In this document: positions 1 to 44,996 of the stretch, piece after piece | Numbering within the stretch: the stretch's first letter is position 1 | Layout: every line of letters begins with the position of its first letter | IMG/VR virus record: IMGVR_UViG_3300036713_000269 | Location: 1-44,996 of that record | From: a virus | Taxonomy: Duplodnaviria; Caudoviricetes | Length of the DNA: 44,996 bases | Strand: one strand, 5' to 3' | The notes under the pieces: generated by a model | Database searches by the model: none | Told to the model about the DNA's origin: nothing | What the model saw: only the letters and a program-made list of their open reading frames with translations | Position numbers and translations under genes: made by a program

Positions 1-150
1 CCGCAGAAGAACCAGCAGGTCGTGCCGCAGCCGAACCTCATCGTGCGGCGCAGCGGCATCTTCAGAGGGAAGCAGGCGTTGCTGTACCTCTACATTCACC
101 CCGACAACAAACTGGGCATCTCCGCGCTGCCCGAGGAGGAAGGCTGGTGA
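1..150 (+). CDS. 3' fragment of hypothetical protein (allele of 43422-43799)
   Basis: Near-identical to 43644-43799; ends EEEGW*. Confidence 0.8.
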   Translation, partial: PQKNQQVVPQPNLIVRRSGIFRGKQALLYLYIHPDNKLGISALPEEEGW

Positions 151-152
151 CC

Positions 153-320
153 ATGAAGCAGCTCCGACGAGACGTTCCGAAGACCCAGATGTGTGACTAC
201 CCCTTCGCCGCGCTCCTGAAGGTGTGCCTCTGCAGGGGCTGCGAAGCGTGGCGACGCGAGGAGTACGCCTGGCACCAGAAGCGGGCTCGCCGCCAGGCGA
301 AGGAGGCTGGTCGTGGCTAG
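153..320 (+). CDS. Small Cys-containing hypothetical protein (55 aa, CLCxGC)
   Basis: ATG just after upstream stop; conserved allele at 43802-43969; below the ORF-track cutoff. Confidence 0.75.
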   Translation: MKQLRRDVPKTQMCDYPFAALLKVCLCRGCEAWRREEYAWHQKRARRQAKEAGRG

Positions 321-570
321 TCGCATCGATCACCACGCCATCCTCGCCCTCGCCATGACCATCCGGGGCTCACTGATCGCCCCGATGATTCCCGAGGACC
401 TCGACTTCGACCCGATCCACCAGGCGGTACGAGACATCGCCTACTGCCACGACCAGGCCACCCTGGGCGACTGGGGCGAGGCCGACAAACGCTGGTACAC
501 CAAGGAGGCCCTCGGGTACCTGATCCATCTCGTGAAGCTGCTCGACGACAATCATCCCATCTACCACTAG
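313..570 (+). CDS. Hypothetical protein (MASRIDHH...)
   Basis: SD AGGAGG before GTG; allele at 44167-44421. Confidence 0.8.
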   Translation: MASRIDHHAILALAMTIRGSLIAPMIPEDLDFDPIHQAVRDIAYCHDQATLGDWGEADKRWYTKEALGYLIHLVKLLDDNHPIYH

Positions 571-579
571 GAGGACGAC

Positions 580-879
580 ATGCTGAAGCCCTACATCTGG
601 GTCATCACCCGCGACTTCATCAACGACGGCGCCGGGAACATCGGAGTCATGGGGCCTGCCGACGGCGACCGCACCATGATGGATCACTGGCGCATCCCCG
701 GCACGCTCTGGCGCCTCTACGACGACGACGGCACGCTCTACTACGAGGGCCTGACCTACGCCACCTACTGGGACGACGAGACCGACTTCGCGCCCCTCGA
801 CAACTTCGGCATGCCGAACGACGGCTGTACCGAAATCCGCTACCTCAACGAGTTCAACAACACATGGGAGACCCTATGA
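580..879 (+). CDS. Conserved phage hypothetical protein (RLYDDDG-LYYEG...PLDNFG-PN-GCT motif)
   Basis: SD AGGAGG; motif I recall from small phage proteins; high GC3 codon usage. Confidence 0.8.
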   Translation: MLKPYIWVITRDFINDGAGNIGVMGPADGDRTMMDHWRIPGTLWRLYDDDGTLYYEGLTYATYWDDETDFAPLDNFGMPNDGCTEIRYLNEFNNTWETL

Positions 880-1100
880 GCATCACCATCCTGCATCTGT
901 GCGCACCCAGCGACCCCAGCGGTAACCCGCAGCGTTGCTACCTCATCCTCGGGGCCGTACAGGGTCCCTTCGTAGTCGACGAGGGCTACCAGGGCTGGCA
1001 GGCCGTGCCCGCTCGCTACCGCAACGCCGCCCGAAGCTGCAGCTTCCGCCTCGACATCCCTCGGGCCGAGTACCACCACCTCGTGAAGTGCTGGTCATGA
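876..1100 (+). CDS. Hypothetical protein
   Basis: ATGA coupling at both ends. Confidence 0.75.
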   Translation: MSITILHLCAPSDPSGNPQRCYLILGAVQGPFVVDEGYQGWQAVPARYRNAARSCSFRLDIPRAEYHHLVKCWS

Positions 1101-1249
1101 TCGAGGTACAGAACCTCGTCGACATCGCCAACCGCATCGCCGAGGCCATGGAGCAGCATCGGCACAATGACGTACTCGACCTGATCGAAGACATGGAGGA
1201 AGCCATCATCGACGTTGGCGACATCTGCATAGAGGTGCTGAGCTCATGA
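1097..1249 (+). CDS. Small acidic helical protein (MIEVQNLV...)
   Basis: ATGA coupling to both neighbours. Confidence 0.7.
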   Translation: MIEVQNLVDIANRIAEAMEQHRHNDVLDLIEDMEEAIIDVGDICIEVLSS

Positions 1250-2106
1250 AGATCACCCCGGAAGATCGCGCCAACGGCATCGACCTCTGTGAACGCTGCG
1301 GCTTCATCGAGGTCCTCCCAGCAGAGCCTCATCCGGCGAACTGTGCCGAACTGCTCGGCCCCAAACCGCCGAGGGCCACGATCCACAACGTGCTCCACTA
1401 CAACGGCAGCTACACCTACAAGGTCACGCCGCTGGTCACCCACGACTCGAAGCTCCGCGGATGCGCTTGCACCTGGGCCAGCCCCAACACGTGCCCTACG
1501 CGCTGCAAGCTGAAGTGGACCAAGAAGTGCTACGCCGTCGCCGGCATGAACACGCGCCGGGTCTGGGTCAGCTGCGACATGGAGCTGGCAGATGCGTTCA
1601 AGGCCATCAGGGACCTGCCTCGGAGCCGACCCGTTCGCCTCCACGTCGCCGGTGACTTCCCGACCTTCAGTGCCTCCGACGAGTCCCGAGGCTGCGCACA
1701 CGGTCGGCTCCGCGACGTCAAGGTCATCGACCGCTGGAACGAGATGCTCGACGGACGCCCCGCATGGACCTACACCCACATCGACCTCGATGGCCACATC
1801 GAGAACTACAAGGCCGTCAACGCCTCGAACATGAGTCAGTACGGCATGGTCGTCAACGCCTCCACCGACACGCTCGGGGAGGCGCTCGCACTCAAGCGAC
1901 GCCACCCGGCGCTGCCAGTCGTCACGATCGTGCCCCACGACTTCCCGCGAGGCTCGATCATGACCCAGGACAGGGAGGTGTACGCCTGCCCAGGTGGACG
2001 CTGCATCGACTGCATGATCTGCGCTGACCCCAGCCCCCGACGGCCCATCGTTGCGTTCCCAGCCCACGGACCCAGAAACTCAGCAGCACTCAACCAACTC
2101 AGCTAA
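1246..2106 (+). CDS. Gp88/DUF7227-like Cys-rich (putative Fe-S) phage protein
   Basis: CPxxC..CYA, RLHVAGDF, WTYTH, VNAS, CP..CxxCxxC and FPAHG motifs. Confidence 0.65.
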   Translation: MKITPEDRANGIDLCERCGFIEVLPAEPHPANCAELLGPKPPRATIHNVLHYNGSYTYKVTPLVTHDSKLRGCACTWASPNTCPTRCKLKWTKKCYAVAGMNTRRVWVSCDMELADAFKAIRDLPRSRPVRLHVAGDFPTFSASDESRGCAHGRLRDVKVIDRWNEMLDGRPAWTYTHIDLDGHIENYKAVNASNMSQYGMVVNASTDTLGEALALKRRHPALPVVTIVPHDFPRGSIMTQDREVYACPGGRCIDCMICADPSPRRPIVAFPAHGPRNSAALNQLS

Positions 2107-2119
2107 CAGGAGATTCAGC

Positions 2120-2428
2120 ATGACGAGCATCGAAGAGCAGAAGCAGACGATCGAGAACGTGGCCAGCAACGCCAAGGGTTTCATCGACGACCTCAGGTTC
2201 CTCGCCCTCAAGCGGCTCGATCGTCCCAACATCCAGGACGAGCTGGACAGCATCCGCGAGGAGTTGTCGGAGCTGAAGTCCACGGCCTCCGACTGCAACT
2301 CGGCGGCGTCCCAGCTGGAGGCGGACGCTCAGGAGGCAGCGGCCTACGCCCAGGACCTGGGAGGAGGCGTCGAGGACATCGAGATGCGGGTCGAGGCGCT
2401 CCTCTCGACACTGCGGGGAGTGGCCTGA
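2120..2428 (+). CDS. Coiled-coil hypothetical protein
   Basis: SD AGGAG; heptad-like acidic sequence. Confidence 0.75.
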   Translation: MTSIEEQKQTIENVASNAKGFIDDLRFLALKRLDRPNIQDELDSIREELSELKSTASDCNSAASQLEADAQEAAAYAQDLGGGVEDIEMRVEALLSTLRGVA

Positions 2429-2467
2429 TGTCGGGGCTCCGTCACGGAGCGGAGGGAGACGAGGTCG

Positions 2468-2563
2468 GTGGTGTATGACGCACTCATAGCGGCCGTCGTG
2501 GCCCTCGCGTTCATGTGGGGCGTCGCCGTACTGGAAGGCGCCTGCGACAAACGTAGGAAGTAG
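2468..2563 (+). CDS. Possible small membrane peptide (31 aa)
   Basis: SD GAGGT; hydrophobic stretch then KRRK; followed by a hairpin at ~2569-2604. Confidence 0.4.
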   Translation: MVYDALIAAVVALAFMWGVAVLEGACDKRRK

Positions 2564-2790
2564 AGAGTGAGCCCGCCGGCCAGTGGGTAGCTGGTCGGTG
2601 GGCTGTCTCACTTTTGAGACGTGTTGCTCAGTGCTCCATAGTTGAGAAGTCGAAATATTCTAACCACCGCTGAGCCTTTTGAGGGTTTTGAGAGCTTTTT
2701 TCTAAGTGCTTCTCACGTTACGTAGAGGTAACACCACCGACGCGTGACAGCGTGGCCTCATTATAGTTCCAACACTCTAGTAGGAGTTTC

Positions 2791-2818
2791 GGGCGAAAGA
2801 AGGTGAGGGGTGTAGGAC
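2791..2818 (+). promoter_or_regulatory. Conserved 28-bp upstream motif, copy A (GGGCGAA-N4-GGTRAGRGGTGTAGGAC)
   Basis: Three copies (2791, 3315, 41910) with identical spacing, each upstream of SD + ATG. Confidence 0.7.
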
Positions 2819-2864
2819 CTCACACCTAACGGTTCCTCTACCACATCTCCAAAGGAGACGCATC

Positions 2865-3095
2865 ATGACGAAGACTGAGACGCTCGCGACGACCACGATC
2901 AACTCGGCAGTGGCGACGATCGGCGCCGACAAGGCGGTGCTCGACGTGGCTCTGACCGCGCTGGCCAATCAGTACCGGGCCGCCAAGACGACTCGGGCCA
3001 AGGCGGCGATCACGGCGGCGGCGGCGGCGGTGAAGAAGGCCCTCGGTGCCCCGGCTGACTACAAGGCCTGGCGGGCGCCGAAGAAGGCCGCCTAG
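2865..3095 (+). CDS. Small Ala/Lys-rich basic protein (possible DNA binding)
   Basis: SD AAGGAG; lies between motif A and a terminator. Confidence 0.8.
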   Translation: MTKTETLATTTINSAVATIGADKAVLDVALTALANQYRAAKTTRAKAAITAAAAAVKKALGAPADYKAWRAPKKAA

Positions 3096-3104
3096 GCCAT
3101 CACC

Positions 3105-3144
3105 AAGGGGGCAGGCTCCAAAGCGAGCCTGCCCCCTTTTTCTT
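3105..3144 (+). terminator. Rho-independent terminator
   Basis: AAGGGGGCAGGCTC-caaagc-GAGCCTGCCCCCTT plus T-tract. Confidence 0.85.
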
Positions 3145-3314
3145 GCTTCCGACGGTGGCGGAGGAAAGGAGCGCGAGGCTTCGCCTCGCGACCATCCAGA
3201 GGCAGATGGCCCGCCTGAGCGGGCCCTGGGGGCAGGCGCTGCGCGCCTGCCCCCAGAGTGCCGGACCGCGCCCACCCCCCGCCCCCGGAGGGGACAAGAT
3301 CCAGAGGGAAGGGA

Positions 3315-3342
3315 GGGCGAAACCAGGTAAGAGGTGTAGGAC
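3315..3342 (+). promoter_or_regulatory. Conserved 28-bp upstream motif, copy B
   Basis: GGGCGAAaccaGGTAAGAGGTGTAGGAC. Confidence 0.7.
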
Positions 3343-3368
3343 CTCTACCACAACCTTAGGAGGACCAC

Positions 3369-3638
3369 ATGAACTCTGACAGCAACTGCTGCCTCACTGC
3401 TGACGACCTCGGCGACTGCGGGCTCCCGCTCTGCTCCCACGCCGCCACCGTCGCCATGGCTTTCGCCTACGGCGAAAGCTGCTGCGCCGGCTGCGCCGAC
3501 GGCGCCCGCAGGGCCTCCGTCGTCCTCACGGCCTGCGGCCGCGAGGACGACATGCAGCCCTGCGGGAAGCCGCACTGCCTCCTCGGCGTCTGCGACTCCT
3601 GTGAGGCCAATCCGTACTCCGGCTGCCCCACCGCTTAG
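3369..3638 (+). CDS. Cys-rich small protein (13 Cys in 89 aa)
   Basis: SD AGGAGG; lies between motif B and a terminator. Confidence 0.8.
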   Translation: MNSDSNCCLTADDLGDCGLPLCSHAATVAMAFAYGESCCAGCADGARRASVVLTACGREDDMQPCGKPHCLLGVCDSCEANPYSGCPTA

Positions 3639-3650
3639 CTGCTTCCCACC

Positions 3651-3688
3651 AAGGGGGCAGGCGCTACGCGCCTGCCCCCTTTTTCTTG
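3651..3688 (+). terminator. Rho-independent terminator (paralog of 3105-3144)
   Basis: AAGGGGGCAGGCGC-tac-GCGCCTGCCCCCTT plus T-tract. Confidence 0.85.
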
Positions 3689-3707
3689 GCACAATCGGTG
3701 TCGGAGG

Positions 3708-3841
3708 CGCAACAACGCAACAGCAGACTGTTGCATTGTTGCACCCAGAGGCGTTGCATACGCAACACTCGCAAGCTCGTGTTGCATACGCAACGCCCCG
3801 AGGCTGTTGCATGCGCAACGCTACGCGTTGCACACGACAAC
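3708..3841. repeat. Array of GTTGC-N4-GCAAC palindromes
   Basis: Copies at 3753, 3781 and 3806, a degenerate copy at 3827, and a 15-bp inverted repeat at ~3708-3742. Confidence 0.85.
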
Positions 3842-4083
3842 AGCCCCTACCATCCAGCTCGCCGACCGGTACCCCCCTGGGGGGGGGTATCGGTCGGCGA
3901 GCCCCTCTATCGGAAACTCTATATTCATCTCGTCTGCCGGGAGAGAAAAAAAATGGTATGGTGCGGGGGAGGGTACGCCGATGGTAGCGCGCCAGCAAGG
4001 AGTCGGATGGTACCCTCACCCTCCATCAAAGTTGCCCCCTGCTAACTTTCCATGCTAACCTCCCGCGCAGGGGGGACACTGTC

Positions 4084-4296
4084 ATGGACATCTACTTCCG
4101 AGCGGGCACCCGGCTGTACAACATGAGCCAGGTGTCGATGATCGAGGAGCGTATCGAGTCGCCCGGTTCTCAGAGCTACCTGGTCCTCACTCTGCCCGAC
4201 GGCGTGAAGGTGAAGGGGCCGAAGATGGGGCTGTCGTCGTTCCAGGCGGCCCTGATCGAGGCCGGCGCCAGGGTCTACACCCGAGGGGGCGTCTGA
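4084..4296 (+). CDS. Hypothetical protein
   Basis: SD-like GGGGGA; codon usage. Confidence 0.7.
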   Translation: MDIYFRAGTRLYNMSQVSMIEERIESPGSQSYLVLTLPDGVKVKGPKMGLSSFQAALIEAGARVYTRGGV

Positions 4297-4297
4297 C

Positions 4298-4921
4298 GTG
4301 GCGTACCACAGATGGACGTCGGAGCAGGAGGGGCTGGAGACGATCCGGTTCAAGAAGGGGGGCCGCTCCTGCGTCGGGCTGTGGCGAGACGGGGCCTGGA
4401 CCCGAAAAGCCGCCGACTTCTGGAGCAAGTGCCTCAAGCACCCCGAGCGGTTCAAGGGCTGGCACGTCGACATTCCCCCCGGCCGGACTAAACACACGCC
4501 CAACATCACGCCCCGGGGCGTGAAGGTCATCCGGGCAACGCCCCCAAAGGGGCGCCCTACGTCACTGGTCTTCCCTCGGCCCTTCATGCCCGAGCGGCTG
4601 GCCCGTCAACTGAAAGAGATGTACCCAGATCCGGCCCGTGCCCTCGGCAACCGACTGCGCGCCGCCCGAAAGCGGCGCGGGCTCTCACAGAAGGAGCTGG
4701 CGGCACGCCTGGGCATCTCGGTCAGCTTCGTTCAGAAGATCGAGAATAGCGTACGTTCTCCGGGCGCAGACCTGCTCGCCCGAGTTCGGAACTTCATCAG
4801 CAGGACACCGCGAGGAGATACCAATGTCGAAGCAGAGCATCCCGAACGTCAAGGGGAAGGGCAACCACAAGAAGGGTCCGCTGCCGGTGAAGCCGAAGAA
4901 GGGGGCGATGGGGGGCGGTAA
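4298..4921 (+). CDS. XRE-family HTH-domain protein
   Basis: LGNRLRAARKRRGLSQKELAARLGISVSFVQKIEN. Confidence 0.8.
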   Translation: MAYHRWTSEQEGLETIRFKKGGRSCVGLWRDGAWTRKAADFWSKCLKHPERFKGWHVDIPPGRTKHTPNITPRGVKVIRATPPKGRPTSLVFPRPFMPERLARQLKEMYPDPARALGNRLRAARKRRGLSQKELAARLGISVSFVQKIENSVRSPGADLLARVRNFISRTPRGDTNVEAEHPERQGEGQPQEGSAAGEAEEGGDGGR

Positions 4922-4961
4922 CATGGACATCTACAAGCCCAAGATGAAGAAGGGGGCCTAG
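4824..4961 (+). CDS. Small Lys-rich peptide (MSKQSIPNVK...)
   Basis: Strong SD GAGGAG; overlaps 3' end of the HTH gene. Confidence 0.6.
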   Translation: MSKQSIPNVKGKGNHKKGPLPVKPKKGAMGGGNMDIYKPKMKKGA

Positions 4962-4962
4962 C

Positions 4963-5868
4963 ATGCCCGGCTACCAGGCCCCTCCGGCGTGGCAGCAGGG
5001 CGGAGGGTCCTGGCAGCCACCGATGCAACAGCCCGGCGGCTGGCAGACACTTGCCCCTCCTCCGGGCCAAGGCGGAGGTCCCGGCATGGGTCCGCCTCAG
5101 ATGGGTCCGCCGGGCATGGCGGGCGCGGGGGCGAACGATGCCTGGGGTCAGCTGGCGGGTCAGCAGCAGGCCCTGTACGGTCAAGCCCAGGGCCAGTCGC
5201 CGCTCAGTGGCGAGCGCCCGGGCGGCGGCCCAGACGGTGGCCGACAGCCGTGGGGACCGCCCCCCGCAGCCCCGCAGCCCCCCGGCCGCACTGGCCCCAT
5301 CGGCCGTGGCGACGCAGGCGGCTGGAACGCCCAGCCGATGCCCGGTGACCCCATCGCGCAGGAAGCCCCCCAGCCGTGGCAGGACCCGACGGGTCAGTAC
5401 ACGGGCGAGCAGATGGGGCAGTGGACGGACGAGCGCCGGAACAGGTACCAGCAGCGAGCCGACCGTGGCAACCTCGCCGGGCAGGGCGGGAACTTCGACC
5501 AGCAGAGTCCTCCGGCCCCCGACCCGATGACTCCCGACCCCTACGGGGGCCAGCGTGGCACCGGGACGGCCCTGCCGGCGAACGGTGGGCGCGAGGCGCA
5601 GGTCCAGATGAAGCCTGGCGGGAACAAGGCAGCGATGCAGGAGTGGCGTCGGAGCAACAACCCCGACCAGAACAAGCAGAACCAGCGGAAGTGGGCGAAC
5701 GCCAACAGGAAGAAGAAGAACATCAAGAACGGCACCCAGCAGAAGGGTGGCCTCCAGAAGGACACGATGGGTCCGTCTGGCGGGATGGGTAATTCGTTCC
5801 AGAAGGAATCAATGGGGCGAACGAGCAAGAGCTTCCAGAAATCGAAGTTCGGAAGGAGTGGGTACTGA
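4963..5868 (+). CDS. Gly/Pro/Gln-rich low-complexity protein with basic C-terminus
   Basis: 301-aa ORF tightly packed between neighbours. Confidence 0.75.
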   Translation: MPGYQAPPAWQQGGGSWQPPMQQPGGWQTLAPPPGQGGGPGMGPPQMGPPGMAGAGANDAWGQLAGQQQALYGQAQGQSPLSGERPGGGPDGGRQPWGPPPAAPQPPGRTGPIGRGDAGGWNAQPMPGDPIAQEAPQPWQDPTGQYTGEQMGQWTDERRNRYQQRADRGNLAGQGGNFDQQSPPAPDPMTPDPYGGQRGTGTALPANGGREAQVQMKPGGNKAAMQEWRRSNNPDQNKQNQRKWANANRKKKNIKNGTQQKGGLQKDTMGPSGGMGNSFQKESMGRTSKSFQKSKFGRSGY

Positions 5869-6230
5869 TGGGAAATCCATTTTCGGCACTGAGTGGGGAG
5901 CGGCGCAAGCCCGTGAACCTGGAGGAAGTTCCTCCCGACTCCAACTGGCAGACTCCGGCGAACAGACTCCCGACAGTCACGGGGCTCGACGCTTTGTCCC
6001 AGGACGGCATGGGAAACTACGGGATCGTCGATTCCCTGAAGGCGAACAAAACGTCGAGGTTGGGGAATGGCGAGATCGAGCAGGCGGTCGCCTACATCGC
6101 CCAGAGCGAGCCCGACTCGCCTGTCGGCCAGCTCGCCGCGAGGGCGATCGAGGTCGGTGACTACGACTGGATGGAGAAAGCCCTGACGATGTGGCAGAAG
6201 GGGCGCGCCGGCGCATCCTACGTGGGCTGA
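5868..6230 (+). CDS. Hypothetical protein
   Basis: TGATG coupling on both sides. Confidence 0.75.
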   Translation: MGNPFSALSGERRKPVNLEEVPPDSNWQTPANRLPTVTGLDALSQDGMGNYGIVDSLKANKTSRLGNGEIEQAVAYIAQSEPDSPVGQLAARAIEVGDYDWMEKALTMWQKGRAGASYVG

Positions 6231-7135
6231 TGCCTGGCTACACCCCAGGAGCATTCCGAGGCGGCGCCCCCCCGTCCGGCGGAGGTGGCTACCGCCCCGG
6301 TGCGTTCACCGGCGGGTTTGGGATGTTCGGCGGCGGGCCCGACCCCATGGCGAATCCCGCCATGGCGGACCTCGCCTCCAGGTTCGGGGGCGGCGTGGAC
6401 CTGATGGGCCTGCAGCGAGCGCAGGAGGCTGGATCGCTGGAGGAGCTGATGGCGTCGGGCATGAACCAGGAGCAGGCGCTCAAGGCGTGGTCCCTGCGCC
6501 AGAACCCCAACTCCTCGTTCGCCTACAACCCGAAGGTCAACGCTCGCTCCGGTGACGCCTACGATCCGGAGACGTACGCTCGCAGCGTGTCATCCACTGG
6601 CCCAGGCGGCTGGGGGATGGTCCCGATGTCCTCGGGCGTGGACTACGGGTTCACCGGCCAGCGGCTGGGCGGGCACGGGACCAGGTTCACCGCGACTGGC
6701 TCCGGCGATGTCGATAGTCCCGGCCCCTTCGAGTTCGAGCGTAACGCTCTCGGGCGCGAGCAGGCCGACGGCCCCCAGATGCTGGATCGCATCCAGCACT
6801 GGATGAAGAACTCCAGGACTGCGGGCGCCGGCAAGGCGCTCCTGGGCGGAGCGGCCTCCTGGTTCACCGGCGGAGCGATAGGAGAAGGCGGCATCGACAG
6901 CGGCATCGAGCAGTTCCGGAACCCGGGCCCGACCTGGGACAGCGTCCAGGGGCTGGGGGCCATGCATCAGCTGCCGCTCGGACAGTCCATGCAGGACTCT
7001 GTGGCGAGCAGGTACCTCACGCAGTCCCCGTTCGGCGGGGGGCCCGTGCAAATGCCGCCCGGCTGGATGCCCAGCTACAGTCCGCAGATGCCGGGGTCGC
7101 CCTGGCCCAGTCAGCCGTCGCAGGGTTCGATGTGA
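6230..7135 (+). CDS. Gly-rich low-complexity protein (MPGYTPGAF...)
   Basis: TGATG coupling; 301 aa. Confidence 0.75.
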   Translation: MPGYTPGAFRGGAPPSGGGGYRPGAFTGGFGMFGGGPDPMANPAMADLASRFGGGVDLMGLQRAQEAGSLEELMASGMNQEQALKAWSLRQNPNSSFAYNPKVNARSGDAYDPETYARSVSSTGPGGWGMVPMSSGVDYGFTGQRLGGHGTRFTATGSGDVDSPGPFEFERNALGREQADGPQMLDRIQHWMKNSRTAGAGKALLGGAASWFTGGAIGEGGIDSGIEQFRNPGPTWDSVQGLGAMHQLPLGQSMQDSVASRYLTQSPFGGGPVQMPPGWMPSYSPQMPGSPWPSQPSQGSM

Positions 7136-7650
7136 GGAAGTACTCGTCCCCCGAGATGTCCGAGTTCATGGCGAACTACGGGCGCTATGGGCAGGGGCAG
7201 GAGGCGGAAGCCTACGCCGAGAAGTCCGGTCGGGCGACTCGGGAGCAGGTCAAGGCGTGGAGAGCCGAGAACGCGCACTTCGACATGAGGTGCGAGAAGT
7301 TGAAGACTCACGCCCCCCTCACCGAGACCAAGGACGAGTTCCTAGCCCTTCTGCGCGAGCACCGGTGCCGAGTGACGGCCGCGAAGGCCGTGGGGGAGAA
7401 ATGGAAGACCGTTCGCTACTGGCTGAAGAGCGACTCGAAGTTCCGGAAGAAGTATGACGAGGTCGAGCAGGAGTGGGTCGCCATCATCGAGGACGCGAGG
7501 ATGCGGGCCGCGATGGACGGCCACAACGCGGCAATCACGGCCTTCCTCTCTCGGCGCGAGACCGCCCTCCCGACGTCTCGCGGGGTTTCTGCTGAGGCGC
7601 TGGCGGCAGCCAACGCCTCGTTCGATGCGAGGGAAGAGGTGAGCAACTGA
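7132..7650 (+). CDS. Probable terminase small subunit
   Basis: Immediately before TerL; HTH-like VTAAKAVG..TVRYWLKSDSKF and helical C-terminus. Confidence 0.7.
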   Translation: MRKYSSPEMSEFMANYGRYGQGQEAEAYAEKSGRATREQVKAWRAENAHFDMRCEKLKTHAPLTETKDEFLALLREHRCRVTAAKAVGEKWKTVRYWLKSDSKFRKKYDEVEQEWVAIIEDARMRAAMDGHNAAITAFLSRRETALPTSRGVSAEALAAANASFDAREEVSN

Positions 7651-7709
7651 GCCTTCCCGGTATCGGGAACCTCCCCACCAGGCCCCATCGCAATGGGCTC
7701 GGCGGGACC

Positions 7710-9257
7710 ATGGCCAACTTCAGGGTCTGGTGCGAGCGAGACTTCTGGTTCTTCGTTCGCCATTGCCTGAGCCTGGGGTCGCTCATCTGTGGCGACAAGC
7801 CCAACGACCACTACGGGAAGCCCTGGTTCAACCATCCCTGGCTCTTCATGAGGTGCCGAGAGATTCAGGAGAGCCCGTTCGGGCATCTCGACCTGAGCCC
7901 CAGGTACCATTTCAAGACCTCGCTCCTCACGCAGAGCTTCACCATCTGGCAGCTGATTCATGACCCTGAGCTGAGGATTGCGATAATCCATCACAAGCTC
8001 GACGCCACCGGTGAGCGGATGCTGCGTCAGATCTCCCTGGAGCTGGAGCGGAACGAGCTTCTGAAGAGGCACTGGCCGGAGATCTTCTGGGAGAATCCGG
8101 AGAAGGAGGCTGACACATGGACGCGCCAAGCGATCACCGTCAAGAGACAGGGCAATCCGATGGAGCCGTCGGTCTGTGTTTTCGGGCTCACCGCTGGCCA
8201 AGCTGTTTCTTCACACTTCGACCGGATGATCTACGACGACATCGTGGTCAGGGACTCGGTTACCAACGAGAACCAGATCGCCAAGTCGAACCGGGCACTG
8301 CAGGAGTCAAGCGCCCTTGGAGCTGACGACACCAAGAAGATCATGGTCGGCACCAGGTGGGCGGTCACCGACACCTGGGACTTCGTTCAGCGCCAGGGCG
8401 TGGTGAAGACGCGCCGGCACGACGTATACCAGGAGGATGGGCGGACGCCCGTTCTCTTCTCCAAGAAGTGGGTCGACACCAAGAAGGCCGAGATGGGCAC
8501 CTACTCCTTCAGCGCCCAGATGCGTAACGAGCCGGTCGCCGACGGTGACCAGGTGTTCGACCTGCGCTGGCTAGAATGGTACGACGAGGACCCCAAGGAG
8601 ATCGCGTCGGGCTGCAACGTCTACATCATGATCGACGCAGCGGTCAAGAAGCACGCGGCTGACAACAAGGACTCTGACTTCACCGCCATCGCCGTAGTGG
8701 GCCTGATGCAGGGGAACCCCTACGGGAAGTTCTACCTCCTCGACCTGTACAGGGACAAGATCGACCTCGGCACCCTGACTGACCTCACTTTCGATCTCGT
8801 CGAGGAGTGGAACCCGCAGCGCGTGATCATGGAGGCCGTCGGGGCTGCTCGTGACCACGAGCACATGAAGCTTGAGATGAGGGCGCGGAAGTTCGATTTT
8901 TCCATCGCGATCTTCGATGAGAAGACTCGGAAGGAGATCAGGATCGAGAGGATGCAGCCCAAAATGCAGAACAAGCAGTGGGTGTTCCCGAGGAAGGCCA
9001 TGTACCGCAAGTCCCTGGGGCGGACGGTCGACATGATGATCGAGCTGGTCGACTCGGAGCTGAAGCACTGGAACCCGGCCGGCACCGGGGCGAGGCATGA
9101 CGACATGCTGGACGCCATGAGCTGGGTGCATTCTCCGAAGATGTCTGGGCTCGTCTGCTTCCCGCGCAAGCAGGTGACTGATGAGACCTTGCGGGAGTTC
9201 AGACCCCGGAACCTACACAAGAGCAAGGGGAGCAAGGACATCGCATGGGCCGTGTAA
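7710..9257 (+). CDS. terL: Terminase large subunit (start may be CTG at 7647)
   Basis: Walker A-like PRYHFKT, Walker B IYDD, coupling motif VGTRW, nuclease MIDAA..SDFTA..HDDMLDA. Confidence 0.93.
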   Translation: MANFRVWCERDFWFFVRHCLSLGSLICGDKPNDHYGKPWFNHPWLFMRCREIQESPFGHLDLSPRYHFKTSLLTQSFTIWQLIHDPELRIAIIHHKLDATGERMLRQISLELERNELLKRHWPEIFWENPEKEADTWTRQAITVKRQGNPMEPSVCVFGLTAGQAVSSHFDRMIYDDIVVRDSVTNENQIAKSNRALQESSALGADDTKKIMVGTRWAVTDTWDFVQRQGVVKTRRHDVYQEDGRTPVLFSKKWVDTKKAEMGTYSFSAQMRNEPVADGDQVFDLRWLEWYDEDPKEIASGCNVYIMIDAAVKKHAADNKDSDFTAIAVVGLMQGNPYGKFYLLDLYRDKIDLGTLTDLTFDLVEEWNPQRVIMEAVGAARDHEHMKLEMRARKFDFSIAIFDEKTRKEIRIERMQPKMQNKQWVFPRKAMYRKSLGRTVDMMIELVDSELKHWNPAGTGARHDDMLDAMSWVHSPKMSGLVCFPRKQVTDETLREFRPRNLHKSKGSKDIAWAV

Positions 9258-11299
9258 TCAAGATTGGCAACGAGTCTGAAGACTCCTTCAGCGGTCGGAA
9301 GAATGGGTTCGCCGAAAAGTTCTGGACCCGCTTGCGCGATTCCAAGAACTTCTTTGGCGAGGTCGCCGACGAGTGGGACCTGTACTGCCGCACCTACGCT
9401 GGCGACCCGTGGCCGAAGGCGGCTCGGGACAGGATGAAGCGGACTGAGCGTCCGATTTCTGACTTCAACTACGTACTCACGATCGTCAACTCCCTGCTCG
9501 GCTCGCAGATGCAGGAGCGTCGAGAGATTCAGTTTCAGGGGATCAGCAAGAGTCAGCACGACCAGCAGGTCGCCGAGTGGATGACGAACCTCGTCCGGAT
9601 GTACTACGCCAGGGCGGATGGTCACCGGAACGAGTCGTCATCCTGGCTGGACACGCTGACCTGCGGCTACGGTTGGAGCCTCACCTACGTGGACTCCTCC
9701 AGGTTCCCATTCAGGGTGAGCGATGAGCACATCCCGCTCTGGGAGATGTTCCCCGACCCGGACGCTGACGACGACGGGCTGTCGGATGCTCGCTTTGTGA
9801 TCCGGAAGAAGGATTGGGAAAAGGAGGAAGCGAAGATCCGCTGGCCGAAGGTGTCCACGGAGATCAGCGACCTGAGGGGCACCCTGGGCCGAGGTGGACT
9901 GACTCCGAAGCCTCACAACAAGCATGTCCCGATCTCCGGACCCAATCGCAAGGACGGCGTCATCCCGATCTACGAGTACATCTTCAAGAAGCGCGAGCCG
10001 TGGCTGGCCTACGTGGACCCGATGAGCGGCAACCGCGTAGAGCTTCCAGAGAAGGACTTTGAGAAGGAGATGGCGGAGCTTCAGGCCAACCCTCAGGTCG
10101 CCGGCCAGGTGCAGCCGATCGCGTTCACCCGGGACGTCTGCTACCAGGCCTACGTGGGTGGCGACGAAGAGAAGGGGGAGGTGCTCCAGCGTCCGAAGAT
10201 GCTCAGGTGCGACGACTTCCCTTACAAGTGCGTCACCGGGCTGCGCGAGCGTGACTACAAGAACCACCGGACGCGGTTCTTCGGGATCGTCAAGCAGCTG
10301 CACCCAGCGCAGCTCACCATCTCCAAGGTCTCGACGGCGATGATCGAGCAGGTCAGCCGGCAGAGCAAGGGCAACTGGCTGTACGAGCCGGGGGCCATTC
10401 TCGACCCGAAGAACTTCAAGGACAACATCGCCACGCCTGGGATGCCCATCGCCGTGGCCGACGGGGCCATCGCTCAGAAGCGCATCGAGGAGACCAAGTC
10501 CTCGCCGGTCAACCCGGCAATGGCCGAGATGTGGCGGCTGGCTGAGGCCTCCCTGCCGGCGATGACCGGCATCTCCGAGTACAGCATCGGCACCGCCACG
10601 AGCGAGCGGTCGAACGTCCTGATCAGCAACCTTCAGGGTCAGACGATGACCACCCTGCAGCCGCTCGTGGACTCCCTGCATAGCTACCGGATCGCGAAGG
10701 GCCGGGTACTGGCGAAGTTCCTCCAGCTGTACACGGCGCCGCAGGATATCGAGCGGTACCTTGAGGCCGAGCCGGTGGAGGGCCTGACCCATCAGAAGCA
10801 GGTGAACCCGCAGACTGGGATGGAGGAACTCGTTCCGATAGTCGACGAGCAGACCGGAGAGCCCGTGACTCCGATCAGCCTGATTTACGACCAGGACATC
10901 ATGGAGTACGACGTCGTGGTCGACACCGGAGTTGCCACCGTCACCGAGAAGCAGCAGCTCTGGCAGGTCCTCGGGAACACCAACCTCTTCGTCGAGATGA
11001 TGGAGAAGTTCCCGGCGCTGGCCTCGATTGCTGACTCGTTCGTTCGTTCGCTGCCTGGTCTGCCGGCAGCCGACGCGGAGCGAGGGGCGAAGGAACTCAA
11101 GGAGGAGTACGAGTTCGGGAAGTCGATGGGGCAGGTCAACACGATGATGCAGTCATTCGTCGAGAGGCTTGACCCGCAAAGTCAGCAGCAGTTGTTCCAG
11201 CAGATGTCCCAGTTCGTTCAACAGCAACAGATGGAGCAGCAACAACAGCAGGGTGGACCTCCGCAGGGTCCGCCTCAGCAGGGGGGAGCACCGCAATGA
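9245..11299 (+). CDS. Portal protein (P22-like)
   Basis: Follows TerL; 684 aa; PDPDA..LSDARF motif, Q-rich tail. Confidence 0.88.
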   Translation: MGRVIKIGNESEDSFSGRKNGFAEKFWTRLRDSKNFFGEVADEWDLYCRTYAGDPWPKAARDRMKRTERPISDFNYVLTIVNSLLGSQMQERREIQFQGISKSQHDQQVAEWMTNLVRMYYARADGHRNESSSWLDTLTCGYGWSLTYVDSSRFPFRVSDEHIPLWEMFPDPDADDDGLSDARFVIRKKDWEKEEAKIRWPKVSTEISDLRGTLGRGGLTPKPHNKHVPISGPNRKDGVIPIYEYIFKKREPWLAYVDPMSGNRVELPEKDFEKEMAELQANPQVAGQVQPIAFTRDVCYQAYVGGDEEKGEVLQRPKMLRCDDFPYKCVTGLRERDYKNHRTRFFGIVKQLHPAQLTISKVSTAMIEQVSRQSKGNWLYEPGAILDPKNFKDNIATPGMPIAVADGAIAQKRIEETKSSPVNPAMAEMWRLAEASLPAMTGISEYSIGTATSERSNVLISNLQGQTMTTLQPLVDSLHSYRIAKGRVLAKFLQLYTAPQDIERYLEAEPVEGLTHQKQVNPQTGMEELVPIVDEQTGEPVTPISLIYDQDIMEYDVVVDTGVATVTEKQQLWQVLGNTNLFVEMMEKFPALASIADSFVRSLPGLPAADAERGAKELKEEYEFGKSMGQVNTMMQSFVERLDPQSQQQLFQQMSQFVQQQQMEQQQQQGGPPQGPPQQGGAPQ

Positions 11300-12345
11300 G
11301 TGACGCAATCGAGAGTGCCGGCGCAGAAGTCGGTCAGGATCTGGCCGAAGGCCTCCACGAGATGGCCGAGACGCGAGGGTGGAATGATTTCATGCGAGAA
11401 AAGATTCCGGACTCCTCCGGGGAAGAGTCTGAGTCGGCAAAACCTGACTCGGAACCGGAGGAGCCGGAACTCGAAGCCGCCGAGCCGGAGGTCACTTCTG
11501 AGGAGACGTACACCGAGCAGCCGCCGCCGACCCACACCTTCTTCAAGGAGAGGGCTACCGCAAGAGATGCTCTACAGGCAGAGATCGACGGACTGAAGCA
11601 GCAGCTGCAGCAGCTGCAGCAGCCTCAGCAGCAGCCTCAGCAGCCTCAGCAGCCTCAAGAGCCCCAGCCTCGACCGGACTTCGATGAGGACCCGAGGGCA
11701 TACCTGGACCATCGGTTCGATTCTCAGCGGCAGGAGCTGAACCTCATCAAGCAGGCTCTCGTCACCGAGTACCAGAATCAGCAGCGCCGGCAGCAGCAGT
11801 GGGCTTACGAGCAGCAGCAGATTCAGGTATATCAAGCCCTGGAGGCGCGAGCCGCAGACGTGACGGCCGACTACGCCGATGCGAACCCCGGCTACAAGGA
11901 CCGGTACAAGGCCGTGCGCAGGGCCATCGAGGCTGAGGTAGTGGCCAACCACCCGCCTGAGGCTCGGCTCAGGGAAATCTCCAAGATCGAGAGAGGGATC
12001 ATCGAGCAGGCTGCCCGGGAGAACATCAGCCCAGGGGCGCTCGTCGACAGAAAGTACCACGCGATGCGGGCTGGCCTCGGGGCCGAGTCCCAGCCGCCTC
12101 CGCCTCCGCCGCCGCGTCCGCCGGCAGACGCCAGAATCGACGCTGCCATGCGGGCAGTCGAGGATGGGGCGACGGCGCCCCTCAGCTCAGGCGGGACCTC
12201 CGGAACGGGCCTGCCTTCCCCTCAGGCGTGGGCTGATGGTAGAGTAACGACGGCAGAGATGAACAGGTATGTTCGAGACCATGGAATCGAGAAAGTGCGA
12301 GACTTGATGTCCAAGGCGAGAATTCTATCCCTCGGTGAGGGATAA
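11296..12345 (+). CDS. Capsid scaffolding protein
   Basis: Between portal and capsid; acidic N-terminus, coiled coil, QQPQ and poly-Pro tracts. Confidence 0.75.
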   Translation: MSDAIESAGAEVGQDLAEGLHEMAETRGWNDFMREKIPDSSGEESESAKPDSEPEEPELEAAEPEVTSEETYTEQPPPTHTFFKERATARDALQAEIDGLKQQLQQLQQPQQQPQQPQQPQEPQPRPDFDEDPRAYLDHRFDSQRQELNLIKQALVTEYQNQQRRQQQWAYEQQQIQVYQALEARAADVTADYADANPGYKDRYKAVRRAIEAEVVANHPPEARLREISKIERGIIEQAARENISPGALVDRKYHAMRAGLGAESQPPPPPPPRPPADARIDAAMRAVEDGATAPLSSGGTSGTGLPSPQAWADGRVTTAEMNRYVRDHGIEKVRDLMSKARILSLGEG

Positions 12346-12544
12346 GGGGTGCCCACTCCCTTCAACAGTGGAGGTCTCCCTGAGACTTTTCCGGTCGCGA
12401 GGCCGAGGGTTGCCGCACCTTAAAGCGAGGCTCTGATCCAGCGACGAGCTTAAGGCTGAGGGTTCCGCTAGACCTTAACTACGGGTAGAGCGCCGGCTTG
12501 TGTAAGGCCGGGCTTCAGAGGAGAACAATCTGGAGTGAATACAA
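12346..12544 (+). ncRNA. Putative structured 5' leader of the major capsid gene
   Basis: ~200-bp intergenic gap with several hairpins and a twice-repeated GAGGGTT..CGC..ACCTTAA unit. Confidence 0.45.
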
Positions 12545-13672
12545 ATGTCTACCCGGATCACCACGGGATCAGGCGAAGCTCGCGGGCCCATTTGGTCTTC
12601 GAGTTTGTGTCTGGAGGCTCAGAACCAGCAGTTCATGCTGAACTTTGTCGGGAAGGGCTCTTCGGCGTGCTTCGTCGAGGAGGACTTCGAGCAGGGCAAG
12701 GGTGACACCGTCAACAAGCGTTTCCGCGCCTCGAACTACACGAGACGCGGTCATGGCGCTACCGACCCCATCGTCGGTTACGGCGGGTCCAACTCCTATC
12801 AGCATGACACCTTCAAGATCGACTACCTCGCGGAATCCCACGAGCTGGACGATCCCGTCAGCCAGCAGCGGATCGACGTCGACCTGTATCAGGACACCCT
12901 GACTGCTCTCTCAGAGTGGTGGGGCCACCGGTACGATGAGGCGATCATCAATCAGCTCGCCGGCTACGGGCCGTGTCATCTGAACGGAGTCACCTCCACC
13001 AGCGTCGACTACAAGCTCTGCGGGTCCAACGCCTGCATCCTCATCGACGACAACCACCACGTCTGGGCGAACGGGGACACCACCACCCACTCGACCGACG
13101 CGAGCGTCGCGGGCGACGATGCCGCGACCATGAATGTCGACGCCATCAACAAGTGCGTCCTCTACGCGATCTCCTCCGACGTCGGAGGCTCCTATCGCAT
13201 CTCTCCGGGACCTGACGGGTTCTACAACCTGGTCATGCACCCTCAGCAGTGGGACGACCTCAGGACCGACCTCGGCCAGCACTCGGTCGCTGACATCCAG
13301 CGAGCGAAGCTGGAGGGCGACGGCAAGCTCAAGAACTCCGCATGGGAGAAGGGCTACCTCGGAGACTGGAACAACGTCCATCTCCACGTCCACGACCAGA
13401 TCCCTCTGGGCGTCGACGCGACCACCATCACCACCAGCGTGGCGAATTGTCGAAGAGCCATTTTCTTCGGGGCGCAGGCTGCGTGGATCGGCTGGGGCGC
13501 TGGCTACGGCGGTGACGACCACCTGGAGTGGAGCGTCATCAACAACGACCACCACCGACAGTCGATCAACGCCCAGACCATCTGGGGCGTGAAGCGATCG
13601 CAGTTCGACAACAGCGACGGTACGACCGAAGCGTACGGGTCTCTCGTACTCTCGACGTACTCGGCCGTATAG
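12545..13672 (+). CDS. Major capsid protein (N4-gp56-like, HK97 fold)
   Basis: GKGDTV, SQQR..DL..L.EWW..YD spine helix, MHPQQWDDLR, G.WNNV.LH and RAIFFGAQA motifs; position. Confidence 0.9.
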   Translation: MSTRITTGSGEARGPIWSSSLCLEAQNQQFMLNFVGKGSSACFVEEDFEQGKGDTVNKRFRASNYTRRGHGATDPIVGYGGSNSYQHDTFKIDYLAESHELDDPVSQQRIDVDLYQDTLTALSEWWGHRYDEAIINQLAGYGPCHLNGVTSTSVDYKLCGSNACILIDDNHHVWANGDTTTHSTDASVAGDDAATMNVDAINKCVLYAISSDVGGSYRISPGPDGFYNLVMHPQQWDDLRTDLGQHSVADIQRAKLEGDGKLKNSAWEKGYLGDWNNVHLHVHDQIPLGVDATTITTSVANCRRAIFFGAQAAWIGWGAGYGGDDHLEWSVINNDHHRQSINAQTIWGVKRSQFDNSDGTTEAYGSLVLSTYSAV

Positions 13673-13681
13673 GAGGACGCT

Positions 13682-14158
13682 ATGGCGACTACTTCCACCA
13701 GCGTCCAGTGGGACAGCACTAACCGGCTGTACTCAGCCACCGGAGTCCGAGCGCCGATCGGCCCGACCTGGTACTTCATGACCGACAACCCGACGACCAC
13801 CGTCATGGACGGCACCATCGGGAGCATCGTGAAGCTCATCAAGGTCCCCGACGGGTGCAAGATCCTGAGCGTCTACTACGAGGTCGATGACATCGACTCT
13901 GGCGGGCCGACGGCGATCCTGGACATCAGCGTCATCGAGGACACCGTCGAGACGGTACTCCTGACTGGCACCACTCTGGGCCAGTCGGCCACCTCTGGCA
14001 CCCTCTATCCGTCCGGCCTCAGCTCTCCCGATGGGAAGGACGCCCTTCACGTCGTGAGTTCCGGGACCAACGGGTACGGTGAGCTGTGCTTCACCTTCCA
14101 GGCGGCGGCCACCACCATCGCCCAGGGCGAGTACAGCATGGGCGTCTGGTACTGGTGA
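13682..14158 (+). CDS. Putative capsid-associated beta-sandwich protein
   Basis: Directly after capsid; Thr/Ser/Gly-rich. Confidence 0.55.
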   Translation: MATTSTSVQWDSTNRLYSATGVRAPIGPTWYFMTDNPTTTVMDGTIGSIVKLIKVPDGCKILSVYYEVDDIDSGGPTAILDISVIEDTVETVLLTGTTLGQSATSGTLYPSGLSSPDGKDALHVVSSGTNGYGELCFTFQAAATTIAQGEYSMGVWYW

Positions 14159-14162
14159 TCCG

Positions 14163-14813
14163 ATGTCCGACTTTCAGACTCTGCGAGATGCCCTCACTGA
14201 GGAAGTCCACGAGTACAATGACGACACGATCGTAAGTCGTGCCGTCATCACCGCTCTGAAGTCTCACCGCAGCAAGGAGTTCCCGTGGAGTTCTGAGTCG
14301 GCGACGTTTTCGACCGCCTCGGGGGTAGACAGCTACCCCCGAGGCGCTTTCGTCGATGCGTCGGCAATGAGAATCAGTCACGTCCGCGTCGACAACGCAT
14401 CCCTCTACTCTGAGCTGACGATGGTCTCTCAGAGCCAGATGCACCGGATGCAGCATCAGACCTCCTCCACGCCGACGGGCACGCCGACGCACTGGGCGTG
14501 GATCGACGAGGCAATGGTGCTCTACCCGACCCCGTCGTCGGCGACCACGATCGCCTACGACTACCTGAAGGACCCCATGCGGGACTCGTCCGGCAAGGAG
14601 TTCACGACCTCTTCAACGACCGAGACCAACGAGATGTTCACCCGCGGCGAGGTCCTGCTGCGGGCTGCTGCGGGCTACCACTACTGCCTGACCAGAACCC
14701 AGGACGATGCGTCGGCCCAGAGGTTCAGGGTCATCTACGAGGAGGCCTGGCGCGACCTGGTGGCAGAGCGGGACATGATGCAGATGAAGTCGCAGGTGGA
14801 GGGATACTTCTAG
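14163..14813 (+). CDS. Head-tail adaptor (tail tubular protein A-like)
   Basis: GTPTHW..LYPTP motif; position. Confidence 0.7.
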   Translation: MSDFQTLRDALTEEVHEYNDDTIVSRAVITALKSHRSKEFPWSSESATFSTASGVDSYPRGAFVDASAMRISHVRVDNASLYSELTMVSQSQMHRMQHQTSSTPTGTPTHWAWIDEAMVLYPTPSSATTIAYDYLKDPMRDSSGKEFTTSSTTETNEMFTRGEVLLRAAAGYHYCLTRTQDDASAQRFRVIYEEAWRDLVAERDMMQMKSQVEGYF

Positions 14814-16525
14814 TGGCTGACGCGAAGACGAGGGTCATTCCGTTCGGGGAGTTCCTCCCCGACATGGGGGAGCTGAACAACGGGGGGTTGACGTACTGTC
14901 AGCAGGTATGGCCATATGGCATGAAGTACATCCCGACGTGGCCCGTACAGAACTTGAGCGGCAGCCTTACAACCGGCAGTATACAGGGCGGAATTGCGGC
15001 TGCGGTCGGCAGTTTTCAGTATCAGATTTATGTTGCCGCTGGAGCGGGAAAAAGATTGTACGAGGTAGCTTCGGCGGGGGCGTCTCCTCCGTGGACTGCC
15101 ACTGATAGGAGCCCAGGCAACTATACTCCTGGCGACTGGGGCTGGGGGTTCGCTCAGTTTGGGAACTACATATTGGCCTGTGACGGGTGGACCGATGAGG
15201 TGCAGTATAAAACCTACGGGACTGCTGACAACTTCGCCTCTGCCACCACTGGTGGTGACTACCCATACCGGGCGAAGTGCATCGGAGTGCTAGGGCAGTT
15301 CGTGGTCATCGGCAACACTAAGCACTCTGGCACGCTGGGTGACGGGGCGGACGAGAACCCCTACCGTGTGGCATGGTGCGGGCGCGACGACATCCTGGAC
15401 TGGTCTGACCCTACTACTCAGGTGGCCGCCAGTGCGACCCCGACTGGTACCGACTACCAGGACCTCTACGATGATTTGGGCGAGGTGTCTGGGATTGCGG
15501 GGTCGCATGACTACGCCCTGATCTTCAAGCATCGCGGCATCTACCGGATGCAGATGGGCGGTCCCTTCGGGGCATCGTTCAGGCTGGTGTCGTCGAACAT
15601 CGGTTGCTCCTGGCCGCACAGTATCAAGGTCGTGGGGACTGACGTGTACTGGTGGGGGCCGAATGGGCCGTGCGTATACAGAGGGTTGAGCGGGGAGATT
15701 GTCGAACTGGGGTTGCATCGGATAACGAGGACTCTTCTTGACTCTATTGGATGGATAGACGCCGGGTTCGACTCTGATGCGTTTACTTGGTCCATAGACA
15801 CGACGTACTTGCTGAGTGCCGGGCACGACGCATGTACAGGGACGGTGGTGTGGGGAGTCCCGGTGGAGGATGGCGACTCGGCCATCTTCAACTACCTCCT
15901 CGTGGCGTACAGTTACGTTGATGATCGGTTCTCGATTGTCCGCATGGAAGACCACGCCAACCCCTCTGGTAACACTTCGACTACAGAGTATGTGTTCGAC
16001 AACCCGCCGGTGGACACTTCATTCGTCCCGGGAAGGGACCTGTTGTTTGCAGGAGTGTCAGGGGTGTCAGGGGATGAGCGAGTGTTCGGGTTCTCAGCAG
16101 AGCACGGGATCGTGGCCACTCCTGGCTCTGCGCCGTTCCTGCTCAGCGATCAGCTCAAGCTCCGCACCGGGTACATCGACCTGGTTCAGGCGCCCGACGG
16201 GCGCCCGACCGACCATCGCCCGAAGAGAATCCGCGTCGTCTACAACATCGCCGCCGACGCCAGTGCGACTCAGGTCCCGCAGTGGAACGTCACGGTCAAG
16301 GGGCGCAACCACTGGGGCGACACGACTCACACCTACACGGCCAACTCGACCGACGACATGAATACGAACGATCGGGCCGGGTACGCCGGGTGGATCAGCC
16401 TCCCGGACACGGCCTTCCACCAGGTGTGGCAGTTCCAGTTCGAGCTGGAGCGGACGATGGGCACCAATACTGAAGTCTACGTCGCCGAGATCGAGGGCTT
16501 TGAAGTCATGTACGCGGTGCGCTGA
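14813..16525 (+). CDS. Tail nozzle / stabilisation protein (tubular B or gp10-like)
   Basis: GTG start coupled to stop; IPFGEFLPD N-terminus; beta-propeller-like sequence. Confidence 0.7.
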   Translation: MADAKTRVIPFGEFLPDMGELNNGGLTYCQQVWPYGMKYIPTWPVQNLSGSLTTGSIQGGIAAAVGSFQYQIYVAAGAGKRLYEVASAGASPPWTATDRSPGNYTPGDWGWGFAQFGNYILACDGWTDEVQYKTYGTADNFASATTGGDYPYRAKCIGVLGQFVVIGNTKHSGTLGDGADENPYRVAWCGRDDILDWSDPTTQVAASATPTGTDYQDLYDDLGEVSGIAGSHDYALIFKHRGIYRMQMGGPFGASFRLVSSNIGCSWPHSIKVVGTDVYWWGPNGPCVYRGLSGEIVELGLHRITRTLLDSIGWIDAGFDSDAFTWSIDTTYLLSAGHDACTGTVVWGVPVEDGDSAIFNYLLVAYSYVDDRFSIVRMEDHANPSGNTSTTEYVFDNPPVDTSFVPGRDLLFAGVSGVSGDERVFGFSAEHGIVATPGSAPFLLSDQLKLRTGYIDLVQAPDGRPTDHRPKRIRVVYNIAADASATQVPQWNVTVKGRNHWGDTTHTYTANSTDDMNTNDRAGYAGWISLPDTAFHQVWQFQFELERTMGTNTEVYVAEIEGFEVMYAVR

Positions 16526-17043
16526 TGAGCGACATAGGAGTCATCAAAGGCGGTCTGCTTCCGCTCCCTGACGGGGCGACTCAGCGGGAGATCATCGAGG
16601 CTCTCAACATGCTAGGTGAGGTGTCGCTGGCGGGGATGAGTAAGGAAGGCACCCTGGCCTCCGGCAAGATCTACAACAGTGGCACCGCCGCTGACGTGAC
16701 GGGGCTCTCGGTGGTGATGACGCCGCCTGTCCCGGTCAAGATTCGAGTCACTCTGGTTCTCAGGTTCCAGGCCACTTCGTTCACCGCCGCCGACAAGTTC
16801 ACGGTTCTGCTCAAGGAGAACGGCACTACGGTGGAGACCGTCAATCACGCGCCGGTGACTGCCGGCGAGCAGGTCACGCTCGTGGCGCAGTACTTGAGCG
16901 CGAACTGTCAGCCGGCGACATCGTATGCGTACACGGTAAATGGGCAGTGGTCTACGTGGACGGGGGGCACCGTAGGGACCGTCGTGGCTGCCGGCACCAC
17001 CATCCACGTCGCATCTGAGCCCGAGAATCAGTTGCTAGTCTAG
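16525..17043 (+). CDS. Putative tail/virion protein
   Basis: TGATG coupling; short helix plus beta-rich domain. Confidence 0.55.
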   Translation: MSDIGVIKGGLLPLPDGATQREIIEALNMLGEVSLAGMSKEGTLASGKIYNSGTAADVTGLSVVMTPPVPVKIRVTLVLRFQATSFTAADKFTVLLKENGTTVETVNHAPVTAGEQVTLVAQYLSANCQPATSYAYTVNGQWSTWTGGTVGTVVAAGTTIHVASEPENQLLV

Positions 17044-17052
17044 GAGAATACT

Positions 17053-18351
17053 ATGGGGTACGGAGCCGGAGTCGGCGCTCTCGCTGGAGCCTACGGAGGC
17101 TATCAGCAGGCGCAGCAGTACAACGACTGGCAGCAGCAGAACTCGCAGCCCACCGAGCTTTACGGCACCTCCGGTACCAACCAGGGACCGATGGAGGACT
17201 ACAACCGCTACATCGTCGAGGAGGCGATGCGGATGTACCAGGACCCGTCGACCTGGCAGGGTGGCGGCGGAGCTGGCCGCAACACCCGCGAGATTGCGGA
17301 CTACATGTCCAACTACGCCATGGGCGGCAACCCGCTCGGGCAGGCCGTGGGCGACTTCTCCCAGCAGGCGATGGGCGGGGCGACCAACGACTGGCAGAAT
17401 CAGGCATGGCAGAACGTCAGCGGCGGGCCGATCAACGAGTACATCCAGCAGGCGATGGCGGCTGGGTTCGGTCAGCCGGGCGGGCAGGGCGGCGCAGGTG
17501 GAGCGGGCGGCGGCGGATACAACGCCTCCTGGGGCGGCGGCGGCGGAGCCGGAGCTGGACCAGGTCGCTTCGAGAACCTGGCCTATGAGCGGGCGAATGC
17601 CGACTATGAGTCGAACCCCTACCTCCAGAAGATGATCGACGCCGCAGCGCGTGGCACCACCCGCGAGTACCAGCGGGGTATCGAAGGCATCAACTCCAAC
17701 GCGGCCAATGCAGGTCGCTACGGGTCGGGCGCCTTCCAGCTCGCTCAGGGCCTCGCGGCCAGCGACTACGGCAAGACTCTCGGTGACATGAACACCCAGG
17801 CCCACTACCAGGACTACAACGACTTCAACCAGAGGCAGATGCAGTACGCGGGGATGGGTGGCGGCTGGGAGAACTCCCGCCAGAACGCCAACACTGCGGC
17901 AGCTACCGCTCGCGCTGGGCAGGCCTCGGCGGCGGGGACGGCCCGCTACGGCATGGACCTTGGCCACCAGCAGCAGATGTCCAACATGGCGCTCCAGGCG
18001 ATCTTGGGTCAGAACCAGAACATGCTCTACGGCGGGCAGGCGCTGGCCGAGAACCAGATGATGGGTGCTCAGCTCGGCCAGAGTCAGCAGCAGCTCGACA
18101 TGGCGGGCCTTCAGCAGGCGTTCGGCATGAACCAGGGCGTCGACCGGGCCCGCAACGCCGGCCGAGTCGACCCCTGGGACAACCTGGGCAACCTGGCCCG
18201 GATGATCAACGCGGGAGGCTCTCCCTTCTACGAGCAGTACCGGAACCAGCAGCAGCCGGGCGCAGCCTACGGCCAGGTCCCCATGGACGTGTGGGCCAAC
18301 ACACTGGGAGGCGCGGCAACAGGCTACGCCGCAGGTAGCGGAGGAGGCTAG
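17053..18351 (+). CDS. Putative DNA-ejection (internal virion) protein
   Basis: G/A/Q/N-rich, Gly-zipper ends, NPYLQ..GRYGSG motif; position. Confidence 0.65.
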   Translation: MGYGAGVGALAGAYGGYQQAQQYNDWQQQNSQPTELYGTSGTNQGPMEDYNRYIVEEAMRMYQDPSTWQGGGGAGRNTREIADYMSNYAMGGNPLGQAVGDFSQQAMGGATNDWQNQAWQNVSGGPINEYIQQAMAAGFGQPGGQGGAGGAGGGGYNASWGGGGGAGAGPGRFENLAYERANADYESNPYLQKMIDAAARGTTREYQRGIEGINSNAANAGRYGSGAFQLAQGLAASDYGKTLGDMNTQAHYQDYNDFNQRQMQYAGMGGGWENSRQNANTAAATARAGQASAAGTARYGMDLGHQQQMSNMALQAILGQNQNMLYGGQALAENQMMGAQLGQSQQQLDMAGLQQAFGMNQGVDRARNAGRVDPWDNLGNLARMINAGGSPFYEQYRNQQQPGAAYGQVPMDVWANTLGGAATGYAAGSGGG

Positions 18352-18353
18352 AC

Positions 18354-19580
18354 ATGGGTTTCCTGGACTGGCTCAAGGGGACGCCCGAGTACTACGACAA
18401 CGTGTACGGGGAAGACCCCCGGTTCGGCACGCCGCAGGGCGGGATAGGCTCAGCTCTCGCCGGCGATCGAATGCTCGCCATCGGCTCCGCCCTGTCGGGC
18501 TCCCGACTGGGCGAGGGCATGGGGAACCTGTCCAAGGGGCTGCTCGCCGGCCGCCAGCACGAGCAGCAGCAGCTCGCTCAGATCAAGCAGGCAGAGGAGG
18601 CTGCGGAGAAGCTCAAGTACCAGCGCGGCCTCGACAGGTACGACATGGAGCGGGAGAAGGCCGCCGATGCAAGGGCTACGGAAGTGTACGAGAGGCAGCT
18701 GGCCGACAGGGACCAGAGGGGTCGACTGGAAGAGGGCCAGAGGATGACCGACCGCCTGTTTGTCGAGCACATGACGAAGCCAGGGGGAGACCCCCGCTTC
18801 CAGGGCATGACAGACCGCAGTCAGATCGAGGCCATCCAGGCCGGGGATCGGGACATGGAGCGGTACGAGAAGAAGCTCGGAGTGGACTACGATTTCAGGG
18901 CCAGAGCCAACCGCGACGCCATCGCCTTCCAGGAGAAGGAGCGCGCAAGACTAGAAGCCGAGGCACGAGACAAGGCGAGAAGAGACAATCCGATGCTCGA
19001 CCTCATAAGGGACGCGGACGGGAAGCCTCTTCCGAGGGAGGTCGCACAGGCGATACTCGACCTTGACGCATTCGTCCCCGTGATGGAGTACGACGAGAAG
19101 ACCGGGAAGGGGTACCCGACGGGTCTCTACAAGATGTCGCCGGACCCGAAGCTGTTCGGCGCGGTGGAGAAGAAAGTTTTCGCAACCCGCGCCCTCCGGG
19201 AGGAAGATCCGAATGCGCTGACCCCGGAGGACGAACTCTCGCGTCAGCTTGCGACGCTGATCGGGCCGCGCCTCCCCGAGGATGACCCCACGGTGAAGCC
19301 GGGAGGTGGGATCAATACCGAGAACGACGTCCAGAAGGCCGAGCGTCGCAAGGAGAAGCTGATTGAGAGCCTGGGGAAGCAGGGGCTCAGTGACGACGAC
19401 TTGCAGAGAGCCATGTACAAGGTCTACAAAGGTGATGGTCCCGAGTCCGAGGCGGCTCGACGAGAGCTGTACACCATCATCAGGCAGAGGTACCCGGCCC
19501 CGATGACCTTCTTTGACCACCTCTTCACGGGTGCGCCCACGGGTGTAGACTCCGGCGGGTTCACTCCAGGGAGATACTAG
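18354..19580 (+). CDS. Putative DNA-ejection protein
   Basis: Gly-rich N-terminus plus charged coiled coil; position. Confidence 0.55.
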   Translation: MGFLDWLKGTPEYYDNVYGEDPRFGTPQGGIGSALAGDRMLAIGSALSGSRLGEGMGNLSKGLLAGRQHEQQQLAQIKQAEEAAEKLKYQRGLDRYDMEREKAADARATEVYERQLADRDQRGRLEEGQRMTDRLFVEHMTKPGGDPRFQGMTDRSQIEAIQAGDRDMERYEKKLGVDYDFRARANRDAIAFQEKERARLEAEARDKARRDNPMLDLIRDADGKPLPREVAQAILDLDAFVPVMEYDEKTGKGYPTGLYKMSPDPKLFGAVEKKVFATRALREEDPNALTPEDELSRQLATLIGPRLPEDDPTVKPGGGINTENDVQKAERRKEKLIESLGKQGLSDDDLQRAMYKVYKGDGPESEAARRELYTIIRQRYPAPMTFFDHLFTGAPTGVDSGGFTPGRY

Positions 19581-19582
19581 GA

Positions 19583-22500
19583 GTGGGCTGGGTTGACCCT
19601 ATCCTGGGTCCAGAGTTCGACTACCTCGACGGCGAAGAGGAAGAGGAGCTGTCGCTATGGGAGCGGCTGTTCGGCAAGAAGGAGGAGGATAACCCGGACA
19701 AGGTCTTCCTCAATCCCGAGTACGACGTACTCGACGGCGACACGGTCAGGACGGCCGAGGAGAGGCTGCGAGTCTTCGGCATCGACGCACCCGAGCACGG
19801 GCAGCCCTTCGCCCGCCACTCGCGGATGCTTGCCGAGGAGCTGCTGAGCGGGCAGGAGACCCGAGTCACCCCGCGTGACGTGGACCCCTTCGGGCGGACG
19901 GTCGCCTCGCTCGAACCGGGAGGCGAGGACTTCGCTCGCCGCATGATCGAGGCTGGCCTAGCCTGGGACTACGACCGCTACTCCAAGGACCCCGAGCAGG
20001 CGGCTGCGATGGAGGCGGCGCGAGCAGCCGGAAAAGGACTGTGGGCCGATGCGAATCCGCAGGCGCCCTGGGACTTCCGCCATCCCGGGGGGGCGCCGGC
20101 GGGGGGCAACCCGGACGACGTCTTCCTCAGCTCCGAGTGGGACGAGATAGAGAGCGAGCTGGACAGGGCCGGAGAGAACAGCGCCGTTCGGGCTCTGAAA
20201 GCTGGCGGAGTGGGAATCGGCGCCGCGACCAACTACCTCGCCGGCGCCGGCGCACGCCTCCTGGAGGACACCACCTTCGAGGCCCCGATCAACGCCCTCG
20301 GCCGCCTGTTCGGGGAGCGTGACCTCACCACGGCCTCCGCCGAAGGGCGCGAGGAGAGGGGTGCCGAGCTGACTGCCGTGGCGGCCGGCATCCGGCCCGA
20401 GAACACTGACATCCGGGCGGAGTTCGAGGAGGGCGACTGGGGCGGGACGGCCAGGGCTGCGGGGCTCACCTTCCTGGAGAGCCTGCCCAACATGGCAGCC
20501 ACGGCGGGGATGGCGCTGATCCCGGCCGCCTGGGCGCCGGCGGCTGCCGCCACCACGGGGATGGTCTTGGAGGGCGGCAGTCACTACGGCGAGGGGATCG
20601 AGTCCGGGGCAGCCGACAACTTGGCGTTCGGGAAGCAGCAGGCCGCCTTCAACGCCTTCGCCTACGGTGCCGTGGCCGGCCTCCTGGAGGCCGGGGGCGT
20701 CAGGGGCATGCAGGCCGCCATGGACAGCGTGGCCAAGAAGTACGGCGAGGGCGCCTACAAGATGCTGGCCGCCAAGATGCCGGGGATCATGAAGGCAGCC
20801 TTGAGCGAGGGGGCCACCGAGGCGTCCCAGGCTGGCGCTCAGATGGTGTTCGAGGCCGGCGAGTCTCGCGGCCCCGAGACGGTGGCCGACGTCCTCTGGC
20901 GTGGCTTCATCGAGGGTGGCCTTGGCGCCGCCGGCGGTGGGGCGATCGGAACGATCGGAGCGGCAGCCAACTTCCAGACCACTGCTGCGAAGCTGGCCGA
21001 AGAGAACGAGGTGACGGGGGCGCATCTCGCGTTCGAGGGAGCCGCCGCGCCGATCGTCGAGCCGTCCAAGGCGTCGCAGCGGATTCCGTATCAGGCTCCA
21101 CCTGGCCCTGAGGTGTCGCCAGAAGACATCATGGGAAGCTTCCCGGTCGACGAGCGGCAGCAGAAGCTCATAGGGCCGTACGATCGCCTCCCCTCACGCA
21201 TCGAGGGGCCGATGAACGAGACGCTGATTCCGGAGTGGCCGGATGACGAGGCGTCCCGAGCCATCGACTACATGCCGACCAGCGAGCAGATGCGCGAGGA
21301 GCGTGGGTGGTTCGGGCCTGACGATCAGACCTGGGAGGGTCCGGGGTCAGAGGAGATCGCCGAGCTGGAGCTGGAGCTGGAAGATCTCCGCAAGAGATAC
21401 CGGATGGCTCCCACCGAGCCAATCCGCGAGGACATCCTGGCCAAGGCGGCGGAGATCAAGGCCCAGATCGAGGCGATCGAGGCGGACCCGCTCGGCGACA
21501 TGGTCATCGCGGGCGAGTCCGAGGAAGACGCCAAGGTCGAGCGCATCGGGCCTGAGGCTGGCCCAGTGAAGTGGAGCCCGGTCCGCAGCAACAAGGCTCA
21601 CGACGAGGCCTTCCGCAAGAAGTTCGGCGAGCCCGAGGACGTCTCTCGGAAGAAGTCTGCCAGCAGAAAAGCGTTCGAGGACTTCGCCCACAGCAGCGAA
21701 GAGAACCTCCAGATCCTCGACAACTTCATCGAACGTGACGAGCGCGAGCCCGGTCCGGTAGTCTGGAAGCAGGTCCACGAGGAGCCCGTCGAGAAGCCAG
21801 TCCACGAGAAGCCCGACCAGGACTGGCGCGTCCGGATGCGCGAGATCGACCGTGACCTCGACAGGGTCAACGACGAGGACATGGACGACGGGCGTACTCC
21901 CCCCGAGGGGTTGGAGAACATCGGTGGCGACATCGACAGAGCCTACGTCCTGGAGCGCGAACGCCTCAACCTGATCCACGGTCGGGTCCGCGAGATTGCC
22001 CAGCGGCTGCGAGTCCTGAAGGAGCGAGGCCAGAACAAGCTCAAGCTGGCCGAGCCCGAGGTCCACGCCGCCCACCTGGAGGCGGAGATCAAGAGGGAGC
22101 AAGCGAAGCTTGCGCTGGCCAAGCCGGGCAAGAAGAAGAAGATCGCCCGCAGACTGAAGCATCTCAAGGCTCGTCTGGTGGAGGCCAAGCGGGCGAGCTA
22201 TGCGGACCTCAAACTGAAGCTGGAGCAGCTTCGCAGTGAGGCGAGGGATGGCTCGGTCAGGCGGCGGGAAGGCGTCACCGTCGACGAGATCAAGGCCGAG
22301 GCCGAAGCGGTCAAGGCCGAGATGGCCGAGATCAAGAAGGCCGGGCTGAGCGCCAAGGCCGATGCGAAGCTGAAGAAGACGAAGACGCCCGCAGCCCGCG
22401 CTCAGGATGAGGCTGTCCTGGAGGAGATGCGGCTGGAGTATGCCGACCTGCGCAACGAGATGCGCGAGCTGCTGGAGGAAGACCCGGAGTACTTCGAGAA

Positions 22501-25500
22501 GATCCAGTGGGGGGATGACTTCAAGAAGGGTCGGAAGCCGTACGAGGCCTCGGATGACCCCCGCGACATAGCCAACTTCAAAGAGGTGGAAGCTGCGCGG
22601 AAGGCGATGCAGGAGATTCTCGTCGACCGAGAGTGGGAGGGGGCACCTCCAGTCGACACCGATGGGATCGACAAGGCCTTGGCTCAGATCGAGGCGGGCC
22701 GCAAGAAGGTCGAGGCTCGCCCCAAGGAGCTTGAGAGCGAGCTGGAGGAGCTGCGGCGGCTGTACCAGATAGCGAGCCCCGAGGACCGCCCGGCCATCCT
22801 GGCTGCGTCCGATCAGACGACTCAGATCAGGCAGAACGAGGCTCGGAGGAATGCCCTGAGGGAGCGGTGGAAGAAGCTGCACCCGAAGGACTCGAAGGGC
22901 AAGAGGAAGAGGAAGAGATCTCGCGGTGAGGGGAACCGCCAGCTTCTCCAGCGCCCGGGTATGGTTCGGCAGAAGTGGAGCCCTGAGCCCGCGGAGTTCA
23001 CCTACAAGGAGAAGGACGGTAACGTCGAGGTCTACAACCGCAAGGGCACGCTCGTCAAGACCATCGAGAAGCGCGAGGTCTCCGAAGAGGTCGCCGAGCG
23101 CCCTCGCCCCGTCAACGTTCCAAAGGGGAAGAAGGCGCGGGAGCTGACCCCCGAGAAGCGGAGGCGGCTGGAAGAGCTGCGCGTGATGGTGCCGGAGTAC
23201 GAGGCAATCGTCGAGCGGCTCAAGAAGCAGGGCGCCGAGGAGGACATCACCGGGAGCATCGAGGCTGACCTGGTGGAGTGGAAGAAGGAGCTGGCGGGGC
23301 TGGAGAAGTTCGTTGCCCCCTCGAAGGCTGCCCTCGCCAGGCTCCCCGAGGAGCACACGTACGAGGACCTCGGCGACGGCTTCACCGCAGCCTACAACAG
23401 CAAGGGCAAGCTCGTCAGAGTCACCAAGAAGGGCGAGCCCGAGGCGGCTGCCGAGCCTCAGCAGAAGGCCAAGGCGACCGATGAGTCGCACCGCATCGTG
23501 CCCAGGCTGGACGAGAGGGTCGCCGAAGAGCTGGACGAAGCTCTCGACTCGGACGACGACCTCCCCGCCCCCATGGTCGAGCGTGACCCTGACGCGGTCG
23601 GGATCATGCCCTACAGCCAGCGAGTCGAGGACATCAAGAGGAACATCGATAGCGACGAGTTCGCCTACCAGGCCGGCAAGGTGTTCTCGGGTGACCAGGG
23701 GCGCCCGCACGACACCGAGACCCTCCACGAGGGCAGGGAGGGGATGGTCAACGCGGAGCTGTACAAGGTCGAGGAGAACTCCAAGATCCTCGACAAGGCC
23801 GTTGACGCCTACGTCAAGGCCAAGATGCTGAACTCCTCCCAGTTCCGCGAGCTGCGGGAGAAGATCTACGATCACCTCACAACCGGTGACCTCGCGACAG
23901 CGAAAGCCCTCGGGCTGGACCCGAAGACTCCGAAGACTCTTGCCGTGGTCGAGGCGACCCAGGCGATCCGGGACCACAAGACTCAGATCGAGGAGAAGAT
24001 CATCAACTCCGGAGTCTTCAAGGGCACCTTCCTGGAGGCGGTCAAGGATAACCTCGGCAAGCACATGCAGCGGGTCTACGCTGCACACCACACCAAGGAC
24101 CCCAAGCTGGTGGGGCAGGCCATGGGGAAGAGGTCGTTCCTTCAGCAGCAGCTGGACGACAAGCCGCGCTGGGACGCGATGCGCAAGTGGATGATCGAGA
24201 ACACCGTGCTGGGCGACCGGTGGATGAAGGAGACCAGCGGGAACTACAGCGGCGCAGTCACCCTGGACGCCGTCGCCAACCATAGCCAGTCCATGCACGA
24301 CGAGCTGATCGGGATCGCCGACGTGAGTATGAGAGAGATGCTGGGGACCGCCAGGCCCAACAAGAAGCTGGGCAAGCGGAAGAAGATCTCCCAGTGGAAG
24401 GCGGCGAACGCGGTCGAGCAGCAGGCCCACAAGGGGCTCAAGGAAGGGCAGGTAGCCAAGGCTGGCGACCGACGGGTCCGCAAGGTTAACGGCAAGATCC
24501 AGGTCCTGACGGAGGGCGAGCTGCCGAAGGTGATGCGGGAGTTCTACGGCGAGATCAAGGACCCCACGGTGTCCTACGGCATCGCCGTGAAAGAGGCGAT
24601 GGAGAAGATCGCGACCGCGACGTTCCTCACCGAGATGCTCCTCCAGGACCGGGCCAAGGCCCCGTCCAAGAGACGCATCTTCGAGAAGAAGGCGAACGTC
24701 CCGGAGGGCGTGAACCCGGTCCCGATCAGGGGTGACGCCTCGGTCAACCCGATGGTCCGCAAGAAGGGCGGGCCGATGTACACCGACAAGGACACGGCCG
24801 AGATCATCAAGGACTTCGAGCGTCGCCTGATGATGGGCCAGGACATGAACTCGGCTCGGCAGCTCGCCAAGTGGTACATGACCGGCGCCCGCGTGGTCAA
24901 GGCGAACCTCACCGTCGGCAACCTCCCCACGCAGGCTCGTAACATCGCTGCCTGGCCGTCGATCATGATGTCCCTCGGGATCTACGACCCGAGGCGGATG
25001 GGCGACGCCGTCAAGCTCTTCGCGAAGCTCTCCTCCGGCACGCCGCTCAGTAAGATAGAGATGGACGACCTCAACAAGACTGCCGAGGAGTTCTACGCCC
25101 ACAACCTCGGCAACCACGACATCTTCAGCGTGGACGCTGCCCTGCGGTACCAGGACATGACCGAGCTGAAGATCCCCACCGCGCAGACCAAGTGGCTGTC
25201 GCCGAAGGGCGCGACGGTCAAGCCCATCAAGATGACGTGGGACTTCCTAGTCCGCGCCTACAAGGCCGGTGACGAGGCGCCCAAGCTGATCATCTTCAAG
25301 GTTCTCACCGAGCGGCTGGTGGAGCAGGGGGTCGACAAGAAGGACGCCATGAAGATGGCCGCGTTCGAGGTCCGAAACATGACCCCGAACTACGACAAGG
25401 TCCCCGAGTGGCTGCAGAAGCTCTCCGACGTGTTCCCTCTCGCCCCGTTCGCCCGGTTCCCTGCCGAGGCCTCGTACCGCAACTTCAAGAACAACCTCAA

Positions 25501-26581
25501 GATGCTGCGCCACGAGATGCACCATGCCGAAATCATGGGCCCCATGGGAGCCAAGTGGAAGCAGGCCCCCGATATCAACCTGACTAAGGAACAGTGGAAG
25601 GGCCGAGCTATCCGGCGGATGATCGGAATCACTGTCCACAACGTCGTCGGCGCGTCCGTCCTGGGGGCGATCATCAACAACGGCGTCATTCCACTCTTCA
25701 AGGCGATGGGCTTCGGAGACGACGAGAACGAAGAGACCCGCAAGGCCATGTTCTTCAAGGGGCAGGAGTTCATCCACCGCGTCGGCCCCCCGTGGTACGA
25801 AAATGACCTGCAGGTAATGGTCACGCACGAGCCGGGGAAGAGGGGTATGGCCCTCTCGATCACCAACCTGTTCGCCTCCGCCGACCTCATGAGAACCTTC
25901 GTAGCAGGCATGAAGGCGGTGAAGAACAAGGACACAGACTTCTGGGACGTCGCCAAGGAGCTGATCTCGCCGGTGACTGCGCGAGATCCGATGACCGAGA
26001 CCCTCATCAGCTGGCTGATGATGAACCGCGACCAGTACGGCAAGAAGATCATGATCGAGGGCGCGGGCAAGGCGGAGAACTTCTTCCGGGGTCTCGACTA
26101 CTCCTTCTCCCGGGCTGGCGGCGGGCTCAGGACCATCGACCGCGTGGCTCAGGGCCTCGGCGTCACGCACGGGATCAAGCCCTGGCGCTACGCCGGGCTG
26201 GGGGTCAGGGACCAGAAGAAGTACAACGCTACCCTGGAGGTCGTGGCGCTCCTGGGGGCCAGGTTCTACGAGATCGACTACGGCAAGTCCCTCTTCTTCG
26301 AGAGCCGGGGAGCGTACGAGTCGATCATCGCGACAGGAAAGAAGGACGAAAACGGCGAGAAGGTGTACGATCAGAAGGTGATCGACGCCAACGTCGAACA
26401 ACTCAAGGACCTCGTCGAGAAGCTCACCACCCATGGTGGAATGACAGCGAAGCAGATCAACGAGCAGCTCAACCAGTCCGGACTGAAGTCGGAGTGGAAG
26501 AGCCTGATTACAGGAGGTAGTACTGGTGAGCGTAAACTACGGAGACGTCGTAAAGTCCGTAAGCGACGAAGCCGCCAATGA
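19583..26581 (+). CDS. Giant internal virion/ejection (polyvalent-type) protein with N-terminal thermonuclease (SNase) domain
   Basis: DGDT..RLRVFGIDAPE..DPFGRT..GLAW..GKGLW..PWDFR; 2332 aa; position of the largest ejection protein. Confidence 0.8.
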   Translation: MGWVDPILGPEFDYLDGEEEEELSLWERLFGKKEEDNPDKVFLNPEYDVLDGDTVRTAEERLRVFGIDAPEHGQPFARHSRMLAEELLSGQETRVTPRDVDPFGRTVASLEPGGEDFARRMIEAGLAWDYDRYSKDPEQAAAMEAARAAGKGLWADANPQAPWDFRHPGGAPAGGNPDDVFLSSEWDEIESELDRAGENSAVRALKAGGVGIGAATNYLAGAGARLLEDTTFEAPINALGRLFGERDLTTASAEGREERGAELTAVAAGIRPENTDIRAEFEEGDWGGTARAAGLTFLESLPNMAATAGMALIPAAWAPAAAATTGMVLEGGSHYGEGIESGAADNLAFGKQQAAFNAFAYGAVAGLLEAGGVRGMQAAMDSVAKKYGEGAYKMLAAKMPGIMKAALSEGATEASQAGAQMVFEAGESRGPETVADVLWRGFIEGGLGAAGGGAIGTIGAAANFQTTAAKLAEENEVTGAHLAFEGAAAPIVEPSKASQRIPYQAPPGPEVSPEDIMGSFPVDERQQKLIGPYDRLPSRIEGPMNETLIPEWPDDEASRAIDYMPTSEQMREERGWFGPDDQTWEGPGSEEIAELELELEDLRKRYRMAPTEPIREDILAKAAEIKAQIEAIEADPLGDMVIAGESEEDAKVERIGPEAGPVKWSPVRSNKAHDEAFRKKFGEPEDVSRKKSASRKAFEDFAHSSEENLQILDNFIERDEREPGPVVWKQVHEEPVEKPVHEKPDQDWRVRMREIDRDLDRVNDEDMDDGRTPPEGLENIGGDIDRAYVLERERLNLIHGRVREIAQRLRVLKERGQNKLKLAEPEVHAAHLEAEIKREQAKLALAKPGKKKKIARRLKHLKARLVEAKRASYADLKLKLEQLRSEARDGSVRRREGVTVDEIKAEAEAVKAEMAEIKKAGLSAKADAKLKKTKTPAARAQDEAVLEEMRLEYADLRNEMRELLEEDPEYFEKIQWGDDFKKGRKPYEASDDPRDIANFKEVEAARKAMQEILVDREWEGAPPVDTDGIDKALAQIEAGRKKVEARPKELESELEELRRLYQIASPEDRPAILAASDQTTQIRQNEARRNALRERWKKLHPKDSKGKRKRKRSRGEGNRQLLQRPGMVRQKWSPEPAEFTYKEKDGNVEVYNRKGTLVKTIEKREVSEEVAERPRPVNVPKGKKARELTPEKRRRLEELRVMVPEYEAIVERLKKQGAEEDITGSIEADLVEWKKELAGLEKFVAPSKAALARLPEEHTYEDLGDGFTAAYNSKGKLVRVTKKGEPEAAAEPQQKAKATDESHRIVPRLDERVAEELDEALDSDDDLPAPMVERDPDAVGIMPYSQRVEDIKRNIDSDEFAYQAGKVFSGDQGRPHDTETLHEGREGMVNAELYKVEENSKILDKAVDAYVKAKMLNSSQFRELREKIYDHLTTGDLATAKALGLDPKTPKTLAVVEATQAIRDHKTQIEEKIINSGVFKGTFLEAVKDNLGKHMQRVYAAHHTKDPKLVGQAMGKRSFLQQQLDDKPRWDAMRKWMIENTVLGDRWMKETSGNYSGAVTLDAVANHSQSMHDELIGIADVSMREMLGTARPNKKLGKRKKISQWKAANAVEQQAHKGLKEGQVAKAGDRRVRKVNGKIQVLTEGELPKVMREFYGEIKDPTVSYGIAVKEAMEKIATATFLTEMLLQDRAKAPSKRRIFEKKANVPEGVNPVPIRGDASVNPMVRKKGGPMYTDKDTAEIIKDFERRLMMGQDMNSARQLAKWYMTGARVVKANLTVGNLPTQARNIAAWPSIMMSLGIYDPRRMGDAVKLFAKLSSGTPLSKIEMDDLNKTAEEFYAHNLGNHDIFSVDAALRYQDMTELKIPTAQTKWLSPKGATVKPIKMTWDFLVRAYKAGDEAPKLIIFKVLTERLVEQGVDKKDAMKMAAFEVRNMTPNYDKVPEWLQKLSDVFPLAPFARFPAEASYRNFKNNLKMLRHEMHHAEIMGPMGAKWKQAPDINLTKEQWKGRAIRRMIGITVHNVVGASVLGAIINNGVIPLFKAMGFGDDENEETRKAMFFKGQEFIHRVGPPWYENDLQVMVTHEPGKRGMALSITNLFASADLMRTFVAGMKAVKNKDTDFWDVAKELISPVTARDPMTETLISWLMMNRDQYGKKIMIEGAGKAENFFRGLDYSFSRAGGGLRTIDRVAQGLGVTHGIKPWRYAGLGVRDQKKYNATLEVVALLGARFYEIDYGKSLFFESRGAYESIIATGKKDENGEKVYDQKVIDANVEQLKDLVEKLTTHGGMTAKQINEQLNQSGLKSEWKSLITGGSTGERKLRRRRKVRKRRSRQ

Positions 26582-26966
26582 TTCCGACAAGACGATTCTG
26601 ACGGTAGACGCCGGGAGGACCTGGACGGTCGTCATGCTCCGAGTGGAGCTGGCCACGACCGCCACGGTCGGCGACCGAGACGTGGTGGTCGAGGTGCTCG
26701 ACAGCGCCAGCGACGTGCTGTTCCGCTTCCGGAGCGGCGTGGTCGTCGAGGCCAGCCTGAGCCGCGTCTTCAACTGGGGCGCCGGGATGCCCCAGGCAGC
26801 CGAGTTCTCGGGGTCCACCGAAATGTACTGCGCACTGCCGCCAGGGGGAATTCCCCTCCAGGCCGGTGAGATGCTGCGAGTCTACGACATCAACGCCGTC
26901 GACGCCGCAGCGGACGACATGGTCACGCACGTGCGCTACACCATCACTCGAAACAACAGGGGATAG
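26526..26966 (+). CDS. Small beta-rich virion protein
   Basis: SD AGGAGG before GTG; overlaps giant gene by 56 bp. Confidence 0.6.
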   Translation: MSVNYGDVVKSVSDEAANDSDKTILTVDAGRTWTVVMLRVELATTATVGDRDVVVEVLDSASDVLFRFRSGVVVEASLSRVFNWGAGMPQAAEFSGSTEMYCALPPGGIPLQAGEMLRVYDINAVDAAADDMVTHVRYTITRNNRG

Positions 26967-26968
26967 AT

Positions 26969-27550
26969 ATGCCCAGAGACACGATCAAGCGACACAAGGA
27001 CTGCGAAGTCTGGGTCAAGAAAATCAACGTCGGCGGAACCGAGCAGACTGCGACGGCTGCCGAGGTCAATGCCGTCTGCGACGGCAACACCGCCACCGCT
27101 GCGGAGATCACCTCCCTCTGCGACGGCTGCACCGTGACCGCTGCTCAGCTGAATGCCATGTATGCGGGCCTCGTCCCGAAGACTGACATCACCACGGTGG
27201 ACTCCAGCGCCGGCGGCACCGCGCAGAGCGCCAACTGCACCCTCGTCCCGGCCGACTCCCTCCTGCTCAACGTGCAGGCCGTCGTCGCGACCGCGATGGA
27301 CGGCGACACGACCAAGACCTTCGAGGTCGGGGTCAGCGGCAACACCGACGCCTACATCGACCCGTCGGACTTCGACCCGTCGGCCGCAGCCAACACCGAC
27401 GCCAGCATGATCGGTGGCACCAACAACGACGAGAAGGCCCCGCAGTACTTGGCGGCTGCCACGCAGCTCGTGGCCACGTGGACCAACACCGCGTCCGCCA
27501 CGGCGGGCTCAACCAAGGTGATCGTCACCTACATCGACCTGAGCCCGTAG
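26969..27550 (+). CDS. Putative capsid fibre/decoration protein
   Basis: Three T(A/V)TAA(E/Q) repeats (two followed by CDG) plus a beta domain. Confidence 0.55.
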   Translation: MPRDTIKRHKDCEVWVKKINVGGTEQTATAAEVNAVCDGNTATAAEITSLCDGCTVTAAQLNAMYAGLVPKTDITTVDSSAGGTAQSANCTLVPADSLLLNVQAVVATAMDGDTTKTFEVGVSGNTDAYIDPSDFDPSAAANTDASMIGGTNNDEKAPQYLAAATQLVATWTNTASATAGSTKVIVTYIDLSP

Positions 27551-27552
27551 TC

Positions 27553-27918
27553 ATGAAGCGCACGGTGACCATCCTGACTGACGCCTCCGGTGACGCGACG
27601 GACTACTCTGTCCCGCTCACCGGATATCTCGAAGAGGTGATCGGTACCATCGGTACCCACACCGCCGGGGCGGTGGACTACGTCGTCACCGGAGCGCAGA
27701 CCGGCGCCGCCCTCATCACCATCACCAACATGGCGGCCAGCACCACGTACCGGCCCCGCGCCCCCACCGTCAGCTCGGCGGCCGGGGGCACGGCGCTGAC
27801 GTTCGACGGCACTGAGCCGGTGAGTGACCGGTACTACCTCGACGGCGAGGCGATCAAGATCGTGACCTCGGACGGGGGCAACGCGAAAACCGGGTACCTG
27901 ACCTTCGTTCTGTCATGA
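27553..27918 (+). CDS. Small beta-rich virion protein
   Basis: Paralogous to both ends of 27915-28967. Confidence 0.65.
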   Translation: MKRTVTILTDASGDATDYSVPLTGYLEEVIGTIGTHTAGAVDYVVTGAQTGAALITITNMAASTTYRPRAPTVSSAAGGTALTFDGTEPVSDRYYLDGEAIKIVTSDGGNAKTGYLTFVLS

Positions 27919-28967
27919 GCCGACGCCTTCTGACGGTGACCACCGACGCATCCGGAGACGGGGTGGCCTCGACGCCGCCCCTCTCCGGCCCCGTCGAGTC
28001 GGTGCGCTACCTCCATACCGACTACGCCGACACGGCGCTGGGTGCGGTGACGGCGAGGGGGAGTACCGTCCTCAGCGTTGGCTCGACGGCGGCGGAGTTC
28101 GACGGCAATGTAGGTAACTACCTGGTGACGGCCGCCCCCCTGTCGGTGGGAGACGTCACCAGGTCGTGGGCGGGGTGGGTCTACGTCGACAATCTGGCGA
28201 ACGACAGGACCCTGTTCGCTGAGCGAACGGACGTGGGGGCGCGGCCGGGCTACGGCATCTACGTCGAGAACTCACCTGCCGGGCGCCTGACCCTGCTGCA
28301 GGACATCGGACTCACGACGAACAGCATCGCGCTCTCGGCCGACGGGGAGATCTCGGCTGGCGCCTGGTACTTCATCTCGGTCACGCACAACGCGGATCGC
28401 GACGAGGTGACGGGTAGGGTCAACCTGGGCTCGGTCACCGACAACGCGTGCTCCGGCGGACTCTACTCGAACAACCCCTTCGAGATAGGGTCCATGCGGG
28501 ACGGGACTAGCAAGAACATGAGCGGAGCACAGTGCTGCTCCGGCATCTGGTCCCGCCTCATCACCGACGATGAACACGTCGCACTCTACGGTGGCGGCTC
28601 CCCACTGCTGTACTGCGCCCTCCCCTCCGGACTCAAGAGCGGGCTGATCAGCTACTGGGACCTCCAGGGCGGGGACTACACCGACAAGCACGGCTCCAAC
28701 GACCTCACCGCCACCGGAACCGTGACCGAGCGAGCCGGGCCAGCGGCGCTCACGGCGGACAAGATCTACCGGCCGCGCACGCTGAGCCAGGCGTCTACGG
28801 CAGGGGAGACAGACCTCACCTTCGACGGCACCTACCCGGTGCTCACCAATACGGTGCTCAGCTCCGAGCCCGTGACGGTGACAGTCTCAGGCGGGGGGAA
28901 TGCCAAGACCGGAGCCTGGGAGATCATTACAGGGAGGGGAGACCATGCGAGAAGAGTTGGAAGCTAG
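27915..28967 (+). CDS. LamG/concanavalin-like domain virion protein
   Basis: SWAGWVY..WYFISVTH..FEIG..IWSRLITDDE..LY..GLISYW. Confidence 0.75.
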   Translation: MSRRLLTVTTDASGDGVASTPPLSGPVESVRYLHTDYADTALGAVTARGSTVLSVGSTAAEFDGNVGNYLVTAAPLSVGDVTRSWAGWVYVDNLANDRTLFAERTDVGARPGYGIYVENSPAGRLTLLQDIGLTTNSIALSADGEISAGAWYFISVTHNADRDEVTGRVNLGSVTDNACSGGLYSNNPFEIGSMRDGTSKNMSGAQCCSGIWSRLITDDEHVALYGGGSPLLYCALPSGLKSGLISYWDLQGGDYTDKHGSNDLTATGTVTERAGPAALTADKIYRPRTLSQASTAGETDLTFDGTYPVLTNTVLSSEPVTVTVSGGGNAKTGAWEIITGRGDHARRVGS

Positions 28968-29118
28968 GTACGAAGCACTGATCGCGAGACGCGAGACCAT
29001 GCTCGTTCAGGTGGCCCAGCACAATGGAGCCATCAGAGAGGTCGAGCGTTTGCTGGACATGCTGGACGAGGAGACCGAGGATGCCGAGCCAGACACTGAG
29101 CGTCACTACTCACTTTAG
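28945..29118 (+). CDS. Small coiled-coil protein
   Basis: SD GGAG; HNGAI.E motif. Confidence 0.6.
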   Translation: MREELEARYEALIARRETMLVQVAQHNGAIREVERLLDMLDEETEDAEPDTERHYSL

Positions 29119-29548
29119 TATCACCACATCCCAGGGGGACACCATCCAGGGTGGCTCGCTCACCGTCCCGGTCAGCGTCTCCATCGCGGACTCGGAGATC
29201 GACGACAACCGCTTCTCCATCGGCACCAAGGAAGCCGTCATCCCGTGGCTGGTCTCGCGCCCTGTCGCCAAGCCGTGGTTCTTCTACATCGAGTCGGACA
29301 CCGAGGTGTGGGTGCAGATGACCACCGACTCAACCGATGAGTACCTGTGCTGGAGGGTCGCCCCAAACACCCCGTGGCACTGGCTGGGAGATGAGGATAT
29401 GTCCACCGAGCATCTCCTGAAGGACCACACCATCGACACCTGGCCCAGTGGCCTCGCCTCTGAGCTTGACGGCCCCGAGAAGCTGTCGATCTACAACGAC
29501 ACAGCGGGCACGGCGATCGTCCGCGTCGTAGTGATCGGGGAGGCATGA
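29081..29548 (+). CDS. Hypothetical (possibly virion) protein
   Basis: MPSQTLSV start; codon usage. Confidence 0.6.
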   Translation: MPSQTLSVTTHFSITTSQGDTIQGGSLTVPVSVSIADSEIDDNRFSIGTKEAVIPWLVSRPVAKPWFFYIESDTEVWVQMTTDSTDEYLCWRVAPNTPWHWLGDEDMSTEHLLKDHTIDTWPSGLASELDGPEKLSIYNDTAGTAIVRVVVIGEA

Positions 29549-29796
29549 GCCCTCTTACCAGGCTGAACGGCAACCTCAAGTGGCTGGTGATCATCGCCGG
29601 CGGGGCCATGACCATCTTCGCCCTCGCTGACAGGACGATGGAGCCGAGGATTCGGTCCATTGCCAAGGAGGAGGTCAAGTACCACGAGGCTCACGCCGAG
29701 CGGCTCATCATGCGCCAGCTCGACAACATCCAGGAAGAGCAGAAGGAACAGGGGCAGAGGGTTGAGTACCTGTACCGGCGGGCCATTGAGGACTGA
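29545..29796 (+). CDS. Single-TM protein, possible holin/lysis accessory
   Basis: One transmembrane segment plus coiled coil; upstream of endolysin. Confidence 0.5.
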   Translation: MSPLTRLNGNLKWLVIIAGGAMTIFALADRTMEPRIRSIAKEEVKYHEAHAERLIMRQLDNIQEEQKEQGQRVEYLYRRAIED

Positions 29797-29802
29797 TCGC
29801 AC

Positions 29803-29855
29803 GAGGGGGCGACGACTGCGGGGTTCCCTCCCTTCGCGGGTTCCCGTCGCCCCCT
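29803..29855 (+). terminator. GC-rich hairpin, possible terminator
   Basis: GAGGGGGCGACG...CGTCGCCCCCTC. Confidence 0.5.
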
Positions 29856-29865
29856 CACTTCTATC

Positions 29866-30180
29866 ATGAGATTCAAAGCTGGGGTCTCACTCTTCGGCAT
29901 CCGCCCCGAGGTGGTGGCGGCGTTCCCGGCCTTGGAGTCGGCATACCGCACATTTGGTCGGGAGGCTGTCATCACAAGTGCAGCAGAGCCGGAAACACGC
30001 CATCGTGAAGGGAGTCTCCACTACGTAGGTCTTGCCGTCGACCTGAGGATCAGGCACCTCAGTCCTGATGACGTAGGTCCCGTAGCCGATGAAGTTCGCG
30101 CCGCGCTCACCCATGAGTTCGACGTGGTCCTGGAGTCGAACCACATCCACGTCGAGTATCAGCCGAAGGGGGTCTCATGA
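29866..30180 (+). CDS. Endolysin, peptidase M15 family
   Basis: ITS..H..GSLHYVGLAVDLR..NHIHVE zinc-binding motifs. Confidence 0.85.
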   Translation: MRFKAGVSLFGIRPEVVAAFPALESAYRTFGREAVITSAAEPETRHREGSLHYVGLAVDLRIRHLSPDDVGPVADEVRAALTHEFDVVLESNHIHVEYQPKGVS

Positions 30181-30471
30181 GGGGTCGATTGAGGCTAGGA
30201 TCGCATCGGCCATATCTTGCCGTCCCTGTGCCGCGTACTCGTCAGCGCGAGCGTGGAGGTAAGCGATGCGATCCTTGTCGCCACGTCGTCTCAGACCAAG
30301 CTCAGCGTCGTGGGGGATCGCAGGTATGGGGCACGACTTGATGAACCTGACACCATTGGCTATGAACGAATGTTCACTCTCCTTCTCGTACTCGAACCCG
30401 CTCGTCTCCAGGAAGTCAATCAGGGCGCCCCAGTGCCTCTCGTCAACGTACCCTTCGTAGAGGTATGACAT
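30175..30471 (-). CDS. Hypothetical protein in opposite orientation
   Basis: 98-aa ORF exactly filling the gap; protein-like composition. Confidence 0.55.
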   Translation of the reverse strand: MSYLYEGYVDERHWGALIDFLETSGFEYEKESEHSFIANGVRFIKSCPIPAIPHDAELGLRRRGDKDRIAYLHARADEYAAQGRQDMADAILASIDPS

Positions 30472-31030
30472 GACTCAACTACTCCCCGCCGACATCTTCT
30501 TCACCCGTGGGACAGGGTGGGTCTCCCGACGCATCCGCAAGCGCAGCCGCAGCCGTAACGAAGCTCCGAGCGAGGTCAACCACTGCGGTGTCGTCCTTAC
30601 CGAGGGCACGTTCGAGAGCGCCGAGGTGATCGAGGCAGCCGGCTGGAAGGTCCGGGTGGCGCATCTGAGCGATCACTACAGCCCAGATCAGGTAACGATC
30701 ATGCGACCTCACGGTATCAGCGGTGAACAGGTGGCGAGCGTACTCGCCGCAGCGCGTGCATATGAGGGCCGGCGCTATGGCTTTACGAAAATCCCACTCC
30801 ACCTGGCTGATGCTATCTTCTTTCGTCACCACTACGTCCTCCGTCGGTTGGCATTCCTACCGTGGGTGATATGCTCTGAACTCGTGACACTGATCTTCGA
30901 CATCATCGGCTGGTGCTTCGGGGTTCGCCCCAAGGAAGCTCAGCCGGACGACATCTGGGACTACTGCGTCAGCCACCCCGAGAAGTATCGGAAGGTCTCT
31001 CTCGCGCCTCCGGACGGCGAGTCTCCCTGA
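30470..31030 (+). CDS. Permuted papain-like NlpC/P60 (YiiX/YaeF-type) enzyme
   Basis: DIFF..NHCG..EA..GRRY..ICSELV..PDDI, with His before Cys. Confidence 0.8.
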   Translation: MTQLLPADIFFTRGTGWVSRRIRKRSRSRNEAPSEVNHCGVVLTEGTFESAEVIEAAGWKVRVAHLSDHYSPDQVTIMRPHGISGEQVASVLAAARAYEGRRYGFTKIPLHLADAIFFRHHYVLRRLAFLPWVICSELVTLIFDIIGWCFGVRPKEAQPDDIWDYCVSHPEKYRKVSLAPPDGESP

Positions 31031-31035
31031 GGTCG

Positions 31036-31206
31036 TCAGTCATCCTCCAGTTCTTCATAGTCCTCGTCACACGCTTCCTCGTGCTCGTTGATCCAGCGGT
31101 CAGGGTCGACGGCGCACTTCCCAACACTGTACTCGCCGCACACTGACATCCGGGTGTGGCCATGCCGGTACCACCGACACTCCCCGCAGGTCTTGGTGTC
31201 AGTCAT
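31036..31206 (-). CDS. Small Cys-rich protein, family A copy 3 (KTCGECRW)
   Basis: Paralog of 31446-31640 and 32056-32256. Confidence 0.7.
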   Translation of the reverse strand: MTDTKTCGECRWYRHGHTRMSVCGEYSVGKCAVDPDRWINEHEEACDEDYEELEDD

Positions 31207-31453
31207 CGGTGTACCCTCCCTCTCGTACTCTCCATACCCATCCCGACCCTGCCGTGGGGCGATGGCAGACCCCCTCGCACCCACCCTCCACCGCCACCTC
31301 GCAGAGGGCGCGGATCAACTCCGGCAAGTCAGTGTAGGGCAGTTCCGGGTGGTCGCCGTCGTACTCGTACTCCTCGCCGTGAATGGCGAAGGTTTGGCTC
31401 ATGAGGTCGATAGCCCATCTGTCATGCGTCTTCGGGCTTATGATCCTACTCAT
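31199..31453 (-). CDS. Small protein, family B copy 2 (RALCEVAVE)
   Basis: 29-bp identity with 31935-31963. Confidence 0.7.
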   Translation of the reverse strand: MSRIISPKTHDRWAIDLMSQTFAIHGEEYEYDGDHPELPYTDLPELIRALCEVAVEGGCEGVCHRPTAGSGWVWRVREGGYTDD

Positions 31454-31640
31454 CACCCCTCCTCACCCAGCACGCGCAGTCCGTGGCGTCGGTGTCGAAG
31501 CGGAGATGTCGCGTCAGGATATTCTCAGCCCACTGAGGAATGGCGAGCTGTATCGCCGTACATGTACCGTATCCTTTGTGCGGTGGCTCCCAGTCCTTGA
31601 ACCACTCGCACTCCCCACAGGTCTTGGCTGGCTCAGTCAT
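31446..31640 (-). CDS. Small Cys-rich protein, family A copy 2
   Basis: KTCGECEW...DTDATDCACW. Confidence 0.7.
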   Translation of the reverse strand: MTEPAKTCGECEWFKDWEPPHKGYGTCTAIQLAIPQWAENILTRHLRFDTDATDCACWVRRGDE

Positions 31641-31848
31641 CGTCGGTGTCCTCCCAATTGCTCAGTCGCGCATACTCGGCGCACTCCAGACAGGCCGCTT
31701 CCCCGTCCACTGGTGCGATAGTCCCGTCCGCATCGCGCAGCAGTTCGCCGCACAGGTAGCAGCTCACCGTGATGTGCTTGTCGATGATCGGCGCCAGGCA
31801 GCCGCAACACGCACATGCGCTGGTGTGCTCCGCCTCACCGCGCTTCAT
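31633..31848 (-). CDS. Small Zn-finger-like protein
   Basis: CACC, CYLC and CLEC motifs; coupled to neighbours. Confidence 0.65.
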   Translation of the reverse strand: MKRGEAEHTSACACCGCLAPIIDKHITVSCYLCGELLRDADGTIAPVDGEAACLECAEYARLSNWEDTDDD

Positions 31849-32063
31849 CGCAGTCTTCCCTCCATGTTGATCCAGCACCCCTCGTCCTGCTCGCCGTGAC
31901 CAAGCTGCCGCCTCTCGACATGCAGCACCCCACTCTCCACCGCCACCTCGCAGAGGGCGCGGAGGGCGTGGATGAGAATGTCGTCGTCGGCGCATTTCAG
32001 AACATCTAGAGCTATCAAGCAGTTCTCTCTGTGTCTCCGGGTGGGGTTGCTCACCTCACTCAT
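31845..32063 (-). CDS. Small protein, family B copy 1
   Basis: LRALCEVAVESG. Confidence 0.65.
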   Translation of the reverse strand: MSEVSNPTRRHRENCLIALDVLKCADDDILIHALRALCEVAVESGVLHVERRQLGHGEQDEGCWINMEGRLR

Positions 32064-32256
32064 CGTCGCGCTCCCTCCAGCAGTCGCAGTCGGTGGCGTC
32101 GGTGTCGGCCTCGATCTGCTGATTGCGAGCTGGTGGCAAGTACATGAACCACATCGGTTTCTTCTTCGGCACCCTGAGTCGCCAAGTGCAATCGTCTCTA
32201 TGCCAAATAATGCTCTCACCCCACCACCGACACGTCCCGCAGGTCTTCTCACTCAT
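32056..32256 (-). CDS. Small Cys-rich protein, family A copy 1
   Basis: KTCGTCRW...DTDATDCDCW; ATGA coupling to the helicase stop. Confidence 0.7.
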   Translation of the reverse strand: MSEKTCGTCRWWGESIIWHRDDCTWRLRVPKKKPMWFMYLPPARNQQIEADTDATDCDCWRERDDE

Positions 32257-33623
32257 CGCAGCCCTCCCTTCAGTATGTCTTCGATCACGTCCTTGCGATC
32301 GCGCAGGGCCTGGTAGACCTGGCGGTCCACCGTGCCCTCGGCGACCAGGTGGTAGTAGGCCACCGGGCGCTCCTGCCCCGGCCGTGACAGCCTGGCCAGG
32401 GCCTGCTCGTACTTCGCCAGGCTCCACCCCAGCGAGAAGAACACCGCGTAGCAGGCCCTCGTCAGGTCGATCCCCTCGCTCCCGCTCTGCACCTGGACGG
32501 CCAGCACCTGGGCCTCACCCTCCTGCCAGCTTCCCAGCTCCTGGTACGATCCCGACAGCTCAGCCGAGTCGATCTTGAGCTTGGCGCACACCTCGTGGAC
32601 CGCCTTGAGATCGGTCTTGTAGAGGCAGAAGACCACCACCGGCTCGCTCCCCAGGTCAGTCAGCAGGTCAGCGAGCAGGGCGTCCTTGCCCTTGTGGACC
32701 CGGACCAGCTCGTCCTTGTCGTCGGGCTTCAGCCAGCCACCGGTGAGCTGCTGCAGGCGGAGTAGCCGGGTCAGGGCGTTGGTCACCGTGACCAGCTCAC
32801 CACTCTCGGTCCAGGCGACGTAGTCATCCTTCAGCCCCTGGTACGCCTCCCGCGCCTTGGGCTCCAGCTCGAACGTTCGCTCCTCGTGCATCACGGGCGG
32901 GAGGTCGAGGACGTCCCGGTGGACCCGGTGCGTGATGCTGAAGAACTTGTCCCTGAACTCGGCCTTGTTCTGGTAGCTGATCACCATCGGGAAGTCCACG
33001 TAGGGATTCATGATGGCGTACCGAGCGCGAAACAGGGCGGCGCTCTTCCCGAAGATGCTGGGGTCCAGGAACCGGAACTCGGCGTAGGCGTCGAGGGGCG
33101 AGTGGGCCAGCGGCGTACCCGAGAGCCCCAGCTTCAGCGGCACCAGCTTGCCCATCGCTGTCATGAACCAGCTCGCCTTGGACGAGGGTGACTTGATCCG
33201 GTGGATCTCGTCGGCGACGATGAGGTCAATGGTGCGGCCCCACTTCTTGAAGGCCTTGCCTAGCGCCCCACGCCAGACCGACTCGTAGTTGACCACGATG
33301 ACAACGGGAGTCGGCGGCGGAACCTTCAGGAGGGGCTCGACGGCCGCCACCTTCTTGGCCATGGTCGCCTGGGTCAGCTCGACGACGTACCAGTGGTCGG
33401 GGGCGTGGGTCTCGACCTGCTTGCGCCAGGCGGGGATCACCGACTTGGGGCAGACGATCAGGATGACTCTGCACTTCCAGCCCACTGCCAGGTGGATGGC
33501 GGTGGCGCTCTTGCCGACGCCCATGCCGCCATAGTAGAGGTTGGCGTAGCGGTCCCTCATAGCGTGGTACGCCTCGACCTGGTGGGGCCAGGGCTTGGTC
33601 TTGGTCGGGAAGGGGAGGCTCAA
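32253..33623 (-). CDS. SNF2-family (SF2) helicase
   Basis: GMGVGKS, DEIH, LSGTP, GSEGIDL and QALARLSRPGQ motifs; TTG start at 33623 inferred from TTGA coupling. Confidence 0.9.
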   Translation of the reverse strand: MSLPFPTKTKPWPHQVEAYHAMRDRYANLYYGGMGVGKSATAIHLAVGWKCRVILIVCPKSVIPAWRKQVETHAPDHWYVVELTQATMAKKVAAVEPLLKVPPPTPVVIVVNYESVWRGALGKAFKKWGRTIDLIVADEIHRIKSPSSKASWFMTAMGKLVPLKLGLSGTPLAHSPLDAYAEFRFLDPSIFGKSAALFRARYAIMNPYVDFPMVISYQNKAEFRDKFFSITHRVHRDVLDLPPVMHEERTFELEPKAREAYQGLKDDYVAWTESGELVTVTNALTRLLRLQQLTGGWLKPDDKDELVRVHKGKDALLADLLTDLGSEPVVVFCLYKTDLKAVHEVCAKLKIDSAELSGSYQELGSWQEGEAQVLAVQVQSGSEGIDLTRACYAVFFSLGWSLAKYEQALARLSRPGQERPVAYYHLVAEGTVDRQVYQALRDRKDVIEDILKGGLR

Positions 33624-33826
33624 TTGGTCACCACTATCAAGGCTCCGATGCACCAGAGGAAGGCAAAGATGAGGACCACGACGAGACCCCCTATCGGAGA
33701 TCCTTCCGCTGCCGTAGAGATGCCCGCCAGGACCCCCAGGGCGCCCCAGATCCCAGACACCCAGAGCTGAAGGGCGCGGACCATATCATTGCGCTCCTTC
33801 TTGTTCCGGCAGAGGTAGCAGCTCAT
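33620..33826 (-). CDS. Small membrane protein
   Basis: Two hydrophobic segments. Confidence 0.6.
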   Translation of the reverse strand: MSCYLCRNKKERNDMVRALQLWVSGIWGALGVLAGISTAAEGSPIGGLVVVLIFAFLWCIGALIVVTN

Positions 33827-34041
33827 CGATCCATCCCTGCAGCGAGGAACATCACAGCCATCATCATCATGCCCAATCCAAAGAAAATGAAGCCCTGGAG
33901 GGTGTAACCCAGGAAGTGGCCGAAGCCATCCCTCTCGATGAGCGCGGTGAGGTGCCCGAAGGCGAACCAGCTCGCGGCGATGCAGGTCTGCACCACAGCC
34001 TTGGCGGAGGGGATCTGATTGGGACTCAACATGTGTACCAC
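33823..34041 (-). CDS. Small membrane protein
   Basis: Two hydrophobic segments; SD AAGGAG. Confidence 0.55.
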   Translation of the reverse strand: MVHMLSPNQIPSAKAVVQTCIAASWFAFGHLTALIERDGFGHFLGYTLQGFIFFGLGMMMMAVMFLAAGMDR

Positions 34042-34238
34042 TCCTTCGGCGCGATGCCGGTCAGTTTCTCGATCTTGACGGAGAGGACGAGGCCGGGCAT
34101 CAGCTCGCCCCGCTCCAACAGGCTGATGGTCGCCTGCGTGACGCCCAGCTCAGCGGCGAGGGTGCGCTGACTCCAGACCTCTCCCGGCTTCCGGCACCTC
34201 GTCCCCCTCCATCTCTTCAGTAGGATTCCTGCTTTCAT
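34026..34238 (-). CDS. Cro/XRE-like HTH regulator (probably leaderless)
   Basis: SQRTLAAELGVTQATISLLERG. Confidence 0.85.
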   Translation of the reverse strand: MKAGILLKRWRGTRCRKPGEVWSQRTLAAELGVTQATISLLERGELMPGLVLSVKIEKLTGIAPKEWYTC

Positions 34239-34244
34239 GCCACG

Positions 34245-34273
34245 ATCATACGCTAACAAGTGGTACTTGTCAA
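34245..34273 (-). promoter_or_regulatory. Sigma70-type promoter TTGACA-N17-TATGAT
   Basis: Near-consensus; -10 ends 6 nt before the ATG at 34238. Confidence 0.85.
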
Positions 34274-34295
34274 TCGGCCGCGACTGTGCTAGCCT
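34267..34295 (+). promoter_or_regulatory. Divergent sigma70-type promoter TTGTCA-N17-TAGCCT (TGn extended)
   Basis: Overlaps the leftward -35; upstream of the replication operon. Confidence 0.65.
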
Positions 34296-34319
34296 TAGGG
34301 CTCAACGACAGGAGGGACG

Positions 34320-34760
34320 ATGAAGACTTCAGACCTTTCGGAATACGCCGACCTTCAGAAGAGGAAGCGCCAGATCAAGGCTGACCTTTCCTCGGTCAAT
34401 GCCAAAATCGATGACCTCGGCCCTCGCCTGGCAGAGCAGATGGTCAACGAAGGAATCGCCCGCATGACCGTGGACGGCATGACCCTCTACCCCAGCGTCA
34501 GCGTCTGGGCCTCGGTGCGGAAGCACCAGTACTACGACGAGGACCTCAAGTGCGAGTGCGAGGAGACGCCCGAGCAGGCCCTGACCAGGGCTCGCCCGGT
34601 GCTCGCCCAGCACGGGCTCGACACGATGATCAAACCCAGCATCCACCACGGGCAGCTGTCGGCGTGGGTGCGCGAACAACTGAAGGAAGGAGGCATCCCC
34701 GAGGACATCAAGGAAGCACTGAAGATCACAGAGAAACCTGAACTCAGAGCAAGGAGATAA
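34320..34760 (+). CDS. Conserved phage replication-module protein (coiled-coil N-terminus)
   Basis: SD AGGAGG; first gene of the rightward operon. Confidence 0.7.
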   Translation: MKTSDLSEYADLQKRKRQIKADLSSVNAKIDDLGPRLAEQMVNEGIARMTVDGMTLYPSVSVWASVRKHQYYDEDLKCECEETPEQALTRARPVLAQHGLDTMIKPSIHHGQLSAWVREQLKEGGIPEDIKEALKITEKPELRARR

Positions 34761-34762
34761 GC

Positions 34763-35449
34763 ATGTCGGATCTCGTCAAAGTAGGCAGTCAGTTCCCCGT
34801 CCTCGACCCCGAGCGCGTGGCCATCATGGCCAGCCGGTTCTCCGAGACCCTCGGCGGCACCGGACTCACGCCGAGAGACCTCCCCCTCGTCAAGATCCCC
34901 GCCGGCGGCGGGAAGTACTGGGAGGTGGACGGCCACGATGCGTCCGAGGTACTGCGCGGTGTGGTCGTCCACATCAAGGACACTCGCACCCTCTACAAGG
35001 AGGCATTCTCGGGAGGCAACGAGCCGCCCGACTGCGCCTCGGAGGACGGCATCTTCGGGGTTGGCGACCCCGGGGGCTCCTGCCTCAGCTGTCCCTACAA
35101 CTGCTACAACAGCGACTGCAAGCCGTACACCCTGGTGTTCATCGTGCTGGAGGGGGACCGTCTGCCCGTCCGGGTCAGGCTCCCGCGCACCAGCCTCAAG
35201 CACCTCCGCAAGTACCGGCTCAGTCTCCTCAACAAGGACCAGCTGCCCCGCGAGGTGATCACCCTCATCTCCATCATCAAGGCCAAGAGTCAGGGCGGGA
35301 TCGAATACTCTGAGGCCAAGCTCGTCGCCGAGTGTCCGCTGGAAGCGGACGAGGCGGCGGCTCTGCAGACGTACGCGGAAGCCATCAAGCCCATGTTCGC
35401 CGCCGAGGCGACGCCGCCAGCGGTCCCTGAAGACGAGCTTGGCTTCTAG
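34763..35449 (+). CDS. Putative ssDNA-binding/annealing protein
   Basis: LPLVKIP, PPDCASEDG, CxxCP motifs; acidic tail ending EDELGF. Confidence 0.6.
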   Translation: MSDLVKVGSQFPVLDPERVAIMASRFSETLGGTGLTPRDLPLVKIPAGGGKYWEVDGHDASEVLRGVVVHIKDTRTLYKEAFSGGNEPPDCASEDGIFGVGDPGGSCLSCPYNCYNSDCKPYTLVFIVLEGDRLPVRVRLPRTSLKHLRKYRLSLLNKDQLPREVITLISIIKAKSQGGIEYSEAKLVAECPLEADEAAALQTYAEAIKPMFAAEATPPAVPEDELGF

Positions 35450-35461
35450 GTAGGGTAGGGT

Positions 35462-35737
35462 ATGGGTGACCCCGCCGCAGGCGCTCCACAAGCCGCTGAG
35501 ACGTCTCCTAATTCCTGGCCGGAAATTAGATGTGCCGTCTGCGGTCTCAACATCGAGCGCACCCCCGGTCGGGGTCGCCCTCCCACCTTCCACATGAACT
35601 GCGGCGAGCTGTTCCGAGCCCTCCGCAGAGTGGCGAAGTACATCCTTTACATCGACGAGATGACGCCCGAGGCCCGGTGCCAGCTGCGCTCCTGGCTCTG
35701 GCGCATCGCCAACATGCTGAATGAGAGGGAGACATGA
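35462..35737 (+). CDS. Zn-finger-like protein
   Basis: CAVCG..GRGRPP..HMNC. Confidence 0.6.
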   Translation: MGDPAAGAPQAAETSPNSWPEIRCAVCGLNIERTPGRGRPPTFHMNCGELFRALRRVAKYILYIDEMTPEARCQLRSWLWRIANMLNERET

Positions 35738-35937
35738 AGGGATTCGGAGTGATACTGAGGCTGATTCGAGTGTTCTACGGACTGCGCCAGGTGGACCTGG
35801 CCGAGGCGCTGAGCGTCTCCCAGAGTGCGATCTGCGAGTACGAGACTGGCAGGAAGGACGTCCCGCTGACCATCGTAGAGAGAGTCAAGGACGAGTTCGA
35901 CGTTCACGTCAAAGACTTCGGGTTCCTGGCGCCGTGA
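35734..35937 (+). CDS. XRE-family HTH protein
   Basis: LRQVDLAEALSVSQSAICEYETG. Confidence 0.85.
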   Translation: MKGFGVILRLIRVFYGLRQVDLAEALSVSQSAICEYETGRKDVPLTIVERVKDEFDVHVKDFGFLAP

Positions 35938-36101
35938 AGTTCGAGATCGACATCCCCCTGTACGTCCAGGGGATGCAGCGCAAGATGGAGAAGCAGAAGC
36001 GGCAGCTGAAGTACCTCAACGAACGCCTCCACCGCCAGTCGCTGCAGCTGGACCATGCGGAGGCCCTCCTTCGGCGACTCGGCTTCCGGCGTGACTACTG
36101 A
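35934..36101 (+). CDS. Small coiled-coil protein
   Basis: GTGA coupling. Confidence 0.55.
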   Translation: MKFEIDIPLYVQGMQRKMEKQKRQLKYLNERLHRQSLQLDHAEALLRRLGFRRDY

Positions 36102-37632
36102 GCACCACATCGCCGGGCCTCCCGGCACCGGGAAGACCACCTACGTGGCCGCCCGGTGCCGGGAAGAGGTCAAGAGGTACGGCGCCACCGGCGTCCTCGT
36201 CACCTCCCTCACCAAGGCCGCCGCGTCCGAGGCTGGCGGCAGGGAGACGGGGTTGCTCGACACTCAGATCGGCACCCTCCACGCCCACGCCTTCCGCTCC
36301 CTGCCCGGCGCCGCCATCGTGAAGAAGGAGCACTACGCGGACTGGAACGCGGCGAACCCCAACCTCACCCTCACCGGCGGCAAGGACACCATCAACCTGG
36401 GACGGGAGGCTCGCGCTCGGGGCGACGACGTCCGGGAGACCGCCAACCTGCACCGGCACCGGATGGTCCCCAGTGACGTCTGGCCCGACCACGTGCGCCG
36501 GTTCCACGAGAGGTGGCAGGACTTCAAGGCGGAGCGCGAGGTGCTCGGCTTCACAGATCTGATCGAACTGGCGAACACATCCGTTCCACTCGCCCCAGGA
36601 GACCCTGATGTCATCATCGCCGACGAAGCCCAAGACCTCTCCAAGCTTGAGTGCAGTCTTCTTAGAAGATGGGCCTCAAGCTGTAAGGCCCTCATCCTCG
36701 TTGGAGACCCTGATCAGGCTCTGTACGGATGGAGAGGATCTGACCCGAACATACTCTCTGGAGCTGAAGTCCCGGAACGCCTGGCACGATCTTGGCGAGT
36801 TCCGTCTCGAATACACGCCGAGGCCCAGCGACTGATCCGGCGGTGCCGGTTCCGGGAGGACATCGACTACATCCCCGTCCGCGAGGGTGGCGAGGTACTG
36901 CGGGGAGGCACCTACCGGAACAACCGCTGGCTCCTGCCCCACATCGAGGCCGCCATCGAGGGAGAGCGGAGCATCATGCTGCTCACTACCACGGAGCACA
37001 TGCTGGGGCCGATCATCAAGCTCCTCCGGCAGGAGGGCATCCCCTACCACAACCCGTTCAACACGAGGTGGAACCCGCTCTCCCAGGGCGTGACCGTGGA
37101 GAAGCTCCTCATTCTCGCCAAGCCCATGACCCAGTGGACGATCGGAGACCTCAAGGCTGTCGCCACCATCGTGAGGTCCGGGCCCGTCCTGCACCGCCAC
37201 GCGAAGACCAGGCTCAAGAGCATCAGCGAGGACCACGACCACGTCCTCGCTCGCGGCGAGGCGCTGCTCACCACTATGCTGACTGACGAGGCGCTCGACA
37301 ACATGCACGACCTGGACTGGGTGGTCAGCCACATGCTCAGCGACGCCCAGAAGTCGATCAAGTACCCCCTCGCCATCTACCGGAGACGGGGCCGAGAGGC
37401 CCTCACCTCGCAGCCACGGGTCATCGTCGGGACCATCCACTCAGTCAAGGGGGGCGAGGCTGACGACGTGGTGGTGTTCCCCGACATCTCCAGGGCGGCG
37501 TACGACCAGAGTCTGAAACGATCCTGGGACGGTGCCGACGCCCTGTACCGGACGTTCTACGTGGCATTCACCCGAGCCCGCGAGAGGCTCATCATCGGGA
37601 GGGCGGGAACCAACATGAAGGTGTCACTGTGA
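36091..37632 (+). CDS. UvrD/Rep-family (SF1) helicase
   Basis: GPPGTGKTT, TLHA, DEAQD, VGDPDQALYGWRG, TIHSVKGGE and YVAFTRAR motifs. Confidence 0.92.
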   Translation: MTTEHHIAGPPGTGKTTYVAARCREEVKRYGATGVLVTSLTKAAASEAGGRETGLLDTQIGTLHAHAFRSLPGAAIVKKEHYADWNAANPNLTLTGGKDTINLGREARARGDDVRETANLHRHRMVPSDVWPDHVRRFHERWQDFKAEREVLGFTDLIELANTSVPLAPGDPDVIIADEAQDLSKLECSLLRRWASSCKALILVGDPDQALYGWRGSDPNILSGAEVPERLARSWRVPSRIHAEAQRLIRRCRFREDIDYIPVREGGEVLRGGTYRNNRWLLPHIEAAIEGERSIMLLTTTEHMLGPIIKLLRQEGIPYHNPFNTRWNPLSQGVTVEKLLILAKPMTQWTIGDLKAVATIVRSGPVLHRHAKTRLKSISEDHDHVLARGEALLTTMLTDEALDNMHDLDWVVSHMLSDAQKSIKYPLAIYRRRGREALTSQPRVIVGTIHSVKGGEADDVVVFPDISRAAYDQSLKRSWDGADALYRTFYVAFTRARERLIIGRAGTNMKVSL

Positions 37633-37856
37633 TCACGCGCCGCAGCGTCTTTCAGGGGGCAGCAGCAACCATGGCAGCAGCCATGCTGCCGTTCAAACGG
37701 CTACTGCCCCTCAAGCAGCCGGTAACGTTCAACCATGTGAGCAACGAGATCAACACCGTCCAGGGGAGGCAGCTGGCCAAGCTGGCCGAGTTCTGGGGAG
37801 AGAAATACGACAAGGCGATTCTCAAGGCATGGGCAGGGGGGGACTTCGATGAGTGA
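37629..37856 (+). CDS. Small protein with Tat-like N-terminus and capsid-spine-helix-like C-terminus
   Basis: TRRSVFQ plus hydrophobic stretch; 11/22 identity to this phage's capsid residues LTALSEWWGHRYDEAIINQLAG. Confidence 0.65.
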   Translation: MITRRSVFQGAAATMAAAMLPFKRLLPLKQPVTFNHVSNEINTVQGRQLAKLAEFWGEKYDKAILKAWAGGDFDE

Positions 37857-38133
37857 GTCTGCGCTCCGCCGGCGGGTGAGGATGAGATGCGACGAGCTGG
37901 GATACTGGGCGATACCGTACCCCGGCTCGTCGATGGGGATCACCGGGTTCCCCGACCTCATCATCCTCAAGCGTGGCCAGGTCATCTTCCTGGAGCTGAA
38001 GGACCTCGGCAAGAAGCCTCGGCCGATCCAGATGGCGATACTGTCCAAGCTCCGCGCCCTCGGCTTCACGGCCGAGTGGGCTGACAACTACGACGACGCG
38101 ATGGAGGTGATCGGTGTGGAAGAAGCCGAGTAA
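37849..38133 (+). CDS. VRR-NUC (PD-(D/E)xK) nuclease
   Basis: ESAL..GFPDL..FLELK..RPIQ. Confidence 0.88.
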   Translation: MSESALRRRVRMRCDELGYWAIPYPGSSMGITGFPDLIILKRGQVIFLELKDLGKKPRPIQMAILSKLRALGFTAEWADNYDDAMEVIGVEEAE

Positions 38134-38338
38134 ATGGAGCGACCTGGAGCCTGGCGTGCCGGTGCGGGTCAGGTGGTGGGGCGACAAGTGGAAGCCGGCA
38201 GTCATGAGCACTCACCAGGCGGCCGTCATGGACCACAATGGCAGTCACCTACGCATCTCCGGCCTGGGCCAGGTCGAGATCGAGGTCGGCGACTCCGACA
38301 ACGTCCTGAGCCTCTACCTGCCCTCGGAGATGCGTTGA
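38114..38338 (+). CDS. Hypothetical protein
   Basis: SD GGAGGT; coupled to the primase. Confidence 0.6.
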   Translation: MWKKPSKWSDLEPGVPVRVRWWGDKWKPAVMSTHQAAVMDHNGSHLRISGLGQVEIEVGDSDNVLSLYLPSEMR

Positions 38339-39951
38339 CGACTGACTTCCTCGCCGCGGTCTTCCCCTCCATCCCCTCGGGGATGTTCATGCACCTGTGG
38401 ACGCATCCGGACAAGGTATCAACATGGGTGCCGCTGAGTATCGCCGTCCTCAGCCACGAAGTGATCGAAACCCAGAACATCTACGTCGGGGTGGGTCTCA
38501 GCCCCGAAGATTACGGCCCGAAGAAGCGATGCAGCGCCTCTCGGGTCGCTGCCATGCCTGGCCTCGTCGCCGACCTCGACATCAAGGACGGAGCGTTTCC
38601 GAACTTGAACGCAATCCAGCGGTTCATCGGTGAACTCCCAATGGCGCCGACGATCACAGTAGCGAGCGGTGGCGGGGTCCAGGCATGGTGGCTCTTTCGT
38701 GAACTCTGGATCTTCGACTCCGATGAAGAACGCGAAGAATGCGCGACACTCTCCAGGGGATGGGGCGGGTTCCTGAGTCGCAGAGCAAGGGCCGAGGGGG
38801 TGACCCTCGACAGCGTGTGGGACCTCGCCAGGCTCATGAGAGTGCCCGGTACCCTCAACAACAAGTACTCGCCGCCGAGGCCGGTGAGCATCCTCTCCAC
38901 TGACGGGCCGCGCTACAACCCTGGAGACTTCAGGGAGTGGGCCGTAATCACCCCGCCTCAAGCCACCGTCGAAGTGGATGCCACCGGCCTCGTGTGGCGG
39001 GACGATGCGGACGTGCCGTCCGCTCGTCTCAACGCCATGCTCCAGAACTCGCCCCAGTTCCGAGCGTCGTGGGAGCACCGGCGCAAGAACTTCACGTCGT
39101 GCTCAGAGTACGACATGTCCCTCGCCACCCTGGCCGCGTTCGCCGGGTGGGAAGAGCAGGCCATCCTCAACCTCCTCATCGCCCACCGCAACAAGTACGG
39201 CGAGAAGCTCCACCTCGACAACAAGAAGAAGTACACCTGCACCATCGGGAACGCCCTCGCTGCAGCCAAGGCCAAGCGCAACGAGAACGCCATCTCCGAC
39301 ACTCTGGAGGCCCTGTCATCCTCCCCCACCAAGGTGCCGGAGATCGACAACGACATCAGACGGCAGTTCCTCGACATCATCGCCGACCGCACCGGGTGCG
39401 CAGTCGATCGGCTCGTGGTCTACTCGTCCCACGAGGAGAACCAGTACGAGGCCGTTATCGGAGGGGTGGAGGTGAGAGTGGGCTCGGACAAGGAGCTACT
39501 CTCCTGGACCCGCTGGCGAGAGATCGCCCTGCACCACGGTGCGATCAGGAGCAAGCCCACCCCCACCGAGTGGCAGGACAGCATCCGAGGCTTCCAGGCT
39601 GTGATGGAGGTGACCCAGGTGACCGAAGCCAACGCCACCGAGGCGCTGGCCGAGCACATCCGGTCCCTCTGCTCTGAGAGTGCCACGGTCCACCAGTCCC
39701 TGGCCGGGGCAGACATGGCCAGCGCCATCGACGGAGGTCAGCCCATGGTCATCGGCGACCGGCTCTACTTCAAGAGGAGCGAGCTGGTCCGCCACATCAG
39801 CGTGGAGCGCGAGAGGTGGGGGCGCCTTCAGCTCTCCAAGGTGCTGCGCCAGATCGAGTTCGAGGGCATCCAGATCTCAGCCAGAAACGGAAAGAGCGTG
39901 TCGAAGGGTCGGTACCTCTGCGGACCCGCCGCTATCCTCGAAGATGCTTGA
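38335..39951 (+). CDS. RepB/AEP-like DNA primase with uncharacterised C-terminal domain
   Basis: ADLD, SGGGVQAWW and DLARLMRVPGTLN motifs; SEYD primase-C-like helix; TTGA-coupled start. Confidence 0.8.
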   Translation: MTTDFLAAVFPSIPSGMFMHLWTHPDKVSTWVPLSIAVLSHEVIETQNIYVGVGLSPEDYGPKKRCSASRVAAMPGLVADLDIKDGAFPNLNAIQRFIGELPMAPTITVASGGGVQAWWLFRELWIFDSDEEREECATLSRGWGGFLSRRARAEGVTLDSVWDLARLMRVPGTLNNKYSPPRPVSILSTDGPRYNPGDFREWAVITPPQATVEVDATGLVWRDDADVPSARLNAMLQNSPQFRASWEHRRKNFTSCSEYDMSLATLAAFAGWEEQAILNLLIAHRNKYGEKLHLDNKKKYTCTIGNALAAAKAKRNENAISDTLEALSSSPTKVPEIDNDIRRQFLDIIADRTGCAVDRLVVYSSHEENQYEAVIGGVEVRVGSDKELLSWTRWREIALHHGAIRSKPTPTEWQDSIRGFQAVMEVTQVTEANATEALAEHIRSLCSESATVHQSLAGADMASAIDGGQPMVIGDRLYFKRSELVRHISVERERWGRLQLSKVLRQIEFEGIQISARNGKSVSKGRYLCGPAAILEDA

Positions 39952-40032
39952 CCTACCCGCCAGCTTTCCTGTAGGATCTGGGACAGCATGGATCAAGGCC
40001 TCAACACCAGGTTTCAGAGCGCATCGGGCACC

Positions 40033-40272
40033 GTCCCCACCAGCTCCCTGGTCCCCACCTTGTCCCCAGAAGCGCCTCAGCGCAAACACTGAAAAACAAG
40101 CGATGTCCCCGTGTCCCCACGTCCCCAGGGGGATTTGCTATAGGGGTATAGTGAGAGAGAAAAAGTTTTCAAACTTTTTTTCGGTGGGGACACTGGGTAC
40201 ATGGGTACATCGTTACGTGAGAAGGACTTACGACGCACCGCAAGTGGGTACGAAGTGGGCCTAGATGGGGAC
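40033..40272. other. Putative replication origin (iterons flanking an AT-rich core)
   Basis: Six GTCCCC, then AAAAAGTTTTCAAACTTTTTTT, then inverted GGGGAC/GGGTAC copies; directly after the primase. Confidence 0.7.
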
Positions 40273-40322
40273 ACCGCCAGCGTGGTAGGATTCCCGCCGA
40301 GCAACAACCAAGGAGGTAAACC

Positions 40323-40565
40323 ATGGCTATCACAACCAAAACCACGCTCCAGAGAATGCAGCGAGTCTGGAAGCTGAAGATCGAGAAGCACGACGGCGAG
40401 AAGATCAAGGCCGAGTCGTGCAACTCCCCGCACGTCAGGCAGTCGGTCGAGGGGCCGATCCTCGGCGTGCAGTGGTGGGAGAAGGACGGCAACCGGGAGA
40501 GGTCTGTCCTCGGGGGCATCGTCAATCTCGACATCACGATGAACGAGACCGTTCTCGATGAGTAG
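40323..40565 (+). CDS. Hypothetical protein
   Basis: SD AAGGAGGT. Confidence 0.75.
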   Translation: MAITTKTTLQRMQRVWKLKIEKHDGEKIKAESCNSPHVRQSVEGPILGVQWWEKDGNRERSVLGGIVNLDITMNETVLDE

Positions 40566-40911
40566 GCGAACTCAGGGGCTCCTGCTCGCTCTGGCCGGCG
40601 TCATCGTCTGGGCCCTGGTCCTGATGACGCCGGTCGACGCGGCCAGGTTCGACTTCAAGGTGACCAACTCGTGGAGCCTGGACGGCTGGGCCCACGAGCC
40701 CTGCTCCCCCTCTCCGCGTGGCTACGGCTGGTACGAGGGTGAAATCACCCACCCGGTCGACGGCACTATGCGGGTGCTCTACCGCCCTGACGTGGTGGCG
40801 AAGTGCCTCGCTTTCACCGAGCGAACCAAGGTGGCTGTCGCCGGCTATCACGAGCTGGAGCCTCACCGGCATGTAGCGACCTCGGTCAACATCCGGAAGC
40901 GAGGTCGGTGA
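40558..40911 (+). CDS. Secreted/membrane-anchored protein
   Basis: N-terminal hydrophobic signal with VDA-A cleavage-like site. Confidence 0.65.
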   Translation: MSRRTQGLLLALAGVIVWALVLMTPVDAARFDFKVTNSWSLDGWAHEPCSPSPRGYGWYEGEITHPVDGTMRVLYRPDVVAKCLAFTERTKVAVAGYHELEPHRHVATSVNIRKRGR

Positions 40912-41333
40912 TGATGTGGAGCAAGGCCACCCTGGCCAGCCTGCTGATCTGTGTCCCGCTGATCATGGCGATGACCTGCAAGGAGTGCTCGGAGACTCCG
41001 ACCGACCCGCTCAACTACTACCCGGCGCCGGAGGGCATTCCCATCAACTGGGTCTCCGGTCACGGCACTGTGGAGGTCTACGGCTGGGGCGAGGACGAAT
41101 GGTGGACTGACTTCGAGCCTGACTTCCGGAAGGTGGGGGATGAGATCGGACTCCAGATAGAGGACACCGGAGGCGGGCGCCGTGCCGCCTCGCAGTACAT
41201 GGCTGGCCTCCAGGTGGTGAGGATCACTCGCAACCTGGACCCTGACTACGATCCGAATGTCGATGTTCTCTGGTGCTCCGGAGATGAAGGGTTCTACACC
41301 ATGCTCGTGGCACGAGCAGAAATGGGGATGTGA
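40911..41333 (+). CDS. Putative lipoprotein/secreted protein
   Basis: Hydrophobic signal ending AMTC. Confidence 0.55.
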   Translation: MMWSKATLASLLICVPLIMAMTCKECSETPTDPLNYYPAPEGIPINWVSGHGTVEVYGWGEDEWWTDFEPDFRKVGDEIGLQIEDTGGGRRAASQYMAGLQVVRITRNLDPDYDPNVDVLWCSGDEGFYTMLVARAEMGM

Positions 41334-41530
41334 TGGCGAAGAAGAAAGGGTACTACGAGTTCGCCGGCGGAATCGTCCGCAAGCTCACCGAGGAGGAGGA
41401 GAGGGAGTTCTCAGACAGCAAGTTCGGCTTCTTCCGCTTCAAGGACGACGGGAGCCTTTGGCGCGAGCCTAGTCGCGTCGACCATGGCCAGCACCTGGCC
41501 GGCTTCAAGGCCTGGGCGGCGTCCGAGTAG
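41330..41530 (+). CDS. Hypothetical protein
   Basis: Coupled ORF. Confidence 0.6.
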   Translation: MMAKKKGYYEFAGGIVRKLTEEEEREFSDSKFGFFRFKDDGSLWREPSRVDHGQHLAGFKAWAASE

Positions 41531-41797
41531 ATGCCTCGACTCGCCGGAGCTGAGGCCCTCATAGCCATCCTCATCAACTTCAAGCACCAGGTTCTCGTCG
41601 CTGACGTCAGCAAGAACGGACGCGCAGTTCGGGAGAATCGGAGGAGGGGTGCGAAGCTGATCCTGGACATCGATGACTCAGACGCCCTGGCCTACAAGAA
41701 CAACGAGGACACCTGGGTACTGGTCAAGGTACCGGGAGACCTCATAGAACAGGCCAACTCGCGCATCATCAAGCCCGGCATCATCACTCCTCGATAG
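41531..41797 (+). CDS. Hypothetical protein
   Basis: Adjacent ORF followed by a hairpin. Confidence 0.65.
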   Translation: MPRLAGAEALIAILINFKHQVLVADVSKNGRAVRENRRRGAKLILDIDDSDALAYKNNEDTWVLVKVPGDLIEQANSRIIKPGIITPR

Positions 41798-41802
41798 CCC
41801 CC

Positions 41803-41838
41803 TACGGCCCCCGCTCCTCTATGAGGACGGGGGCCGTA
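41803..41838 (+). terminator. Hairpin, probable terminator
   Basis: TACGGCCCCCG..CGGGGGCCGTA. Confidence 0.6.
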
Positions 41839-41909
41839 TTGCGTTCTGAGAGTTCTGAGAGTTCTGCGGGCAGGGAATTCGGACCCGGAGGGGACCCGGA
41901 GGGGATTCG

Positions 41910-41937
41910 GGGCGAACAGAGGTGAGGGGTGTAGGAC
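41910..41937 (+). promoter_or_regulatory. Conserved 28-bp upstream motif, copy C
   Basis: GGGCGAAcagaGGTGAGGGGTGTAGGAC after a terminator and before SD AAGGAGG. Confidence 0.7.
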
Positions 41938-41974
41938 TCCTTCCCAACCCTTAACTACCCCAAGGAGGGTGCAA

Positions 41975-42109
41975 ATGACGCTTTGGAACTTCTTCAACAT
42001 CATTCTCGCTTTCGCCTTCATGGCCGCTGGCATCGTCTGGTGCGCCACGGGCGTCATCGAGCGAATCCGCGACCACATCGACACCATCATCGACGTCATC
42101 AACCGATAG
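41975..42109 (+). CDS. Small single-TM protein (44 aa)
   Basis: SD AAGGAGG; MTLWNFFNIILAFAFMAAGIVWC. Confidence 0.7.
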   Translation: MTLWNFFNIILAFAFMAAGIVWCATGVIERIRDHIDTIIDVINR

Positions 42110-42119
42110 GAGACATGCC

Positions 42120-42467
42120 ATGCTGGACTTCACCACCGACGAGATCTTCGCCATCAACGGCGTAGTCAGAGACGACTGCAAGCGCGTCTTCGACTGGCAC
42201 TACGCCGCTCGCCTCATCAAGCGCATGGGCGTCCAGAACGCCTCCGCCGGGCTCATCTCCGACTGGGGCTGCACCTCCGGCATGATCCTCAAGGACGGCA
42301 AGCCCGTGTTCGACTCCTACGCCTACCTCGTCTCGAACTGGGCCACGCCCGCCATCCACCTCTCCGACCTCGACATGACCGTGGTCTGCGCGACCTGCAA
42401 CGACGACTGGGACCCCGGCACCAAGTGGCCGCAGTCCGCCCTCGACATTCTGAACGCCAAGGAGTAG
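42120..42467 (+). CDS. Hypothetical protein
   Basis: SD AGGAG; codon usage. Confidence 0.75.
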   Translation: MLDFTTDEIFAINGVVRDDCKRVFDWHYAARLIKRMGVQNASAGLISDWGCTSGMILKDGKPVFDSYAYLVSNWATPAIHLSDLDMTVVCATCNDDWDPGTKWPQSALDILNAKE

Positions 42468-42469
42468 CT

Positions 42470-42667
42470 ATGGACATCGACGAACTCATGCGCGCAATCG
42501 GCCTCGCCGTCATTCTCACCATGGACAACATCCTCGACGATCACGGAAATCGCCCCTTCGACGAGGCTCCCGAGGAGATCCAGCTCATCGCCAAGTTCTG
42601 CCACATGCTCATGCAGGACGCCCAGGAGACCGTTGCCGAATCCACCATCGAATGGGAGGTCAACTGA
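42470..42667 (+). CDS. Small acidic protein
   Basis: SD AAGGAG. Confidence 0.7.
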   Translation: MDIDELMRAIGLAVILTMDNILDDHGNRPFDEAPEEIQLIAKFCHMLMQDAQETVAESTIEWEVN

Positions 42668-42668
42668 C

Positions 42669-42830
42669 ATGCTCTACATCTGCTTCATCTGCGGAGACGC
42701 CTTCGACGATATCGAGCAGGCGGAACTCACCATCGACTACTGGAACTACGCGACCTGCACCAAGTGCGAGGAGACGCGCACCGGTCGCGAGATCCGACTC
42801 ATGTCCATGCAGCGCGACGAGGAGGGCTGA
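42669..42830 (+). CDS. Small Zn-ribbon protein
   Basis: CFIC..CTKC; SD GGAGG. Confidence 0.7.
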   Translation: MLYICFICGDAFDDIEQAELTIDYWNYATCTKCEETRTGREIRLMSMQRDEEG

Positions 42831-42831
42831 C

Positions 42832-43065
42832 ATGCTAGACATCTGCTACCTCTGCGGGCGCGAGATCCGCATCGACGACGACATGGCCATCAGCGTCACG
42901 CTCGACGATGGCCGCGTCATGGAGTGGGCCTGCGGTACCTGCCACATGGACCGCATGTGCCCCACCTGCTTCGGCTTCCTCGATCACTCGCCGACATGTC
43001 ACCAACACGAGATCGACGCCGCCTGGGAGGGACACGATGACAGTCGCCATACGCTGGGCTCCTAA
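42832..43065 (+). CDS. Small Zn-ribbon protein (shares 5' end with previous gene)
   Basis: CYLC..CGTC..CPTC; SD GGAGG. Confidence 0.7.
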   Translation: MLDICYLCGREIRIDDDMAISVTLDDGRVMEWACGTCHMDRMCPTCFGFLDHSPTCHQHEIDAAWEGHDDSRHTLGS

Positions 43066-43420
43066 CGGCGCGAACGTCGCCATCACCTGCGGCATCGTCA
43101 ACGTCATCCTCACGGCCGAAGGGTCGCCGATGTACACAATCATCAAGCGCGAAGGCTATGAGGACATCATCATGACGGGACTCCACCTCGGATCGGCCGA
43201 GGGGAACGCGAAGGCCATCATGGCAGCCATCATGGAAGTCCGGAGGCAATGCCGCGCTCATGAGGACATCGCCTATTGGTGGCGTCGCACACGATGGGAA
43301 GCATCATGCGACAGCTCGATCCTGCCGAAACAGCAGCGGAAAACTCTCAAGGAGAAAACTCTGCTGCTAAACGATGCAGCAGCAGCCGCCGCACACGACA
43401 TTGAAACGAAGGAGGACTAA
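43037..43420 (+). CDS. Hypothetical protein
   Basis: SD GGAGG. Confidence 0.7.
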   Translation: MTVAIRWAPNGANVAITCGIVNVILTAEGSPMYTIIKREGYEDIIMTGLHLGSAEGNAKAIMAAIMEVRRQCRAHEDIAYWWRRTRWEASCDSSILPKQQRKTLKEKTLLLNDAAAAAAHDIETKED

Positions 43421-43421
43421 C

Positions 43422-43799
43422 ATGCTCATCAAGCGCAAGGCGCACCCCGAACTCTTCGCTCGCCTCCAGGAGCTCTTCCCCGCTGGCTACCGCAAGCACG
43501 CCGTCGCCGTTTTCGAGACGGCCGACCCGGTGTCCCTCACCGGACGCTCCTGGGACGAGGGCTCCCGCTCCGACTGGAGCGCCTGTGACCTGAACGGACG
43601 CTCGGTCTCCTTCGGGCACGTGGACCCGCCGCAGTTCGGCGGACCGAAGAAGAACCAGCAAGTCGTGCCGCAGCCGAACCTCATCGTGCGGCGCGGCGGC
43701 ATCTTCAGAGGGAAGCAGGCGTTGCTGTTCCTCTACATGCACCCCGACACCCGCAACAAACTGGGCATCTCCGCGCTGCCCGAGGAGGAAGGCTGGTGA
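43422..43799 (+). CDS. Hypothetical protein
   Basis: SD AGGAGG; WDEGSRS..G.F.GK motif. Confidence 0.8.
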   Translation: MLIKRKAHPELFARLQELFPAGYRKHAVAVFETADPVSLTGRSWDEGSRSDWSACDLNGRSVSFGHVDPPQFGGPKKNQQVVPQPNLIVRRGGIFRGKQALLFLYMHPDTRNKLGISALPEEEGW

Positions 43800-43801
43800 C
43801 C

Positions 43802-43969
43802 ATGAAGCAGCTCCGACGAGACGTTCCGAAGACCCAGATGTGTGACCACCCCTTCGCCGCGCTCCTGAAGGTGTGCCTCTGCGAGGGCTGCGAGGCGTGG
43901 CGACGCGAGGAGTACGCCTGGTACCAGAAGCGGGCTCGCCGCCAGGCGAAGGAGGCTGGTCGTGGCTAG
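43802..43969 (+). CDS. Allele of 153-320
   Basis: Near identity. Confidence 0.75.
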   Translation: MKQLRRDVPKTQMCDHPFAALLKVCLCEGCEAWRREEYAWYQKRARRQAKEAGRG

Positions 43970-44174
43970 TCGCGACGCCTACCAGCGCGGCGCAGACCAC
44001 GCCCGGCGGCTGCTGAAGCTGTGGCAGACACCCGGCGGACTCGCCAAACGCCCCGAAGCGATCAGCGAGGCCGGTTTGATCGACCCGGTAACGTGGCAGT
44101 CCATCGACGAAGATTTGCTGCTGTGGGCGCGAGGGTTCAACAACACCCTGCTAGAGGAGGACGGTCGTGGCTAG
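43962..44174 (+). CDS. Accessory hypothetical protein (MASRDAYQ...), absent from the left copy
   Basis: Bounded by 16-bp direct repeats. Confidence 0.75.
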   Translation: MASRDAYQRGADHARRLLKLWQTPGGLAKRPEAISEAGLIDPVTWQSIDEDLLLWARGFNNTLLEEDGRG

Positions 44175-44421
44175 TCGCATCGACCACCACGCCATCCTCG
44201 CCCTCGCCATGACCATCCGGGGCTCACTGATCGCCCCGATGATTCCCATGGGCCTCGACTTCGACCCGATCCACCAGGCGGTCCGAGACATCGCCCACTG
44301 CCACGACCAGGCCACCCTGGGCAGCGGCGAGGCCGACCAGCGCTGGTGCACCAAGGAGGCCCTCGGGTACCTGATCCACCTCGTGAAGCTGCTCGACGAC
44401 AATCATTCCATCTACCACTAG
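44167..44421 (+). CDS. Allele of 313-570
   Basis: Near identity. Confidence 0.8.
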   Translation: MASRIDHHAILALAMTIRGSLIAPMIPMGLDFDPIHQAVRDIAHCHDQATLGSGEADQRWCTKEALGYLIHLVKLLDDNHSIYH

Positions 44422-44430
44422 GAGGACGAC

Positions 44431-44895
44431 ATGCACTACCACGCCGAATGCTGGTTCCCGTTCGACCCGACCGACGACCTGGAGGAGGCCGTCCACGCTC
44501 TCATGCGGCCGTTCGACGAGAACGGCCCCGAGGCCCAAGCTCGCATCTGGGACTGGTACCAGATCGGTGGCCGCTGGAGAGGTCACCACGACCCCTCGTA
44601 CGACATCAACTCCGACCCGACGTGCAGCGGTGTCTGGCCCACCCAGTTCAAGCTACACGAGGCGGACTGCATGCGTGTCATCGAATGCCCCGACGACCTC
44701 ACCGCCCACACCCTGTTCATCTACGACGACGGGGAGTGGAACGACCACACGGCCTACCAGAAGCAGGTCTGGGACGGCGCCTCGGAGCAGTTCCTCGACG
44801 GCCCGTTCGACGGGAACGTTCAGAACAAGCTCGAAGAGCTGGGCCTGGAGCCCGAGTGCGACGGCTGGCTCGTCACCGTGGACTACCACTCATGA
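44431..44895 (+). CDS. Accessory protein (WDWYQIGGRW..VDYHS), absent from the left copy
   Basis: SD AGGAGG; WDWY.IGGRW and C-terminal VDYH motif typical of a phage family I recall. Confidence 0.8.
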   Translation: MHYHAECWFPFDPTDDLEEAVHALMRPFDENGPEAQARIWDWYQIGGRWRGHHDPSYDINSDPTCSGVWPTQFKLHEADCMRVIECPDDLTAHTLFIYDDGEWNDHTAYQKQVWDGASEQFLDGPFDGNVQNKLEELGLEPECDGWLVTVDYHS

Positions 44896-44996
44896 GACCC
44901 TACATCTGGGTCATCACCCGCGACTTCATCAACGACGGCGCCGGGAACATCGGAGTCATGGGGCCTGCCGACGGCGACCGCACCATGATGGATCAC
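44892..44996 (+). CDS. 5' part of allele of 580-879
   Basis: ATGA coupling; identical to 589-687 from 44898. Confidence 0.8.
   Translation, partial: MRPYIWVITRDFINDGAGNIGVMGPADGDRTMMDH

Follow-up and report, generated by a model that had tools for sequence, protein, structure and literature searches.

A phage mini-gene joining a Tat-like leader to a copy of its own lineage's capsid helix, and a class of similarly built viral genes carrying virion-protein pieces

The window, meaning the whole stretch of DNA analysed here, is an entire virus record of 44,996 bases from sediment, and it encodes a terminase, a P22-like portal, a scaffold and a PF13252/N4-gp56-like major capsid protein. The nearest terminase (33%) was found in a Desulfatiglandales MAG and is too distant to assign a host. 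The rightward replication cluster of the record houses an ORF of 75 amino acids between the genes for a UvrD-like helicase and a VRR-NUC nuclease, the position given for it in an earlier note made from the sequence, and it overlaps both neighbours, by GTGA at its start and by 8 nt at its stop. The features discussed below are as follows.

36055..37632, plus strand: UvrD-like helicase, upstream neighbour (family profile match); its stop overlaps the mini-gene start (GTGA)
37629..37856, plus strand: 75-aa mini-gene with Tat-like leader, linker and capsid-helix copy (ORF, GTG start)
37629..37691, plus strand: residues 1-21, twin-arginine-type leader (T-R-R-S-V-F followed by 17 uncharged residues; PF10518 21.2 bits)
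37671..37673, plus strand: internal ATG (Met15), from which a leaderless form of 61 aa may start (Shine-Dalgarno-like pairing; Logan call)
37773..37838, plus strand: copy of the capsid P-domain (spine) helix, ORF residues 49-70 (BLASTP, shuffles, lineage comparison)
37849..38133, plus strand: VRR-NUC nuclease, downstream neighbour (family profile match); its ATG overlaps the mini-gene stop by 8 nt
12545..13672, plus strand: major capsid protein, N4-gp56-like, source of the copy (PF13252/phrog_334; PDB 8h89 chain A, E 2.5e-10)
12899..12964, plus strand: source helix, capsid residues 119-140 (BLASTP; corresponding to about 120-141 of the solved relative, within P-domain residues 92-140)
13448..13483, plus strand: capsid motif RRAIFFGAQA (residues 302-313), resembling the mini-gene leader, possibly by coincidence (motif profile)

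The product of the ORF begins (M)ITRRSVFQGAAATMAAAML, and the ribosome-binding site of the VRR-NUC gene falls within its last codons. Shine-Dalgarno-like pairing at the GTG is weak (-3.9 kcal/mol), and translation from this codon would lean on translational coupling, while Met15 shows pairing of -9.4 kcal/mol at a long spacing. Gene calls differ between the two starts, JGI/IMG giving 75 aa and Logan (P0003) giving 61 aa from Met15, and initiation at the latter could remove the leader. The frame has a GC3 of 0.79 and a CAI of 0.60, the latter being the highest among the six frames and low for the genome (10th percentile of 288 windows). The ORF is covered without differences by contigs from two runs of one sample, which are not independent, and none of the RNA datasets is listed as holding it.

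Several other features of the record were observed. The ends of the window (1-687 versus 43644-44996) repeat in three blocks (95%, 94% and 100%) with insertions between them, which is consistent either with a circular genome whose overlapping ends differ or with a two-strain assembly, the record being classed as linear and 79% complete. A second related phage from the same sample shares the primase region (38541-39260) at 85-95% identity and higher depth, and diverges past 39260. The structural module ends with a protein of 2,332 aa (19583-26581), whose N-terminus resembles a staphylococcal-nuclease domain by its motif; the protein is probably an injected internal protein. On the minus strand, small paralogous genes, rich in Cys and alike at their starts and ends, are clustered at 31036-32427. 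An 80-aa ORF at 40323-40565 resembles the 228-aa protein encoded at 34763-35449 over 23 residues (pairwise E 2e-4), which may be chance.

The leader of the mini-gene resembles twin-arginine signal peptides in part. The Tat consensus is S/T-R-R-x-F-L-K, with Phe two residues beyond the arginine pair, but the mini-gene has Val there and Phe one place later. RRSVF, at residues 4-8, satisfies the TatP motif RR.[FGAVML][LITMVF], as given in the accessible text of PMC6085387. Against PF10518 the leader scores 21.2 bits, below the curated Pfam cut-off of 22.7. No other gene of the record matches PF10518 at E<=1, and NCBIfam profiles gave no match to the mini-gene at E<=1. The h-region comprises 17 uncharged residues, and its best 15-residue hydropathy of 1.33 is lower than that of four of five controls, which places it at the weak end. 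The only AxA (residues 16-18) lies within the h-region, with no clear site after it, and the leader may stay uncleaved. Like Tat signal peptides and small Tat substrates, the mini-gene thus has an N-terminal arginine pair, a fit to TatP, an uncharged stretch and basic residues after it; unlike them, it falls under the Pfam cut-off and lacks both the consensus Phe and a clear AxA past the h-region. In addition, Tat substrates carry a folded cofactor enzyme, whereas the passenger here is a phage-encoded, capsid-derived peptide of about 55 residues. The Tat-like signal of the earlier note therefore holds in its motif and its uncharged stretch and falls short in profile score and consensus Phe, and the leader is best described from these comparisons as Tat-like but atypical.

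The remainder of the mini-gene points to the phage's own capsid. ORF residues 49-70 align without gaps to capsid residues 119-140, with 11 of 22 identical and 16 of 22 positive positions (pairwise BLASTP E 2e-6), which reproduces the match first described in the earlier note. The ORF and the capsid give a Smith-Waterman score of 64; with either of them shuffled, 0 of 20,000 trials came up to it (highest values 52 and 54), and the alignment is thus significant by the shuffling check proposed in that note. The score was likewise reached in 0 of 2,000 shuffles against 28 concatenated window proteins (maximum 59). Over all 99 long six-frame ORFs the match has a genome-wide E of 1.5e-4, and the number of effective tests is smaller because the ORF is the only PF10518 match of the record. 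Among the 250 small ORFs of the record, six outscore the mini-gene, and by inspection these are terminal-repeat copies, local repeats and small paralogues. Separately, a screen of 110 ORFs returned a shadow ORF (30913-31146) with a higher raw Smith-Waterman z, which was rejected as compositional (composition-adjusted BLASTP E 0.24). Neither PF13252 nor phrog_334 matched the ORF or its cargo, and a capsid profile built without the two cognate capsids did not report the helix in the ORF; a profile of the own and the nearest capsid gave 15.4 bits over ORF residues 30-70, and its score for the whole protein was matched in 0 of 5,000 shuffles.

DNA identity between the copy and the capsid is 13/22 at first, 17/22 at second and 7/22 at third codon positions, a pattern that is not significant by itself (p 0.067), the segment having been chosen for protein likeness. 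The copy appears to be old. The residues that it keeps cluster on one helix face (8/10 versus 3/12, p 0.015, for an arc chosen post hoc), and its amphipathicity exceeds that of the source helix (moment 1.07 versus 0.67). The donor gene lies 25 kb away and is not among the neighbours of the mini-gene. The linker shows no significant likeness to the linkers of the class described below (41/300 shuffles).

The lineage of the copy was examined with 46 PF13252 capsids (the own capsid, 13 relatives and 32 of 37 loci) in the same alignment columns. The copy gives its highest score, 65, with P0007, the nearest relative; the own capsid follows with 64, and none of the remaining 44 exceeds 40. The rank of the own capsid is partly circular, and P0007, which is 71% identical to the own capsid and matches the copy at 12/22 positions, serves as a partial independent check, as it was not used in picking the segment. 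Moreover, G127 and Y130 occur in 2 of the 46 capsids, and the mini-gene has both. By these comparisons the copy is specific to the lineage of the phage's own capsid. The near-invariant residues W125, R129, N136, Q137 and L138 read F, K, K, A and W in the copy, and among the helix invariants W125, R129, N136, Q137 and G140 it keeps G140 alone. The mini-gene therefore shares with N4-gp56-like capsids (PF13252, TIGR04387, phrog_334) a P-domain helix bearing the lineage-specific G127 and Y130, but it differs from them in holding only 22 of 375 residues, with family invariants altered, and an HK97 fold is impossible for it.

The source segment aligns with residues 120-141 of PDB 8h89, which we take, in view of the matching length of 369 aa, to be gp2 of Ralstonia phage GP4. 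The label spine helix belongs to general HK97 usage and is not a term of PMC9698820. According to the accessible text of that paper, residues 92-140 of the GP4 capsid protein form a helical P-domain, and residues 113-130 lie at inter-capsomer contacts (PMC9698820). The source helix overlaps this contact segment, and its position within the helical P-domain of a relative of known structure bears out the earlier note's identification of the segment as a backbone helix.

Orthologues of the mini-gene were searched for by word index, by HMMER over 1.84 billion representatives, and in viral contigs and cultured phages, and none but the mini-gene itself was found. Mixed ORF/capsid alignments run against viral, metagenome and genome contigs gave no homologue either, the single match (L011) being a capsid gene, and a leader-plus-helix profile found none among 80 candidates. 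Two further HMMER matches, to repeat proteins of 3,965 and 122 aa, were judged to be chance, and all 18 matches to a DNA pattern for leader and helix were noise. In the ESM Atlas the ORF fell to unnamed clusters at 0.90-0.91 with low recognition, and its residues 24-75 returned nothing. The mini-gene is absent directly downstream of UvrD in 4/4 full-length UvrD relatives, in one of which (L004) UvrD overlaps a gene that is VRR-NUC-like by inspection with no mini-gene between them; since such relatives lack a gene of this kind downstream, it is evidently optional. A PF10518 search of 39 records, mostly fragments (9 UvrD relatives, L011 and 29 of the 37 capsid loci), gave one positive, whose cargo had no family match.

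Genes of the same design were found in other viral records. Two leader patterns applied to IMG/VR yielded 9 loci and, from at least 121 matches, the 80 that were listed, together 85 distinct ORFs; filtering for a length of 50-160 aa, a closed frame and a hydrophobic h-region left 58. Cargos were searched against their own records, with more of the record added for 27/58 and within 10 kb on each side for the others. At E<=1e-3 the cargo matches a protein of its own record in 9/58 mini-genes versus 0/174 cross-record controls, and at E<=0.01 in 12/58 versus 3/174 (Fisher p about 2e-6, inflated by the kinship of L092, L114 and L115); for the other 46 no protein of the own record matched at E<=0.01, many of their records having been searched only in part. 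The 12 sources are three major capsid proteins, four tape measures, one portal, one virion structural protein and three unannotated proteins, so that 9/9 annotated sources are virion proteins, as a raw count and not an enrichment over background. The present mini-gene has the size, arginine-pair leader and own-record virion cargo of the class (50-160 aa), and its E of 1.5e-4 lies within the range of the nine best members (1e-7 to 4e-4). Most members, too, score below the PF10518 cut-off, direct family scans of the 58 ORFs detected little, and in the two members from PF13252 phages the cargo does not match the capsid.

The cargos derive from unrelated proteins and from differing parts of them. 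In L092/L115 the leader is identical at 17/17 residues with 10 synonymous changes, while the cargo shows a pN of 0.28 and a pS of 0.64; the leader is conserved above the cargo in the L092/L114/L115 pairs and not in L084/L102. Related members, cargo included, are under purifying selection. One member comes from a cultured phage, namely phiLM21_p049 (L242:5001-5312) of Sinorhizobium phage phiLM21, annotated as hypothetical, which joins a Tat leader to a C-terminal piece of the tape measure. Other arrangements were also seen: a twin-arginine-type leader in frame with a 524-aa protein that is a terminase large subunit by inspection (L145:10001-11572), three tandem PF10518-positive genes in one phage (L073:824-1580; records G040 and G044), and Tat mini-genes whose cargos match the SU10 adaptor (L143:5688-6089; PF24175, E 4e-4) and the major capsid GP7 (L125:9784-10020; PF20911, E 0.023). 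The open literature searched, with subscription journals and supplements outside the search, gave no account of mini-genes with a Tat leader and a virion fragment, nor any phage known to pair the Tat pathway with pieces of its own shell, portal or tail proteins, and the class is apparently undescribed. With other members carrying tape-measure or portal pieces, the design is wider than the capsid mimicry proposed in the earlier note.

Taken together, the 75-aa ORF is very probably a real accessory gene, which unites a Tat-type leader with an anciently copied P-domain helix from the capsid of its own lineage, and one of a class with interchangeable virion pieces. As to its action, we tentatively favour a membrane-tethered bait for unassembled capsid subunits. 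The mini-gene would be translated by coupling with the replication operon, ahead of the late genes, and the leader would dock the product at the inner membrane or at TatBC. The helix, which retains its hydrophobic face, might then bait unassembled capsid subunits of the own or a related phage, and the captured subunits would be held at the membrane or might leave as Tat hitchhikers. Such capture could keep early or foreign capsid protein both from assembly and from cytoplasmic sensors. A role for the cargo is favoured because the annotated sources are virion proteins only, the donor gene is distant and the cargo is constrained, and the lineage specificity of the mini-gene is further evidence that the cargo follows the capsid lineage of its phage. 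The satellite interference proteins PICI Ccm, SaPI CpmB and PLE TcaP and the prophage tail-assembly blockers may share its action, in that they mimic or bind a virion protein while particles are assembled, but they are cytoplasmic, leaderless and either full-length paralogues or dedicated folds, whereas the mini-gene is a short fragment of an own protein. Co-export is supported in principle, because Tat is able to export complexes in which one partner alone bears the signal, according to the accessible text of PMC6085387.

Almost as likely as the capsid bait is that the leader is the working part, occupying or tuning the Tat translocase or anchoring a small envelope protein, for example in superinfection exclusion, while the helix is a passenger, tolerated as an amphipathic helix. 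The constancy of the leader across the class, as in L092/L115, the variety of proteins and protein parts from which the cargos come, and the loss of capsid invariants together with a gain of amphipathicity in the present copy would all be expected of such a gene. However, a passenger of no consequence would not readily account for annotated sources that are without exception virion proteins, for a cargo taken here from the distant capsid gene and not from the adjacent replication genes, or for the constraint still acting on class cargo, and the present leader is itself a weak Tat match.

It is unlikely, given an open reading frame that overlaps its neighbours at both ends and has the best codon usage of the six frames, that the mini-gene is a non-adaptive or decaying chimera, in which a mobile leader cassette took up capsid DNA long ago and the copy has been drifting since. 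The orphan status of the mini-gene in all searches, its absence right after UvrD in the four full-length relatives, the atypical leader and the low CAI are consistent with decay, but 11-12 of 22 residues have been retained though third positions are saturated, and other members of the class show selection.

Less probable again is that the peptide acts in the cytoplasm, started at Met15 or left unexported, as a decoy for a host sensor of a short capsid motif. We know of no sensor that reads the capsid P-domain helix. The stronger pairing at Met15, the database call that starts there and the early timing implied by the replication-operon position would fit a decoy, and short motifs are what Lit and CapRel read in capsid proteins, but Avs7, Avs8 and Avs10 attach to the A-domain interface through its broad shape (accessible text of 10.64898/2026.01.04.697583). 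In all of these systems the capsid protein is the trigger and the sensor belongs to the host, whereas the mini-gene is phage-encoded. A genuine motif mimic could also trigger a sensor instead of blocking it, five near-invariant capsid residues are altered in the copy, and a decoy would leave the class-wide conserved export leader unexplained. In the accessible text of the review PMC13728456 no phage capsid-fragment decoy is described. Of the overall reading in the earlier note, the fusion of a Tat-like leader to a copy of the own capsid helix stands, while its sensor-decoy idea is weakened, because Tat export would take the peptide out of the cytoplasm and because Avs7, Avs8 and Avs10 read the A-domain fold broadly and not a short helix.

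It is improbable that the whole ORF is a two-piece permuted derivative of the capsid, with the leader taken from the capsid strand RRA[IV]FxGAQA as a Tat lookalike or a co-opted signal. On a profile of this motif from 42 capsids the leader scores 7.4 bits, a value equalled in 8/5,000 shuffles, and class leaders score at most 2.8 (51/58 scored), a control that is biased, as those leaders had been chosen by their RRxFL register; 7/12 leader residues match the motif of the nearest capsid, and such an origin would account for the RRxxF register. However, PF10518 scores the leader higher (21.2 bits), Tat leaders naturally show an arginine pair followed by Gly and Ala, the leader sits exactly at the N-terminus, and DNA identity is just 15-16/36. 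Least probable, and very much so, is a chance likeness. In its favour, the match is short, is missed by family profiles and is exceeded in raw z by one shadow ORF, and an E of 1.5e-4 across 250 small ORFs corresponds to about 0.04 expected chance matches. Against it, the shadow ORF did not survive composition-adjusted BLASTP, the mini-gene is the sole Tat-type gene of the record and genes of this type contain pieces of their own virion proteins much more often than controls do, and the nearest capsid, which had no part in the choice of segment, matches better.

More speculatively than the bait reading of the single gene, tailed phages may share a modular system of genes whose conserved twin-arginine leader is supplied anew with short pieces of the phage's own virion (capsid, portal or tape measure). 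The products would be baits, tethered to the membrane or to Tat, that catch the corresponding structural protein and retain or co-export it, so as to conceal capsid patterns from host immunity or to hinder related phages; the present mini-gene would be the capsid-helix version, matched to its own lineage. If the cargo is functional, a general strategy of counter-defence or phage competition would lie concealed among proteins annotated as hypothetical; if the leader alone matters, the class would represent a new means by which phages act on the protein export of the host, together with a visible route of gene birth. The occurrence of phiLM21_p049 in a cultured phage renders the question of cargo versus leader testable.
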